DNA from: Schmidtea polychroa
Lineage: Eukaryota
Length of the DNA: 64,000 nt
Assembly: GCA_044892525.1 (NCBI GenBank)
Contig: CM097885.1
Span: 27,406,001-27,470,000 of the forward strand
Direction of reading: 5' to 3'
The position numbers were made by a program, and so were the translations under genes. Shown in pieces: positions 1 through 64,000 of this stretch. Numbering within the stretch: position 1 is the stretch's first letter; each line of letters begins with the position of its first letter. Under the pieces are notes generated by a model, which was given only the letters and a program-made list of their open reading frames with translations, was not told where the DNA came from and did no database searches.

Positions 1-673
1 TATATATAAAAATAAATAAATCTTACATTGTGATTCCATATCGGAATCAGAGTCCTCTGCGACCTCCTCAACAGAAGTGAGGGCATTATCCGCATTAGTT
101 ATATCTGAGTCCTCCTCAACAGAAGCGAGGGCATTATCCGCATTAGTTATATCCGAGTCCTCCTCAACAGAAGTGAGGGCATTATCCGCATCAATTTCCG
201 CATCAATGTCGACATTAAACACTAAAAAGTTTTTAAAAATAAAATACTCAAATAAAATAAATTTACTTTTTTCTTTGAAAACTGGAGCATAATTAGGTGC
301 ATCAGTTTGCCCAAAAAAAACGACATCATCGTCGTCGCTATTTAAAACATTTTCTGAAATGAAAAATTAATTTAATAAAAATTAATATAATAAATTTACC
401 AAAGATCTTATCATTATTAGGGGCATCAGTTTGCCCAAGAAAAACGACATTATCGTCGTCGCTATTTAAAACATTTTCTGAAATGAAAAAATTAATTTAA
501 TAAAAATTAAAATAATAAATTTACCGAAGATCTTATCGACATTTAACATAGATTCGTCTTCGGTAACTTCGAACAAGTCGAACACATCTAAAAGAATAAA
601 ATAAAATAAAATAAAATAAATTACCAGTCGTCAACAGATTTCTTAAAATATTATTATTATTGTTATTTTGCAT
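1..673 (-). CDS. Spliced acidic-repeat protein of Polinton A (5+ exons; 3' end at or beyond window edge)
   Basis: ATG at 673. Removing GT-AG introns 588-624, 478-524, 354-399 and 222-266 gives one open frame MQNNNN..DVFDLFEVTEDES..SDDDNVVFLG..SDDDDVVFFG..ADNALTSVEEDSDITN repeats. Confidence 0.7.
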
Positions 674-1200
674 AGTAGATGGTTTGAAATTGAATTTGAA
701 ATTGAATTTTTAAAATTTTAAAATAATTGTGACAAATTTTAGATTTGTCAATGTTTATAAAGAGAATGAATATTTTCCTGTCCCAACCAATGAGAATATA
801 GACACACACATATACACTGAATATTTTACTCTCTCAACCAATCACACGCATGCATGTATGTAACGTAAATCACTCAGAAATTACATGTGACTGCCTTTGT
901 TAGTCATGCCTTTGTTAACTTGCACTGTGCATGCTTCAGGCAGAGGTGGTCTTTATGTAGAATTAATAATATTTATGTAAATAATAATAAAATTAATTAA
1001 AAATAATAATATTTTTTAAAATAATAATATTTTTCAAAATAATATTAATAATATTAATAATATTAATAATAATCACAATAATAATAATAATATTAAAAAT
1101 AATAATAAAACTTTGTAATAATAATAATAATAATAATATTAATAATAATCACAACAACAAAGGAAAGGATACATTTATTAAACATCAAATTTATTAAACA

Positions 1201-1567
1201 TCAAATTTTTTGTACAATAACCAAGCTAAACAATGTTTGGGTCAAAGGATTTTGAGACATAGTTTTATTATACACAATAGGTTTCCCCATTGTTTGTAGT
1301 TTTGATATCAACAAAGCCGGGTAATAAAAACCCATAGGATCGAACACGAATATATTACCAGGTTTCACATATATAGCTATCCAATGTTCTCCACCAAGAT
1401 GAGAAGATTGAGTATTGACGATTATCGCTTGATTATTGCTCAAATATGGAATTTTATCAAGAGGAAAAACTCCAACAAATTCATTTCCCAATATCTGTTT
1501 TCTGATTTTATTGACCTGAACAGAACTACTTAAATAAATCCAGAGTATAAAAAACAACTTACTCCAT
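1201..1567 (-). pseudogene. Adenain-like (adenovirus-type) cysteine protease of Polinton A
   Basis: Motifs GVFPLDKIP, IIVNT..GEHWIA, FDPMG. After QNPLTQT the expected catalytic CG is missing and the frame shifts. Probable start ATG 1567 with a short intron 1529-1562. Confidence 0.85.
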
Positions 1568-1594
1568 GACAACTTTTTGTGTTTCAATATACAT

Positions 1595-1984
1595 TTATAC
1601 CAACACAGTTCTATTTGCAGTAATTTGAACTTCATTTTCAAATACTCCATATATTATAACATGTACTGGTTCAGTAATAGCTTTTGCAAACTTTATATCC
1701 AGTTGTAAATTTCCATTTTGAGGTAATTGACTTTGATTTAAATCAAAATCAGGGGCTAAAACAAATGTAAAAAATGGATATTTGCTTTTAAAATCTTCTA
1801 GAGTTATTCCACAATTCAAATTTTTATCTAAATAACCCAGATTTCTAACAATACTCTGCATATATGTCGCACAGTAATTGTCATTCTCGAAATCTTGAAT
1901 ATATGTTTCTCTATAATCAGTATTTTTCGACAAAGTCAATGATGTAACACCAAAGTTTTTGAAAATTGAGCTGGACGCAGTATA
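1595..1984 (-). CDS. Major capsid protein, C-terminal part (split by nested element)
   Basis: YTASSSIFKNF..FFTFVLAPD..GNLQLDIKFAKA..VIIYGVFENEVQI; joins in frame to 7528-8364 once the insertion and one TSD copy are removed. Confidence 0.9.
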   Translation of the reverse strand, partial: YTASSSIFKNFGVTSLTLSKNTDYRETYIQDFENDNYCATYMQSIVRNLGYLDKNLNCGITLEDFKSKYPFFTFVLAPDFDLNQSQLPQNGNLQLDIKFAKAITEPVHVIIYGVFENEVQITANRTVLV

Positions 1985-2082
1985 AGTAGTAGATGGTATA
2001 GTCACCGCGAAAACAGGTCACCGACAGCACAAAGACATTTTTTACCCCACCCCCCCCCCCCCCGCCGGGAAAATTTTTTTTC

Positions 2083-2280
2083 AACTTGAGAACAAAGACA
2101 AATGACTCATCCGATGACTCATCAAGCATTCAAGGTCGACTTGAGAACAAAGACATATGACTCATCCGATGACTCATCAAGCATTCAAGGTCAACTTGAG
2201 AACAAAGACATATGACTCATCCAATGACTTATCAAGCATTCAAGTTCGACTTGAGAACAAAGACATATGACTCATCAATG
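2083..2280. repeat. ~56-bp tandem repeat in left TIR of element B (mirrored at ~7297-7436)
   Basis: Unit ACTTGAGAACAAAGACATATGACTCATCCGATGACTCATCAAGCATTCAAGGTC; about 3.5 copies on the left and 2.5 inverted copies on the right. Confidence 0.9.
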
Positions 2281-4844
2281 ATATATAATTATTATTATTT
2301 TTATTATTATTAATTTATCACAGAATAATAAATAATTTCCTTACTTTAATGAAGATTCTTACCATCTGAGAATAATATTGTTAATTTATCTCGGTGTTAT
2401 TAAAATTATCTTTCGACTTTACGCTTCTTACCATTTTAGAATAAGATTTTTTATCAAAATTTGACTGATTCAATTTGATGGAGTTATTGTTAATTCGTTT
2501 TATTATATATACTCTGAGTTTATCCGACAAGATATTTTCTCCCTCTATGGGTACTGTTCACAATTGGTACTGCTCGTAAGGGTACTGGTCGTAAAGGTAC
2601 TGGTGTGTTTTAATGATTTTATTTAGGCAAATTTTTGGTTATTATTTAGCATTAAATTCATTGGTAATTTTTAGAGTTAGCGGGATTTTACTAACATTAT
2701 TTCTATACAATTGAAATAATTATTTCTATTATTTGAAAGAATATTTAAAAATTTAAGGTTTTAGTGTTAATTCTAAGACAAATTTAATTAATTTCTTGAT
2801 AATTTGCTATATTTTATTGACTTGTTTTTAAATTTTAAATAAAAATTATTTTTAATGACAGTTAGGTTAATAATTAGAGTTTTTACAATAATCAAGTGAT
2901 TATTATTTAATTTTTATGTTGACTTTGTAATGATATTGACTAAATAATTTTTTCATATATTTTCTACGAATATTGATGAACTTTTAAATATTGAAAATCG
3001 AAAGTTGAAACCAGCTAATTTTATCATGATGATATATTTGAAATCTACTTGAAAATTATTGTAAAATATACTGAAATTTGTGATTTTGAAAGATATAATT
3101 GCTATATAATTGGCTGAATCGATGAAGAATTATGATCAATATTTCATCTCTAGTTAGGTATTTGATGGTAAGATTTTAATTAGATTTCTAGAAATTAAAT
3201 CGGTTGAATAAAGGGTACAATCTATTGAAGGAATATTGTTATCGGATGGATAAATCTTTCAATGATATTTTGCTAAATTACCTTTGTTAAATATTATTTT
3301 AAATGACTGAAAAAGAGAAAATTAACCAATATTCTTAAATTATTCACACAAAATATCCCTGTTTTGGTAAAAGTTACTCAAAATCCCTATTTAATAATGT
3401 TAAGCATGTATTTCTCACAAAGATATATTACACCCAATGATCATCTCATTAAATTAGAAAAGAATTGTAACCCTATATTTCTAACTAATAAGCACCTTAA
3501 TTGGTTAAATGATAACCAAATGATCATGTTTCTATTATGATTCCTTTTTGACTCGAAATTTACTCAGAAATTTACTCCAAATGATAAAGACTTTCTACCA
3601 AAATTATCAATGAATATATGTTGTTATTAATGATTATGCATTTCTCACTAAATTACCTAAGAATGTTTAACTAATATACATATGCCTTAATTAATATACC
3701 CTTGCGACATGTTGAATGTGACCAGTACCCTTACGACAAATACACATAGGGGGACAGAATATTTTGTCGGATAAATTCAGACTATATATATAAAAACTTA
3801 CAATATGCTATGGTTTTTATTGATTAATTTGTTGTATATTGCATTGATACATCAAAATGTTAGATAATATTTATAAATTAACTAAAAAATACACAAAAAT
3901 ACTATATTACCTACGAATTCTGTTATGTTTCTAGTTAAATAATTGGTTTATGTATCAACTATATAAAAATTGTTGTGAATCCAAGAATATTTTAATTAAA
4001 TGGTACGACCAAAAACATGGATTTCTAACTAAATAGGTTAATTTATCTATTTTACTTAAGAAATTCCTATATTTAAAATAACCTTTCACTAAATTGCCTA
4101 AATATTTGCTATATGGTATTGTTAAACAAAATAATAATGAAATTAAAAATAATAATATTATGTCAGGGTATGAAAAAATAATATAATTGTATGACTAATA
4201 AATTTGCAATACAAGTGCATAATTAACAAAGACTTTGCAATAAATGGGCATGATTAACAAAGACATTAGAAATATTATCTTTGCATTATGTCGAAGATGA
4301 TTATGGCAGTAATATCAGAGGAGAATGAATGGACAGAGAAAAGCATCATTATGAATATTTCATGAATTGTAAATTTCCATATATATAAATAGCACTATTT
4401 CAAAAATTAATACAAATATTAAAACAAAATGAATATGTTTTAATCAAAAAATATTACAATAAAACAATAAATTTATAAAAACATTTATTTACAAAACAAT
4501 AATAACCAATACTACTGCAACTTATAATGGCAGCTTTAAAATATTGGTTAGGGTTTCTTCTGCTTTTCCAACATCTTCATGGTTTTTGCGAAGATCTTTT
4601 TTTCCATTTTGATGAACTCACGGGTATATTTCATTCTGAATAATCTAAATAATATCATATATTATAAATACCAAACCATTCCATTCATCATATCACCAAC
4701 ATTTGGTAGTTGCGCCCAATATATTTAATTACCAAGATGATTTCATATTATTCAATGTTTGAAAATTTTCTACATTATAGTACCGTCATTATGGATGGTA
4801 ATAATTCATTTAACTTTGATATTGTATTGATTTGTATTGAGAAC

Positions 4845-5550
4845 TTACATGTATATAGTATGATATTCATTAATCAGTGTTGAACAGGCTTGACAATTGT
4901 GAACATTCTTCTCGTGACACTTAGAACAAACAATTACGTGACCACACGGTAAATACAAAACCGAAACTTGATTTTCTTTACAAATTGAACAAGTTAAATA
5001 CCTTTTCTTAACATCGTTCAGTTTTTCCGTTAGCTTATTTTCAATCAAGTCGGCTTTTGCTATCCATTCATAAATCAATCTACTATATCCCGGTTTCAAC
5101 CTTAAATACATGCAACTCCAAAAGTATTCATTCAGTGAATCGTTGTTTACCACTGTTTTTTCTAAATACATTAAATAACTAGATAACTTCAAAATGCATT
5201 TATCATAATTAAATAAATCAATCAAATATTCAATAGAGGAATGTTTGAAAATTTTGAAAATATTTATGATTTGCTTATCACTGTAAGTATCATGATTATT
5301 TATAAAATCTTCAACTGTGTTGTTGAAAAATTTCAATGAACGCTTATCTTCGGAATAGGTTGGACTTAATTTTTCCTTATTTCTAGTAGGATTTCCTTGC
5401 TATAAATGACATATATATAAAATATTGACAAAATAATAAAGTTACCAAATGTGTTTTGTGATTTACACATTCGTATTCAACAGTGTTACTTGTAGAAATC
5501 ATCAGTAATAAATAAATTTCTTAATAATTAAATTACTTTTGTTTTTTACA
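4845..5550 (-). CDS. C-terminal C3HC4 RING protein of IAP/RNF34 type (probably spliced at the 5' end)
   Basis: CSICKENQVSVLYLPCGHVIVCSKC..CQAC..IYM at the very C-terminus matches the IAP-type RING pattern. Frame is open upstream of the 5336 TTG to an AG acceptor near 5400. No intact BIR domain seen; 5' end approximate. Confidence 0.75.
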
Positions 5551-5786
5551 TTTATAACGATTGAGATAGCCAATCAAATTAGAGTTTTCAAAATGTAGAA
5601 ATTGTAACCATGGTTGAACCTTCAAATGTCTAAGTAATATCATATTGTATAACAATAATAATAAGCATGACTAGTACCCTTGCAACCTGTTGAGTGTGAG
5701 CAGTACCCATAGGGGGACAAAATATTTTGTCGGATAAACTCAGAGTATATAGATTAATACTAATAATAATAAAGTAATAATAATGT

Positions 5787-5820
<34 letters not shown>

Positions 5821-5859
5821 TTGAAAATAATTTTGAAAATGATATAAATAATAATAAGA

Positions 5860-6130
5860 ATTTTGAAGAAAATAATCATGAAAATATTGAAAATCGTGAA
5901 AATTATGAAAATGTTAAAAATCATGAAAATATAGAAAATGATGAAAATGTTCCTGAAAATGATGAAAATGTTGAAAATGATGAAAACGTTAAAAATTATG
6001 GAAATGTTCCTGAAAATAATCATCAAATATTGAAAATCGTAAATTGGTGCAGAAATTAAGTTTTATGAATATTTAAGTAAATAATGATAATGAAACTTCT
6101 AAAATAAAATAATAATTAGAATTTTGCAAA

Positions 6131-6161
<31 letters not shown>

Positions 6162-6420
6162 AATATTGATAAAAACTTTGAAAATAATTCTTTGAAAATA
6201 ATACTTTGAAAAATATTTGATGAATAGTTCCTGAAATAATCATGAAAATGTTGAAAATCGTGAAAATATTGAAAATGTAGAAAATTATTAAAATATTCAT
6301 GCAAATGATGAAAATGTTGAAAATCATGAAATTGACGTAGAAATTAAGTTTTATGAATATTTAAGTAAATAATAATAATGAAACTTCTAAAATAAAATAA
6401 TAGTTAGAATTTTGCAAATA
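5860..6420. repeat. Degenerate GAAAATGATGAAAATG-type minisatellite (related block at ~32080-32450)
   Basis: Repeated 9/18-bp units visible directly; a ~290-bp segment is also duplicated (6025-6150 vs 6315-6440). Confidence 0.75.
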
Positions 6421-6986
6421 ATAATAAAAATAATAATAATAATAAATAATAATAATAATATTTATGCAAAGCATGTGCAATAATTATGTCTTTGTTAAAT
6501 AAGTCAACTTTAGCATCAAAATAAGTTTTAAAATATATTTAAATTTTAAAATACCGCAACGTAATATATTTTTGTCCTGCCCCTTCATTGATTTAAGTTG
6601 GTCGGAATTTAATAATAATTATATTATACCCTTTGAGACATGTTGAATGTGAGTAGTACTCTTTGACCATTACCCATATGAGCAATACCCATAGGGGGAC
6701 AGAATATCTTGTCGGATAGACTAGGAGTATAAATGATAATAATATTCCCCGCGCGCATAATACTTTGAACTTGTATTTCAAAATACTTTGAAAATATTAA
6801 TAATAATAAGATGAAGAACTTTCAAAATAACTGTAAAAATGTTAGTTTAAAATAATAATAATAGTAAAGAAATATTGAAAAATATTGAAAATTATTAAAA
6901 TATTCATGCAAATGATAAAAATGATAAAAATGTTGAAAATCATTAAATTGCCATAGAATTTAAGTTTCATGAATAATTGCCAATAA

Positions 6987-7077
<91 letters not shown>

Positions 7078-7527
7078 GTCTTGGAAAAATGTTAATAACT
7101 TTGCCGATATTAAAGATGTTGATGACAACAATAGCTCATTCGAAAGGGCTTGCACTAAGCTTCAAAAAAAGCTATTGATCGATAAAATAAGTTGATGGAA
7201 ACGATAACTTTTGGCAGGCCAAATAGTAGGTCACCGCGAGCACAAAGACATTAGAAATAATAATATTTTTAAAAATAATAATAATTATATATCATTGATG
7301 AGTCATATGTCTTTGTTCTCAAGTTGACCTTGAATGCTTGATGAGTCATCGGATGAGTCATATGTCTTTGTTCTCAAGTCGACCTTGAATGCTTGATGAG
7401 TCATCGGATGAGTCATTTGTCTTTGTTCTCAAGTTGAAAAAAAAATTTTCCCGGCGGGGGGGGGTGGGGGTAAAAAATGTCTTTGTGCTGGCGGTGACCT
7501 GTTTTCGCGGTGACCATACCATCTACT

Positions 7528-8364
7528 AGTATATGATCCATTATATTGTGCTTCACTTTGAAATGTTATCAGAATAAAATTAGGCATTCTTCTGTCACCA
7601 AATATTTGTTCTTTATAGAATGATGAAGCACCTTTAGCAATAGCAAATTGTACAATTTCCTTTGTTTTTAATGGATAAATTGCATGTTTTGAATTAAGAC
7701 CTAATTGATGACCTACTAATACTGAGGGGTCTACTCGAACTCTTCTCACCAATAATTTTGCATCAACTAATTGACATATTGGTGTAGTAGTTGCACTAGT
7801 AAGAGATAATGCAGAATCAGACCTTTTCAGTCTAATATGTACATTAACTCCCGGTAGTAAATATTTCGGTTGATCCATAAAATCAAGTTGTAATGATGAG
7901 CACATGGTGAAAACCTTTGAGCCTTTTACCCACTTTTTTCTTTCATCATCACTGCCATAACCCATAGGAGTAAGACATGTATTTTTAGTATCGGAATTGT
8001 AATTTAAAATAGTTTCTATTAATGCCTTGTGAATGAATGTATTATTTCCGCCCTCAATCTTGATATTATTAAATCCCAACACTGCATCTTTAAAAAGAGT
8101 ATGAAACAGGAAATTGTTCGGTATTACATCTGCATTGGCATCCAAAACCTTTCTATCTTTATCTACAACCTTAATCTGAACAGTCAATAAAGTATCGTTC
8201 AAATCTAGATATTCGGTTTGCGAACCATTAATATAAAACTCGATATCATTTCTACTATCGGTAATTGAATTCGTAGGAAAAACTTCCTCAAATGCCCCAA
8301 ATTCTATTACAGCTTGGGGCGACGGTCTATCAAATATACATAATTCAGATTTACCACAAATCAT
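7528..8364 (-). CDS. Major capsid protein (double jelly-roll), N-terminal part
   Basis: MICGKSELCIF..IEFYING..YLDLNDTLL..NNFLFHTLF..QPKYLLPGVNVHIRLKRS, typical of Polinton MCP. Confidence 0.9.
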
Positions 8365-8732
8365 TTTGCAAATATAGTTCCATGTCCTTTCATTCGTTTG
8401 TTTATACGTGATATTCCATGTCTTTTACGTTTTGGAGCATGAGCTGGAGCTGGAGCTGGAGCTGGTTTTTGAAACATACCTGCAACCCCGGGTAAAACTT
8501 TCCCTAATTCTGCTAAAGCATTTGTTTTTAGAGATGGTAGTATTTTCTGTTCATTCATAATAACATCTTTTGCAGTTTTCATACCAAAACTACCAATACG
8601 TTTAAGAATAGGCAGGGCAAATCTACCAATTGTTCTCAACCATCCTGATCCGTACTGTTTACCAATAAATTATGGTAATTCACCACCAGATTGGCTACCA
8701 CTATACATACTAATAATATCAGAATTAGCCAT
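8361..8732 (-). pseudogene. Small basic virion core/membrane-active protein with adenain-type cleavage motifs
   Basis: MANSDIISMYSGSQSGGELP*FIGKQYGSGWLRTIGRFALPILKRIG..MKGHG: QxGxG motifs, amphipathic helix and one in-frame stop near 8670. Lies between penton and MCP. Confidence 0.6.
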
Positions 8733-9792
8733 TTATTTTACGAAAATGTAATGTCAAATGAGTTTTTGAACCTTTTGGAAATTCGATTAATTGACCAGAA
8801 TCATCTCTTATATTTATTTCTATATTGTTTATACAAGATGTTGAAACAGGTAAATACATGGGATTTTCTACATTGATTTGTACAACTTCATCTTGATCAT
8901 GTTTTTCAATCCATATAGATTTCATTAAAGGAACACTAGAATCGCCAACAATAACTGGTTCCACGATATTACTGTAAATGAACATTTTCTGATGATGTTT
9001 AAGGATTTTCGGTTTGTTTGTTCCTTCACAAATTTGTTCATTTTGTGTACATACTGGTTTAGTCAATCCTAATGTTTTTGTCAAATTTGAGTCAAATTTA
9101 ACTTGACTAAGATTAGAATTTATACTAAATCTAAATACTTTATCTTTTTGAAGCTCGAAAACTGTTAAAATCTCACTACAATTGTCAGCTAAATAAGTTT
9201 GTAATTGTTTGAGGTCTGAAATATATAAATTATCTTTAAAAGTATATGCATGCTCAGTTATTTCAAAGTATGATAGCTTAAATTTGAATTCCACTAAATT
9301 ATTAGTTTTTGGAAGTGTAGAGAGATTTATTTTGACTGTATCATTAAATACATTACGTAAATCAGTAAATCTAAGACGTTTAGCATCAGCCATTGTAGAA
9401 AATAAAATTTCGAACGGCTTATTCAAGCAATTCATGTATAAATATTGACCATCTTCATAAATTATAGGTTTCCTTGATTTCGATGAACTCGTCAAGTTAT
9501 AACTATCTTTATCAATAAGAACATTAATATATTCCGTTACTGCTACTTTCTTATTATATTCAATAACGGATTTGCTATAGATTGGGAATAAATTGTATAC
9601 AAATGTAAAATCCAACAGAGCAACTTCCCAGTCATTATCCAAATAGATGGGGTTTTGGAGTTCGATGATGAATTTGCTTGCTTGATTGTCTGGATGAATT
9701 AATGGACAACTATTGCTCGGCAAAATAGTATAAAAATTCACTTTATTAGGTCTTTTGCTGATATCCATGACGAGTTTTGATAACCATGCCAT
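8725..9792 (-). CDS. Minor capsid protein (penton)
   Basis: FYTILPSNS..PDNQASKF..L..PIYL..DWEVAL and C-terminal MFIYSNIVEPVIVGDS..PLM..YLPV..IEINIRD..G..LTLHFRK; true start may be ATG 9769. Confidence 0.85.
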   Translation of the reverse strand: MAWLSKLVMDISKRPNKVNFYTILPSNSCPLIHPDNQASKFIIELQNPIYLDNDWEVALLDFTFVYNLFPIYSKSVIEYNKKVAVTEYINVLIDKDSYNLTSSSKSRKPIIYEDGQYLYMNCLNKPFEILFSTMADAKRLRFTDLRNVFNDTVKINLSTLPKTNNLVEFKFKLSYFEITEHAYTFKDNLYISDLKQLQTYLADNCSEILTVFELQKDKVFRFSINSNLSQVKFDSNLTKTLGLTKPVCTQNEQICEGTNKPKILKHHQKMFIYSNIVEPVIVGDSSVPLMKSIWIEKHDQDEVVQINVENPMYLPVSTSCINNIEINIRDDSGQLIEFPKGSKTHLTLHFRKING

Positions 9793-10353
9793 TTGACATA
9801 GTATTGTTTATCCTTACCGACCTTTTTAGTTTTCAATATTTTTTGAATTCTAAATACTTTTGGGGGAGGAATGACTTGTAATTCCTGCTCATAAAATTTC
9901 CCTTGTACAATATTATTATCATTGTCTTTGATTCTGTTTAGTATTTATTTTTGAAATTACAAAGACTTCATCACTCCAATTTGTATCAAAATTTTTAATA
10001 AATGGTGATGCACTAATTTTACTAATTCTAACATGGTCACCGACTTTATATTTAGGTTTTGCAATTTTTACAGATTTCTTAGAAGTCAATGATGTTTTTG
10101 ATGTAATATCAACCGGTCTCAATCCATTCAGTCCTCGATGTGATGAATGATTATAACTTGTTATTATTTTCGGTAAAGCATTTACCCATTTTTTATTACC
10201 TTGATGCACGAACAATTTCTTTAATCTATCTCTCAATGTTCGATTAAATCTTTCAACATGGGCAGCTTTGTATTGAGAATGTACCGAGTAGTGATTTATT
10301 TTCAGTTTATCGAGGATTTGCTTAACTTTGCTATTGTAGAATTCTTTACCTAA

Positions 10354-10412
<59 letters not shown>

Positions 10413-10800
10413 CTAAATCTGTTTGCAAGTTATTAGGATGTCCATCTTTAAATAAAATATTATTTGCCTTGGACATTTCTTCTGCAGATTTTGCCTTGAC
10501 TGGTATTGCTCGTGCAAACCTGCTGTATACATTAATACATGTTAAAATATATTTATTCCCATTGTTAATTTTTGAATAAGGTATCATCTCCATCAAATCC
10601 ATTTGCCATAAATCGTCAATACCAAATGTTTTATACGCTCTTGTTGGAAATCTTTTCCGCATTGGTTTGTTCAAACTGTACGCAAGCTGATCTGATAACC
10701 ACTTCTGGGTTTCTTTTTTCGAATTCGGAACTCTTTTGTTTAATTTTGCCACTCCACCAAAACCGGCTTCGTCTTCTGGGTTCGTCCAAATCTTCTCCAT
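9755..10800 (-). pseudogene. Polinton retroviral-like (rve) integrase with C-terminal chromodomain
   Basis: LWQMDL, YILTCINVYSRFA, QTDLG/KEF, VERFNRTL, GDHVRIS. Frameshift near 9925, then GKFYEQELQ and chromo-like QYYVKWHGY..SWI. 63-nt GT-AG (ATT)n intron at 10350-10412. Confidence 0.9.
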
Positions 10801-10861
10801 TACAACAAGAAGATTTAAAATTAAATTTAATGTCGGGCAATGAAGGATTAGCACCCATTGT

Positions 10862-11389
10862 TTATGATTGATTTCCTACAACTCCACCTAATAATGATAA
10901 TGCCAGAGGTATCAATGCACCAATAAATCCACCTTGTTGTTTATATATAATTTTCCTCATTTGCTTACGATTTTTATTATTTACTAAAGATAATAAAGGT
11001 TTCCTATGTTTGCTCAATAAATGCTTTTTTGATTTACTGATTTTAATTTTGCCTTTGACTACTTTAAATATAATATTGAGTAAATCATCGACAACAAAGT
11101 TTGGGAATGATTGCAATATATTCATTCTTTTCATACTCGGAGCCTTTAACAATGCATTAAAAAATGGAAAACTGCGATGATTTTTAGCTACTTTTACTTT
11201 CTTAGTGGTTTTACTTTTAGGTTTAGGTTTAGGATTTTTCGAAATAAGATTCATTGCAGAGAAATTTTCAGTTACAAGTTTTTTAGATGGTGTATAACTA
11301 GTTGTTGGTGGAACTTTTGGAACTTTAATACTCTTTCTAATACTTTTTCTTAATTTCCTAATATTTTTCACCCTTGCTTTTAGAAACAT
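10862..11389 (-). CDS. Basic core-like protein with C-terminal QQGG/FIGALIPLALSLLGG motif
   Basis: Lys-rich ORF ending in an adenain-type cleavage motif and hydrophobic helix; conserved position next to the ATPase in Polintons. Confidence 0.65.
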   Translation of the reverse strand: MFLKARVKNIRKLRKSIRKSIKVPKVPPTTSYTPSKKLVTENFSAMNLISKNPKPKPKSKTTKKVKVAKNHRSFPFFNALLKAPSMKRMNILQSFPNFVVDDLLNIIFKVVKGKIKISKSKKHLLSKHRKPLLSLVNNKNRKQMRKIIYKQQGGFIGALIPLALSLLGGVVGNQS

Positions 11390-11407
11390 TATTATTCATA
11401 GAGGTTT

Positions 11408-12035
11408 TCAACTTTGTTTATAAACCATGGCACCTTTTGGGTTGAAAATATCTGTTTTTACACGTAAATCATCGGGACATTGTTGTGTGAAATCAAGAAA
11501 TATATATCCATGAGGTATTTTTGTAGCATCTTGAAATGCACTGATAAGAAAATTACGATTGTTAGGGTATGCTTGACGTGCAAGAAAATCAATGACAGTT
11601 GCATCTCTAGGATTCTTGAAAATAACTAAATATTTATACATTTAAATTACGTGTTCGATGTGCCCCACCTTGATGAAATAGATTTTGTGTTATGAAAATA
11701 ACTGTTACACCGACATGTCTGCTAATCTTTGTAAATAAATTATTAAAATCTTTTTCTTTATTAGCTTTTTGATACAAATCATCGATAATAATGACATCAC
11801 CTTTCTTTAATCGGCTGGACCAGTTTTTATCGAATCCCTTTACTATTTTCATGTTTTTTAATTTACAGAAACTTGATTGAGTTAATCCATGTTCTTCATC
11901 AGCACCCCTATGCCAATAAATCCTGTTGAATTTTGATTTGAATAAATTTGATTTTAGTAATTTACAAACAAATAATGTTTTTCCACTACCCCTCGGACCA
12001 ACGATTTGGTATACTGCATCATTTCTTAATTCCAT
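11408..12035 (-). pseudogene. FtsK/A32-type DNA packaging ATPase (frameshifted near 11640)
   Basis: Walker A GPRGSGKT, Walker B VIIIDD, ISRH, FITQNLF; second frame YLVIFKNPRD..LARQ..PHGYIFLD. Confidence 0.92.
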
Positions 12036-12138
12036 TTCAAAAATTTTATAAATATATGTGTATTTGTTTATATTGGATGATTTAATGAACTCGTGCTCAA
12101 TTTGTATATAAAGACTAATTTACATAAATGATTTAATA

Positions 12139-12573
12139 ATGTTAGCAAATATAAATTATCGAGGAAATTTTGATGTATCGAATATGATCCCACCAGGGAA
12201 ACCCCAGCAAATTATCGATAGAAGCGGGAAATATCCGATAATATTTTTCAAGACTGGTAAATGCAGAATCATGGGATGTAAGAAACCTTTGGATATTAAT
12301 AAATTACAATATCGAATAAATAATATTATAATCCAATCAATTACCGTTACTATGGATATAGGACATAGTATCAATCTATATAACATGTCGAAAAAATGTG
12401 ATTGTATGTTTGAACCGGAATTGTTTCCGGCACTAAGACTATTAAAATATAACCCTATATGTGTCAACGTGTTTGCTAGTGGAAAGGTTGTCATGTTGGG
12501 GTTGAGAAATTTGGAGTATTGAGAATTTGTTGACAATGTTCGAAATGAGATAATTTCATTGGTCGATTTCTAA
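12139..12573 (+). CDS. TATA-binding-protein-like gene of Polinton A (premature TGA at 12520-12522)
   Basis: Two TBP half-repeats: IIFFKTGKCRIMG and FEPELFPAL..VNVFASGKVVMLG. Reading through the TGA adds a terminal helix EFVDNVRNEIISLVDF. Confidence 0.8.
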
Positions 12574-12645
12574 TTGGTTAATTTCTAATTGGTTATTGAT
12601 TGATTTAAACAAACGGTTTTTTGTTTAGGATTCATTTATTTCACT

Positions 12646-13062
12646 ATGTACAAAATTCCGAGCGCCGCGAATCTGATGAAAGATATTGACGATTATGGTA
12701 AATTTAAAATTTTTATTTTGACATTTTTTATATTTATTATTTTAGAAAAATATTTAGAAGTCATGATCAATAGGATAAAATATTATTATCCTCAAATTGC
12801 TGAAGTAATCAAGGATCGGGAACCGGAAATCATCCCTGATTTGATTTTTTATTCAACTCAAATTAGAATCATGGAGGTATTCCATCAATTCTTATGGGAT
12901 ATCAAGACCAACAGGACCATAAAGCAAATGGAACCGGAGTATCAATGCATCATGGGATGCTCATGTTGTGCCGATCGATATCGACGATATGTCGAATGGG
13001 AGTTAGTGAAAACTCTGAGAAGGTTTCACTACTCCCGGATGGTTGATTTAGGATATCAATAA
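12646..13062 (+). CDS. Hypothetical protein (probable 48-nt intron 12698-12745)
   Basis: ATG-started ORF with a Cys cluster CIMGCSCC; in-frame AT-rich GT..AG segment; AATAAA at the stop. Confidence 0.55.
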   Translation: MYKIPSAANLMKDIDDYGKFKIFILTFFIFIILEKYLEVMINRIKYYYPQIAEVIKDREPEIIPDLIFYSTQIRIMEVFHQFLWDIKTNRTIKQMEPEYQCIMGCSCCADRYRRYVEWELVKTLRRFHYSRMVDLGYQ

Positions 13063-13409
13063 ATGTATTTTTTGTGTGTTTTTTTTTATATTTGAAATAG
13101 TAATAAATAATAATAGTAATAATAGTAATAATAATAATAATAATAATAGAAATAATAATAATAGAAATAGTAATAATAGAAATAATAATATAAATAGTAA
13201 TAATAGAAATAATAATAGAAATAGTAATAATAATAAAACATTAATAATAAAACATTTATAATAATATGTCACATTAATAGAACATAAATGCAGCATTAAT
13301 GCAAATGACATGCAAACTTAAACAAAGACATGCTATAATCTGATTGGTTGATAGGCATGAGTCAAAGGTATAAAAACCCTGTAACATTTCAATTTAATCA
13401 TTATTCACT

Positions 13410-13820
13410 ATGACCAAGAAAATTTCATGCACCGAAAAACCTAAAGAAATGGTACAACCAGTTCAAATGTTCCACAACTACAAAATGTATTTTTTAAAAG
13501 AAGAAATCAATATGAAATTGGTTGCACCAGTCAAGCTAATTCCAACTAAATTTCAATTCTTATCCGGCACGCTTTCAATGATTGATGTCAAAACTATTGA
13601 TGATGTTTTTAAACGGATAGATTCGAATCTATCATGTAATCAACATGCCTGGTTCAACAATAGATATGCAAGATTTTATGATGCTTTTGATGAAATCGCT
13701 TTCAAAGAAAATGAAAATTGGTATATAACAATTGCAATCCAGGGATATAAAGTTGATAATAATGATGTATATTCTCCTATTTGGAAAATTATGTCTGCTA
13801 GACTATCACAAATATTTTAA
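13410..13820 (+). CDS. Hypothetical Polinton protein (possibly OB-fold ssDNA-binding-like)
   Basis: 136-aa ATG ORF with upstream TATAAAA (13369) and downstream AATAAA; the fold is a guess from the beta-rich C-terminus. Confidence 0.5.
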   Translation: MTKKISCTEKPKEMVQPVQMFHNYKMYFLKEEINMKLVAPVKLIPTKFQFLSGTLSMIDVKTIDDVFKRIDSNLSCNQHAWFNNRYARFYDAFDEIAFKENENWYITIAIQGYKVDNNDVYSPIWKIMSARLSQIF

Positions 13821-13949
13821 TGTTATATTTAATAAATGTATTAGTCATATTTGTTTTTTTTCTCTTTATTAATTGCAACATAAATGCAAATGACATGCAA
13901 ATTTAACAAAGAAAATCTATAAACAAACTCAAAATATAGCTTTAAAGTG

Positions 13950-14335
13950 ATGAAAATGACTGCAGAAAAAGGTTAACATGATTAATTAATTACCGAATTA
14001 TTTATTATTTAGAATTTTTAATCAACTTTTTGTTGGAAAAGTTAGCAGAAATAGCTGGTGTGAAAATTGAGGACATATTATCTATTACAAATGCCTTAAA
14101 TATCGGATGGATAGTTGAGAGTCAAGATACAGGATTTGATGATGAGGAAGAAACTCAAGAAATTGATGAGGAAATCTATGAACCTATAGATGAACCTATA
14201 GATGAACCTATAGAGGAACCTATAGAGGAACCTAAAGATGAACCTAAAGATAATATTACGAATGATTGTATTGATCATGTCGCTGAAAATATAATGAAAT
14301 GTGGAGATGACGACTGTGAATGTGTTAATTATTAA
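13950..14335 (+). CDS. Small acidic EP(I/K)(D/E)-repeat protein, spliced
   Basis: ATG 13950/13956, GT donor near 13972, AG acceptor near 14011; acidic 12-bp repeats and a Cys-rich tail. Confidence 0.5.
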
Positions 14336-14409
14336 ATTTTAGTTAATTATTGTTTGTAAATTTATCTAAACTTTTATTTAAAAATCAAACAAAATAACTA
14401 TATTAATTT

Positions 14410-14924
14410 TTATTTAAAAAAACGGCATAAAACATACAAAATAGCAACACCTGTTGCAAGTTTTATATAATTTTTAAATTTCATTTTCTGTTGATCTATT
14501 TCCTTCGCATTTCTGGCGAGTTGATTCAGTACGCCCCATCCGCCATTAGCTTCAATCCATGGTTGAAACTTTGACTTGATTATCTAGAAAATAAATATTA
14601 ATAAAATATAGATTATAAAAGTATTACTTCTTGAGACCACTGATAATAATGTTCCGAGTCCCATAAACTTTTTTCTATTATTATCTTCATATAAGCGAAC
14701 CCTACTAGTATTCGGGTCCACTTCATCTCATCGTCACATAGGCAGTTAAAAATCCTATGAAAATAGAAATTTTTCGTTTCCAGGCACTCGGAATTGATCA
14801 TATCCTGATAATCGATATAATTTCCTTCGATTATCTTTTCGGTCCGGTCCACTAGGAAACTCAGGCTTTCCAAAATGTTCTTGTTTATAATTTCGCTTAA
14901 AAGATTTTCCATAAAATGAGACAT
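14410..14924 (-). CDS. Bcl-2 family protein (2 exons) of Polinton A
   Basis: Exon 1 has BH1-like LCDDEMKWTRILVGFAY. A phase-0 GT-AG intron spans 14584-14627. Exon 2 reads IIKSKFQPWIEANGGW (BH2) and ends in a tail anchor LATGVAILYVLCRFFK*. Confidence 0.85.
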
Positions 14925-15029
14925 TTCTACAATAATTTAAAATATGATGTTTTATTTATACTAATACCGTATGATTTTGATTGGTTGGTAGACTATAAAT
15001 GTAAAAGAAAGGTTTTGATTTGATACACC

Positions 15030-15622
15030 ATGAAAACTATATTCATATTGTTAATTATTATAACGAGTGTGTGCTCACACAATACAACAATAACAGTGGA
15101 GTCTTTTAATAAATCAATATGTGTTTGTCCGAATACAGCCAAGTTGATGGATATTTTATATATTCTCGATAAACCAAAATGGTCAAAGCATCCAGGAAAA
15201 AGAATATCTCAAAGATTGGAGAATTTAGAAAACAGCTATGAACTATCATTTGCATATATACAAAATATAAAAATATAAAAATATTTTGTCGGATAGACTC
15301 GGAGTATATAGATTAATACTAATAATAATAATAATAATCATTTGCATATATACAAAATATAAAAATTAAATTGATTGATCATATTGAAGTTTTCAATAAC
15401 TCTATTGTTGAAAATAAGAAGAATATGAAAATTATTGATAAGAAGCATGATTATTTGTTAAAAAAGATCGAATTATTATTAAGAGAAATTCAAACAATCA
15501 AAGGATCAATAGAATATCTGAAAATCAATTCAACGTTACCAATTTCAAACAATATTGCTGCGAATAATAGTTCATCAATATTTAGTTTACCTTTGTTAAT
15601 TTTAAATTATTTTATTGTTTAA
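15030..15622 (+). pseudogene. Signal-peptide, coiled-coil protein with hydrophobic C-terminus, broken by a small insertion/duplication
   Basis: MKTIFILLIIITSVCS signal. CATTTGCATATATACAAAATATAAAAA is duplicated (~15248 and ~15339) around a fragment of the recurring module; removing it fuses ORFs 15030 and 15371. Confidence 0.6.
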
Positions 15623-15742
15623 ATAAATGTATGTTTTGTTGTTGATTTGCGAATTGTTGAGCGTGAGCAGTACCCTTGTGAGCAGTACCCATAGGGGGAC
15701 AAAATATTTTGTCGGATAGACTCGGAGTATATAGATTAATAC

Positions 15743-15789
<47 letters not shown>

Positions 15790-15939
15790 TCTTTCGAAAT
15801 AATAATCACAATAACAGGATATATGGCTCATTCGAAAGGTCTTGGATTGAGCCTTAAAATGAGCTATCGATGAATAATTTTCGTTGGCGGGAACTCTGAA
15901 AAAAGTAATAATAAAATAATAATATTTTTAAAAATAATA

Positions 15940-16589
15940 ATATGACCTTGATGACTCATCGCGATGACTCATATGACCTTGGGAATGACCTTGGATGAGT
16001 CATGCAACTTTGAAAACGACCTTGATGAGTCATAGGATGACTCAGGTGACCTTGAAATGACCTCGAAAATTTTTTGACCTTGATGAGTCATAGTATGAGT
16101 CATATGTCCTTGAGAATGACCTTGGATGAGTCATATGACCTTGAGAATGGCATTGGATGAGTCGTGGTCTTTGTTTAAATGACCTTGAAAATTTTTATGA
16201 CTCATCGGGTGAGTCATATGACCTTGATGAGCCACAGGATGAGTCATACGACCTTGAGAATGACCTTGGGTGAGTCATGGTCTTTGTTTAAATGACCTTG
16301 ATAATTTCTATGACTCATCGGATGAGTCATACGACCTTGATGAGCCATAGGATGAGTCATATGACCTTGAAAATGACCTTGATGAGTCATGGTCTTTGTT
16401 CAAATGACCTTGAAATTTTTTTGTCCTCGATGAGTCATATTATGAGTCATATGACTTTGATGAGTCATAGAATGAGTCATATGTCTTTGTTTAAAATTTG
16501 ACCTTGAAAAAATTTTTTAAAAAAAATTTTTACGACGGGGGCTACTGTGCTAGCGGTGCCCTGTGCCAGCGGTGCCCAATCCATCTACT
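15940..16589. repeat. Right TIR/subterminal array of Polinton A, rich in TGAGTCA/TGACTCA and TGACCTTG
   Basis: Dozens of short interleaved repeats, then AAAATTTT, two GCGGTGCCC units and CCATCTACT. Confidence 0.85.
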
Positions 16590-16899
16590 ATCGCGGTGAC
16601 CATTCTTACTGTGGCGTACTCTCGTCCTGTAGGATTCTGAATTCTATTTACTCTCGTCCTGTGGAATTTTGAATTCAATTTTTGGCAGTTCGTCTGAATA
16701 TAATTTTTGGGTTTATTTATTGCATTGATTTTTAACGATTTTTATTTATTGTTATGGAACTTGGTAGGGCTATGCCTATAAGGAGGTAGCTCATCTTCCC
16801 CGCGAGATTATTCTAACCGAGTATACAACGTAGAGTGGTTCTAATGACGATTTGATGGGTATTATCTACCAAAGTTAGTGTTGTACGATATCCGGGACA

Positions 16900-18525
16900 C
16901 GTGGGGCTTAGACACTAAGGTTTTGGGATTTTTCTCTTTTAAATGGCTAGCTAATGGATCGGTGTAGTGTGGTTTTTTCCTTTTCCGGTTATCAGTATGA
17001 ACACTCTCTATTAGATATTGATAGTATTTTTATTTTGAATTAAACGTAGGTTATTAGGAAATTACCTACTACATTAATTGTGATGTGCTGTTGTAATTAA
17101 GTCAGAATAAAGTTAATTATTTACCTCCTTCGGCTGACTCGACCTAAGAGTGTAAACCCCAGTGATTTGTGTGATGATATTTGAGTGTAATTTAAGTTTG
17201 AATGTGTAATTTAATGCAAAATAGTATATTAATTAAAATTTACCTACTTTCCCGGCCACACTGGACTCTGTATTGTTGTGTTTGGTCTACCCTACAGCAA
17301 AAAGTGCCGTAATGTGGAACAGAATTAATTATCTTTCACTCGAGCTCATGGAACCCCGTCGCCACAGAGAGGTTTTATCCCACGAACTCCGTGGCAGAAC
17401 CATGAAGTCGATAGGACCTCTGACTACCAAATATTTTCAAATTGCATGACAGGTACTATAACTGCTATATCATTGGGGTTGTGGACCCGACAGTGATCTT
17501 AGTGAATTTACTAAATTCTTTGGACTAGCTGAGGTCGTGTGCAGAAAACGTACACTGCGCATTCGGTTACCCTAAAAGAAAACAAAACAAAACGTTGATG
17601 ATTAAAGTAAATTTCAATTATAAGTACAATCAAAATTCTCCTTACTACTAGGTTTTCACAGTTATATCAAATAGATAGCAAGATAAAAATTTCTTGTCAT
17701 AAAAGAGTGAAAAGGGACTGAAATGCGTCGGTATATATTTTTGGTGTGCAAGTTTGTGTGCATGCATTAGTGCAGTAAAACAAATTCAAAATATTTTATT
17801 CGCATGGTAATACTGATACTAATAATGGTACTAATAAATATACTCCTATAACAATAGTAATAATAGAACATACGATTTTTAATTTTTATCAATTTTGATG
17901 GTGATTTTGACGTAATAATTTTTGTTTTTATTTTCAAATTTTTGTTTTTATTTTCAAAATTTTGTTTTTGATTTATTTTTTATTGCATTTGCCTCCATGA
18001 TGGATTTGGGTATTTTCAGAACATTGAATGCTAAATTTAATTTATTTTTTATTTTTAATAGTTTTTTGTGAATTATTTTTCAAACATTTTGTATTTTAAA
18101 CTAAAACTTTTTATTTTTATAAATCTTATTGGGTCGTTTGGGGGCCTTGATGGATTTCGCCTTTTTTAAGGATTGTTCAGGATTTTTATTCAAAGTTCTG
18201 ATATAATTTTCTTTAAGTATTATTTTTATATAAATTTTCTTTTTAATTTTTCTAATCACCTTTATTTGAATTCGTTTTTGTTGTTTTATGTTTTTCGGTT
18301 ATATTTGAGTAGGTTTTTCTGCAATACATATTGTTTTTGTTTTAATTTATTATTATTTGGATGTTTATGATTTTTGTGAATTGATCTTTCTATTATCCTT
18401 GTTTACTTGATGTTTTTATATGTTTTGAATTAAGTAAACTTAATGCTGAATAGGCGTATTGTGTACCGACACATTTCATCACTATTCTAACTTGTGGGTC
18501 TAAAAATCAGCTTTAGCCCAACAAA
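16900..18525 (-). repeat. Old interspersed repeat; diverged inverted homolog at 23870-24663 + 56116-56565 + 59397-59500
   Basis: Shared blocks in inverted orientation: TGTTGGGCTA..TAGACCCA, AAATCCATCATGGAGG, CTTCATGGTTCTGCCAyGGAGTT, TCACAATyAATGTAG. Confidence 0.6.
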
Positions 18526-19111
18526 CGTTAATCAACAAATCATAATTTAATATTACGCAAAATGAAAATAATTTATTTTTTGAATATTTAAATTATTTAT
18601 GTAACATTATATGACTTACTTTTGTTTGAATTAAGTGATTACAAATTAGGTTATTTCAGTGGCGTTACTTGGTCGAATATGGAATGGGTAATTTTAAATG
18701 AGTCATCGACTCAGAATAAATATGTGATCCAAAGTAATGAAAATAAATGAAATGGTCAATGCTGAACCGAATTTTGGATAAATTCTATAAATATTCTATA
18801 AATTCCATGTCACTCAAAAACAAGTTCTAATCTACTTTGATATATTTTTGATGCTGTAACAATCTATTTCATATGTATTAATTGTCTTTAAATATTTTTA
18901 ATATAATTAAAAGTCAGTGAGTCGTTATATGTACTTGGTGACCTCATATGGTCAAATATGAAAGAACTTTTAAATAAATAATGCAAACTAGTTCTACATA
19001 AATTTGTCGAATTCAGCACCTTTATACGATGATTTATTAATTAATAATGACTACTATTTTATGCGCATTCCAATAAATTATTATTTGTCAAATGCTAATT
19101 TTTATCTTAAG

Positions 19112-19216
19112 GCGTACACTTTACCGGAGTATATGCACAAGCGGTTTGGCGGCAAACGCGTTCAATGCTACTTGGCTATGGTATCTCTTATGATGTACAT
19201 TTTTACAAAGATCTCG
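19112..19216 (+). CDS. Internal exon of a host SLC5 sodium:solute (SGLT/SMIT-like) symporter gene
   Basis: 105-nt exon bounded by TAAG| and |GT, encoding [35 protein letters not shown], the conserved PEYL.KRFGG..IFTKIS segment of SLC5A. Other exons not identified in the window. Confidence 0.85.
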
Positions 19217-19405
19217 GTTGGTTTTGTTTTTGTTTTCCTCTGTTTTCATTATGTAGGTTTTCAAATTTTGAATTCAATTTGGCCTTGAAAAGTTTGTTAT
19301 TTTAGGGACTTTTCTTAAAACGTCATTTTCTGCTTTTTGCTTTTCCATTCTTCTTTTTCTAAATTCAGCAGCACTTAACTTCTTTGACATAGTTAATGGC
19401 CTGTA

Positions 19406-19547
<142 letters not shown>

Positions 19548-21279
19548 AATTATGTATTTATTCACTGCTTTTAATTTTTTTTATTTATAATTAGTTTTTT
19601 AAAACATATTTTTTTCTGTAATTTTAAATATTTATATTTTTTATCATTTAATTAAGAAATAAATCGAAACATCCTGTATAATTATGTTATTTTATTGTAC
19701 ATTATATGTACTAGTAAAAGATTTTATGTACGAATTATTTTTTACAATAATAATTCACTAATTCTACTTTTTTTACATATTTTACTAATGTTCTTCCAAT
19801 ACTTTATGTAATAATATTTTCATAAAATGACTCTATTTCAACAAGCTATACAAAATACTTTTAACAAGCTTTAATTTGACATTTAAATACATCTACTTTG
19901 TTACGACTTATCTCAACTTAATGTGTAGCATTTTAATTTACTCATATTATATGTGATATATTATAATACTTATTATATCATTATACTTATAATATATGTT
20001 TGATGATATATGGCATATATTATATGCAATCAAAATTCATAAAATTAAATATAAACATACTACTTACTTTTAAAATTCCACGTTTATGAAATAACAAAGG
20101 AACTATTGACAGAGCGACACAAACACAAAGGGCTAAATTCATAATATCAACTAAATAAAATTAATAAAACACACAAAAATTGTTCTCCGCTAAAACAGAA
20201 AAATTGTCTTAGTCAGCGTATGCGTGGGGAAGTCCCGAATTGTGATTTCGCTGACTAAATAATGTTTCGTTTAACAAGTGTAAATACATATCATTAACAA
20301 AATCTTCAAATCGATTTACTATTAAAACAAGATTTATCTTTGAATTTTGCGCCCCTAAATTCGTGCGCCTGGAGCAAACTGATCCCCGGTAGCTAAGCCC
20401 GTTTCAAATCTACTTTGATTTGTATAAAGTAAGCCTATAGGATAAGAATATTATTTAATAGCAATTGATGAGTTTTATTTAAGTTTTAGTTATTTTATGA
20501 GGTGATTATAAATTTATTAATATATTATTATATAACAAAATAACAATTAAACAATTAAGATATACTATAAGAACTGTTTTTAATTTTCACTGATTTCCTT
20601 TCAACTGACATAGCATTTATTAAAAAACTTGACTATGAATCAGTAAGTATATCAAAAAAATCATCGATATCCTTACGGATTCATAGTCAAGTTTTTTAAT
20701 AAATACAATTAACATATAGTAAATAGGACCATCTTTTGCAATATATACTGTGACTAGGCCTATGACTTTCAGGAAATGAGTTTTGATAAAATATTAAGTA
20801 AGTGAAAAATAATTAATGTATGAGATAATGAATAATACATTTATTGAGTGACCAGAAAATATTGCAATACAAATTTAATAACATTAATTTACTGAAAGAG
20901 AATAAGTTAAGCATTTACGTAAAATATTATAAAGCAGGTGCCATTTTTTAAGACTAAAGACCGCAAAATTGGAAATAACGCATCATAGCAGGAAACATTA
21001 CAAAACGCTAATTGAAATTGATAATTCAAACTGGATGCGTTATTGAAATCATGATTAAACATCGTCAAGAAATAATACAATTGCGTCCTTGTGTTTGACT
21101 GTAATGCAAAATTGGCACAGTTTTGTCTAGAACCTATGGTGACGACCCTGTAATGACCAAGAGAAAATTATAAGGAAAAAGAAATACATACAGTTATATT
21201 ATTTTATTAGTTATTCCAATGATACGTACTGAAAAATGTGCTTTACTAAAGCCTTTAGGCACACATGTAAGCTTTTCTC

Positions 21280-21830
21280 CTAAATTAAGTTTATTATGTT
21301 GTCTTGGTCTGTGCGTATACGTGTATTTAGTATGTTTTGTAGTGTAATGCATTTGTTAGTGACAAGGCATTTGGCAAAATGGCATATGTAGTAGCCCGAT
21401 TGTTTGATTTCATTGCATCTGGGATATGTTAATTCTTGTAGAGTGATGTCAGTTTTGGTTATTATGTTTTGTAAGTTGGTCAAAATATTTAGTATTGTTG
21501 TTGCAGTGCCGTAGTGTTTCATAGTCCTGGTATGGCAGATGGGATCAATAATTGTAGCGAGGTTGCACTTTTTGTTTATGTAAAATAAGACCTAGAGATT
21601 CTTTTCAAGGTTCATTGGCCACATTAGTTCAGTCCATGAGGGGTATTTTTGGAATGGGAAAGTTGAAAAGAATGTTTGGAAATTTTTGTCAATGCATGCA
21701 AGTCCGATAAAGCTGTCTATGTATATGGTATTCTTGTTAACTGCGTGGTTCATAATATATACTGATATTTGGTGTTGGTTAAGTCAATCAGATTGTATAT
21801 CTTTTAGTGTTACTGGAATGTTTATGGGTG
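21280..21830 (-). pseudogene. Decayed Ulp1/C48-like peptidase fragment (transposon-derived?)
   Basis: LKDIQSD*LNQHQISVY, MWPMNLEKNL*VLFYI..IIDP, QSGYYICHFA follow Ulp1 motif spacing, with stops at the expected Trp positions. Confidence 0.4.
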
Positions 21831-24800
21831 GTTGGGAGAAATATCGCATTCGAAAAATCTACCAACTAGAAAATAAAATACTAATAAATAAAATAACCGG
21901 TAATAAATTAATTAATAATATGAAAATGTTTTAAATAAATAAATTTAAAATTGAAACTAAAATATCCAGTAAACTGATATAATGATAAAAACTAAAATAA
22001 AACTAACTAAAATTATTTAAATTATAAAATTTAAAAAACTAAATCGTAAAAATTAATAAAAATTAAAAATATTTGATTAATTAAACTAATTAAATTAAAA
22101 ATAAAGAATTACACACACTCATGCATGCATGCAAAATTAATTCAAATTTTATCGCATTCTTATTGGATCTAGTGCAAGAAAATGCATGCACAGTAAAAAT
22201 TAGTATAAATATTCATTGAAAATTCAGTCAAACAACTAGTTTAACTGGAAATCAACTTATCATTGTGTAAACAATTTTAGGAGCTCTCAGTTTTCGGTTC
22301 ATGTCATTGCGGTAAGTTAAATTGGATTTTGGTAATTTTATGTAAGACATAAATTAATGTAATGGTTTAATAAAACTTTAAATTTAATTTAGTTGAGCTA
22401 TTTTTGTTGTGTTTTGTTGATCGTTTTATTGTTTATTTCGTTTTTTGAATTTTCAGGAATATTTATAATTTATCTGAATGTTATGTAATTCGATGTTATT
22501 AATATTTTTCTGATTTATGTGTTGAGGTCCCAATATTTGAAACACTCAACTTTGCTGGTTCTTATATAAATAAAACCAAGTCTCGTATAAATATTTATTA
22601 ATAATAAAAATTACCTAAAATAAACAATGCAGGTTTCCAAATAAAATCGTGTTATCAATTCAAACAACTATTTCTTTTATTCAATTTCCTTTAAGCTACT
22701 TTAAAATGACTGCAAATGTGTATTTTGTTAATATGCTATGTAATACGTGTTTATGTAAAAATTACTGCATTTTAGAAAATTTGTGAGACAATTCTGTGCT
22801 ATCTTATTTCTCTGGGTTAACCTTCGAAATCGCTATAACGCTAATTTTTGGCAATTGTTCTAAATATTATTGGGGTATATATACTATTCCTTAAGATTAA
22901 CAAACAAATTATTTTAATTTCCGGCCTATACGCACGGAATAATATTATATAAATTTAATATATTTTACCAGATGTTAATATTAATTATATTTTTAATTTA
23001 TTCTACAGCAGATGTTATTTATAATAATTTTTTTTTCAATCACAAATTGCGTGCACTATTAATATTATATATTGTTTTCGATGACGAAATTGATATTTTT
23101 ACTTTGTCTTTTCATAATAAACTATTGTATTTGTATCACTTTTAAATCGAGGAGCTCTAGGGTCGCGAAATATTTTAATGATAACTACATTTGTGATCAA
23201 GATTCTACAGATGCTCGATAAAATTTCTTTTATTCTCTTTAGTGAACCCATCCTTCGAACAGTTCCCCGTGAACGTTGCTCTTGATATGAATTGGCTAGA
23301 CAGGCAGAACATGCCGAATCGCTGGTATGGAAATAATGCCGAATTTAATCAAACTGGTTTCGTCCAGAGTTCGTGTAAAGCTAAACAAGATGGATGATTG
23401 AGGAGGACCAGACGATAATGAGGGCTCTAAATGCCACGATTCCATAGCAACTCCAGCAAATCACACTATTGAGAGTTTACAATCATATGGACGCGGGTTT
23501 TAGAAGGAACCAACATATGCAGACAGGAACTCTTTCATGCAATATGAATACTCCTGTCCATGTCATCAAGTCAATTTGTAGTCAAAAACCCTCAAGAAAG
23601 AAGCCTATGAAAATACAAAGTAAAATTTACTTTTCGATTCAGATCTCTTAAAACTTTCTGTAATAAAAAGTTAGCAAATAACCTTAATATTCGTTTATTT
23701 CGTTTTTGTTTACATATTTATTTTTGTGTGTATAAATTATGTGACAAAACAAATTTGAAAAATTAAATTATTTCTATTATTTTTCAACTTTTATTGAATT
23801 TTACTTGCGGTTTCGGCTCTTTTCTAATTAGTTATTTTTTCTTTTAATTAATTTTAATTTCTTTTTTCAGTGTTGGGCTAGAACTGAATTCTAGACCCAA
23901 AAACTTTAATTTGTGACTAAGGTGCGTGGGTACATAACACACAAATACCAATAAGTTCAGTTAAATATAAAAAATACATCAAATAAACAATATTAATTAA
24001 GAGGAAATAAAATGATATCAATGCAAGAAGTAGTGCAAGAAACTAACTCAAAAATAGCAAAGAAACACAAAATTACAAAAAAAAAACAGACTCGAATAGA
24101 TTAGAAAGATGGTAAAACATTAAAAATTCTAGCAAAATCCCAGAACATTTCATAAGAATGGCGACGACCATCATAAAAGCCACATAGATCAATAAAAGTT
24201 AACAAAAATAAATAAATTAGTTATAAAAATAAAAATTCAAAAAAAAAATTAAGAAAACATCATTAAAATAAAAATTAATTAAAAATTAATATGGAATGTT
24301 CTGGAATCGTTTTAAATCCATCATGGAGGTAACTTTAGCAAAAAATAATTAGAAAATAAAACTTCAAAAATAAAAACAAAAATTATGGCACTAAAATTGC
24401 CATTAAAAATATCAAAAAGAGAAAATAGAAAATTCTAGAATAAAAAGAATTCGGGTTTGTTTTAATGCATCAATACATACACGTGTACTTTCACAAACGA
24501 AAATAGGTATATATACCAACGCATTTTAGTCACAAAACACTCTTTATGCCAAATTCATTTTTGATTTTGTGAACAATACTTGGAGAAACCTTAATAGTAA
24601 AAAGTACTTTATTTACGTTATAGTGTATATTTTATCATTAATGTATTATGAAATCCATATTACAATAGATGGATAGGAGTCCGCTAGATCAGGGGTCCGC
24701 TGGATCACATACCCCCACCCCCCCCTAGGGGAAATTTTTAAAATTCTTTTCAAGGTCAAATTTTTTAATATAAAGCTCATTTTTTTTTATTTGAAATTCG

Positions 24801-25107
24801 AGAGTTCCCGACAAGAGATATTATTATTGGAAAATAAAGGTCTTTTAAACACAGGGGTTATTATTATATATACTCCGAGTTTATCCGACAAAATATTTTA
24901 TCCCCCTATGGGTAATGCTCAAAAGGGTACTGCTCACGCTCAACAACTCACAAGGGTATTATTAAACAAATCAATAAAACATACATCTATTTAAACAATA
25001 AAATAATTTAACAAAGGTTATGTAAATACAAAGTCATTTTATTATTATGATTACTATTTTTATTAATATTACTATTATTACTATTACTATTATTATTATT
25101 ATTATTA

Positions 25108-25163
<56 letters not shown>

Positions 25164-25227
25164 ATTATTATTATTATTATTAATATTATTATTATAATTA
25201 TTATTAATATTATTATTATTATTATTA

Positions 25228-25359
<132 letters not shown>

Positions 25360-25435
25360 GATTTACAAAATTATCATTAGTTTTCGTAAAAATGATAATA
25401 AATTAAGACATTAAAAGATTAAAAGATATATTATA

Positions 25436-28400
25436 TCACAGATCAATTCGATAATAATACGTCATATTAATATCATTGTCATCATTGGCATCATTGAAAT
25501 CTGGACTTCGACCTCCGAATAGTGGACGAATTTCTGAAATTACTTGATCAACATCTAAGGCATCTATTCCTAAATAATGTCCAAATGCGAGACTTGAATT
25601 TTTCCCCACCCATAATCGTTTGTCATCGTTGTTTGACAATGCAATCTTGGTATTTTTAAACGTAAGAAGCTGGTGGTTACGCGTCCCTATTCTAGTTTGT
25701 GGCACCGTATATACTACGCTGTTGTTGTAGCAGTCTAAATAAGACTGGTGCCCTATCTCAGTATTACCAAGCTGAACTCACTTAGCCCTAAGTGTTGCCT
25801 TATCCCCTAACAAACTATAACACTTGGGTCTTAAGAAAACCCACTCCTTATAACCAAGCCCTTTACTTTCGTCCTTAAATTTTCCTATCACAGAATCCAA
25901 ACTCTTTGAATACAAAGGATGAGCAGGATCATAATTGCTAGTATCTAAAAGATTATCACGAATCATTGCCGGCAAAAGAGTGTCAAGCTTACAGTGCTTT
26001 ATCTCTAAGAAAAAGGAGTCAGTGTCACCGGCAACGATACTTGTATCACAGTTAAACTCTAAACGATATTTAGACAATTCTATATACTGTAACTGGTACA
26101 TCCTCAGTTTAGACAAATTTAACACTGTTTGACCAATATAGCTAGGTCTGTCTAAACATATATATTCTTTATCCAGATGAGCCGCAATCAGATCATCAGC
26201 AATTTTGATAGATTTTCTGAAAGTAGGTTTTGATGCATATACAATCATCTTTTCAGCTGAATTGCATAGCCTCAAATTCATCCGCTTTTTCAGATTCTCC
26301 ACCGATTTCCCATACAGACTATTATTAAATAATTTATATAAATCCCTATATAATTCACATGTAGAATTGGCTCGTAAATTAGTGTTTTTGTCTATGTACG
26401 ATTTAAAAATGGGTGCATGCTTAAATTTAATTGCCCTATGTACATTTTTAATAATAGCCCCCAATTCTATATACAACTTGAGAAGTCGCCAATGAAGAAC
26501 ATGGTTCTTCTTCGGCCAATGCGTGAGCATCAGCTTCTCAACTTTCGAATCTGGCGGGTACATCTTTTCCGGAGCAATCGGAAAATCATTCATAAAATCA
26601 TGCAAACACTGAGGGATATCAATATCCACTTCCATAGTATACCCATATGGAAGATTTTCAATATCCTCATTCATACATTCATTCAAGACAGAATCAAGAT
26701 CATCATACACCCATTCAAAGTCAGCATAAGGCAGATTTTGGCTTAAGGCCCATCCATACAAGTTGTTAATATCTATGTACAAGAGTTCTGTGTCTTCAGA
26801 ACTAGCAACATAATGTTTGTTAACAAATGTTAACCCACCCCGTATCCCTCCTTCATAGAAATTAAACATTTCCATGTCCTGCAGAAGTTCAATGGGTTCC
26901 GTTAATGTCATAAGCGCTGAGGCCCATGACATACCGGGAATGCCATAGAAATTAAGAGGCTCAAGACCATTGTAAGCAATGGCCTTTGCAGGGAATGGTG
27001 TAAAATAGTCTGCGAGGAGAAATACATCTAATTTGAGGTAAGTTAATATGTAATCTAACATGTTGTTGCAATTTTGCTGAGTCCAAATAACTTGGGCTAA
27101 TGCATACTCATCATTAGACACAGAATCCCAGATAGGAGGTAGTTCAAGAGTCGATTCCAGAACCTCAAGCGATGTAGCAAAGTCATAAGGAAAGATACCT
27201 TTGGCTCGAACAATTGCATCATCAAAAACAGAAGAAGTTAAAGGCAGATCGGAAAGAGTCTTAACCGCTTTTGCTAAAGATGAATTAACAAACTGCATGC
27301 TGTCAATAAAACGAACAGGCAATTTGTTAATATTCGCGATGAGGGAGATGAATTTCTCGGTAGTAGTCGGAATAATATTTAATTCCCAAAAAGGAAAATT
27401 ATTCAAACCATACTTCAAAATATGATGGAGATCATAACCCCTCAAATTATGAAAGACAACTGGTAACTGTCTCTGAATTCGCCGAGAAACATTACATTTC
27501 CTACAAGCAGCACCAAGATACTTGCCTGAGAAGTGGCAATGGTCCCTAACTCTATCTTTAATGAATTTTTTTACATAGATAACAGGTTCTGGATTCTCGA
27601 AAGACACGTTCTTCAGTGAAAGACAAGGTTTGCATGGGCTTTTTCCCATTAATTTCGTAATATGGCAGGACAATTGTGACAGCAATTTCCTCTACCTTAC
27701 GCAAGAAAGACAACACACAATCATCACCAACAAACTCATAATAAAATCTGGTATTATTATAATTATTAATTAATAACATGCCTGCTGTTATTGGCATATG
27801 TTTTTGGTGGTGGGTGATGTCTTCAGGTAAGATTGCCTCAAAATCGACATATATCACGAATGGCGGGGTGATTGTCTTGGAGTAATCTTTAAAAATTAAA
27901 TTTTTATCTTTAGGGAGCGTGTACAAAGTAGTACCTATCTGGTTCTTACTGCATAGTGCAACATGTGCGTTAAATGCTTTTTCATGTCGAAAACCATTGA
28001 GACAATGAAGACACCAGTTCACTCTAATTTTAACACTGCATTCACTGTTTGGGTGTGAGTTCATTAATTTTTGTAAGTTAAAAACTGCGGTATAATGGAA
28101 ATTATCACCGTCTTCCAATAAAAGTAAGTATATGGGTTCACCACCTATAACCTTAGATCGGTGAATAATATATAATTGAGGATGATGTGGAATATAATTA
28201 TCGTCAATTACATTTTCAGAAGGCTTAGCTGGGTTCTTTTTATAAATTAAAACATTTATTGATAAATTTAAATCACTATTTTTCCTTTCAAATTTAGGGA
28301 TATCACATAATTTCATTGGACAATCAGAAATGGGGTCAAAATTTAACTCGTCAAGATAATTTTCATAGGAACTAACTCTATTTCTATTTATATGTACTAC

Positions 28401-29195
28401 ATTACGTTTTAAAAGGGCTAAAATACTATATATAAAGCACATATCGTCAGTGTTTTTGACGTTTACTATTGCTTTTTTAGAATTTAAAGCCGCTGGGGTG
28501 GGGATATAACCATGTCCAGCTAACCTATTCATATGGGTTAATTTTGTTAATATAAAATCTATCTCTTTGATTTTAACCACTCGCCATCCGCTACCCAAAT
28601 ATGTGAATTTTTCTATTTTTTCATTTAACTTAGTGATACTCTCTACTAGAAAATTATCTGAAAAAATCTCTGCATTATTAGAGAAAAAATTATCTCTAAT
28701 TTCCCCATCTTTTTCGAATTGGATTAAAACGGTGAATTGTATTTTAACTGTGCTCATACCGTTTATTTCGGTAATTAATTTATTTGTCATCTTATTTGTA
28801 ATGAAAACTTGTACCAAGTTATCTTTTTCCATATTAAATCGTAAATTCTTTCTAGACCCTTTAAAATCTATCTCAATTTCAGGTTCATCGTCAATATCGA
28901 TCGAACCACCTATTTGATTATATATTGAATCACCAGTTGTATTAATTTTAACAATTTTAGAGGGAACACCAGACCCAAAACTAACAGCAGGCTGTTTATT
29001 ATTATTTAGAATATTATTTATTTTAGTATTTAGATTCGTATTTAGATTAGTATTATTTACATTATTATTTACATGTTTTGTATTATAATTATTATTTATA
29101 GGTTTTGTATTTATATGTTTTGTGGTATTATGTGTTGATTGTTGTATTTTAATAAACAATTTCTTTTTATTTAAAGAGAACCGATTTAAATGTGA
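25436..29195 (-). pseudogene. pPolB: Protein-primed DNA polymerase B, left-arm copy (5'-truncated)
   Basis: YVDFEA (ExoI), FHNLRGYD, YLKLDV, YIDINNLYG (motif A), KLFNNSLYGK (B), GDTDS (C). Frameshift near 27570 and nonsense at 25778. Confidence 0.95.
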
Positions 29196-29269
29196 GTAGG
29201 TAGTTAGTGGCCTGCTGCAGCAACCCCCCCTCCCCCTGCTGCACGATTTTTTTGCTGCAACTTTTGATT

Positions 29270-30130
29270 ACGCAATTGTTCCACACTATAGTGAGGGGGT
29301 CTCGATGGTCCTGGGATTTTCAATACAAAAAAATTTTTTTCAATACAAAAACGATGGTCCTGGGATTTTCAATTCAAATAAAATTTTTTCAATACAAAAA
29401 TCCGACTACCACTAAAAAAGCATGGAATTTTCACACTATAGCGAGGGGGTCTCGATGGTCCTGGGATTTTCAATACAAATAAAATGTTTTCAATACAAAA
29501 ATCCGACTACCACTAAAAAAGCCAAGGATTTATGAGACTATAGTGAGGGGTCTCGATGGTCCTGAGAAAAAGGTGGTCTACACTAAAAACGTGGTAAATG
29601 TTTTCAATTAAAGTAAATAATGGTTCTAAAAATTTAAATTACAGTAAATAATGGTCCTAAAAAATTGAATTACAGTAATTAATGGTCCTAAAAAATTAAA
29701 TTACAGTAAATAATGGTCCTAAAAAATTAAATTACAGTAAATTATGGGTCTAAAAATTGAATTACATTAAATAATGGTTCAAATTTTTCAAATAAGGTAA
29801 TTATGGGTCTAAAAATTGAATTAAAGTAAATAATGGTCCAAATTTTTGAAATACATTAAATAATGGGTAAAAATTTTCAATTAAAGTAAATTATGGTTCA
29901 AATTTTTCAATTAAAGTAAATTATGGTCCTTAAAAATTAAATTAAAGTAAATTATGGTCTAAATAAGTAAATTATGGTCCAAATTTTTAAATTAAAGTAA
30001 ATTATGGGTCTGAAAATTGGATTACAGTAAATAATGGTCCAAATTTTAAAATTAAGTAATCAATGGTAAAAAATTTAAATAAGTAAATTAAAGTAATAAT
30101 TTTTAAATAAGTAAATTAAAGTAATAATTT
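29270..30130. repeat. TIR-like tandem repeat block (GGGGTCTCGATGGTCCTG units, then ~30-bp AAATTACAGTAAATAATGGTCC units)
   Basis: Directly visible tandem arrays starting just after AGTAGGTAGTTAG at 29195. Confidence 0.8.
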
Positions 30131-32570
30131 TTAAATAAGTAATGCAATAAGTAAATTAAAGTAAGATTTTTAAATTTATTAACAAAAAATAGAAGGTGTT
30201 TGAGAATTGAAATTTTTTAATGAAAATTTTTATGAAATAATTTTTTAAGTAATTTTTAATAGAAATTTTTATGGAATAATTTTTAGGATAACTTTTTAAG
30301 TAATTTTTAATAGAAATTTTTATGGAATAACTTTTAGGATAATTTTTAATGAAAATTTTTATGAAATATTTTTTAAGTTAATTTTTAATGGAAATTTTAA
30401 TGGAATAATAATAATAATAATAATAATTCAACAGTTACCAACAATCGGTTACTAAATATTTTTAACTAGGTGCTAACAAATACTTACAACATGATACCAC
30501 GTACTAACTAACTCTCAAACAACCAAGTAAAAACAACTAACTACTTACACTCAACTAAATATTCTTTATTGTATTTTATGAATTATATTTTTTTAAATTA
30601 ATTTTTTATCTGTCTTCAAAAATATGTCTAATTACAATTAGTAGAAAAACCTTTTCAAATTTAACAAAAATGTTGATTTTCATCAAAAAAAAAGAATAAT
30701 TGTCAACTCATCACTACGTGGAATTGATGATAATTTAAATGACAATGAAAGACTAATGAATTCTAATTTACAAAACATTCTTCTTTTAAATGATAACTAC
30801 TGACTTATTATTGCAATGTAAAATCGCATTCAATAAATACTTATTGTTGATCAGTTTTATTATATATACTCTGAGTTTATCCGACAGGATGTTTTGACCC
30901 CCTAAGGGTACAGGTCGTAAGGGTACAGGTCGTAAGGGTACTGGTCGTAAGGGTACTGGTCGTAAGGGTATTAGTCGTAAGGGTACTGGTCTTAAAGGTA
31001 CTAGTCGTAGGGGTATTGGTAACACTCAACCACAACCTACCCATTAACTAGCTACTAAGTACTAACCACTAGGTTTCAAACAACAACTGACAGTCACATT
31101 CTAACAATATGATACCAACTACTAACAACCAACAACAACCAGGTACTAAGCATTATCAACCTACAACTATATAACAACAATCAGTAAACAACACTGTACC
31201 AACTACCAAATATAAGATACCAACAATATAGTATCATCAACCAGTAACTTACGAAGATGTAATAACAACCAACAACTATGTATTAACAAATAGATCTTTA
31301 AAAGAAAATACTCTTCACTTGCAATATTGATCACACTCAATCCCACCTACTCATTAATTAACTACCATGTACTAACCACTAGGTTTCAAACAACAACTGA
31401 CTACCAAGTACTTACAACCAGCATCAAAACCCATCGAGAAATTAACAAATATCAACCTACAACTATATAACAACAATCAGTAAACAACACTGTACCAACT
31501 ACCAAATACAAGATACCAACAACTTAGTACCAACAATCAACTAACAACACATAAAAATAATAGCAATTAAATACAAAATACTCTTCATCACATACACTAT
31601 CTTCTTATCAAAATCTAAAAAGTCAACCAACTACTAACAACCAACAACTATGTATTAACAAATTGATCTTTAAAAGAAAATACTTATCACTTGAAAAATT
31701 GGATGGAAAATTAATTGAACTCAAGGCACTTTTAAGATTTACCAATAACTAGTTAAAAATTGATTAAATAATTATAAAAACTTAAATTATTCAAAATAAA
31801 TATCATAAAAATTTAATTAATGGACAAGAAAAAATTCTAATCATTAAAACTTAAGGTGATGATACCTCAAATGTTGAATATGCCCCAAATATTAATGTTG
31901 TTTCTGATGAATATGCCCTCACGTCTATTGAGGAGGAAATTAATCATGCCTCCGTTTCTTATGGGGATGAATCTGAGGATGATTCCGATATAGAATCAAA
32001 ATGTTAGTTATATTTTATTATTATTTTTAAAATTAATTTAAAATTGTGTTTGATAATTAATTTTGTTTAATAACCACGTATAAATTATGAAAATGTTTCT
32101 GGAAATAATTATGAAAATGCTGAAAATTATGAAAATGTTTAAAATGATGAAAATGTTCCTGAAATTATTATGAAAATGTTGAAAATTATGAAAAACATGA
32201 AAATTTTTCTGAAAATAATTATGAAAATGTTGAAAATATTGAAAATGATGATAACCACATATAAATTATGAAAATGTATTTGAAAATAATTATGAAAAAT
32301 CTGAAAATTATGAAGATGTTCCTGAAATTATAATGAAAATGTTTGAAATTATGAAAAATATGAAAATGTTTCTGAAAATAATTATGAAAAATCTGAAAAT
32401 TATGATAAATATGAATGTGTTCCTGAAAATGATGTTGAAATTAATAAGTTGTTATGAAAATAATAATTGAATAGAAATAATACTTTAAATATATAAATTG
32501 TCAAACATAGTTTGCATTGAGCATGGAACTACTCTCTCTAATAATAATATTTAAAAAAAAGTAATATTAA

Positions 32571-32612
<42 letters not shown>

Positions 32613-33315
32613 TGATAATAATATTTATGATTTCATACCTCTCATATTTTATACCTCTGATAATAATAATATTACAATAAATTATATATGTATTCCGATT
32701 ATTATCCCATTTTATAATTATTATGCGATAAAAACGGCCTAAGAATTATTATTAAAGACATTAAATATAAATGCAATTAACTATTAATATTTAAATCTAT
32801 TAATATATTTGAAATATATTTATAATTTATCAGGTAAATTATACCCCGCTACTGCATGTCATCAAATGATCATACAAATATATGCCATAAAAATATGAAA
32901 AACTACTACGGTCATAGATTCTATGGCATCAACTACTTTATATGTCCAATATGCGAGACTTCCCAAAGCATTAAATATATAGAGTTTTATAATATTCACT
33001 GTGAGGAGTTAAAATTAAAATACTAAATTAAATTAGTTCATGATTAAAATTTGTAAAATTTTAATTGAAACTTAAATTATTTTAAGATATTAAAATTGAA
33101 ATGATAATTGAAATTTTAAAATAAAATAATCTTTAATAAAATTGAAATTCAAGTATGAATGCGATGGTATGTTGATATTTGGTTGAAATTAAAATTTAGA
33201 AAATGTCCCAAGAATATTTGTTTATATAATCAGATTTAATGAAATATAATTTTGGATTTAATAGTCTTAGTAATTTATTTTGATGACAGAAGAATTAAAT
33301 GTTATAGCTTCTAAC

Positions 33316-34401
33316 ATGGCGACCATTCCAACGGATCTGCTTATTGGAAGATTACTTCCAGAAAAATTCCACAGAGGAGATGACCTCGAATTATTTATCA
33401 AAGAATGTCAGAGGTTCTTTGAAATAACGAAGACACCAGTGAAGACCCAAATGGTACTAGTTATTACACTTCTGGACAGGACTTTGATTGAAGAATATGA
33501 AACCGCAGAAGGTAAAACCGTTGAACAGAAATTAAGAGCAGCTTTTCATCGACCAACGTCATTGATTGATGACTTAAGAGAAGCCTTGAACTACGAGCAA
33601 GGTAACGAATCAGCGGAAATATTTATAGAGAAAATATAAAAAATGACTAAAAAATTGGCCTCACACACTTGGAATGAGGAAGAAATTCAGAAATGTTTGT
33701 TGACACATTGTGTAAAAGATAAAGAAGTCAGGAAAGAAATCGAAATGGAAGATCTCAAAACGGCGGAACAAATTAAAGAAACTATAAAGAAGATAGAAAA
33801 AGTTAACAAGGTTATTGAACAAGTAAACACGGTGAGATCAATACGACCTACAACTGGGGGAAGAACTTATAGAGATGTAGTACAAGTTGGAGACACGAAG
33901 AGAAAAATCAACGAATGGAAACCAGAGACAAGAATTAAAGTGATAGAATGCTGGACGTGTCAAAAACCGGGACACAGTAGCAGAGAATGTAATATAAAAA
34001 GAAGATTTCAATGTTATGCATGTGGTGTTGAAGGTCACATACGAAGAGAATGCCCAACAATCAAATGTCATAGATGCAATGCACGAGGACACAAAGAAAG
34101 AGAGTGCTACACAAATATGGAAAGACGAAATCAAGGAAGAGATCGAGACCAAAGGAAGATGTCAGGAGGAAGAATTCAAAGAAATACCTATCAACAAAGG
34201 GAAGATATGTATCAATCAAGGAACGTACATCAAAGACAATGGGGAAACCAACAATATAACAGAAAAGATATTGCAGCTATCGAGTCTGATGATGAGATGA
34301 TGAATACAAAACAGTCAAGCCAGCCAGACGAGTATAACAGGGAGAATGACCCAAACGAGCACGCTCCGTCAGACGGGACATTGATCGGAGCAATTTACTA
34401 A
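33316..34401 (+). pseudogene. gag: Gag with three CCHC zinc knuckles (stop at 33637-33639)
   Basis: CWTCQKPGHSSREC, CYACGVEGHIRREC, CHRCNARGHKEREC; ORFs 33280 and 33643 are in the same frame. Confidence 0.9.
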
Positions 34402-34424
34402 GTAATATTGATTTCAACCAAAGA

Positions 34425-37400
34425 ATGAATGCTAACGGTATGTGTAATTTAAGTATGTATGATGATTGTATGATTGATAAAGATTGTAGTGTTTTTGAAC
34501 GTGATATTAATAATAATAGTAGTGTAGAAATCAAAAAGTCGAATGATAAGGAAATTCAGAAAAAATTTAAAGAGGAGTGTAAAGTAAATGAATTAGTAAA
34601 ACACGAGGAAAGAACTATAGAGAAAATTTACAAATTCCTCAAGAAAAATGGAGACGTGTGTATTAATGAAATTGTAGAAGATACTAGAGAGCAGAATATT
34701 TTGTCAGTAGAAGAACAAAAAGGTCCGGTGATAACATATAATATAATGCAAGGTAGACCGAGTACAACACTGGATATCCAAGGGCGGAAAGTAGATTGTT
34801 TATTGGATACAGGAGCGCGAATTAATGTGATGGCTAAATCTGTAATTGATCGATTAGAAAATATCGAAATATTAGAAACAAGGGAATCGCTAAGATGTGC
34901 AAACAACAGTAGATTAGAAACTATGGGTAAAATAAACATCAATGTTAAAATGGGCAGTTATTGAAAGAAATGTAACATTCATTATAGTAAAGAATTTAAT
35001 ACCAGAAATTATTGGAGGAGTAGAACTACAAAGGTTATTTGGTATAGAATTGAAATGTATACTAGAAGAACATGAAAAACGTAGTGATTTCATTTGCGAA
35101 ATAGAAGCTAGATTTGGGCGGATTATAACAGATGAAGAAAGATTACGTCATGCCATCGACGTTTTAAAGGTTACCGGAAATAAGAGACTGTTAGAAATAT
35201 TTCAGGCAAACAAGAATGTTTTTATGGCAGATAAATGGGACATTGGGTGTACCAATCTGATAAAACATAAGATCATCACGAAAGGAGAGCCAATAATGAT
35301 TAAACCGAGACGTCAGCCAATAAATTTGGAAGACAAGATTGAGGAAGCAATAAAAAATCTAGAAAACAACGGAATAATTAGGAAGTGTAATTCACCGTGG
35401 AACACACCTTTAGTTTGTGTATGGAAGAAAGAGATAAAAGACATCAGGCTTTGTCTAGACTTCAGACAATTAAACAAGATAACAGAAAGACAAGCATTTC
35501 CAATGCCAAATGTAGATGAAATTTTAGACATCCTACACGGATCCAGATATTTTAGCTCAATCGACTTGGGAAATGCTTATTACCAAGTGAAGTTAGATAA
35601 AGAATCTCAAGAGAAAACAGCATTCTCAACAAAAGAAGGACAGTTCTGTTTTAACAGGATGCCGTTCGGTATTGTAGCGGCACCAGGAACATTTCAAGAA
35701 TTAATGACGAAAGTATTGAAAGATTTGTGGAAAGATGGAGTGATGGTATATTTAGACGACATCCTAATATTCACAAAGACAGAAGAAGACCATTATAACA
35801 TATTTGAAAAAGTCCTAGGGAAGATCGCAACAGCAGGACTAAGATTGAACCCCGAAAAATGTCAAATATTTAGAAAAGAAGTGAAGTTTCTGGGAAACAT
35901 AATAAATAAAGATGGCATACAAACAGATAATACTAAGATAGAAGCAATACAATCATTTCAAAAGCCAAAATGTGTAAAGAATCTGAGGAGCTTTTTGGGT
36001 ATCTGTAACTATTATCGATGGTTCATAAAAGACTATGCAAAGAAGGCAAGAGCACTAGAAAGCATATGCGGAAAAAACAATGAGAAAATAAGATGGACAG
36101 AGATGTGTGAAAAGGCTTTCGGGGAAATGAAAGAAGCATTGATAACCGCCCCAGTATTGGTATTTCCAGATTTCAGAAAAGAATTTATATTAGACACAGA
36201 CGCGAGCTTCGATACTATTGGAGCAGTTCTTTTGCAAAAGGATGAAAAAGGACATGAACATGTCATTGCATATGGTTCGCATGCGATGAGCAGCCACGAA
36301 AAAGGATACTGCATTACCAGAAAAGAATTATTGGCAATATACTATTTTTGTAAACATTTCAACCATTACTTATATGGTAAGAGATTCGTACTGAGAACGG
36401 ACCATAAAGCTATTACGTTTATGGTAACAACGAAGAAACCAATAACTGCTCAATTCCAGACATGGATCAACTATTTAAGCAGCCTGGATATTAAAATGGA
36501 ATACAGGAAAGGAACAAGCCATACAAACGCGGATATGCTATCCAGGAAAACATGCGGAACAAGTGTACAGTGTATGATGGAATACGAAGACCCAAAAACC
36601 GGCAAAATTAAAACCAGAATATTAACAGTAACAGCAGAAGGCGGATATAACAAGTGGCAAAATGACAATATGGAGGTCCAAGAAATAAAGAATAAGTTAG
36701 AAAATAAAGATTGTAAGTTCATAATGGAAAACAACACGGTACTAACTAAGCAAGGTAAAATATGGATACCGTCAGATAATAGACAGAGGATGATAAAAGA
36801 AGTACACGTATTGCTGTGCCATGCAGGTGCACAGAAAGTAACGAAATATATCCAGAATAACTGCGACATGGAAAATTTAGCAACGGAAGTAAAAAAGGTA
36901 ATTGAGAACTGCGAAAGATGTCAGAAAATGAAAACGATAACAACCAAGACAAAGGAGGAAACTCAAAGAATAAAGAGTACAGAACCATTCGAGAAGATAT
37001 ATATGGATATATGTGGGCCATTGAAAGAAACGTTCAACAAAAAGAAATATATTTGCGGAATCATTGACCACTATAGTAAATACATCTCATTAACGGCCAT
37101 AAACAAGCAAGACGAAAAATCAATTAGTGAGACGTTATTAAATAAATGGATATTAAAGTTTGGAGCTCCAAAAGAACTTCATGTAGATTGTGGGAAGAAC
37201 TTTGAAGCAAGAAGTATAAAAGAACTAGCAAAGGCAGCTGGCATTGAATTAATTTTCTCAAGCCCATATCACCATAACACGAATGGTATTATTGAAAGAC
37301 AATTCAGAACAATCAGAGAGTATATTAACGCGTCATTGAATGAAGGAGGAAGGAAAAACTGGGTTGATATAGTGCCAGAAATAGAATGAAATGGTACTCG

Positions 37401-37691
37401 AATAAAGAAATAAATAGAGAAGATATGGAAAAGAGAATAGAGGATAAAACACTAAAACCAAAAATAAGCAAAACAGTGAGAGATTTTGAAATGGAAGATT
37501 TGGTTTTGATCAAACAAGAAATTCGAAATAAAGACGATGCAAGGTGGGAAGGGCCGTACAAAGTGATAAAGAAAATACATGAACGGAGCTACTTACTTAA
37601 AGATCAAAATGGGAAGATGGTAGTCAGAAATGTTGAGAAGATCAAACATTTTAAAAAAGGGGGATGTGAGGAGTTAAAATTAAAATACTAA
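34425..37691 (+). pseudogene. pol: Pol (PR-RT-RH-IN), frameshifted near 34960 and disrupted near 37385
   Basis: LLDTGA; YLDD; DTDAS RNase H; H..GA..C..C and DDE integrase; WEGPY. Confidence 0.95.
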
Positions 37692-37986
37692 ATTAAATTA
37701 GTTCATGATTAAAATTTGTAAAATTTTAATTGAAACTTAAATTATTTTAAGATATTAAAATTGAAATGATAATTGAAATTTTAAAATAAAATAATCTTTA
37801 ATAAAATTGAAATTCAAGTATGAATGCGATGGTATGTTGATATTTGGTTGAAATTAAAATTTAGAAAATGTCCCAAGAATATTTGTTTATATAATCAGAT
37901 TTAATGAAATATAATTTTGGATTTAATAGTCTTAGTAATTTATTTTGATGACAGAAGAATTAAATGTTATAGCTTCTAACATTCAC

Positions 37987-40900
37987 AAATCACATTTAAA
38001 TCGGTTCTCTTTAAATAAAAAGAAATTGTTTATTAAAATACAACAATCAACACATAATACCACAAAACATATAAATACAAAACCTATAAATAATAATTAT
38101 AATACAAAACATGTAAATAATAATGTAAATAATACTAATCTAAATACGAATCTAAATACTTAAATAAATAATATTCTAAATAATAATAAACAGCCTGCTG
38201 TTAGTTTTGGGTCTGGTGTTCCCTCTAAAATTGTTAAAATTAATACAACTGGTGATTCATTATATAATCAAATAGGTGGTTCGATCGATATTGACGATGA
38301 ACCTGAAATTGAGATAGATTTTAAAGGGTCTAGAAAGAATTTACGATTTAATATGGAAAAAGATAACTTGGTACAAGTTTTCATTACAAATAAGATGACA
38401 AATAAATTAATTACCGAAATAAACGGTATGAGCACAGTTAAAATACAATTCACCGTTTTAATCCAATTCGAAAAAGATGGGGAAATTAGAGATAATTTTT
38501 TCTCTAATAATGCAGAGATTTTTTCAGATAATTTTCTAGTAGAGAGTATCACTAAGTTAAATGAAAAAATAGAAAAATTCACATATTTGGGTAGCGGATG
38601 GCGAGTGGTTAAAATCAAAGAGATAGATTTTATATTAACAAAATTAACCCATATGAATAGGTTAGCTGGACATGGTTATATCCCCACCCCAGCGGCTTTA
38701 AATTCTAAAAAAGCAATAGTAAACGTCAAAAACACTGACGATATGTGCTTTATATATAGTATTTTAGCCCTTTTAAAACGTAATGTAGTACATATAAATA
38801 GAAATAGAGTTAGTTCCTATGAAAATTATCTTGACGAGTTAAATTTTGACCCCATTTCTGATTGTCCAATGAAATTATGTGATATCCCTAAATTTGAAAG
38901 GAAAAATAGTGATTTAAATTTATCAATAAATGTTTTAATTTATAAAAAGAACCCAGCTAAGCCTTCTGAAAATGTAATTGACGATAATTATATTCCACAT
39001 CATCCTCAATTATATATTATTCACCGATCTAAGGTTATAGGTGGTGAACCCATATACTTACTTTTATTGGAAGACGGTGATAATTTCCATTATACCGCAG
39101 TTTTTAACTTACAAAAATTAATGAACTCACACCCAAACAGTGAATGCAGTGTTAAAATTAGAGTGAACTGGTGTCTTCATTGTCTCAATGGTTTTCGACA
39201 TGAAAAAGCATTTAACGCACATGTTGCACTATGCAGTAAGAACCAGATAGGTACTACTTTGTACACGCTCCCTAAAGATAAAAATTTAATTTTTAAAGAT
39301 TACTCCAAGACAATCATCCCGCCATTCGTGATATATGTCGATTTTGAGGCAATCTTACCTGAAGACATCACCCACCACCAAAAACATATGCCAATAACAG
39401 CAGGCATGTTATTAATTAATAATTATAATAATACCAGATTTTATTATGAGTTTGTTGGTGATGATTGTGTGTTGTCTTTCTTGCGTAAGGTAGAGGAAAT
39501 TGCTGTCACAATTGTCCTGCCATATTACGAAATTAATGGGAAAAAGCCCATGCAAACCTTGTCTTTCACTGAAGAACGTGTCTTTCGAGAATCCAGAACC
39601 TGTTATCTATGTAAAAAAATTCATTAAAGATAGAGTTAGGGACCATTGCCACTTCTCAGGCAAGTATCTTGGTGCTGCTTGTAGGAAATGTAATGTTTCT
39701 CGGCGAATTCAGAGACAGTTACCAGTTGTCTTTCATAATTTGAGGGGTTATGATCTCCATCATATTTTGAAGTATGGTTTGAATAATTTTCCTTTTTGGG
39801 AATTAAATATTATTCCGACTACTACCGAGAAATTCATCTCCCTCATCGCGAATATTAACAAATTGCCTGTTCGTTTTATTGACAGCATGCAGTTTGTTAA
39901 TTCATCTTTAGCAAAAGCGGTTAAGACTCTTTCCGATCTGCCTTTAACTTCTTCTGTTTTTGATGATGCAATTGTTCGAGCCAAAGGTATCTTTCCTTAT
40001 GACTTTGCTACATCGCTTGAGGTTCTGGAATCGACTCTTGAACTACCTCCTATCTGGGATTCTGTGTCTAATGATGAGTATGCATTAGCCCAAGTTATTT
40101 GGACTCAGCAAAATTGCAACAACATGTTAGATTACATATTAACTTACCTCAAATTAGATGTATTTCTCCTCGCAGACTATTTTACACCATTCCCTGCAAA
40201 GGCCATTGCTTACAATGGTCTTGAGCCTCTTAATTTCTATGGCATTCCCGGTATGTCATGGGCCTCAGCGCTTATGACATTAACGGAACCCATTGAACTT
40301 CTGCAGGACATGGAAATGTTTAATTTCTATGAAGGAGGGATACGGGGTGGGTTAACATTTGTTAACAAACATTATGTTGCTAGTTCTGAAGACACAGAAC
40401 TCTTGTACATAGATATTAACAACTTGTATGGATGGGCCTTAAGCCAAAATCTGCCTTATGCTGACTTTGAATGGGTGTATGATGATCTTGATTCTGTCTT
40501 GAATGAATGTATGAATGAGGATATTGAAAATCTTCCATATGGGTATACTATGGAAGTGGATATTGATATCCCTCAGTGTTTGCATGATTTTATGAATGAT
40601 TTTCCGATTGCTCCGGAAAAGATGTACCCGCCAGATTCGAAAGTTGAGAAGCTGATGCTCACGCATTGGCCGAAGAAGAACCATGTTCTTCATTGGCGAC
40701 TTCTCAAGTTGTATATAGAATTGGGGGCTATTATTAAAAATGTACATAGGGCAATTAAATTTAAGCATGCACCCATTTTTAAATCGTACATAGACAAAAA
40801 CACTAATTTACGAGCCAATTCTACATGTGAATTATATAGGGATTTATATAAATTATTTAATAATAGTCTGTATGGGAAATCGGTGGAGAATCTGAAAAAG

Positions 40901-41749
40901 CGGATGAATTTGAGGCTATGCAATTCAGCTGAAAAGATGATTGTATATGCATCAAAACCTACTTTCAGAAAATCTATCAAAATTGCTGATGATCTGATTG
41001 CGGCTCATCTGGATAAAGAATATATATGTTTAGACAGACCTAGCTATATTGGTCAAACAGTGTTAAATTTGTCTAAACTGAGGATGTACCAGTTACAGTA
41101 TATAGAATTGTCTAAATATCGTTTAGAGTTTAACTGTGATACAAGTATCGTTGCCGGTGACACTGACTCCTTTTTCTTAGAGATAAAGCACTGTAAGCTT
41201 GACACTCTTTTGCCGGCAATGATTCGTGATAATCTTTTAGATACTAGCAATTATGATCCTGCTCATCCTTTGTATTCAAAGAGTTTGGATTCTGTGATAG
41301 GAAAATTTAAGGACGAAAGTAAAGGGCTTGGTTATAAGGAGTGGGTTTTCTTAAGACCCAAGTGTTATAGTTTGTTAGGGGATAAGGCAACACTTAGGGC
41401 TAAGTGAATTCAGCTTGGTAATACTGAGATAGGGCACCAGTCTTATTTAGACTGCTACAACAACAGCGTAGTATATACGGTGCCACAAACTAGAATAGGG
41501 ACGCGTAACCACCAGCTTCTTACGTTTAAAAATACCAAGATTGCATTGTCAAACAACGATGACAAACGATTATGGGTGGGGAAAAATTCAAGTCTCGCAT
41601 TTGGACATTATTTAGGAATAGATGCCTTAGATGTTGATCAAGTAATTTCAGAAATTCGTCCACTATTCGGAGGTCGAAGTCCAGATTTCAATGATGCCAA
41701 TGATGACAATGATATTAATATGACGTATTATTATCGAATTGATCTGTGA
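37987..41749 (+). pseudogene. pPolB: Protein-primed DNA polymerase B, right-arm copy (5' part continues at ~32856-32999 across gypsy 1)
   Basis: Mirror of the left-arm copy with the same frameshift (~39620) and nonsense (41405), plus a private stop at 38161. Confidence 0.95.
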
Positions 41750-41824
41750 TATAATATATCTTTTAATCTTTTAATGTCTTAATTTATTATCATTTTTACG
41801 TAAACTAATGATAATTTTGTAAAT

Positions 41825-42188
<364 letters not shown>

Positions 42189-43457
42189 TTTTGGATGATG
42201 AGGGTAGGCCCATCACTACATTTACCTTAAATAAGTATTATAAGACTGGGCCCAAAAAATATAGAATCAATGTGTGCGCTGAAGAGCGTAGGTAAATTAA
42301 ATAGCCCAATTCTTCAACAATCCAATGCATCAAATAGCAACCAACAATTCAATCCCTCAATTACAATCCAATGCATCAAATAGCAACCAACAATTCAATC
42401 CCTCAATTAGATTCATCAAATGATGACAATAACTTCTGTGTGATGAATTAATATTGACCTATTCATTTTTCATTCTTTATATAAAATTTTAGTGTATCTT
42501 ATTGACATTATTCTATGTGCCCTATTTATTTCATTGTGTGACATTCTATGTATTTCTAACTTTATTTATTTCTATTTCTATTTTTATTTGTGATTGTATT
42601 GGTAAACACAAAAAATAAATATATATATAGAGTAATTAATATTTATAGATAATAATAATAATTATAATAATAATAATAATAATGGCAATAGTAATAGTAA
42701 TGTTAATGATGATAATAGTAGTGATAATTAATTAATTAATATGAAATAAAAATATTTGGAGTTTAATCAGTCTAACGAGACTGAAAGAATTTAAAAGAGT
42801 GAAATTTAATTCTGACGAGACTGAATAAAATTTAATATAATTAATTTATATGAACCAAAATTCACTATATAAACGACTCACAAAGTCAGTGCAGTCGCCC
42901 AAAAATCTAGCGAAGAATTTTTCTTTATTCAAGGGTTAATCCTGCGGATAAATTAATAACTGAATCAGTACAGAAAGATTCACAGAATATAAAAACTTAC
43001 TAAGACATACACGCACACATAACAATTAACAGATACATAATTCTTACACGCATTTCAGTGAAAGAAATCGATCAATAATTGTCAATCTATTTAGAATCGA
43101 AATTTGTAGAAATTTGGTAATTTTTGATTTCAATAAACATTTATATACACTTATTTGCTTTGTTATATATATAAGAACCAGTAGGTTGAGTGTTCCCGAA
43201 TATCGAGACCTCAACATTTGGTGCCGCGAACCGGGACTTTAAAATCAATTATTGTTATTCACAATTTGGGGGATAGGAATTGAGATCAGAGGGTTATAGT
43301 ATTTTATATTGGGAAAATATATTTATAAAAAGAATATCATTGATCAATTTTAAATAAATAAATTCAGTTTTGAAAAATTATTAAATAATTTAAAAAGATA
43401 AAATAGATAATCAACCCGAAATAGTTTACAATCTCAGAAATAGAATAGTCTATAGGA

Positions 43458-44587
43458 TGAATAATAATAATAATAATTACATAAAAATTTTACCAGTAGA
43501 ACCATATAGAGGAGAGCCTGAAAAGTTCGACGATTTTTTCACTGAGATCGCTTAGTATGCAGAAGCTTGTGGTTGGACACCTGATGAGTTTAAAATGAGA
43601 ATCCCACTATATTTAAAAGGTTATGCGTTACAGGCATACAATAACTTAGAGTGTAAAGGAAATAATTTTGATCAACTCGTAAGATATTTGAGAGCGGAAA
43701 TAGTAATCGATAGCGATTTGCAAAAGATTAATGTTCAAAAATTTAGAAATAGATATCAAGGAACTAGAGAGTCAGTAGGGGAATATGTTTATACAATTAC
43801 TGAGTTAGCGAAAAAGGCATTTGGCGCAGGCGAGCACACAGCAAAATTAATTGAGGATCAATTCTGGAATGGTATACAAAAATATTTATATAAAGCATTA
43901 ATTATGGTAGAATATGGTAATTTAAATGAATTAGTTCATAAAGCTAAGCGTATAGAAGCAATACAACGAGATAGATTTAGTTCACACGTAGATGCATTAG
44001 AGATCCAAAAACCCATAGAGGTAAAATCTGAGTTGGGTAAGTCTGATGACAACATCCCCTGGGAGGAGATGAAACAACTATATTTAAACTTTGTAAAAAA
44101 TAGACGAAGGGCAAGCCCGAGTCCGGATAGAAGTCAATCGCCTGAAAACAGGAGGAGGTTTGATAATGTGAGAAATAGAAATTTTGAGAATAGAAACAAT
44201 AGAAATACTTTTGATAGAGACAATCGTTGTGAATATAATAGAAATAATTATACGAGAGATAATCGAGTCGATTTTAGTAGAAATAATTTGAGAAATAATA
44301 AATATGATAGAAGTAATAGATATGATAATAGAGATAATACAAATGATTTGAGACGTAGACAGACAAGTCCATATAGACAGAATTCATATAGAGAAAGGCG
44401 AGGAAGCCCTTATAATAATGATGGTAGAGATAAAGTAAATTTTAATGGACAAATCAAATGTTATAATTGCCAAAAATATGGCCACTTAGCTAAAGTATGC
44501 AATAATGCACGAAACGAATCACCTAATAGAGTGAGATTCAAAAATGAGCCTGAGATAAAACAGATTAATAGTGCTGAGTTGATATAA
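43458..44587 (+). pseudogene. gag: Gag (capsid, RD/N-rich region, one CCHC knuckle)
   Basis: PLYLKGYALQAY, RYQGTRESVGEY, CYNCQKYGHLAKVC; in-frame stops at 43552 and 44585. Confidence 0.9.
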
Positions 44588-46126
44588 GCTAATGATGAAA
44601 TAAACAGTTTGAGAGAGGAATTAAAAGAATTTAAAACTCAATATGGGAGACTTATTGAGAGAAAGTTAGAAATGTCATTAAACGAGTTTCAGTGTTTTAC
44701 CAATGATGTAGATATAGATAATGATGAGTTTCGTGAAGCAAGAGAAGCGGATGAGAAATTTCTTGCAGAAGCAAATAGATGTAAAGAATTAAAGGAGGAA
44801 TTGAAAGAGACATTAGAAAAATGGCCTTACGATGATAATGAGACATTGCGTATAATAAATAGAGTTCAAGTCGAAGGAATTGACTTAGAGTATTTGAGAA
44901 ATTTGATACCACTAATGGTAAAGAGACAAAATATGACAAGAGTATTTGAATTAGAAATAGAATTGAAAGAAATGATAAAATGTTATGGTGAATTTGTGAG
45001 AAAAAATCAGAAATTGCATGAGTCATTGAATATAACTATTGAGGCAAAGGACCTTTCGAGAATACTTATGCGTAGTACAGGGGTATATGTTTGCACAAAA
45101 GTGAATAAAGTGAAACAAATGGCCAGAGCTAATTGGCCCGAGAAATTGGGAGATAATGATAAAGTGAAAATGTATTTTAACGGTGTAGAAATGATGAATA
45201 ACGAGTATATAATTGACTATGGGGTAAACGTCATCGATAACAATATAATTTCCGCCGTAATAGAAAGGCAAGAAAGTAAGGAAATTGATACACCAACTCC
45301 ATCAGTAGAATTGAGTATAAACGACGAAAACGACTATGATAAATTATTTAGATTGTGGGATGCTTCTTCAGGAGGAGCAATGAAGTCACCAACAGCTAGC
45401 GATGAAATCTTTAAACCTATCGATACTAAATACGATAATTTACATGAGACAATAGAAAAAATTGCGAAGCAGGTAAATATGCAGGATGCAGAGACAATGA
45501 GACGAGGTAGAGGAAGACCTCGAAAATCGGAAATAGCCGAAAAGTCAGATGACAGAAAGGCAGCAGAGCGTTTAAGAGATATCGCAAATAATATGAGACA
45601 GGAAGTCCCAAAAAATCAGGATAATGACAAAGATATAAAGATGATAACAGAGTTAGTTAAAGCAATGAATATGAGACGATTTCCGGAAGCGAAACCATCA
45701 GCGTTAATAGAGAATATAGTTAAAAAGATTAAATTAATGGAAAAAGAGATTAGAGAATTGAGTGCAGAGGAAGCAAATGAAGAGACAGTGCTAAAGATAT
45801 TATTTACAACAGGAGTCAATCGAGATAAAGTGATTACGGCAATGGCATATTTAATAGCAAGATACAAAAAACTCTTGCGATTGAACCCGAAGAATCAAAT
45901 AGAAAATATCGCAAAAATGATATATGATAAGCTAAAGATAGACGCTATGCCATGGATAAAATTAAAGGGAGGATGGAAAATATTGTATGATGAGAATCTA
46001 ATCGAAGGCGCTCAAGAAAGCGTAGAAGATAATATTAATGTAGAAATAGACGATACGGAGGAAACAGTAAAAAATCTAGTAAATAAAACAACTATGAAGC
46101 CAAGTCAAAAAGAAAGGAAGTCGACA

Positions 46127-47990
46127 ATGTCAATAGTAATTATAGTAATAACGTTATTGTTAGATCTGATAAAAGGAAATAATGCGATCGTAGCATATGA
46201 CTGTCAGAATCCCAAGTGGGGACAGAAATATTCATTATTAGATGTAGAAAATTGCCCAGAAGCTAATCCAACAAAGCTAATTGTTGCAGATCCAAAGATT
46301 TTTCACATATATCAAGAGTCTGACTTCATTCACACTGAGGCAGGAGAATGTATCGTTAAATATTCAGAGGAAAGTTTTGTATGTAATAAAATAGCGAGAA
46401 CAATATTAACTCCAACATGGGCACCAGAAGCGATAATAATAGCACCAATCGAATGTGAAAATGCATTTAAGACAAAAAAGATAAAAACGCCGGATGGATT
46501 TGAATTAGATGCTCAGGTAGGAGCACGAGTAAGGCAATTAGTAAATGTCGTTGGATGGTCATCAACAGGAGAATATTGTGAAGGAGGAACGTATAAAATA
46601 TGGGGGCATGTAGCAGACAATATTGTAGTAAGACGACAATATTACATTGAATTAAGGAAATTCAAGGCGTCATTTGATAGTTCATCAAAGAAAATGATGA
46701 CACATAAGTTCTGTACATTAGATGAGACAAGCTGTGATACAGGTGAGTCAATGATCCTATACAAAGTAAATAAATACGAATGCCATCTAACTAAACTAAA
46801 GACATTGAAATTCAGAACAATACGAGGTAAACAGTTCACGGATGTAGAAGCCAAGAACATTAGAGACCAAAAACGACGAGCAACGATAGTTCAAGAGAGA
46901 GATACACCAACGATATATATGTCAGATTCTGAAACAGAAGCGATGAGATTTGTGGGGAAAGGTGAAAGTATCAAATGCGGAAAAGCAGTTATACAAACAA
47001 ATTATGAAGGAATTTATATCAGCGGAAGTGAAATTAAAGAGGCAAAATCAAAAATAGATAAATTCGATGTCAAGCTAGCATCATATTTTAATAATAAAAT
47101 CGACTACTTCTATCATCATCAGTTAGTACAATTGGATAAAGTATACCAAGCAACTATTGCAAACGATTGTAAACTTAATAGAGAAATATTAAGAACAAAG
47201 ATGGCGGTCGTAGTCACAAACCCAGATTTAATGGCACCAATTCTATTCGCAGAGAAAGGGACATTTGCAAGAGTTGTCGGTGAAGTAATACAAACATTTC
47301 AGTGTAAACCGGTTAGCGTATCTTTAGCAACGAATAATAAATGCACAAACGAATAACCAGTAGTGTATAAAGGAGAAACTGTGTATCTCCAACCAATAAC
47401 AAGGATATTAACAGATAAAGACTATGTTCCGAGAAAAATTGATAAATGTACAAATCTATTAGATCCGTTATACAAAATAAATGATGATATGTGGATTACA
47501 ATGTCAGATAGAAAGGAAGCGACTAAACCACAAAAACTAGAATTAACTGAACTTGAGAAAAAGTTAGAATTTCAGGAAGTCAACGAAATGGATAACAATG
47601 GGATGTATTCGAGAGAGGCGATAGAGAGCGCCAGAAAACATATGCTATTTCCTCATGAAAAAGAAAAAGTTCTTTCTATCATGGTAAACAAAATCATCGA
47701 GAATAGTTATGGAGGGAATTACAACTTTGATGTATTATTATCAAAAGAGCACTTCAAGAAAGTTGTATATAGAGTATTATACAGCATATGGGGATATTTT
47801 GCGATTCTCGGTAATACATTTTCCACTATATTGGGTATATATTATACAGTAGCACTACTGAAAATGATTTGTTCATCATTAGTTTCGTTAAGACAACTGA
47901 GACAAGTTTTTGGTAATTCATATAAAATGATAGCATGTTTATGTCCATTCATAGCCAAATATTTGATCACTGCGAGGCATGATAAGGAAA
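46127..47990 (+). pseudogene. env: Chuvirus-G/herpes-gB-like (class III) envelope glycoprotein embedded between gag and pol
   Basis: Internal signal MSIVIIVITLLL..NNA, then IVAYDC..SLLDVENC, a Cys-rich ectodomain, GEVIQTFQCKPV, CTNE*PVVYKG..YLQPITRIL and TM WGYFAILGNTFSTILGIYYTVALLKMI. One in-frame stop at 47354. Confidence 0.8.
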
Positions 47991-48239
47991 TCAAACGGAT
48001 GAAAAGTCGAAGGGAAGAGGGTGAAATAATGATCACCAACGAGAAAGATGACGAGGCAAACAAATCAGAAAATATTGATCAACCACATATTGGGTTATAT
48101 GATAATCAAAGAGAACAATTGACAGAATTAAGAAATAATAATGAAATTAGAATCCCAGGTGAAAATGGTAATTGTCATTGTGTTCCAAGGAAAACTTATG
48201 GATGTTACGGGTTAGAACTTGACGATTTATTAGAAGGGT

Positions 48240-51200
48240 TAAATGAAGCAAGACCTAAACTAAAAATAGTGATAAATAATACGATAATAAAGGCATTATG
48301 TGACACAGGAGCAGCAGCTTCTATGATTCGTGAAGATCAATTAACCGAAAATCAAAAGAAAAATATTGTGAGTACAAGAGATAGAGTAATTTCTTTATCA
48401 TCACACTACATACCATTAAAAGGCGATATCGAATTAACAGTCCACTTTTCAGATCAAGTGGTTGAACATGTCTTCAAGGTAGTAGCAGAATGTAAATGCG
48501 TATGTGTTCTTGGAATGGACATACTCAAAAAGTTAAAAAACTGTGTAATCGATTTGACGGATAGTACAGTTAAACGGAAAGCAATATATCAAGACGCAAG
48601 ATTTACTGAGGTAATTGCATTAGAGACATTCGAACTAGAATATCAAAGTGATCATATAATTCCAGTAAAAGTTAATGTTAAAAGTGAGGACACTTTCATT
48701 TTCGAGCCTGAAACGGCAATATCACGAAATTATAATGTAATGTTAACAGACGAGTGTGTAGTTCCAAATAATGGGATAATTCCAATAAGAATCGCGAATT
48801 ACGAAAGGAATAAAGTAAAAATTCATAAAGGTACAAAATTGGGAAAGTTGTTCAAAGGTGAATTAGAGCAAACATTTGAAGTATGTGAGATGTCGATGAC
48901 GAGTGATGTCAGTGAAGGAATGGTCGAACAGAGTAGAGCGAATAATATTAAATTTTATGATAAAATCAAAATAAATAATAATTATCTAAACGAAACACAA
49001 CAACTACAACTACAAATTTTACTTGACGAATATAGTGATGTTTTTGCAAAACACGAATTTGATTTAGGAGATACTGATATTATCAAACATGTAATTGATA
49101 CGGGGGATGCGAGACCAATAAAACAGAGACCTTATAGTGTACCATATAAACTGAGGGAAGAGATAAAACGACAAATTAAAGAATTAAAAGAGGCAGGCGT
49201 AATAAAACAAAGTTTTTCACAATGGGCATCACCTAGTGTACCAGTTAAAAAGAAAGACGGGGAAATTCGAATGTGCATTGATTATCGTAAATTAAACGAT
49301 GTAACAGTAAAAGATTCTTACCCATTCGCGAAAGCACAAGAGCAATATGATAAACTTAGGGATACTAAGTATTTCACAGTAATAGATGCAAATAAAGGTT
49401 ACATGCAAATTCAAATGGAAGAGGGGGATGCGGAAAAAACTGCTTTTGTGATTGAGGATGGTTTATATGAATATACGAGACTACCGTTTGGGTTAACTAA
49501 TGCGCCAGCAAGATTTCAACGTTTAATGAACACAGTATTAGTAGATGTACAACATTGCGCAGTATATATGGATGATATATTAATTTCATCAAAAACATTT
49601 GAGGAACATCTAAAAGATATAGCTAACGTACTAGAAAGATTAAGAAAAGCAAAAATCAAAATAAAACCCACTAAATGTAAATGGGCAGAACCTTCAGCAT
49701 TATTCTTAGGACATATAGTTAGAGTAGATGGTATAATACCTAACCCCGATAAAATTGAAGTAGTAAAAAAATTCCCAGTTCCAAAAACATTACAACAAGT
49801 ACAGGGATTTTTAGGTCTCACAGGATATTATCGTAAATTCATACAAGATTATGCAAAAATAGCAGCACCACTAATTGAATTAACAAAAGGAGTCAAAACT
49901 AAGGGGGAGAGTAAAGGAGTGTTAATAGTACAGGACATTAACGATAAAATTAACAAGCCACAAAAGAAATGGAAAGATGAACATCAAAAAGCTTTTGATC
50001 AACTAAAAGAAAAATTAATAACAGCACCGATACTAAGATACCCAGACTTTAAAAAACAGTTTATTGTCATGACAGACGCCAGCGGGAAGGCCGTAGGGGC
50101 AGTCTTAGGACAAGAAGAGGAAAAGAGTAAAGATTATGTAATAGCTTATGCAAGCAAAACATTAAAAGGAGCGCAGATTAGGTACTCAACAATTGAGAAA
50201 GAATGTTATGCTATAGTTTTTGCATTAAAACAATTTAAGCCATACATATATGGAACTGAAGTAGTAATTAGAACAGATCATAAGCCATTAGAAGGGTTAT
50301 GGAAACATAAAGATACATCCAGCAGACTGTTAAAGTGGGCTATGAAAATACAAGATATGCACATAAAGATTGTATACAAACCAGGCAGAATAAACAGGAA
50401 TGCAGATGCATTATCACGAATTTCAGAGTTGGGAGCATTAGAGGTTTTTGCATTAGTAACTGAAAAACCAATAGAAATATATGAGGAACAAATGAAAGAC
50501 ATAGAACTTTTCAAGATAACAGAGGAAATAAAAAAGGGAACTAACCAAAAGTATAAAATCTATAAGAAGTTAATTGTTATTGAGGATTTTAGCGGTAAAC
50601 AATTAATAGTAGTACCACAAAGATTAAGACAAATTCTTCTATTACAATATCACGATGGTGCTCTAGGAGGTCATTTATCAAGCAGAAAAACAGCGAGCAG
50701 ATTGATGCACAAATATTATTGGGACGAATTGAAAAAAGATGTTAAGAGATGGTGTAATGCATGCACAATATGCGCAACTAGAAAAAATACAGGAACAAAG
50801 ACTAAAGCACCTTTACATCCAATCCCAGCTACAACATCACCAATGGAACTGTGCGCAATGGATTTTTTATGTAAACTACCCACAACAATTAATGGGAATA
50901 AGCACATACTAGTTTTTAGCGATTATTTTACCAAATGGGCAGAGGCATTTCCTACTAAAGATGAAACAGCAGAAACAGTAGCCAAACTACTTGTAGAAAA
51001 AATAATCTTTAAAATCGGCACACCGAGGAAATTATTAACAGATAAAGGAAAAAACTTCATGAGTGAAACTATAAAAAGAGTAGCTAATATATTTAACATG
51101 CATAAAATCAACACAACAGCATACCACCCTCAAACTGATGGTTTAGTAGAGAGATTTAATGGGACATTGCTAAGTAGATTAGCCGTGTTTGTGGGAAAAA

Positions 51201-51757
51201 ACCAAAATGATTGGGATGAATACGTTAATCGATGCACATACATTCATAATATCACACCAAATGAGACAACGGGATATTCACCATATTTTTTAATGTTCCT
51301 AAGAGAGCCTACAACACCGATTGATACAATTTTTGAACCTCGAGTATCACAATATTTAGATGCGCCAGATTATGTAACATTAATGCAAGAGAGATTACAA
51401 GATGTATACAAAGTTGCAAATTTAAAAGTTAAATTTAGACAAGAACAGTATAAGGCAGATTACGATAAAAATAGCAAACCTCATAATTTTAAAGTGGGAG
51501 ATAAGGTTAGACTTATGTCTCCACAAGTAGGTAAAGGTAAAACAACTAAATTAGCAAGACCATTTAAAGGACCATACGAGGTAGTAAAAGTAGTACATGA
51601 AAACCTGCATTTACAAAAACATAAAAATGAGGATCCGATAATAGTACATGTTAATAGATGCAGATTAGCAGAAACAGAATTAGTAGAAAAACCACCTCAC
51701 AAATATGGATTACGATCACAAAAAGCACTGATGTTGGCTTTTTTAACAATTTTTTAA
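48240..51757 (+). CDS. pol: Pol (PR-RT-RH-IN) in frame with the upstream glycoprotein
   Basis: ALCDTGA; RMCIDYRKLN, YMDD; MTDAS; H..GGH..C..C; DDE core VERFN; FKGPY. Confidence 0.97.
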
Positions 51758-52590
51758 CAATTTAACATTTTTAACAATTATAGGGTTGTGTAAATCAACT
51801 GAAGTAGAAAACGAGAACATACACTCAGTAGAATACATGGCTGAAGATATTTTAATCAACATTTCACCGTATAAGATTAAAGTATATATTATATACTATA
51901 TAACTTAAATAAATCACCAATAAGAGACTTGTATCTGGAAACTAGGGACAATACACCCAAACTTATGAAAAAAATTGAAAATAGATCGACTAATGAATTT
52001 GAAAGAGGAGATAATGTTGAGTTCAGAAGTCTACAACCCAACACTAATTACACACTTTGTGCACAATGGAATACATTAGTTGACACATCACAGATAAGGT
52101 GCAAAAAAATAAAAACTATTAAAATAAACAGACTTAGAATAAAAAAACCAATAGGGAAAAAGTAGCAACAACCAGAAAAACAACTACTGTAAATTCAATA
52201 TCCACACATCCTATATCACAGACGATAACGAATAGGAAAACGACATTTAAAGCGGTTAGACAAATGTATAAAAAATTAACAATGAAAAATCTAAGACAGT
52301 CTGATAGGAAACTGATAAAATTACCTACAGGAAAACCGATAATTATAAATAACTGGAACGAATTACAAGTCTTTAAAAAGAAAGCAAGTAAACCACAATG
52401 GCCTTTTTATGTAATAGCCACAAGTGTAATATCATTCGCGATTTTAGCAATTGTCACTAGTGTACAAGTTTATAAAAAGTACAAGTGGAAAAGGCAGCGG
52501 TATCGGCACCGACTGGTCAAAGAAGCACCAGGGCATTTTCACTTGGACAAATATATCCCTGGACAATATACTCTGTCCACACTGGTATAA
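51730..52590 (+). pseudogene. Decayed type-I membrane protein with FN3-like segment downstream of integrase
   Basis: Signal-like MLAFLTI(I)GLCKS broken by a local duplication; VEFRSLQPNTNYTLC (FN3 L.P.T.Y motif); TM WPFYVIATSVISFAILAIVTSV followed by basic KKYKWKR. Confidence 0.5.
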
Positions 52591-52924
52591 TAACTTAAAA
52601 AATTTTAATTATGTAAATTGGTCGATGATATATGATAAAAGTATATATATTAATATTTATATAACTGCGTATAAGGTTAAACCTCAAATGCGCAACAAGC
52701 ATAAATATTCATTGTTTGTTTTTAGAATAATAATAAGAAGCCTATTCAGCCAATCAAATCAATTCAATCAAATCAATCCTCCTATAAATCAGAATCAAAT
52801 CAATCAATCGCCTCAAATTAGTCAGATCAATCTTCAAGTAAAGCAAAGTCAAATCAGACGATCAAACCAACCCCATCAAATAAATAATCACCCATACCAA
52901 ATCAATCTTCATACAATCGAATCA

Positions 52925-54823
52925 ATGTACCCACATACGTCAGTCCACATGCATTCTCAAAGAACAAAACCTCAGCGAAATCCTGAAACTCAGAAAATAA
53001 AGCAATATGTGCCGATGTTACAGAAACACTACCACGGTTTCTATAAAAATCTGCAAAATAAGATCAGCACAGATGGCACTCCCATTACTATTAGAAGCTT
53101 CCCCAACCAAGTATGCATTCCCAACGATATGAAAGTCGAGATAGAAGAAAGGGAATTGCATCTCATCAAATTTAACGAAGCAAGAAGAGTCAAATTAAGA
53201 GAATTAATCGGGACATATGACAGATTCCCCAATGCAGAGGAAGCTGCAAAAACTGGAAAGAAAGTACCCCATAGAATTTTATTTCACATTACAAAAACAG
53301 AGGTAGCAATATGCCAACATAGAATACCAATAATCACCACGAGCAATTGCACCATAACAATAAAAACTATAAAAAATGATCGGAGTGTCCCAAACGACTA
53401 CAATGAATTGATAGTCCAAATGAACAGCCTACCCTGTGTCATAGCGATTGAAGTATTATACATACCCACTATCCCAAATCCATTTCAGCAGTTGGAACTA
53501 ATCAAGTCAAACATCTATATGCATGGAGATTTCATCAGAAAAAAGATGTCATTTACCCACAGAGAATTATCCACGGCGGAGAGACATCATCTAATAATGT
53601 TTGTAGATGCAAAATTAGTATGCGACATCAACAATAATTTAAGGCCAGTGGAGGTCAGCATACGGAATTTTAAAGGTGTAACAATATTTGATGAGAAAAT
53701 TACACCGAGAACGAAAATCCTACATTATTACCCAGAGAAGACAAAGGCCAACAAAGAAAATATCGTCGGAAATAAAGACGAATACGAAGCACTAGTCGAA
53801 ATCCAACAATTACTTTGCGGAAAAATAGTCGTAGGATTCGACATCATCGGGAAACTCAAAGCTCTCACATTAGATCTGTATAATGTTATGGGAGTTAGAG
53901 AAATGTCGGAAGATGTATTTATGTGCTCGTATGTCAAAAACGTTGCGCCACACAAGATAAAATTGTCCAACCTGGCATACCAGGTAATCAGGCACCATAA
54001 AAAATGGGACAAGGATAAGCGCATAAATAGAATGTTGCGGGAACCAGAACCATTTCCAGCATGGCAAACCACAATGATCGTCAAAGTGATATACACAATC
54101 GTAGAAAATCAATGGGAAGAGGTTGTTAAATGGGATTCAGAAGCCTTCAGTGGACAACAAATGAAAGATCAATTATATCCCATCAAAGAAAGTGGTATGG
54201 AGGATATGTCTGATGATGATGACGACATCTATATAGAACCATCGCAGATCGAAATTAAATTTAACAAAGATGGGACACGAAGAACTTTCGAAGATGAATT
54301 AATAGAAAGTGATGACGACGTAATATTCATCGAAGAAAAGAGAGTACCAAAATTCGATACAACAGTCAAACTGGAACCACAGGAATCAAAATTCCATCCA
54401 GGAAAACTAATGGAATGCGATCTCGACTCTGATGAGGAATACTTCTCAATCGACGAGCAAGAAGAGAAAAATATGGAAGTAGACGAATTGGGACCAGAAC
54501 CGGATATCACAATCGAAGAGGAACCCAATTTCATTATACCCAAGGAGAAGGAGCAAATTACAGAGAAGGAATTAACCCGACATTTTGGAAGGCGTATAAA
54601 TCTCGCATTGGCAAAAGGCTTCAACAAAGCGAGAATGCTGATAAAAGATAATGAAATCGAGCTAGTACGTAGCATAAGAGATAATGCGGACATTATCTTA
54701 ACGGCCCAGGGAGGAATGTTAGATGATGAGGGTAGGCCCATCACTACATTTACCCTAAATAAGTATTATAAGACTGGGCCCAAAAAATATAGAATCAATG
54801 TGTGCGCTGAAGAGCGTAGGTAA
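52925..54823 (+). CDS. Accessory ORF with a REX4/ISG20-like DEDD exonuclease domain and acidic tail; ends inside the 3' LTR
   Basis: MFVDAKLV..VEVSIRNFKGVTIFDEKITP..ILHY..EIQQLLCGKIVVGFDI..LKAL follows the REX4/ISG20 pattern; several catalytic acids appear substituted. Start codon uncertain. Confidence 0.65.
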   Translation: MYPHTSVHMHSQRTKPQRNPETQKIKQYVPMLQKHYHGFYKNLQNKISTDGTPITIRSFPNQVCIPNDMKVEIEERELHLIKFNEARRVKLRELIGTYDRFPNAEEAAKTGKKVPHRILFHITKTEVAICQHRIPIITTSNCTITIKTIKNDRSVPNDYNELIVQMNSLPCVIAIEVLYIPTIPNPFQQLELIKSNIYMHGDFIRKKMSFTHRELSTAERHHLIMFVDAKLVCDINNNLRPVEVSIRNFKGVTIFDEKITPRTKILHYYPEKTKANKENIVGNKDEYEALVEIQQLLCGKIVVGFDIIGKLKALTLDLYNVMGVREMSEDVFMCSYVKNVAPHKIKLSNLAYQVIRHHKKWDKDKRINRMLREPEPFPAWQTTMIVKVIYTIVENQWEEVVKWDSEAFSGQQMKDQLYPIKESGMEDMSDDDDDIYIEPSQIEIKFNKDGTRRTFEDELIESDDDVIFIEEKRVPKFDTTVKLEPQESKFHPGKLMECDLDSDEEYFSIDEQEEKNMEVDELGPEPDITIEEEPNFIIPKEKEQITEKELTRHFGRRINLALAKGFNKARMLIKDNEIELVRSIRDNADIILTAQGGMLDDEGRPITTFTLNKYYKTGPKKYRINVCAEERR

Positions 54824-56565
54824 ATTAAATAGCCCAATTCTTCAACAATCCAATGCATCAAATAGCAACCAACAATTCAATCCCTCAATTAGATTCATCA
54901 AATGATGACAATAACTTCTGTGTGATGAATTAATATGGACCTATTCATTTTTCATTCTGTATATAAAATTTTAGTGTATCTTATTGACATTATTCTATGT
55001 GCCCTATTTATTTCATTGTGTGACATTCTATGTATTTCTAACTTTATTTATTTCTATTTCTATTTTTATTTGTGATTGTATTGGTAAACACAAAAAATAA
55101 ATATATATATAAAGGGTAATTAATATTTATAGATAATAATAATAATTATTATAACAATAATAATAATGGCAATAGTAATAGTAATGTTAATGATGATAAT
55201 AGTAGTGATAATTAATTAATTAATATGAAATAAAAATATTTGGAATTTAATCAATCTAACGAGACTGAAAGAATTTAAAAGAGTGAAATTTAATTCTGAC
55301 GAGACTGAATAAAATTTAATATAATTAATTTATATGAACCAAAATTCACTATATAAACGACTCACAAAGTCAGTGCAGTCGCCCAAAAATCTAGCGAAGA
55401 ATTTTTCTTTATTCAAGGGTTAATCCTGCGGATAAATTAATAACTGAATCAGTACAGAAAGATTCACAGAATATAAAAACTTACTAAGACATACACGCAC
55501 ACATAACAATTAACAGATACATAATTCTTACACGCATTTCAGTGAAAGAAATCGATCAATAATTGTCAATCTATTTAGAATCGAAATTTGTAGAAATTTG
55601 GTAATTTTTGATTTCAATAAACATTTATATACACTTATTTGCTTTGTTATATATATAAGAACCAGTAGGTTGAGTGTTCCCGAATATCGAGACCTCAACA
55701 ATAGTAATAGTAATAATAGTAATATTAATAAAAATAGTAATCATAATAATAAAATGACTTTGTATTTACATAACCTTTGTTAAATTATTTTATTGTTTAA
55801 ATAGATGTATGTTTTATTGATTTGTTTAATAATACCCTTGTGAGTTGTTGAGCGTGAGCAGTACCCTTTTGAGCATTACCCATAGGGGGATAAAATATTT
55901 TGTCGGATAAACTCGGAGTATATATAATAATAACCCCTGTGTTTAAAAGACCTTTATTTTCCAATAATAATATCTCTTGTCGGGAACTCTCGAATTTCAA
56001 ATAAAAAAAAAGAACTTTATATTAAAAAATTTGACCTTGGAAAGAATTTTAAAAATTTCCCCTAGGGGGGGGGGGGGGTGGGGTATGTGATCCAGCGGAC
56101 CCCTATCCATCTACTTATTACCCTTTAATTTTTTCATTTTCTTTTGGATTATTGGATGTAAGAGTGATTAAAGTCGTACAGATTATCTGCGCCTCTGATC
56201 AGTCCTACATTCAACCATGTTATAAAATATACTACAGCAACATGCAGACACGTATTATCTTTATTATAAATCTTTTTTTGTTCGGTCATCGGATGTCGTC
56301 CTCTTCATGGTTCTGCCATGGAGTTGTGTCGATATAACCCCTCCGCTATGGCTCCAACTATTTATTATAGGTCGACAGCGTTATGTTTCGAATCAACACA
56401 ACAATAGGGCTTGTCGTAGCGGTCACAGTGGGGCCTGGTAAGCAAGCATTCTTCCCGACTTTGAGTGCAGTACAATTAAAATCAACAGTAAAAATTTTGT
56501 ATATTACTTTACACTAGGACTTTAATTGAGTAGACCTCAGACCTAAATTGATCACAGCTCTACAA

Positions 56566-59388
56566 TAGGGTGGAGTGAAAATGACCGAAAAAAAATTTTT
56601 TGACTTAGTAGACTTTGGATAGTTATAAAAACTTGCTATGAGGTCCAATGAAGTACTCTGTAAAGAAAAACAATAATTTAAATAATGTCTTGAGGTTCCA
56701 CAACCAACTTTAAAATGTAACCATTGATAAGAAAACGATAATGTATTTGCTATTATTGACATATTATTGAAGTCATTGATGGCATTTAAATAATATTTTC
56801 ATTACTTTTAATAGCAAAATATTTGCCACCCATACACTATGGATTTTAAATGCCTCTGGTTTTCCTTTTTAGAGTTGCAATGGCTGTAACCAGAAAGAAA
56901 GTGTCTTGTGTCATCTTTGGTGGTCCATCCGAGATGCCCGACAATCAACTACCGACTTATGCAGATGTTATGAAATTCTACAACCTGACAAAGCAGAGAC
57001 TGAAATGCGAATTGAACAATAAAGATCCTTCACATCGCAACGTGGCAGAAACAGTGTCAATGAAAGTAGAACAAATATGGGACAAAGCTTCCATACCACA
57101 TGTAAGCCACCGCCGTGTTCATGAAATTTTGAACGTGTACCACAAGACGTTCATGAAATTGCTGAAGCCGTATAAATCTAGGAAGGACTCAGAACCATAC
57201 AGAGAGAAAATATCGCAGTTTAAAGATGAATCGATTAAACTCTTTGACATTTGCTCCTGCAAGTGCTCTTGTATGTCTCAGTGTCACTGTGAGAAGTCAA
57301 GAAAGATACCCACAATTGAACGTGACTTTCTAGAAGATCAGCGGGGTTCACGCTGTATGATCATAGCTGGAGTTGATGAGTTTGAATCCAGTATATTACA
57401 AAAGCGGTATATCCGTAAAGAGTCGACACAGAGGCAGATGTGTACCAAATCTGCCATTGATGACATCGGTGATAAACAGTCGGATGTCTGTGACGAGATT
57501 TCTGGAATGGAAGAGGAAATGGATACCGGCGATGATGACTCTGATGACGATTGTATAAGCCAAATTAAACAACAACGAAAATTGAATGACAAGCAGATGA
57601 GAGTTAAGCTACCGTCGTTGGCTTTAGCGTGTGATCGACATGGCGTATCCGACAGGGCGGCAGCAGGAATCGCCAGTGCTGTTCTTCAAGATGTTTGAAT
57701 AATCCACGAACATGATGTTTCTAAAGTGATTGACAGAAGTAAAGTGCGTCGAGAACGTTGTAATAAGCGTGGCGCATTATGTGCCGAAGTCAGTAACACA
57801 ATCACTGGGTTATATTTTGACGGCAGAAAAGACAATACAATGACCCAAATTAAAGAATGCGATGGTAAATTTCATCGGAAAATAATAACTGAAGAACATA
57901 TATCGATTATAGCCGAACCAGGAGCTACATATTTCGGTCACATTACACCAACTGCAGGGTCAAGCAAAGTTATCACGGCTGAGTTGATTGCATATTTGAA
58001 TAAAAGAAATGTTGACACGAGTGGCATAAAAGCAATAGGTTGTGATGGGACAGCCACTAATACGGGCATTCGAGGAGGCATCATTCGATTACTTGAAGTG
58101 ACGTTACACAGACCGCTACAGTGGTTCGTATGTCAGTTGCATGCAAACGAATTACCGTTAAGACATTTGTTTCAGTATCTCGATGGACCTACCAATGGTC
58201 CAAAAGGATTTTCTGGTCCCATTGGAAAGTCATTGTTGAATTGTGAGAAGCTTCCCATCGTTGACTACATGCCGATAAACTGTGTTCTACCGTCAAGTGC
58301 AAATTCCGACGATTTAAGTACAGATCAGAAATACCTGTTCGATTTGTGTACTGCTGTAAGTGTTGGTATTTGTCCTGTCGACCATTCACTTCGCAATCCT
58401 GGTCTTATCAACCATTCGAGATGGTTAACCACGGCTAATCGCATACTACGTCTGTATGTTGCCACAAGAAGCCCGTCGGATGAACTAAAGACGCTTGCTA
58501 CCTTCATCGTAACAGTTTATGCACCTGCATGGTTTGAAATAAAGAATACCCCTTCGTGTAAAGACGGCGCTCGACATGTCCACAGTACGATACTGAAATC
58601 ACGCTACCTCACAGACGAGCTGAAGAAAGTTGTTGACCCGGTAATTCAACGCAACGCATTCTTTAGTCATCCAGAAAATCTGTTGCTAGCGATGCTTACC
58701 GATGAAAGATCAGATATACGCGAGTTAGCTCTGCGACGCATACTGAAATCCAGAAAGCAGAAACGTACGACTTCAGTTAGATCTTTCTGCGTGTCAGTAA
58801 TCAACTTTGAAGCTACTAGCTACATAGACATGATCGATTGGCAGAAAACTCCGATCACAGAGCCTCCAATCGTAGTGGACATTGACGAAGATACTTTGTT
58901 AACCATGATCCGGGAAGAAGAAACGCCAAGACTGGATTTCGCCCGCTATCCTTGTCACACCCAGGCAGTAGAGAGACATATCAAGCTAGTGACAGAAGCA
59001 TCCGAAATGGTGTGTGGTCCAGAAAAACGCGACGGATTCATTAGAGCACGCTTGGAATCGAGATTGAAAATGCCAAAACTGGACACCAAAGCCCAACATC
59101 ATTTGTAGTTATAAAAACATGTTAGACAGTTTGCATGTGGTTTCCCTTCACAGATATGGTTCTTATTACTTGTAATGTTATGTACAGACTGTTAAAAAGT
59201 TAAACCATAACATAAATATGTTACTTATAAAAAAATGTTTTTTTTAAAGATTATTGCTTTTTTATCGAAATATGCCTATACTTTAGGTCAATTGTGGAAC
59301 CTCAAGATATTACTAATTGCATGTGTTACCAAGTTTTTATAGCTATCCAAACAAGATATTAAGAAAAAAAAATTTTCACTCCACCCTA
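56566..59388 (+). mobile_element. hAT (hATm-type) DNA transposon
   Basis: TIR TAGGGTGGAGTGAAAA / TTTTCACTCCACCCTA; 8-bp TSD CTCTACAA at 56558-56565 and 59389-59396. Confidence 0.95.
56880..59108 (+). pseudogene. hATm transposase with a single nonsense codon (57696-57698)
   Basis: YFDGRKD, GCDGTATNTG, CQLHANELPLRHL, SRWLT, PCHTQAVER; both ORFs are in the same frame. Confidence 0.9.
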
Positions 59389-59829
59389 CTCTACAATTCA
59401 CAATCAATGTAGACGGTTAAATCGCATTAAGAATCAACTTTACCAATACGTTTGTCGAACTTAGATGTTTAAATAATAAATTTTCTAGTAAAGATTTTCT
59501 TAAGGTGATTGAATTACCCGTAATAATGTTTGACATGCGTATCGATAGAGTTCGTTTACAAAAATTATAGATTTAATAAAATATAAACCATAAAGAGTAA
59601 TTTTATATTATATTCAAAAATATAACTTATCTTCTTATTATCTTTAAAGTATGAATTTCCCCTATTTTATCTCTATACTATTCGTAAATTATCAAAGATA
59701 AATCTATATTATGACCCAAAACCTGATGTATTCAATTGCCAGTTACAACTTAGAATTTATTACTATAGCTTATGGACCAATTTTCCTCAAACATGAATTA
59801 CAAATGGGAATCGTATATAAAAATACCAA

Positions 59830-61300
59830 TGATTTTATCGATAAATTATAAATCATAACTTGAATTTATATATTAAGTATACATTAAAAGTCTTCATAGA
59901 TTGTAAAGCATAAATTAGCTAAGTCATAAATTATAACTTGAAATTATATATTAAGTATAAATTAACAGTTTTTATAAATTGTAAAGTATAAAGTGGCTAA
60001 GTTATAAATTATAACTCGAAATTATATATTGAGTATAAATTAAAAGTCTTCATAAATTGCAAAGTATAAATTAGCTAAATTATAAATTATAACTTGAAAT
60101 TATATGTAAAGTACAAATTAAAGTTTACTTTAATCATAAACTATAAAATATAAATTAGATAGATGATAATTAGAAATTATATATAAAATATAAATTGGGA
60201 GTCCACTTTAGTCATAAACTACAAAGCACCGAGTAGATAACCTATAAACTATGAATTTAACTTAGCTTCACGAAAATTATGAATTATAAACTTAAAAATA
60301 TACCTTATAAAATTGCATCAACTTAAAAGTATAAATTATAAAATCATATTAGCTTTAGAAATATAAATTTAACTTCGTAAAAATATAAATTATAAGTTTA
60401 TATCACTTAAATTTTGTCCTACAATTACCAGTAAAAACATAAATCATGAGTTCATATTCCTCCTACATCATAAAAATTATAAGTTTGTATCATTATAAAT
60501 TGTACCTCAAAATTATTAGTAAAAGTATGAATTACAGGTTATACTCTCCCGAAATCTCAAACGGTGTCTTGAACTTAACTATGAAAATATAAATTATCAG
60601 CTTATGTTATAGGTGCATTATAAAGTCTACCTTATAATTATTAGTAAAACCATAAATTATAATTTGCATTCTCCCTGAATCATAAACTGTATGTAACATT
60701 TTCACAGAGAACTATAAATCGCAAATTTATAATATTTGTAAATTATAACTTACATCTTAGAATTATCAGTAGGAAAATAAATTATGAAATTACAATTATT
60801 AGTAAAAATATACATTCGAAGTTCATATTCGTTCTAAATTATAAACAAGGTCTTAAATTATAAGTTGTATTATTGGAGATTTATAAATCGTATCATTATC
60901 AGTAACAATATAAGATATAAATTTATACTACTCATAAATTATAAAATATCTTTTAGAATTCCCTATGAAAATATAAATAATGAGTCTAAATTACTCATAA
61001 ATCGTAAATTATACCCGAGAACTATGGATAATAGGTGAATACTACTCATAAATTGTAAATCTTAATCTCTGAATTGCCCTTAAAAATGAGTTATAAATTA
61101 TGATACTCATATCGTGAAAAAAGTGAATTACAAATATAACATCGTAACATATAATTTTAGTTATAAGGCAGAATGAAAACGAACTATAATTTCCAAAAAA
61201 TATAAATTGTAACTTAATTATACACATAAATGGCAACGGAGAAAATATATATTGTGAGTTAATTGGATAGGTATAACTTACAACCTTAGAAAGTATAAAC
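59830..61300. repeat. Degenerate AT-rich tandem repeat (ATAAATTATAA-based, ~78-bp period at the start)
   Basis: Repeated TAAATTATAACTTGAAATTATATATTAAGTATAAATT units that decay rightwards. Confidence 0.65.
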
Positions 61301-61817
61301 CTTAAATCGCCAACCAAGAGTACCATTAAGATAATAAGAAAGTAAAAGCAATAGGTGTAATTAGCCATCATTGGAAGCAGTAGGAAATCCAAATTACAAG
61401 GTTATGTTTTGCGAAATTTTATATCGAATTAAACGTTAAAATCCTGTAGGAAACGCAAAATATCATTGATGTTCAGTTATAAAAATATAACCTATAAGAC
61501 TACCAATTATAAGTCATTGCTAAACCTTCAGTATAGTTATAAAAATGAATCCTACAAAGTTCTATTGTCAGTATCCTCACTATCCTCCTCACAATTATAA
61601 ACGTTATCGTTATTAATTTTAGCTCTTCTACTCAATCTAACTTCCTCCTAACCGTCACGATGTCAGCTTTAGTGGGACTTGAAAATGGATCACGAACTAT
61701 TTTTCAGGATTATTAGTATGCATGGACTCCGTCATCCACTATTACAAAATTCCCAATTATATAACATACAATTAATAAATAGATTGCCAAATTTCCATAA
61801 AATGAGATACCGTAAAG

Positions 61818-62293
61818 CAGATATGTCAAACTTGCGGCCCGCGGGCCACATGCGGCCCATTTGATATATCAGTACAAAAAAACAGAACAAAACTTAAAAA
61901 TAAAATTTTCTATGTAATCACTTCTTATAACTATTACATTTAGTTTTTATCGCCCATTAAACAAAAAATTAAGGAAACGAACCCCAAAAATCTAGTTAGG
62001 GTGCGAAAATAAATTCTGGTTTGTCATACTATACCGAGGTACGTTGGTTATCCTGCTCCAAGGTTCTCAAACAATTTTGGGATTTGAAAGACGAAATATG
62101 TCAGTTTTTAACATCAAAAAAACAAGGCATCACCTTGTTTTCTGATACAGTATGGTGGCAAGATTTATCTTTTATGGTTGATATAACGAAACACTTATCC
62201 GATTTAAATTTGAAACTGCAAGGAAAGGATCAAATCATTACAAACATGTGTGACCAGGTTAATGTATTCAAATGTTACCACATTTTCTTCAAA

Positions 62294-62379
<86 letters not shown>

Positions 62380-62527
62380 TTATTATTATTATTAATAAAA
62401 AATGTTTTTTAGTTTTGTTGAGTTTTTAATTAAATAAATATTAACGTCGGTGTGTCAGACTCCACATGTTCTGAAAAACAATTATTTATGTTGCGGCCCG
62501 CAGGCCAGTTTGAGTTTGAAACCCCTG
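61818..62527 (+). mobile_element. Internally deleted hAT (Buster/SPIN/GTF2IRD2-like) element
   Basis: Ends CAGATATGTCAAAC..GCGGCCCGCGGGCC and ..GTTTGAAACCCCTG; 8-bp TSD CCGTAAAG; fragment YYTEVRWLS..DITKHLSDLNLKLQGK. Confidence 0.9.
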
Positions 62528-62559
62528 CCGTAAAGGAAATACTGACAAGAATTGGATTC

Positions 62560-64000
62560 ATCGTAGTGACGATTAATAAAAACCTTTTCGTAAATAACGA
62601 GGAGGCAGGTTGCAAGTATGACAAATATGCATACGGGAGCTTGACTAGAAAAGCATATATCTGAAAACTGAAAAAGGATTGTTATATATACAGTTATGAC
62701 GTCTTCAACTTCTAAATTCATAAAATCAATAAAACAATAATAAATGCAGTTAAACTATATTTTCCAAAAACACGCTAAAAACCATATTATTAAAACAAAA
62801 CAACTTTCCATAACTCTCCCCTTCTTTAAGGAACTGCCCATCTCTTAAGCAATTCAATTAATCTGAGTTTCTTTGTCGTCCCGTCACTCAATTCCACCTG
62901 GTGTTCTGACAAAAACTTTGATATGACAAAAGGACCTCCATACTGTAGTCCATTTTTGTCGCGATTTTGTGGTTCTTTCCGAACTAATACTTCCTCCCCC
63001 ACCGCGAAACATCGATTCGTTCTCTTCTCTGTTTCCATCCCTTTCATTCGTTTAGCTGCTTTCTCAATGTTCTCTCTTACCAATCTATGTATCTCAACTG
63101 TATCCAATGTCGTCTGAGGCAATGTTGAATGAAGGTTAATCTTCCTCCCAAAAACAATTTCAAATGGAGAAAATCCCGTCGCGCTCTGTTGTGTCACGTT
63201 GATACAAAATTCTACTCGAGGAAGTAACTCCGCCCAATTTCGCTCTCCTAGTCCACCTGCTAATGATGTTGCCAGCAAGTCTCTGACTGTCCGTATTTTT
63301 CTCTCAACTAAACCGTTAGATTGATGCTAATATGGTGAACTGAACTGTTGCGTAATACCCAGTCTTCCTAGATTTGTTTTCATAAAACCACTATCGAAGT
63401 TCTTCCCTCTGTCTGACAGACAATTTCGCGGTTTTCCGAACCGCTATATCCACTTCTCCAATATGGCTTTGAAAATCGATCTCTCGTCTTGTCTCTCCAG
63501 TGCGGTCAGACTGACCATTTTGCTAAAACGATCAATGATAACTAGCATATACTTGTACACTCCACCATTCTTCATGTGCGCTATATCAATGACCAACTGC
63601 TCTAAAAATTCTGAACTTATTATCGGCAACAATCGTTCCTTTGTCTTCTCCTGCACTATTTTCCTTCTGCAGCATATCTCACATACTCTCAAACAGTTTT
63701 GTATAGTTTCTTGCATGTTTGGCCAAAGAAATATGTTGCTCATATAGCTAATTAACTTCTTTACTCCAATGTGACACATTTCAGTATGTATTCCTTTAAC
63801 TAACGTATTTGAGTAGTCTATCGGCACCAGGATGACATCTTCTCTAATAATAAAAACCCATCTTCTAATTTTATGTTGTTATGCAAATTGAAAGGAAATT
63901 TCTTTTTATTCAAGTCATTTTTTCCTCTTCTCCCTGTAACACTCTTGTCATGTGAATGAAATCTACATCATCTTGTTGCTTTTCTAAGAGTTTTGTCATC
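62560..64000 (-). mobile_element. 3' part of Ty3/gypsy element 3 (integrase pseudogene, PPT and probable 3' LTR)
   Basis: HTEMCHIG..CEIC, IDIAH..IIDRFSK, FSPFEIVFG, YGGPF; purine tract AAGAAGGGGAGAG at ~62814-62826; LTR end approximate. Confidence 0.85.

Follow-up and report, generated by a model that had tools for sequence, protein, structure and literature searches.

A trimmed TATA-binding protein of Maverick elements with an altered DNA-contact face, and a promoter box that it may read before packaging and putative capsid genes

The locus considered here lies in a window of 64,000 nucleotides of Schmidtea polychroa (GenBank assembly GCA_044892525.1, contig CM097885.1, positions 27,406,001 to 27,470,000 of the forward strand), and the coordinates below are those of the window. 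The window holds a copy of a Maverick/Polinton element with four core genes of this group, namely an rve integrase, an A32-like ATPase, an adenain protease and a family-B DNA polymerase (PolB), the last of which lies to the left of the window (L181) and is also found in sister copies. The gene order is the same in ten sister copies: PolB, protease, putative major capsid gene, c3, c2, integrase, c6, c7 and ATPase follow each other on one strand, and after this block come the gene of a TATA-binding protein (TBP), c10, c12, a Bcl-2-like ORF and c14. The features of the window copy are the following.

1201..1650, minus strand: adenain-type protease (Pfam)
1985..7527, no strand: 5.5-kb nested element, inverted at its ends and with AGTATA as 6-bp target duplication, splitting the putative capsid gene
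7525..8364, minus strand: 5' part of the putative major capsid gene, its 3' part at 1595-1987; without Pfam match
8725..9792, minus strand: c2, 355-aa ORF, putative minor capsid; without Pfam match
9741..10800, minus strand: rve integrase with a frameshift close to the 3' end in the window copy; a sister copy has a chromodomain
10862..11389, minus strand: c7, basic 175-aa ORF, conserved in relatives, without Pfam family
11408..12035, minus strand: A32-like packaging ATPase, frameshifted near 11635 in the window copy
12139..12522, plus strand: mini-TBP gene, window copy of 127 aa with a premature TGA at 12520-12522 (145 aa in sister copies)
12523..12573, plus strand: remnant of the region coding for the C-terminal helix H2', 3' of the premature stop
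12646..13062, plus strand: ORF c10, with CCAAT elements upstream and without YATAAACR
13410..13820, plus strand: ORF c12, weakly OB-fold/SSB-like, with CCAAT and a canonical TATA upstream; adjoins TBP in 21 of 80 relatives
14613..14924, minus strand: Bcl-2-like ORF (weak, E 0.028), with CCAAT and a canonical TATA upstream
15030..15619, plus strand: ORF c14 with a hydrophobic N-terminus, broken in the window copy, with CCAAT and a canonical TATA upstream
15800..16595, no strand: right terminal region (approximate), with arrays of TGASTCA and TGACCTTG motifs

The ORF of about 407 aa is the candidate for the double-jelly-roll major capsid gene of this group, to judge from its size, its position and the usual make-up of such elements, and c2 is assumed on its position to be a minor capsid gene; a Pfam scan of the ~407-aa ORF gave no capsid match. 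In itself the window copy is an ordinary decayed insertion, with ATPase, integrase and c14 broken and the putative capsid gene split by the nested element. The nested element (1985-7527) is non-autonomous, has the ends AGTAGTAGATGG...CCATCTACT and carries a RING-finger ORF at 4845-5171. Terminal inversions are seen at this nested element, together with the 6-bp target duplication, and at the copies of a second family (family B, below).

In the frame that starts at 12139, both TBP half-repeat signatures lie in frame on the plus strand (FKTGKCRIMG at codons 38-47 and FEPELFPAL...VFASGKVVMLG at codons 91-121 of the window copy), as a preliminary description of this DNA had noticed, and the ORF matches the Pfam TBP family (PF00352) with an E-value of 1.2e-14 and 54.3 bits, the curated cut-off being 22.9. 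A search of the PDB sequences with the same ORF gives TBPs or TBP fusions as the top 35 of 39 matches. The gene is transcribed divergently from the ATPase (ATG at 12035 on the minus strand), again as described. The length of about 144 codons that had been given does not hold in the window, where the frame stops at the TGA 12520-12522 after 127 aa; past the stop it runs for 16 more codons up to the TAA at 12573, and near the N-terminus the window copy is one codon shorter than its sisters. The idea that this TGA is a sense codon in other copies can be ruled out, as all 19 of the 19 other loci examined have an uninterrupted TBP ORF of 145 codons without it. The stop-to-stop frame has 154 codons in 142 of 149 other scored matches and 136 in the window copy. 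Because the other copies have the intact longer frame, the TGA is a lesion of the window copy only; it takes away the last helix (H129-142 in the model described below), and the window copy is therefore likely dead.

First-look searches of the same genome give 4048 protein-level and 1369 DNA-level candidate matches, which are not copy numbers, the best being 98-99% identical. In a word-based search 131 homologous proteins are found, mostly of 144-165 aa among the 120 listed, and 68 representatives have E-values below 1e-30. Polinton core genes are neighbours at 37 of 80 metagenome TBP loci, and at 25 of the 34 loci of at least 3 kb. The position of the TBP gene inside the element varies among the metagenome loci, and the gene often adjoins the ATPase or an SSB-like ORF. 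In keeping with selection on the protein, the dN/dS of the mini-TBP is 0.11-0.38 in 31 of 36 pairs; the other 5 are saturated and allow no estimate of dS. The mini-TBP has the TBP fold and comes from a Maverick/Polinton family of high copy number, and the Pfam match, the fold and the Polinton core neighbours in sister copies and metagenome relatives bear out the earlier view of a Polinton-encoded minimal TBP.

For the structure we use a model of a natural, intact 145-aa sister copy, predicted from an alignment of 115 sequences (pLDDT 96). The top Foldseek matches of the model are all TBPs (E 5e-9), and residues 1-145 of this predicted model align to residues 66-240 of yeast TBP with Z 13.2 and an rmsd of 2.5 Å over 144 residues, the first non-TBP row of the structural alignment having Z 6.6; the TBP fold that had been proposed from the signatures is thus found. 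The two-repeat saddle is present in the model, with an N-repeat that has no helix H1 and has H2 reduced to a 3-residue turn, and the gaps in the alignments agree. The whole protein of 145 aa is TBP core, with no added N-terminal or C-terminal domain. The EPELF stirrup is nearly invariant in the 115 rows: the glutamates E93 (equivalent to E186) and E95 (E188) are kept in 112 and 114 of them, and the stirrup residue L189 is also kept. According to passages of PMC7221094, E186 and E188 contact TFIIB, and a basic patch of H2 serves TFIIA, TAF1 and Mot1. The sequences thus point to a protein in which the basic N-lobe patch for TFIIA, TAF1 and Mot1 is lost and the TFIIB glutamates are retained. It is a member of the TBP family that is neither a canonical TBP nor a herpesvirus vTBP.

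The face that contacts the DNA is scored over 115 aligned rows at the 16 TBP/ORF24 contact positions of Table 1 in PMC12529657, the yeast numbering being set by the alignment to 1tbp and by PMC1636458. Seven of the 16 contacts (N69, L114, F116, F190, P191, F207 and V213) are kept or conservatively changed. The other nine are replaced, mostly near-invariantly: V71>N (107/110), F99>P (113/114), A101>Q/M, V122>R (114/115), T124>M (115/115), N159>S (112/115), V161>T (105/115), L205>N (114/115) and T215>L; in addition, I194>R is found in 113 of 115. V203>C is probably fixed in the altered-face TBPs too, where C109 may equal I202 or V203. The DNA-intercalating Phe residues, to which the preliminary description had drawn attention, are kept in part: F116, F190 and F207 are invariant, and the position of F99 is occupied by Pro (P23) in the N-repeat register given by MAFFT. 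The altered-specificity mutant TBPm3 has its changes at I194, V203 and L205 (PMC1636458, in part). The DNA face is the most conserved part of the mini-TBP, and from these replacements we infer a saddle that is polar rather than hydrophobic.

Like cellular TBP (PF00352; yeast 1ytb, human 1cdw), the mini-TBP has the two-repeat saddle, N69, F116, F190, P191, F207 and the stirrup residues E186, E188 and L189. Unlike cellular TBP, it is about 30 residues shorter, is missing H1, retains just a turn of H2, has Pro for F99 (by alignment) and has 9 of the 16 listed DNA contacts changed, and a branch with SH-aLRT 99-100 parts it from all host paralogues. These features bear on the suggestion, made when the gene was first noticed, of a decoy for host TBP partners, or more broadly of a host shut-off in which the mini-TBP sequesters TFIIB or occupies host TATA boxes. 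A near-invariant EPELF stirrup would suit such a role, as would the company of other likely host-modulating ORFs in the element (the weak Bcl-2-like match), but to trap TFIIA, TAF1 or Mot1 the protein would have to possess the H2 patch that it has lost, and a pure TFIIB sponge has no need of an invariant new DNA face. With the N-lobe surface gone, the DNA face most conserved and the box described next left unexplained, we consider the decoy distinctly improbable.

We turn to the DNA upstream of the genes, where an 8-bp box, YATAAACR, precedes the gene starts of the block that ends with the ATPase. The promoter elements in the window are the following.

8399..8406, minus strand: TATAAACA box within the c3 coding sequence, some 41 nt upstream of the ATG of the putative major capsid gene
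8826..8833, minus strand: TATAAACA box before c3 (~120-aa ORF), within the c2 coding sequence
9805..9812, minus strand: GATAAACA variant box before c2 (motif scan)
10859..10866, minus strand: CATAAACA box before the integrase (motif scan)
10938..10945, minus strand: TATAAACA box before c6 (75-aa ORF), in the coding sequence of the preceding gene
11415..11422, minus strand: TATAAACA box before c7 (motif scan)
12065..12072, minus strand: TATAAACA box 37 nt before the ATPase ATG, also in 10 of 10 sister copies
12105..12113, plus strand: canonical TATA box TATATAAAG 34 nt before the TBP ATG, a probable host-type (early) promoter

The gene block of the window has 7 such sites on the coding strand and 0 on the opposite strand, with 1.65 expected, and 7 are reached in 1 of 300 simulations. 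There is one box per gene start in the block (6-7 boxes in sister copies), at 19 to 106 nt from the ATG; upstream of the protease gene of the window no box is found. The motif is not enriched window-wide (26 sites vs 22.6 expected), therefore the signal of the box is its position and strand. The boxes at 8399-8406, 8826-8833 and 10938-10945 are dual-coded, lying inside the coding sequence of the preceding gene.

The same motif is found in metagenome relatives when ATAAAC[AG] is scanned within 120 nt upstream of the genes of dereplicated loci, the starts of integrase, PolB and c12 being approximate. It stands before 23 of 23 ATPases (antisense 0, shuffle mean 1.2), with 15 of 24 sites at 31-37 nt, and before the putative capsid gene (10/10), c3 (6/6), c7 (6/8), c2 (6/8), the integrase (9/13) and the protease (3/5). 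Before the TBP gene it occurs in 2 of 57 cases (shuffle 2.4), before PolB in 0 of 3 and before c12 in 3 of 13. Without dereplication all 26 of 26 ATPases have the box, across TBPs down to 27% identity, and the pattern persists in all 12 clusters formed at 55% TBP identity. In an unbiased count ATAAAC[AG] also ranks first among the k-mers, and 60 of 63 sites are preceded by Y. Because the 80 metagenome loci were chosen by their TBP, absence of the box where TBP is absent is not demonstrable from them. The TBP genes themselves have a canonical TATA in 29 of 57 cases and an Inr-like TCAYW in 39 of 57, spaced by 30-32 nt in 20 of 33 pairs, and in the window c12, c13 and c14 have CCAAT and a canonical TATA upstream.

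The next question is which factor reads the box. That the reader belongs to the host, be it TBP itself, one of its paralogues or a forkhead protein, while the viral TBP is co-inherited for some other role, we hold to be unlikely. ATAAACA fits the forkhead consensus; the box, however, is strictly sense-oriented and clustered 31-37 nt before the ATPase starts, unlike an enhancer site. The host has a TBP family of at least five loci, three of them divergent (the divergent paralogues L215, L217 and L218 are intronless), and host TBP could read the box, since a crystal structure pairs the wild-type protein with a C(-25) variant of TATA (PDB 1qn3, by its title); yet C is disfavoured for TBP in the 3' half of TATA (PMC1636458, in part), and the same elements use a canonical TATA for their other genes. 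A host reader would, moreover, leave the near-invariant altered saddle unexplained. Two further points are in its favour: the independent contrasts are few, and a covariation with box position 1 failed. The candidate there was the P191 equivalent, which finds no support, as loci with C at position 1 still have it (Fisher p 0.09 per site and 0.29 per locus, not in the predicted direction); C at position 1 tracks the longer TBP forms, in a single clade-level contrast.

Two kinds of control bear on the pairing of box and altered TBP, amounting to about two independent contrasts, of which family B is very distant and L238 is a single 4.6-kb contig. Family B (L194-L211, L165-L170, L182) is a second high-copy Maverick family of the same genome with a PolB only 26-28% identical, an integrase with a phospholipase A2-like domain and a jelly-roll capsid, and six copies have inverted ends. 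In these six TIR-bounded copies two TBP profiles give nothing better than E 0.04, and of the 58 regions upstream of 11 genes none contains the box at a distance of at least 15 nt from the ATG. The other control comes from seven further loci (range L235-L241) that were found via the ATPase and not via TBP. An altered TBP is encoded at L235 and L236, where the box precedes 7 and 5 ORFs, respectively. L238 encodes at 2443-2976 (minus strand) a near-canonical, intronless TBP of 177 aa (E 9e-30 against yeast TBP, and grouping with the canonical TBPs in the tree), and it has TATAAAAG before the ATPase, AATAAAAG before the putative capsid gene and no ATAAACR on either strand. A Polinton with a canonical TBP thus has a canonical box before its ATPase, which again speaks against a host reader of YATAAACR. 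The L238 TBP is head-to-head with the putative capsid gene, a BIR-domain ORF is also present, and the contig suggests a second Polinton TBP type or a separate capture. Four of the seven loci, all partial contigs, show neither a TBP nor a box at the ATPase. The Polinton-like contigs L235-L241 lie in bacterial genome bins, most likely as eukaryotic contamination. IMG/VR scans with ATPase and capsid alignments found no TBP-less Polintons, and those with TBP gave 0 and 1 locus, the one being the canonical TBP of a large virus (L121). The proposal of a dedicated transcription factor for the virion module gains indirect support from a class-specific box that co-occurs with the altered TBP and is absent in two controls.

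Combining these lines of evidence, we give a probability of about 0.7 to the reading in which the window holds a broken copy of a conserved Maverick mini-TBP whose intact form would bind the YATAAACR box of the packaging and putative capsid genes, bringing host TFIIB and RNA polymerase II to them. Host Pol II would transcribe the TBP gene and the right-arm genes from ordinary TATA/Inr/CCAAT promoters; the mini-TBP would then recognise YATAAACR through its polar saddle, the C at position 7 being one that cellular TBP disfavours. The N-repeat, which is the most remodelled, may read the 3' half of the box, but because both repeats are altered the opposite orientation (YGTTTATR, read by the C-repeat) may apply instead. 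The retained EPELF stirrup would dock host TFIIB, which is proposed as the partner because no TFIIB or polymerase gene is detected in the element: a Pfam scan of its unspliced ORFs gave no TFIIB match, and a polymerase gene for its own transcription was not detected. With H1 and most of H2 lost, the basic N-lobe patch would be stripped, and host TBP regulators would not grip the mini-TBP. The outcome would be a one-protein late-gene switch that drives the packaging and capsid genes.

Virophages share the promoters of their helper viruses. One may accordingly ask whether box and TBP serve the transcription of a helper large DNA virus, or a bending of DNA in packaging or replication, and the dependence of virophages on giant viruses (literature abstracts) and the frequent place of TBP next to the ATPase or an SSB-like ORF would be in keeping with this. 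The boxes, however, are single before gene starts and not at termini, the TBP gene shows a Pol II-type TATA/Inr spacing, its position in the element varies, and the TFIIB glutamates are kept, where the TBPs of large viruses are reported as diverged (PMC7221094, in part), all of which makes a helper or non-transcriptional role highly improbable. A private TBP-box pair, if true, would therefore put the virion genes under the elements' own control, with no helper virus needed.

A close known parallel for recruitment of host Pol II through a private box is the vTBP of beta- and gamma-herpesviruses (KSHV ORF24, EBV BcRF1), which pairs with TATT late promoters (PMC7498053, in part). The likeness lies in a viral TBP, a polar saddle altered at V122, T124, V161 and L205, where KSHV ORF24 differs from TBP by polar residues (PMC12529657, in part), a non-canonical late box and the use of host Pol II. 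Like the vTBP late box, the YATAAACR box is restricted to packaging and putative structural genes (23/23 ATPase and 10/10 capsid vs 2/57 TBP) and may mark a late class. By analogy, the mini-TBP likely works as the herpesvirus vTBP does, with far fewer parts: ORF24, at 752 aa, contacts Pol II itself and depends on five further viral factors (PMC12529657 and PMC7498053), whereas the mini-TBP has 145 aa and lacks the Pol II-binding N-terminal domain and the C-terminal extension of the vTBPs. A section heading of PMC12529657 gives the ORF24 model as incompatible with TFIIB binding, while the mini-TBP keeps the TFIIB glutamates, and the structural match of BcRF1 to the mini-TBP model is weak (E 0.026). 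The TBP-like proteins of nucleocytoviruses are alike in being a virus-encoded TBP fold without the N-lobe regulatory signature, but their TFIIB site is reported as diverged, often alongside a TFIIB of their own (PMC7221094), whereas the mini-TBP has kept the glutamates; their identity to the mini-TBP model is 7-19% in BFVD structural matches, and the one large-virus TBP compared (L121) groups with the canonical TBPs in the tree.

A branch with SH-aLRT 99-100 separates all altered-face TBPs from the host paralogues (quick trees, midpoint root), and its length and strong support rule out a recent capture from the TBP genes of this host. In a smaller tree, also quick and midpoint-rooted, the short TBP forms make up a group (99) nested within longer ones in which H1 and H2 are still present, and we infer from this that the saddle was altered first and H1/H2 were trimmed later. 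Within the genome, some subfamilies have ATPases 96% identical with TBPs of 52-54%, and others the reverse (L148-L151 vs L133 and L003); the pair L003-L151 has a dS of 0.43 for the ATPase and 2.2 for TBP, and L003-L133 has 0.95 and 0.23. As the distances of TBP and ATPase disagree between subfamilies of one genome, an exchange of TBP alleles is suggested, with recombination at the ATPase/TBP border swapping them among elements with the same box. In the host genome at least 13 intronless TFIIB-like genes of ~301 aa lie in clusters (L230-L232, L234; C1:23.8-24.2 Mb and C3:38.2-39.1 Mb), with no intact element context around the cluster in the 4 stretches examined; together with the divergent TBP paralogues they form what appears to be an expanded host basal-transcription set.

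A 'TBP' label has been placed before on a Polinton-related element, in the legend of Fig. 5 of Starrett et al. (PMC8502044; bioRxiv 697771), for MELD viruses with adintovirus-like PolB from non-animal datasets. In the portion of PMC8502044 covered, the legend label comes without analysis, fold, promoter or distribution; the one supplement file covered has no mention of TBP or TATA. In the openly readable text covered, no paper analysing a Polinton TBP or the YATAAACR box is found. Within that coverage, the legend label is what is known in print. We put at somewhat better than even the wider view that a lineage of animal Mavericks has the smallest known two-stage viral transcription programme, in which a re-engineered TBP of ~145 aa, a private YATAAACR box and host TFIIB would form an orthogonal pair, the saddle having been altered before H1/H2 were shed, and other Polintons would use a near-canonical TBP with a canonical box. 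The TBP-box pair would offer a concrete mechanism for how animal Mavericks time their capsid genes, which a single small protein and a site of 8 bp suffice to test, and it would help to trace active Maverick lineages. If true, the mini-TBP would moreover count as a naturally occurring TBP of altered specificity, stripped to a core that shows which TBP surfaces Pol II initiation needs, and the pair possibly as an orthogonal promoter system.

Some observations on the remaining parts of the elements may be added. The model of c12 has a pLDDT of 89 and weak structural matches to the phage Enc34 SSB and to ASFV CP312R (OB-fold SSB-like, E 0.09); its best score in the ESM Atlas is 0.83, and searches of PDB sequences and PHROG gave no PDB match and no useful PHROG match. 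It is possibly a single-stranded-DNA-binding protein of the Maverick, and its candidacy as a partner of TBP finds no support from the ESM Atlas, PDB-sequence, PHROG or structural matches. The family B genes have an upstream signal of another kind in common, CATTTT-like and then AAA abutting the ATG (AAA-ATG in 46 of 58 regions), which resembles poxvirus late promoters, and a helper-dependent lifestyle of family B is possible. In the window, TGASTCA, with 20 sites in 15-17 kb, and TGACCTTG, with 15, are dense at 15800-16500 and also at about 2000-2400 and 7200-7500; they resemble AP-1 and NR5A/ERR sites, and the terminal repeat possibly holds an enhancer. A PolB fragment lies in a 4-kb, 99% identical inverted duplication (25186-29195 / 37990-41999) around a Gypsy-like insertion.

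What the first reader, a model, noticed from the sequence alone, without database searches (positions are those of the whole stretch)
43458..51757. Gypsy element with the envelope gene between gag and pol, all in one reading frame
Seen: ORFs 43595, 44609 and 47363 share one frame and are separated only by single stop codons. The glycoprotein (AYDC..SLLDVENC to the TM near 47800) runs across the 47354 stop and directly into the protease. Known: retroviruses and errantiviruses place env 3' of pol as a separate, usually spliced ORF; chuvirus/gB-type envs do occur in invertebrate retroelements. Inference: the ancestor made one ~2700-aa Gag-Env-Pol polyprotein threaded through the ER membrane, with Gag cytosolic, an internal signal at ~46127, a lumenal fusogen, a TM, and Pol cytosolic. 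That topology resembles alpha/flavivirus polyproteins and would couple Env and Pol output.
Basis: partly seen in the sequence, partly recalled or inferred. Interest (0 to 1): 0.92.

Follow-up and report, generated by a model that had tools for sequence, protein, structure and literature searches.

The report
Planarian gag-env-pol retrovirus-like element, broken copy
This is a damaged copy of a known kind of flatworm retrovirus-like element that makes capsid, envelope and replication enzymes as one long protein; the only part that looks undescribed is a second small membrane protein fused behind the integrase.

Summary
Observation confirmed: gag, a class III-type env and pol share one frame (43457-51757) inside a 13.5-kb LTR element. 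The three stops are private damage: 17 of 17 sibling copies read sense there, no stop is shared by two copies, and pN/pS is 0.02-0.19 in every domain. The layout is published: Arkhipova and Yushenova 2019 describe in-frame gag...BCL2-env-protease in planarian Burro elements, and Chary and Hayashi 2026 list GAG-ENV-POL elements in flatworms, nematodes and bryozoans; one, Smed_errantivirus_3, has an Env about 82% identical by eye. It also missed that the family frame runs past integrase into a second signal, an Fn3-like domain and a membrane anchor (about 3,030 aa in all), a layout also seen in a second family here and in 5 of 6 database relatives with an integrase. I found that tail in no paper searched; the Fn3 call is only a lead. 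Topology, processing and infectivity are inferred. The scan's earlier notes held nothing on this.

The parts
42185..42188 (+). Left target-site duplication ATAG, at the end of an (AAT)n run
   Evidence: Same 4 bases at 55701-55704; low-complexity context weakens it
42189..43216 (+). 5' LTR
   Evidence: Self-BLAST pair with the 3' LTR; 10 substitutions in about 980 aligned bases plus indels of 46 and 2 nt
43219..43235 (+). Primer-binding site, tRNA-Phe(GAA)
   Evidence: Pattern search found 4 genomic matches; the 2 fetched are tRNA-Phe genes by ARAGORN
43457..44500 (+). Gag: capsid-like region, Arg/Asn/Ser-rich linker, one CCHC knuckle (44453-44500); private stop at 43553
   Evidence: zf-CCHC E 2.3e-4; Retrotrans_gag only E 0.034; 30% identity, E 2.8e-17, to the capsid region of P0002
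44501..45607 (+). Unassigned helical/charged spacer with an AT-hook-like GRGRPRK at 45500-45526 (motif name recalled); private stop at 44585
   Evidence: No Pfam match better than E 0.43; pN/pS 0.06-0.10
45608..46003 (+). Bcl-2-fold domain in frame before Env
   Evidence: Pfam Bcl-2 E 1.4e-5, below cut-off; element-only profile finds Bcl-xL/Bcl-2 in all 60 rows shown, best E 2.2e-6; hhalign 96.6% to host-genome Bcl-2-like sequences; model pLDDT 84.9, Foldseek top hits Bcl-xL TM about 0.66, E 1.1e-3
46121..46177 (+). Internal signal sequence for Env (also the likely tail anchor of the Bcl-2-fold piece; inferred)
   Evidence: Hydropathy peak just before the AYDC motif; a hydrophobic peak shortly before xYDC in 6 of 7 database relatives
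46193..47776 (+). Env ectodomain, mononegavirus/chuvirus/gB (class III) type; private stop at 47354
   Evidence: PF24664; 14 Cys in 8 of 8 ectodomains; about 82% identical by eye over 246 positions to Smed_errantivirus_3
47828..47884 (+). Env transmembrane anchor
   Evidence: Hydropathy 1.8; 11 K/R against 3 D/E in the 44 residues after it
48245..51130 (+). Pol: protease 48245-48538, RT 49244-49720, RNase H 49970-50356, integrase zinc finger and core 50612-51130
   Evidence: Pfam; DTG, YMDD and RNase H/integrase acidic motifs located
51720..52590 (+). Post-integrase second membrane protein: signal, Fn3-like domain, Ser/Thr-rich stalk, anchor (52399-52470), short tail. Broken in this copy by frameshifts near 51740, 51880 and 52160
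   Evidence: In 14 of 17 siblings the frame stays open from the integrase C-terminus to the end of the fetched DNA; break positions; atlas fn3 lead 0.87; PDB profile best E 0.063
52448..54823 (+). Separate accessory open frame with an ISG20-like (DEDDh-fold) region at 53528-54184, catalytic residues apparently degenerate
   Evidence: PDB ISG20 E 8e-5 and ISG20L2 E 6e-4; no Pfam match; frame of about 720-790 aa in most of 70 scored family matches
54708..54716 (+). Polypurine tract
   Evidence: Purine run directly before the 3' LTR's TG
54717..55700 (+). 3' LTR (TG...CA), followed by ATAG

Best explanation
A post-insertion-damaged copy of a recently active planarian Ty3/gypsy family of the known GAG-ENV-POL, gB-type envelope kind: a compact relative of Burro. 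The family makes one polyprotein of about 3,030 aa (single frame: shown). Gag and a Bcl-2-fold domain are made in the cytosol; an internal signal sends the Env ectodomain into the ER lumen; the Env anchor returns the chain to the cytosol for protease, RT, RNase H and integrase; a second signal and anchor then put a small Fn3-like ectodomain in the lumen (topology inferred from hydropathy, charges and cysteines). Signal peptidase would cut on the lumenal side and the element's protease on the cytosolic side (inferred), leaving the Bcl-2-fold piece tail-anchored by the Env signal stump and Pol tethered to the Env tail until cut, which would deliver Pol to the budding membrane without a frameshift. 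Env most likely serves particle entry into neighbouring cells, the Bcl-2-fold piece most likely damps death of the producing cell, and the tail is most likely an attachment or fusion-partner protein (all three functions inferred, none shown).
For: 17 of 17 siblings sense at all three stops, 8 of 17 without any stop over 43457-51754, no stop shared by two copies (two pairs are near-duplicates). 11 of 150 listed genomic matches to the Bcl-2-fold domain lie in stop-free frames of 3,051-3,090 codons. pN/pS 0.05-0.09 for the Bcl-2-fold domain and 0.05-0.07 for Env, against 0.04-0.06 for RT. 7 of 7 database relatives have Env followed by protease in one protein. A second family in this genome with frames up to 3,334 codons has, in the one copy sampled, the same Bcl-2-fold domain (E 7e-13 in a two-sequence search), signal, xYDC, and post-integrase signal plus anchor. 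LTRs about 1% apart fit a handful of private nonsense and frameshift changes. Literature.
Against: No topology predictor, no RNA reads and no protein data: the runs laid were contigs of uncertain kind. A second, weaker hydrophobic stretch follows the Env anchor (1.58 over 15 residues); if it crossed the membrane the simple topology would fail. The Env fold was not modelled here. The Bcl-2-fold domain is below Pfam's cut-off, lacks the NWGR form of BH1 (reads NRDK) and found no relative as a single sequence. Equimolar Gag and Pol is unusual and leaves room for an unseen spliced RNA.
Confidence: 0.82

Rival explanations
1. The DNA has one frame, but the working proteins come from different RNAs: a spliced or subgenomic message joins gag to pol past env, or makes Gag or Env alone, so the threaded polyprotein is a minor product.
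For: Retroviruses and insect errantiviruses use splicing for env (established knowledge). One frame gives a 1:1 Gag:Pol ratio. RNA evidence is absent.
Against: Every junction, including the spacer and the Env-protease linker, is kept in frame under purifying selection and in 7 of 7 distant relatives. No joint was listed in the two runs guessed to be RNA, which is weak because they are contigs.
Confidence: 0.1
2. The polyprotein is made as described, but Env and the tail do not serve entry into other cells: they organise assembly and budding at internal membranes or fuse internal vesicles, and the element spreads inside one cell lineage.
For: No N-glycosylation sequon in this Env ectodomain and no furin-type site in it; no particle or infection data seen in the papers read.
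Against: All 14 cysteines and the whole fusion-protein profile are kept across families only about 39% identical; the eLife paper reports gB-type trimer models with fusion loops and says the furin site is not always conserved (passages).
Confidence: 0.07
3. Env is a one-off insertion or an assembly chimera in an ordinary gag-pol element.
For: None found.
Against: 17 other copies match over at least 8.2 kb of the 8.4-kb query at 95-97%; the segment is under selection.
Confidence: 0.01

Closest known systems
GAG-ENV-POL errantiviruses with HSV/gB-type Env of Platyhelminthes, Nematoda and Bryozoa, especially Smed_errantivirus_3 (Chary and Hayashi 2026, PMC13524379; read: abstract, section 5 part 1 of 2, section 14, passages, supplement rows)
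   Same: Gene order, Env class, multicopy state; Env domains I-II about 82% identical by eye to Smed_errantivirus_3 (43 differences in 246 positions), for which the paper lists an AlphaFold model.
   Different: The main text has 0 hits for 'polyprotein', 'single ORF', 'Bcl', 'fibronectin' and 'exonuclease'; it lists no tRNA type or LTRs for the Smed elements, whereas this copy has 1-kb LTRs and a tRNA-Phe site. This copy is not intact.
Burro/GYPSM1 giant LTR retrotransposons of Dugesiidae (Arkhipova and Yushenova 2019, PMC6431247, section 7 read whole; Grohme et al. 2018 not held, known only through that section)
   Same: [quoted passage not shown]
   Different: 13.5 kb against over 30 kb; about 3,030 aa against 4,873-5,140 aa; one zinc knuckle; no MATH, BIR or ankyrin match. 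The section mentions no second membrane protein after integrase; its figure could not be seen.
Nematode endogenous retroviruses (Sacco et al. 2022; not held; seen only as cited in PMC13524379)
   Same: env before pol (cited passage); a continuous gag-env-pro-pol ORF (recalled from the abstract, not checked).
   Different: Different phylum; the eLife paper says GAG-ENV-POL elements are not one clade. Whether they have a post-integrase membrane protein could not be checked.
Flavivirus/alphavirus-type membrane-threaded polyproteins (established knowledge; analogy only)
   Same: Alternating cytosolic and lumenal domains set by internal signals and anchors.
   Different: No homology claimed; here the fusogen is of class III type and the enzymes are a retroelement Pol.

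Membership tests
Ty3/gypsy (Metaviridae) | Pol order protease-RT-RNase H-integrase | tested here: met
   Pfam order
Ty3/gypsy (Metaviridae) | LTRs, primer-binding site, polypurine tract, short target duplication | tested here: met
   the 5' LTR begins TT, the 3' LTR TG
Ty3/gypsy (Metaviridae) | RT groups with named Ty3/gypsy lineages | tested here: inconclusive
   The tree had 8 rows, no named references and an unresolved base
GAG-ENV-POL gB-type errantivirus | env between gag and pol | tested here: met
GAG-ENV-POL gB-type errantivirus | Env of gB/class III type by sequence | tested here: met
   PF24664; close match by eye to a listed HSV/gB-type Env
GAG-ENV-POL gB-type errantivirus | Class III fold by structure prediction | not tested
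   Both fold jobs went to the Bcl-2-like domain; the paper lists a model for the sister element
GAG-ENV-POL gB-type errantivirus | Multicopy family with uninterrupted frames | tested here: met
   Family yes; this copy itself is broken
GAG-ENV-POL gB-type errantivirus | Infectious particles | not testable with these tools
   No data
Burro | BCL2-like motif, env and protease in one frame | tested here: met
   against section 7 of PMC6431247
Burro | Giant size (over 30 kb; ORF1 near 5,000 aa) | tested here: not met
   13.5 kb; frames of about 3,050 codons
Burro | MATH, BIR, ankyrin domains; two or three zinc knuckles | tested here: not met
   No such Pfam match; one knuckle
Burro | dUTPase-like region between protease and RT | tested here: inconclusive
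   48569-49030 gave only DUF1131 at E 0.098; the paper's call needed HHpred
Bcl-2 family | Helical-bundle fold with BH1-helix5-helix6-BH2 core | tested here: met
   Ungapped 70-residue match to Bcl-xL; (Foldseek E 1.1e-3, just short of 1e-3)
Bcl-2 family | Canonical NWGR in BH1 (motif recalled; seen in Bcl-xL) | tested here: not met
   NRDK, NGDK/R or TFAK in alignment A1
Bcl-2 family | BH3 binding or effect on apoptosis | not tested
   No complex job was sent; no assay possible
DEDDh exonuclease (ISG20/REXO type) | Sequence similarity to the fold | tested here: met
   ISG20 E 8e-5 over 77 residues
DEDDh exonuclease (ISG20/REXO type) | Complete D-E-D-D-H catalytic set | tested here: not met
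   By eye against a recalled motif: first Asp kept, the Glu and second Asp positions read Lys here and in P0009 and P0010
Fibronectin type III domain | Significant profile or structure match | tested here: inconclusive
   Pfam none or E 0.044; atlas 0.87, 10 of 10 best named hits one clan, a lead only; PDB profile best E 0.063; shared L-x-P-x-T-x-Y-like motif

The most novel reading that the evidence does not exclude
These elements encode a two-component entry apparatus in one polyprotein that crosses the membrane four times: a gB-type fusogen before Pol and a fast-diverging Fn3-based attachment or trigger protein after integrase, as herpesviruses and paramyxoviruses pair a fusogen with a binding protein. 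No such second envelope protein turned up for a retrotransposon in the searches made. Pol would be tethered at both ends to membrane proteins and the Bcl-2-fold piece anchored by the Env signal.
Probability: 0.35. Interest if true: 0.65.

Novelty: new member of a known kind. Interest (0 to 1): 0.3.

Why it matters
The headline claim is correct but already published, so it does not matter as a discovery. What remains useful: a compact, recently active, high-copy family that keeps only the core of the Burro design (Bcl-2 fold plus Env in frame) makes the 2019 suggestion that these elements meddle with apoptosis testable in a tractable animal with a 132-residue domain; and the conserved post-integrase membrane protein may be an overlooked second envelope component of gB-type retroelements.

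Tried and rejected
Single-sequence tests of the Bcl-2-like domain were blank or poor: PDB best Bcl-2 relative E 0.46 behind ribosomal S8 chance hits, atlas none, homolog search none, 1.84-billion library none, fold without alignment pLDDT 37.7. Sequencing runs: no RNA holder listed; three contig sets were laid and cannot show strand, level or splicing. RT and Env trees (88) were unresolved at the base and had no named references; they do not place the element. The element profile did not detect a Bcl-2-like domain in P0003-P0008 (best E 0.074). Tails of distant relatives do not align by BLAST (best E 0.058 to the sibling tail); the shared layout rests on hydropathy and a short motif. The LTR search gave mostly other copies than the coding search (12) because only the best candidates are scored. 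Paper searches: one search was swamped by an unrelated word; (Bcl-2 domain with retrotransposon terms) listed 15 papers with 0 occurrences of 'Bcl-2 domain'; (retrotransposon, fibronectin type III, integrase, envelope, gypsy) gave 1 unrelated paper; searches gave nothing beyond PMC6431247. Sacco 2022 and Grohme 2018 were not held. Earlier scan notes: none relevant. No complex prediction was sent. Rejected: programmed read-through at the three stops (not shared by any sibling); one-off insertion.
Full report
Observation. The three open frames are adjacent and share one frame. With X at the stops the frame runs 2,766 codons from 43457, interrupted at 43553, 44585 and 47354. Pfam gives zinc knuckle, a sub-threshold Bcl-2 match, the Monjiviricetes fusion protein split exactly at the third stop (profile 239-399, then 401-634), protease, RT, RNase H and integrase. 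The element spans 42189-55700, with 1-kb LTRs differing by 10 substitutions and two indels, a 4-base duplication ATAG, a polypurine tract and a tRNA-Phe primer site.

The stops are private. The genome (781 Mb, four large contigs among 1,012) gave 17 other near-full-length copies at 95-97% identity among 18 scored candidates; all 17 were fetched. All read sense at the three positions, 8 have no stop over 43457-51754, and no stop is shared by two copies. Two pairs are near-identical, so about 15 are independent. Pairwise pN/pS is 0.02-0.19 for window against siblings and 0.02-0.27 among siblings over 13 regions; Env (0.07, 0.05) and the Bcl-2-fold domain (0.05, 0.09) are as constrained as RT (0.06, 0.04) (pairs are not independent). 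Of 150 listed matches to the Bcl-2-fold domain, 11 lie in stop-free frames of 3,051-3,090 codons.

The frame is longer than reported. Sixteen of 17 siblings differ from the window by a frame-shifting 17-19 nt near 51739. In 14 of 17 the frame stays open from the integrase C-terminus to the end of the fetched DNA; a hydrophobic stretch lies about 50 codons on in 14 of 17 and a strong one about 270 codons on in 12 of 17. The window copy is further broken near 51880 and 52160. Among 16 siblings the tail shows pN/pS 0.16 in the Fn3-like part, 0.66 in the stalk and 0.37 around the anchor. Seven database proteins of 2,627-3,761 aa have Env followed by protease in one chain; six include an integrase and five of these end in signal, ectodomain and anchor. 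One sampled copy of a second family in this genome does too. The Fn3 identity is a lead only: atlas score 0.87, PDB profile best E 0.063 with neogenin, anosmin, Dscam, NCAM2 and contactin among the top six, no Pfam match on the sibling tails.

Bcl-2 fold. A profile of nine element-borne sequences (8 from this genome plus P0002) finds Bcl-xL and Bcl-2 in all 60 rows shown, best E 2.2e-6, over an ungapped 70 residues, and matches seven Bcl-2-like sequences from elsewhere in the genome at 96.6%. The model built from that alignment has pLDDT 84.9 and its listed Foldseek matches are all Bcl-xL or Bcl-2, TM about 0.66, best E 1.1e-3. Against it: every single-sequence test was blank or poor and BH1 is non-canonical. 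P0002 (own Pfam Bcl-2 E 0.0015, plus ankyrin repeats) and the second family have it at the same place; P0003-P0008 do not by this profile.

Mechanism. Shown: one frame, domain order, constraint. Inferred: cytosolic Gag and Bcl-2 fold, signal at 46121, lumenal Env with 14 cysteines in all 8 ectodomains compared, anchor at 47828 followed by a basic stretch, cytosolic Pol, second signal, lumenal Fn3-like domain, second anchor. Signal peptidase and the element's protease would release the parts. A weaker hydrophobic stretch after the Env anchor and the lack of RNA evidence are the main open points. A separate downstream frame of about 780 codons with an ISG20-like, apparently inactive exonuclease fold is kept across the family; its only database relatives were two unnamed proteins at 63-65% identity.

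What is known. [quoted passage not shown] PMC13524379 (abstract, section 5 part 1, section 14, passages and supplement rows) reports GAG-ENV-POL elements with gB-type Env in Nematoda, Bryozoa and Platyhelminthes, six of them from Schmidtea mediterranea; Smed_errantivirus_3 differs from this Env at 43 of 246 positions counted by eye. The host is therefore most likely a Schmidtea-like planarian (inference). Sacco 2022 and Grohme 2018 could not be read; figures are not held, and the eLife supplements were searched only for host and element names, so any of these may already show the tail. That the tail is undescribed rests only. DEDD-type exonucleases as extra ORFs of LTR elements are recalled from Rodriguez 2017 (seen only as a reference).

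Verdict. A real, correctly read feature; a broken copy of a new, compact member of a known kind, not a Burro proper (size and domain tests not met). Interest 0.3. Boldest open reading: a second envelope component after integrase, probability 0.35, interest 0.65 if true.

Noticed in passing
window 14261-15122: A Bcl-2-like gene, apparently with one intron, 74-78% identical to multicopy loci (L032, L033, L035) that pass the Pfam Bcl-2 cut-off. It lies beside Polinton-type ORFs, so a second kind of mobile element here may carry its own Bcl-2 homolog.
   Followed up: partly
window 1201-13062: Minus-strand ORFs that look by eye like a Polinton/Maverick set (cysteine protease 1201-1653, RING finger 4845-5399, capsid-like 7429-8424 and 8725-9807, integrase 9919-10875, ATPase 11634-12119); names from recalled motifs, not scanned.
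   Followed up: no
window 25039-29195 and 37990-42170: A 4.2-kb inverted duplication, 98.7% identical, each arm with DNA polymerase B-like ORFs (by eye); the right arm ends at the (AAT)n run into which the studied element inserted.
   Followed up: no
window 33000-37982: An ordinary gag-pol gypsy element without env, with 318-bp LTRs that are 100% identical; used only as outgroup.
   Followed up: partly
window 56850-59108: Two in-frame ORFs split by one stop that look like a DNA transposase (by eye).
   Followed up: no
L034:253-627 and about 6 similar loci: An intronless multicopy Bcl-2-like frame of 152 codons at dispersed loci; context not fetched.
   Followed up: no
window 46193-47776: The Env ectodomain has no N-glycosylation sequon (3.1 expected); the 7 relatives have 1-3 each, all below expectation.
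   Followed up: partly
P0003-P0006: These relatives carry extra aspartic-protease-like domains, one of them between integrase and the second signal.
   Followed up: no
P0008: An env-pol polyprotein of this kind is filed as a hypothetical protein of a Flavobacteriaceae genome bin, probably animal DNA in the bin (inference).
   Followed up: no

Follow-up and report, generated by a model that had tools for sequence, protein, structure and literature searches.

A putative second membrane protein fused behind the integrase in a clade of Ty3/gypsy elements with a gB-type envelope gene

Results

A gB-type GAG-ENV-POL element in the window

The window, a stretch of 64,000 nucleotides of the Schmidtea polychroa genome (contig CM097885.1), carries at approximately 42188-55700 a Ty3/gypsy LTR element of about 13.5 kb with the order LTR-gag-Bcl2-gB-type env-PR-RT-RH-IN-LTR. 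All hallmarks of the group are present (two LTRs, a primer-binding site, a purine tract, and gag followed by PR-RT-RH-IN), and all parts of the element lie on the forward strand. Self-BLAST delimited the 5' LTR (42188..43216, start approximate) and the 3' LTR (54716..55700), the latter just preceded by the purine tract; their alignment comprises 972 matches, 11 mismatches (11/983 aligned positions) and 3 gap runs. The primer-binding site, TGGTGCCGCGAACC, follows the 5' LTR at about 43219.

The gag region (43556..44587; PF00098, E = 2e-4, above cut-off) has a CCHC knuckle and is ended by an in-frame stop (44585-87). It is followed by a Bcl-2-like domain at 45773..45976 (PF00452, E = 1.4e-5, and 4.4e-6 in a second scan; 26 bits, below the 31.4 cut-off), and then by a first internal signal, a fusion glycoprotein of the gB/Monjiviricetes type (env) and a TM region (46127..47900), with PF24664 matches flanking an internal stop of env (47354-56) on both sides (E = 8.5e-39 and 6.5e-41). 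Protease, RT, RNase H and integrase (Pfam RVP, RVT_1, RT_RNaseH, Integrase_H2C2 and rve) occupy 48245..51718, the integrase ending in HKYGLRS. The HSV/gB-type env hence sits between gag and pol, which is the GAG-ENV-POL arrangement, and all these parts share one frame, into which two stops fall, one behind gag and one within env. With these two stops and three frame breaks further downstream, the copy lacks intact continuous ORFs and is therefore a defective member of the GAG-ENV-POL gB-type errantivirus family. A separate long ORF at 52448..54823, with an ISG20-like DEDD exonuclease region (1wlj, E = 2e-4) and an acidic tail entering the 3' LTR, gave zero matches in a Pfam scan.

Pieces of a membrane protein behind the integrase

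The pol frame terminates with HKYGLRSQKALMLAFLTIF-stop (51698-51757), that is, with the hydrophobic end ALMLAFLTI that had drawn attention to this region. The original prediction placed a frame-breaking local duplication here. The break exists (51740-51779), but the 12-mer TTTTTAACAATT is triplicated rather than duplicated (51740, 51751 and 51768, spanning to 51779), and it is one of three breaks. The second falls in TA-rich sequence around 51883-51900, the third in a run of A around 52155-52162. The 12-mer occurs nowhere else in the window, where 0.23 copies are expected, and 0/100 shuffles reach three. These breaks may reflect decay or an assembly error. The predicted IIGLCKSTEVE stretch, LQPNTNY motif and TM with basic flank were all found, but spread over three pieces downstream of the pol frame, each in a different reading frame; the first piece, TFLTIIGLCKSTEVE, begins at 51765.

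Read across the breaks, the pieces have the order of a type I membrane protein. A second internal signal-like segment (51698..51797), in the same position as in the relatives described below, has a basic n-region and hydrophobic stretches ALMLAFLT / TFLTIIGL, and is disrupted by the 12-mer triplication. By the small-residue rule for signal peptidase sites, rather than by computation, cleavage would likely follow LCKS. The putative ectodomain starts with TEVE...ILINISPYKIKV (51798..51884), which has one N-glycosylation sequon and alone gave no significant profile match, and continues in a basic, FN3-like piece (51881..52162) picked out by a generic FN3 profile, with the E-F strand motif LQPNTNYTL at 52031-52057 and three sequons. 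A strongly basic, Thr/Ser-rich stalk (52162..52404; 17 S+T, 18 K+R and 2 D+E in 79 aa) leads to a transmembrane helix (52405..52470; best 19-residue KD mean 2.19) and a predicted cytosolic tail (52474..52590) with the basic stop-transfer flank KKYKWKRQRYRHR right after the TM. The last piece ends STLV-stop (52576-52590, STLV itself at 52576-52587), a class I PDZ-binding pattern.

Contigs from four sequencing runs of three studies with the same species label were compared with window positions 51000-53200. The element family is abundant and diverse among them, and their lengths differ from the window at all three break regions. By hand count these differences are compatible with an open frame, with one exception, a joint of low depth that two runs of one study share. 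Because none of the contigs from these runs spans the whole of 51000-53200, an open frame within one single copy would have to be pieced together from several of them.

Unbroken relatives continue from the integrase into a membrane protein

Integrase relatives were taken from the best 120 of 394 search matches and from a search among longer proteins, which added 21. In a midpoint-rooted FastTree phylogeny of the 142 integrases including the window, the window and 23 listed relatives (12 short, 11 long) form an exclusive clade (24/142, support 0.999), within which the window is a long branch. With the same integrase query, zero related loci were found in metagenome contigs and zero in viral contigs.

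The original prediction called for a continuous IN-signal-FN3-TM frame in intact copies, as opposed to copies that stop at the end of IN. Unbroken relatives carry such a frame, against the refuting case of a stop at IN: in 20 of the 23 listed proteins, which as related sequences are not independent of each other, one ORF continues beyond IN, first into a signal-like segment and an ectodomain, then into a TM helix close to the C-terminus, and ends with a tail. Signal-like segments were called by hydropathy and by eye; those of P0006 and P0010 are weak. The post-IN ORF is without a TM in the three remaining proteins, P0005 (which has signal and FN3), P0013 and P0229. All 11 long members have a PF24664 env upstream of the protease, accompanied in 10 by the second membrane protein, and gag features lie within the same ORF in P0227, P0228 and P0233. 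Ubiquitin-like and ankyrin domains occur among the relatives, and in several members protease-like or ankyrin domains lie between IN and the second signal. The original prediction did not foresee the swapped ectodomains described below, the C-terminal PDZ-binding motif or the two further breaks. Nor did it include a cassette upstream of the protease, which resembles signal-FN3-TM and is found in P0014 (residues about 40-230) and P0173. Since P0014 carries a cassette after IN as well, some clade members may encode three membrane proteins.

Additional aspartic-protease-like domains recur along the polyproteins, some of them after IN (P0002, P0003, P0013 and P0224-P0233); several are without canonical DTG/DSG context or look diverged. 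Continuation of IN into a membrane protein was also seen in unrelated chromodomain gypsy proteins (P0022, P0032, P0049, P0074 and P0094). Among these, a rhabdovirus-like glycoprotein domain was found in P0049, and both P0022 and P0094 have S/T-x-L at their end.

FN3 nature of the ectodomain

In most relatives the ectodomain consists, on profile and fold evidence, of one to three FN3 repeats. A family repeat profile found them in 17/23 clade proteins, a partly circular count as many of these are in the profile; P0228 shows just the motif. A profile built from nine natural ectodomains matched 104 proteins, and of the 33 that were scanned, 26 score above the cut-off for Pfam fn3, while the other 7 belong to the family as additional members. 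The ectodomain of P0006, the one relative that was fold-tested, grouped with fn3 clusters in the atlas at 0.93 and gave an almost entirely beta AlphaFold model (pLDDT 67). Against fibronectin FN3 tandems this model reached a Foldseek E of 1e-8 with a global TM of 0.25, a low value that probably reflects differing domain orientation, and against single FN3 domains VIA Z scores of 8-8.9, at about 3 A over roughly 83 residues in each domain. An FN3 beta-sandwich is accordingly well supported by profiles for the ectodomain of the relatives, the predicted model of P0006 being its fold basis. No specific cellular receptor could be retained as the FN3 donor, as identities in the fold matches are below 20% and none stands out.

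The FN3-like ectodomain of the original prediction stands firmly in these relatives, but the evidence for the window's own piece is weak and several tests were not significant. With the generic FN3 profile it ranks top of 916 window pieces (8.0 bits, next 3.6), a score equalled in 0/1000 shuffles, and in 6/1000 with a smaller seed profile. Its atlas fn3 score of 0.89 is a lead only, and its model is all-beta (pLDDT 60; VIA Z 5.0-5.7, chiefly with FN3 and Ig-like domains). The match to the family repeat profile is not significant (56 and 73 of 1000 shuffles equal the score), the Pfam E is 0.044, and Foldseek gave no match at E<=0.001. Joining the pieces across the second break by X left the profile score no higher than that of the single piece, and whole-tail and single-repeat family profiles matched none of the window pieces beyond chance. 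As a query among longer proteins, the FN3-like piece returned 27 candidates and 0 homologues, which is weak evidence. The weak match may be due to the window being a long branch.

No Pfam fn3 match was found in any of the 23 listed clade proteins (12 short, 11 long), and this invisibility to Pfam may explain why the module has not been annotated. In P0012, P0230 and P0233 a Cys-rich domain, judged by eye, replaces FN3. This domain is probably helical, and the tails of these three proteins end E-x-V and carry PPxY, which we take to be late-domain-like.

A recurrent PDZ-binding pattern at the C-terminus

The class I PDZ-binding pattern is S/T-x-V/I/L at the extreme C-terminus. In the window it ends 5/204 stop-to-stop pieces of at least 60 aa. 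It also ends 12/23 listed clade proteins, related sequences that do not count as independent, as against 3/118 other listed integrase proteins. When P0005, P0013 and P0229 are set aside, it is found in 12 of the 20 TM-bearing members, where tail composition predicts 0.69 (maximum 5 in 10,000 draws); 16/20 end in V, I or L, and 8/20 are without the class I motif. A tail-free profile recovered four additional members whose TM tail is complete; all four end T-x-V, although three look close to proteins that the count already includes. Several sub-clades retain the motif despite unalignable tails. YxxPhi motifs occur in 11/24 tails and PPxY in 3. The tail would quite probably bind PDZ domains.

Divergence of the module

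The post-IN region diverges strongly between close relatives. In the closest long pair, P0224/P0225, identity is 94% in env, 94% in RT and 93% in IN, and falls to 57% in the FN3 region and 49% in the TM-tail; in all close pairs (7/7), identity lies at 78-92% for IN and at 25-57% for the post-IN region. Three pairs compared stretch by stretch have the post-IN region as their most or joint-most variable part. Within clusters the pre-env region is about as variable, and the linkers of P0224/P0225 also drop to 52-58%. Since the linkers diverge as far, the divergence of the module need not reflect positive selection.

Discussion

Proposed processing and function

We propose that the polyprotein of working clade members would cross the ER membrane several times. 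The first internal signal would open the gB-type fusogen, and the TM of env would bring the chain back to the cytosol for PR-RT-RH-IN. The second signal, right after IN or, in some members, after protease-like or ankyrin domains, would then send a second ectodomain into the lumen, where signal peptidase would free a type I glycoprotein, the signal staying on IN until trimmed. The freed protein would consist of one to three FN3 repeats (one predicted in the window), a Thr-rich basic stalk, a TM and a tail with a PDZ motif. FN3 and stalk would be lumenal, with basic residues preceding the signal core, and the basic stop-transfer flank and tail would be cytosolic. Judged from sequence, signal cleavage and topology are very probably of this kind. 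The second glycoprotein would be produced 1:1 with the fusogen, and its PDZ tail may direct it to polarised membranes or cell contacts, so that the element would pass from cell to cell.

What such a protein would do can be stated with less confidence. The role that we favour, at somewhat less than an even chance, is that of a variable partner of the conserved fusogen in attachment or adhesion, borne on particles and aiding cell-to-cell transfer. More tentatively, one polyprotein may supply a two-glycoprotein envelope, in which a conserved class III fusogen would be joined by a captured, hypervariable and exchangeable FN3 attachment protein whose PDZ tail would steer assembly to cell junctions for spread. 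The second glycoprotein co-occurs with the fusogen, as two-component entry systems require (10/11 long members). Nevertheless, several class III fusogens attach to cells without a partner, which counts against an attachment partner, and this role is not singled out, because the swappable ectodomain and the pre-protease cassettes would equally fit an array of accessory genes.

The main alternative, with processing as above, is a surface protein of the producing cell. Such a protein could be a decoy, an adhesion mimic or a block to superinfection, its PDZ tail engaging scaffolds of the host, and like the other accessory domains (Bcl-2-like, ankyrin and ISG20-like) it would protect the host cell. 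The fold matches, dominated by cytokine receptors, receptor phosphatases and adhesion molecules, which are typical bearers of FN3 tandems, agree with this, as do the other host-modulating domains of the element, the similar cassettes before the protease in P0014 and P0173, the swappable ectodomain, and the YxxPhi (11/24) and PPxY (3) motifs of the tails. Against it, the module shares its frame with Gag, Env and Pol, no cellular receptor emerges as the closest, with fold-match identities below 20%, and the long basic Thr-rich stalk would suit a protein that reaches outward; we regard such a role on the producing cell as rather unlikely. The TM and the terminal motif are kept, whereas the ectodomain, in the most or joint-most variable region, differs in repeat number and even in fold; this would also be expected if the second signal served to tether Pol/IN to the assembly membrane, with the PDZ tail selecting the budding site and the ectodomain as a loose spacer. 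A spacer needs no FN3 repeats, however, and these are kept with conserved motif spacing in 17/23 proteins (a partly circular count), in numbers up to three, which makes a pure anchor improbable.

Two further explanations concern whether the module is a product of the polyprotein at all. Its expression could be separate, from an internal start or a spliced RNA, and its fusion to IN incidental: the hydrophobic segment of the window contains an ATG (MLAFLT), and the ORF3s of rotifer LTR elements have been described as separate, spliced units in typical cases (PMC5408684). This is distinctly improbable given that 20/23 diverged relatives have no stop between IN and the module and that several have protease-like domains between the two, which suggests proteolytic release. 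The pieces might also be functionless, either open frames that arose by chance or captured DNA that has decayed, as three frame breaks in 900 bases, pieces with no significant match to the tails of relatives and an FN3-like piece with no homologue among the 27 candidates could indicate. The order of signal, FN3 motif, stalk, TM, basic flank and S/T-x-V nevertheless equals that of the unbroken relatives, in the same position, and other copies differ precisely at the break regions, so that this explanation is already largely refuted and we consider it very remote.

Comparison with known elements and viruses

GAG-ENV-POL errantiviruses of the HSV/gB type have been described in Platyhelminthes, including Smed_errantivirus_3 (Chary and Hayashi, eLife, PMC13524379), to which the window element is close and which shares with it an env between gag and pol and a gB-type fusogen. 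Compared by eye, its env segment, given in the supplement, differs from that of the window at about 43/246 residues (about 80% identity). Fibronectin or FN3 has 0 mentions in the main text and seven supplementary files of that paper, figures apart, and its passages on errantiviruses describe no second membrane protein after IN, unlike what is found in the window clade.

The giant planarian gypsy elements Burro/GYPSM1 encode one polyprotein with gag, a BCL2-like domain and env between gag and pol, and also ankyrin and ubiquitin-like domains (Arkhipova and Yushenova, PMC6431247). A BCL2-like domain before an in-frame env is common to Burro and the window (in the latter PF00452 at E ~1e-5, below the curated cut-off). 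In contrast, Pfam matched no MATH, BIR or ankyrin domain in the window copy, and Burro exceeds 30 kb, with an internal region of up to 25 kb, as against 13.5 kb with 1-kb LTRs in the window (PMC6431247). Membership in Burro was rejected on this difference in size. Named Burro sequences are absent from the listed integrase matches, and FN3 or a post-IN membrane protein is missing from the account of Burro in section 7 of that paper. Bdelloid rotifer LTR elements have extra ORFs after pol that bear a TM or a DEDD exonuclease (PMC5408684), and a DEDD-like ORF is present in the window as well; the rotifer ORF3s are separate, whereas the module of the window clade is fused to IN, and the rotifer paper contains 0 mentions of fibronectin. 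No description of a post-IN membrane module was found in the literature covered; the original Burro description, RepBase and published figures lie outside this scope and may mark a TM there. The comparison suggests that the element type is already known and that its second membrane protein after IN is apparently undescribed.

Entry by two components is known from herpesviruses (gB with gH/gL and gD) and from paramyxo- and pneumoviruses (F with HN, H or G). As in these, a conserved fusogen stands beside a variable second glycoprotein in the window clade, and the mucin-like basic stalk of the window recalls pneumovirus G; the viral partners are encoded by genes of their own and do not belong to the FN3 proteins, and the likeness is one of arrangement. 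Polyproteins with internal signals occur in flavi-, hepaci- and alphaviruses, and viral C-terminal PDZ-binding motifs in rabies G, coronavirus E and HPV E6. The former resemble the window clade in internal signal-anchor processing, the latter in the terminal S/T-x-V. Unlike these viral polyproteins, those of the window clade have enzymes between two membrane glycoproteins, and belong to a reverse-transcribing element.

Accounts of env-bearing retrotransposons usually give them one env, and the window clade encodes a second, receptor-like protein, predicted to be of type I. If this protein is the attachment factor that we tentatively favour, fusion and attachment would be split in a retroelement, and the module could help to explain how such elements gain access to the stem or germ cells of an animal. 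As a decoy, it would point to host surface pathways that such elements are under pressure to manipulate.

Other elements of the window

Besides the element studied here, two adjoining in-frame ORFs at 56850-59105 look DNA-transposase-like by eye and are without a Pfam match. A 4.1-kb inverted duplication (25036-29195 and 37990-42153, 99%) encodes a DNA polymerase B of the protein-primed type; together with an integrase, an A32-like ATPase and other ORFs at 1200-13800, it suggests pieces of a Polinton/Maverick. Between its arms lies a second gypsy element (33000-37982), which is env-less and has identical LTRs of 318 bp.
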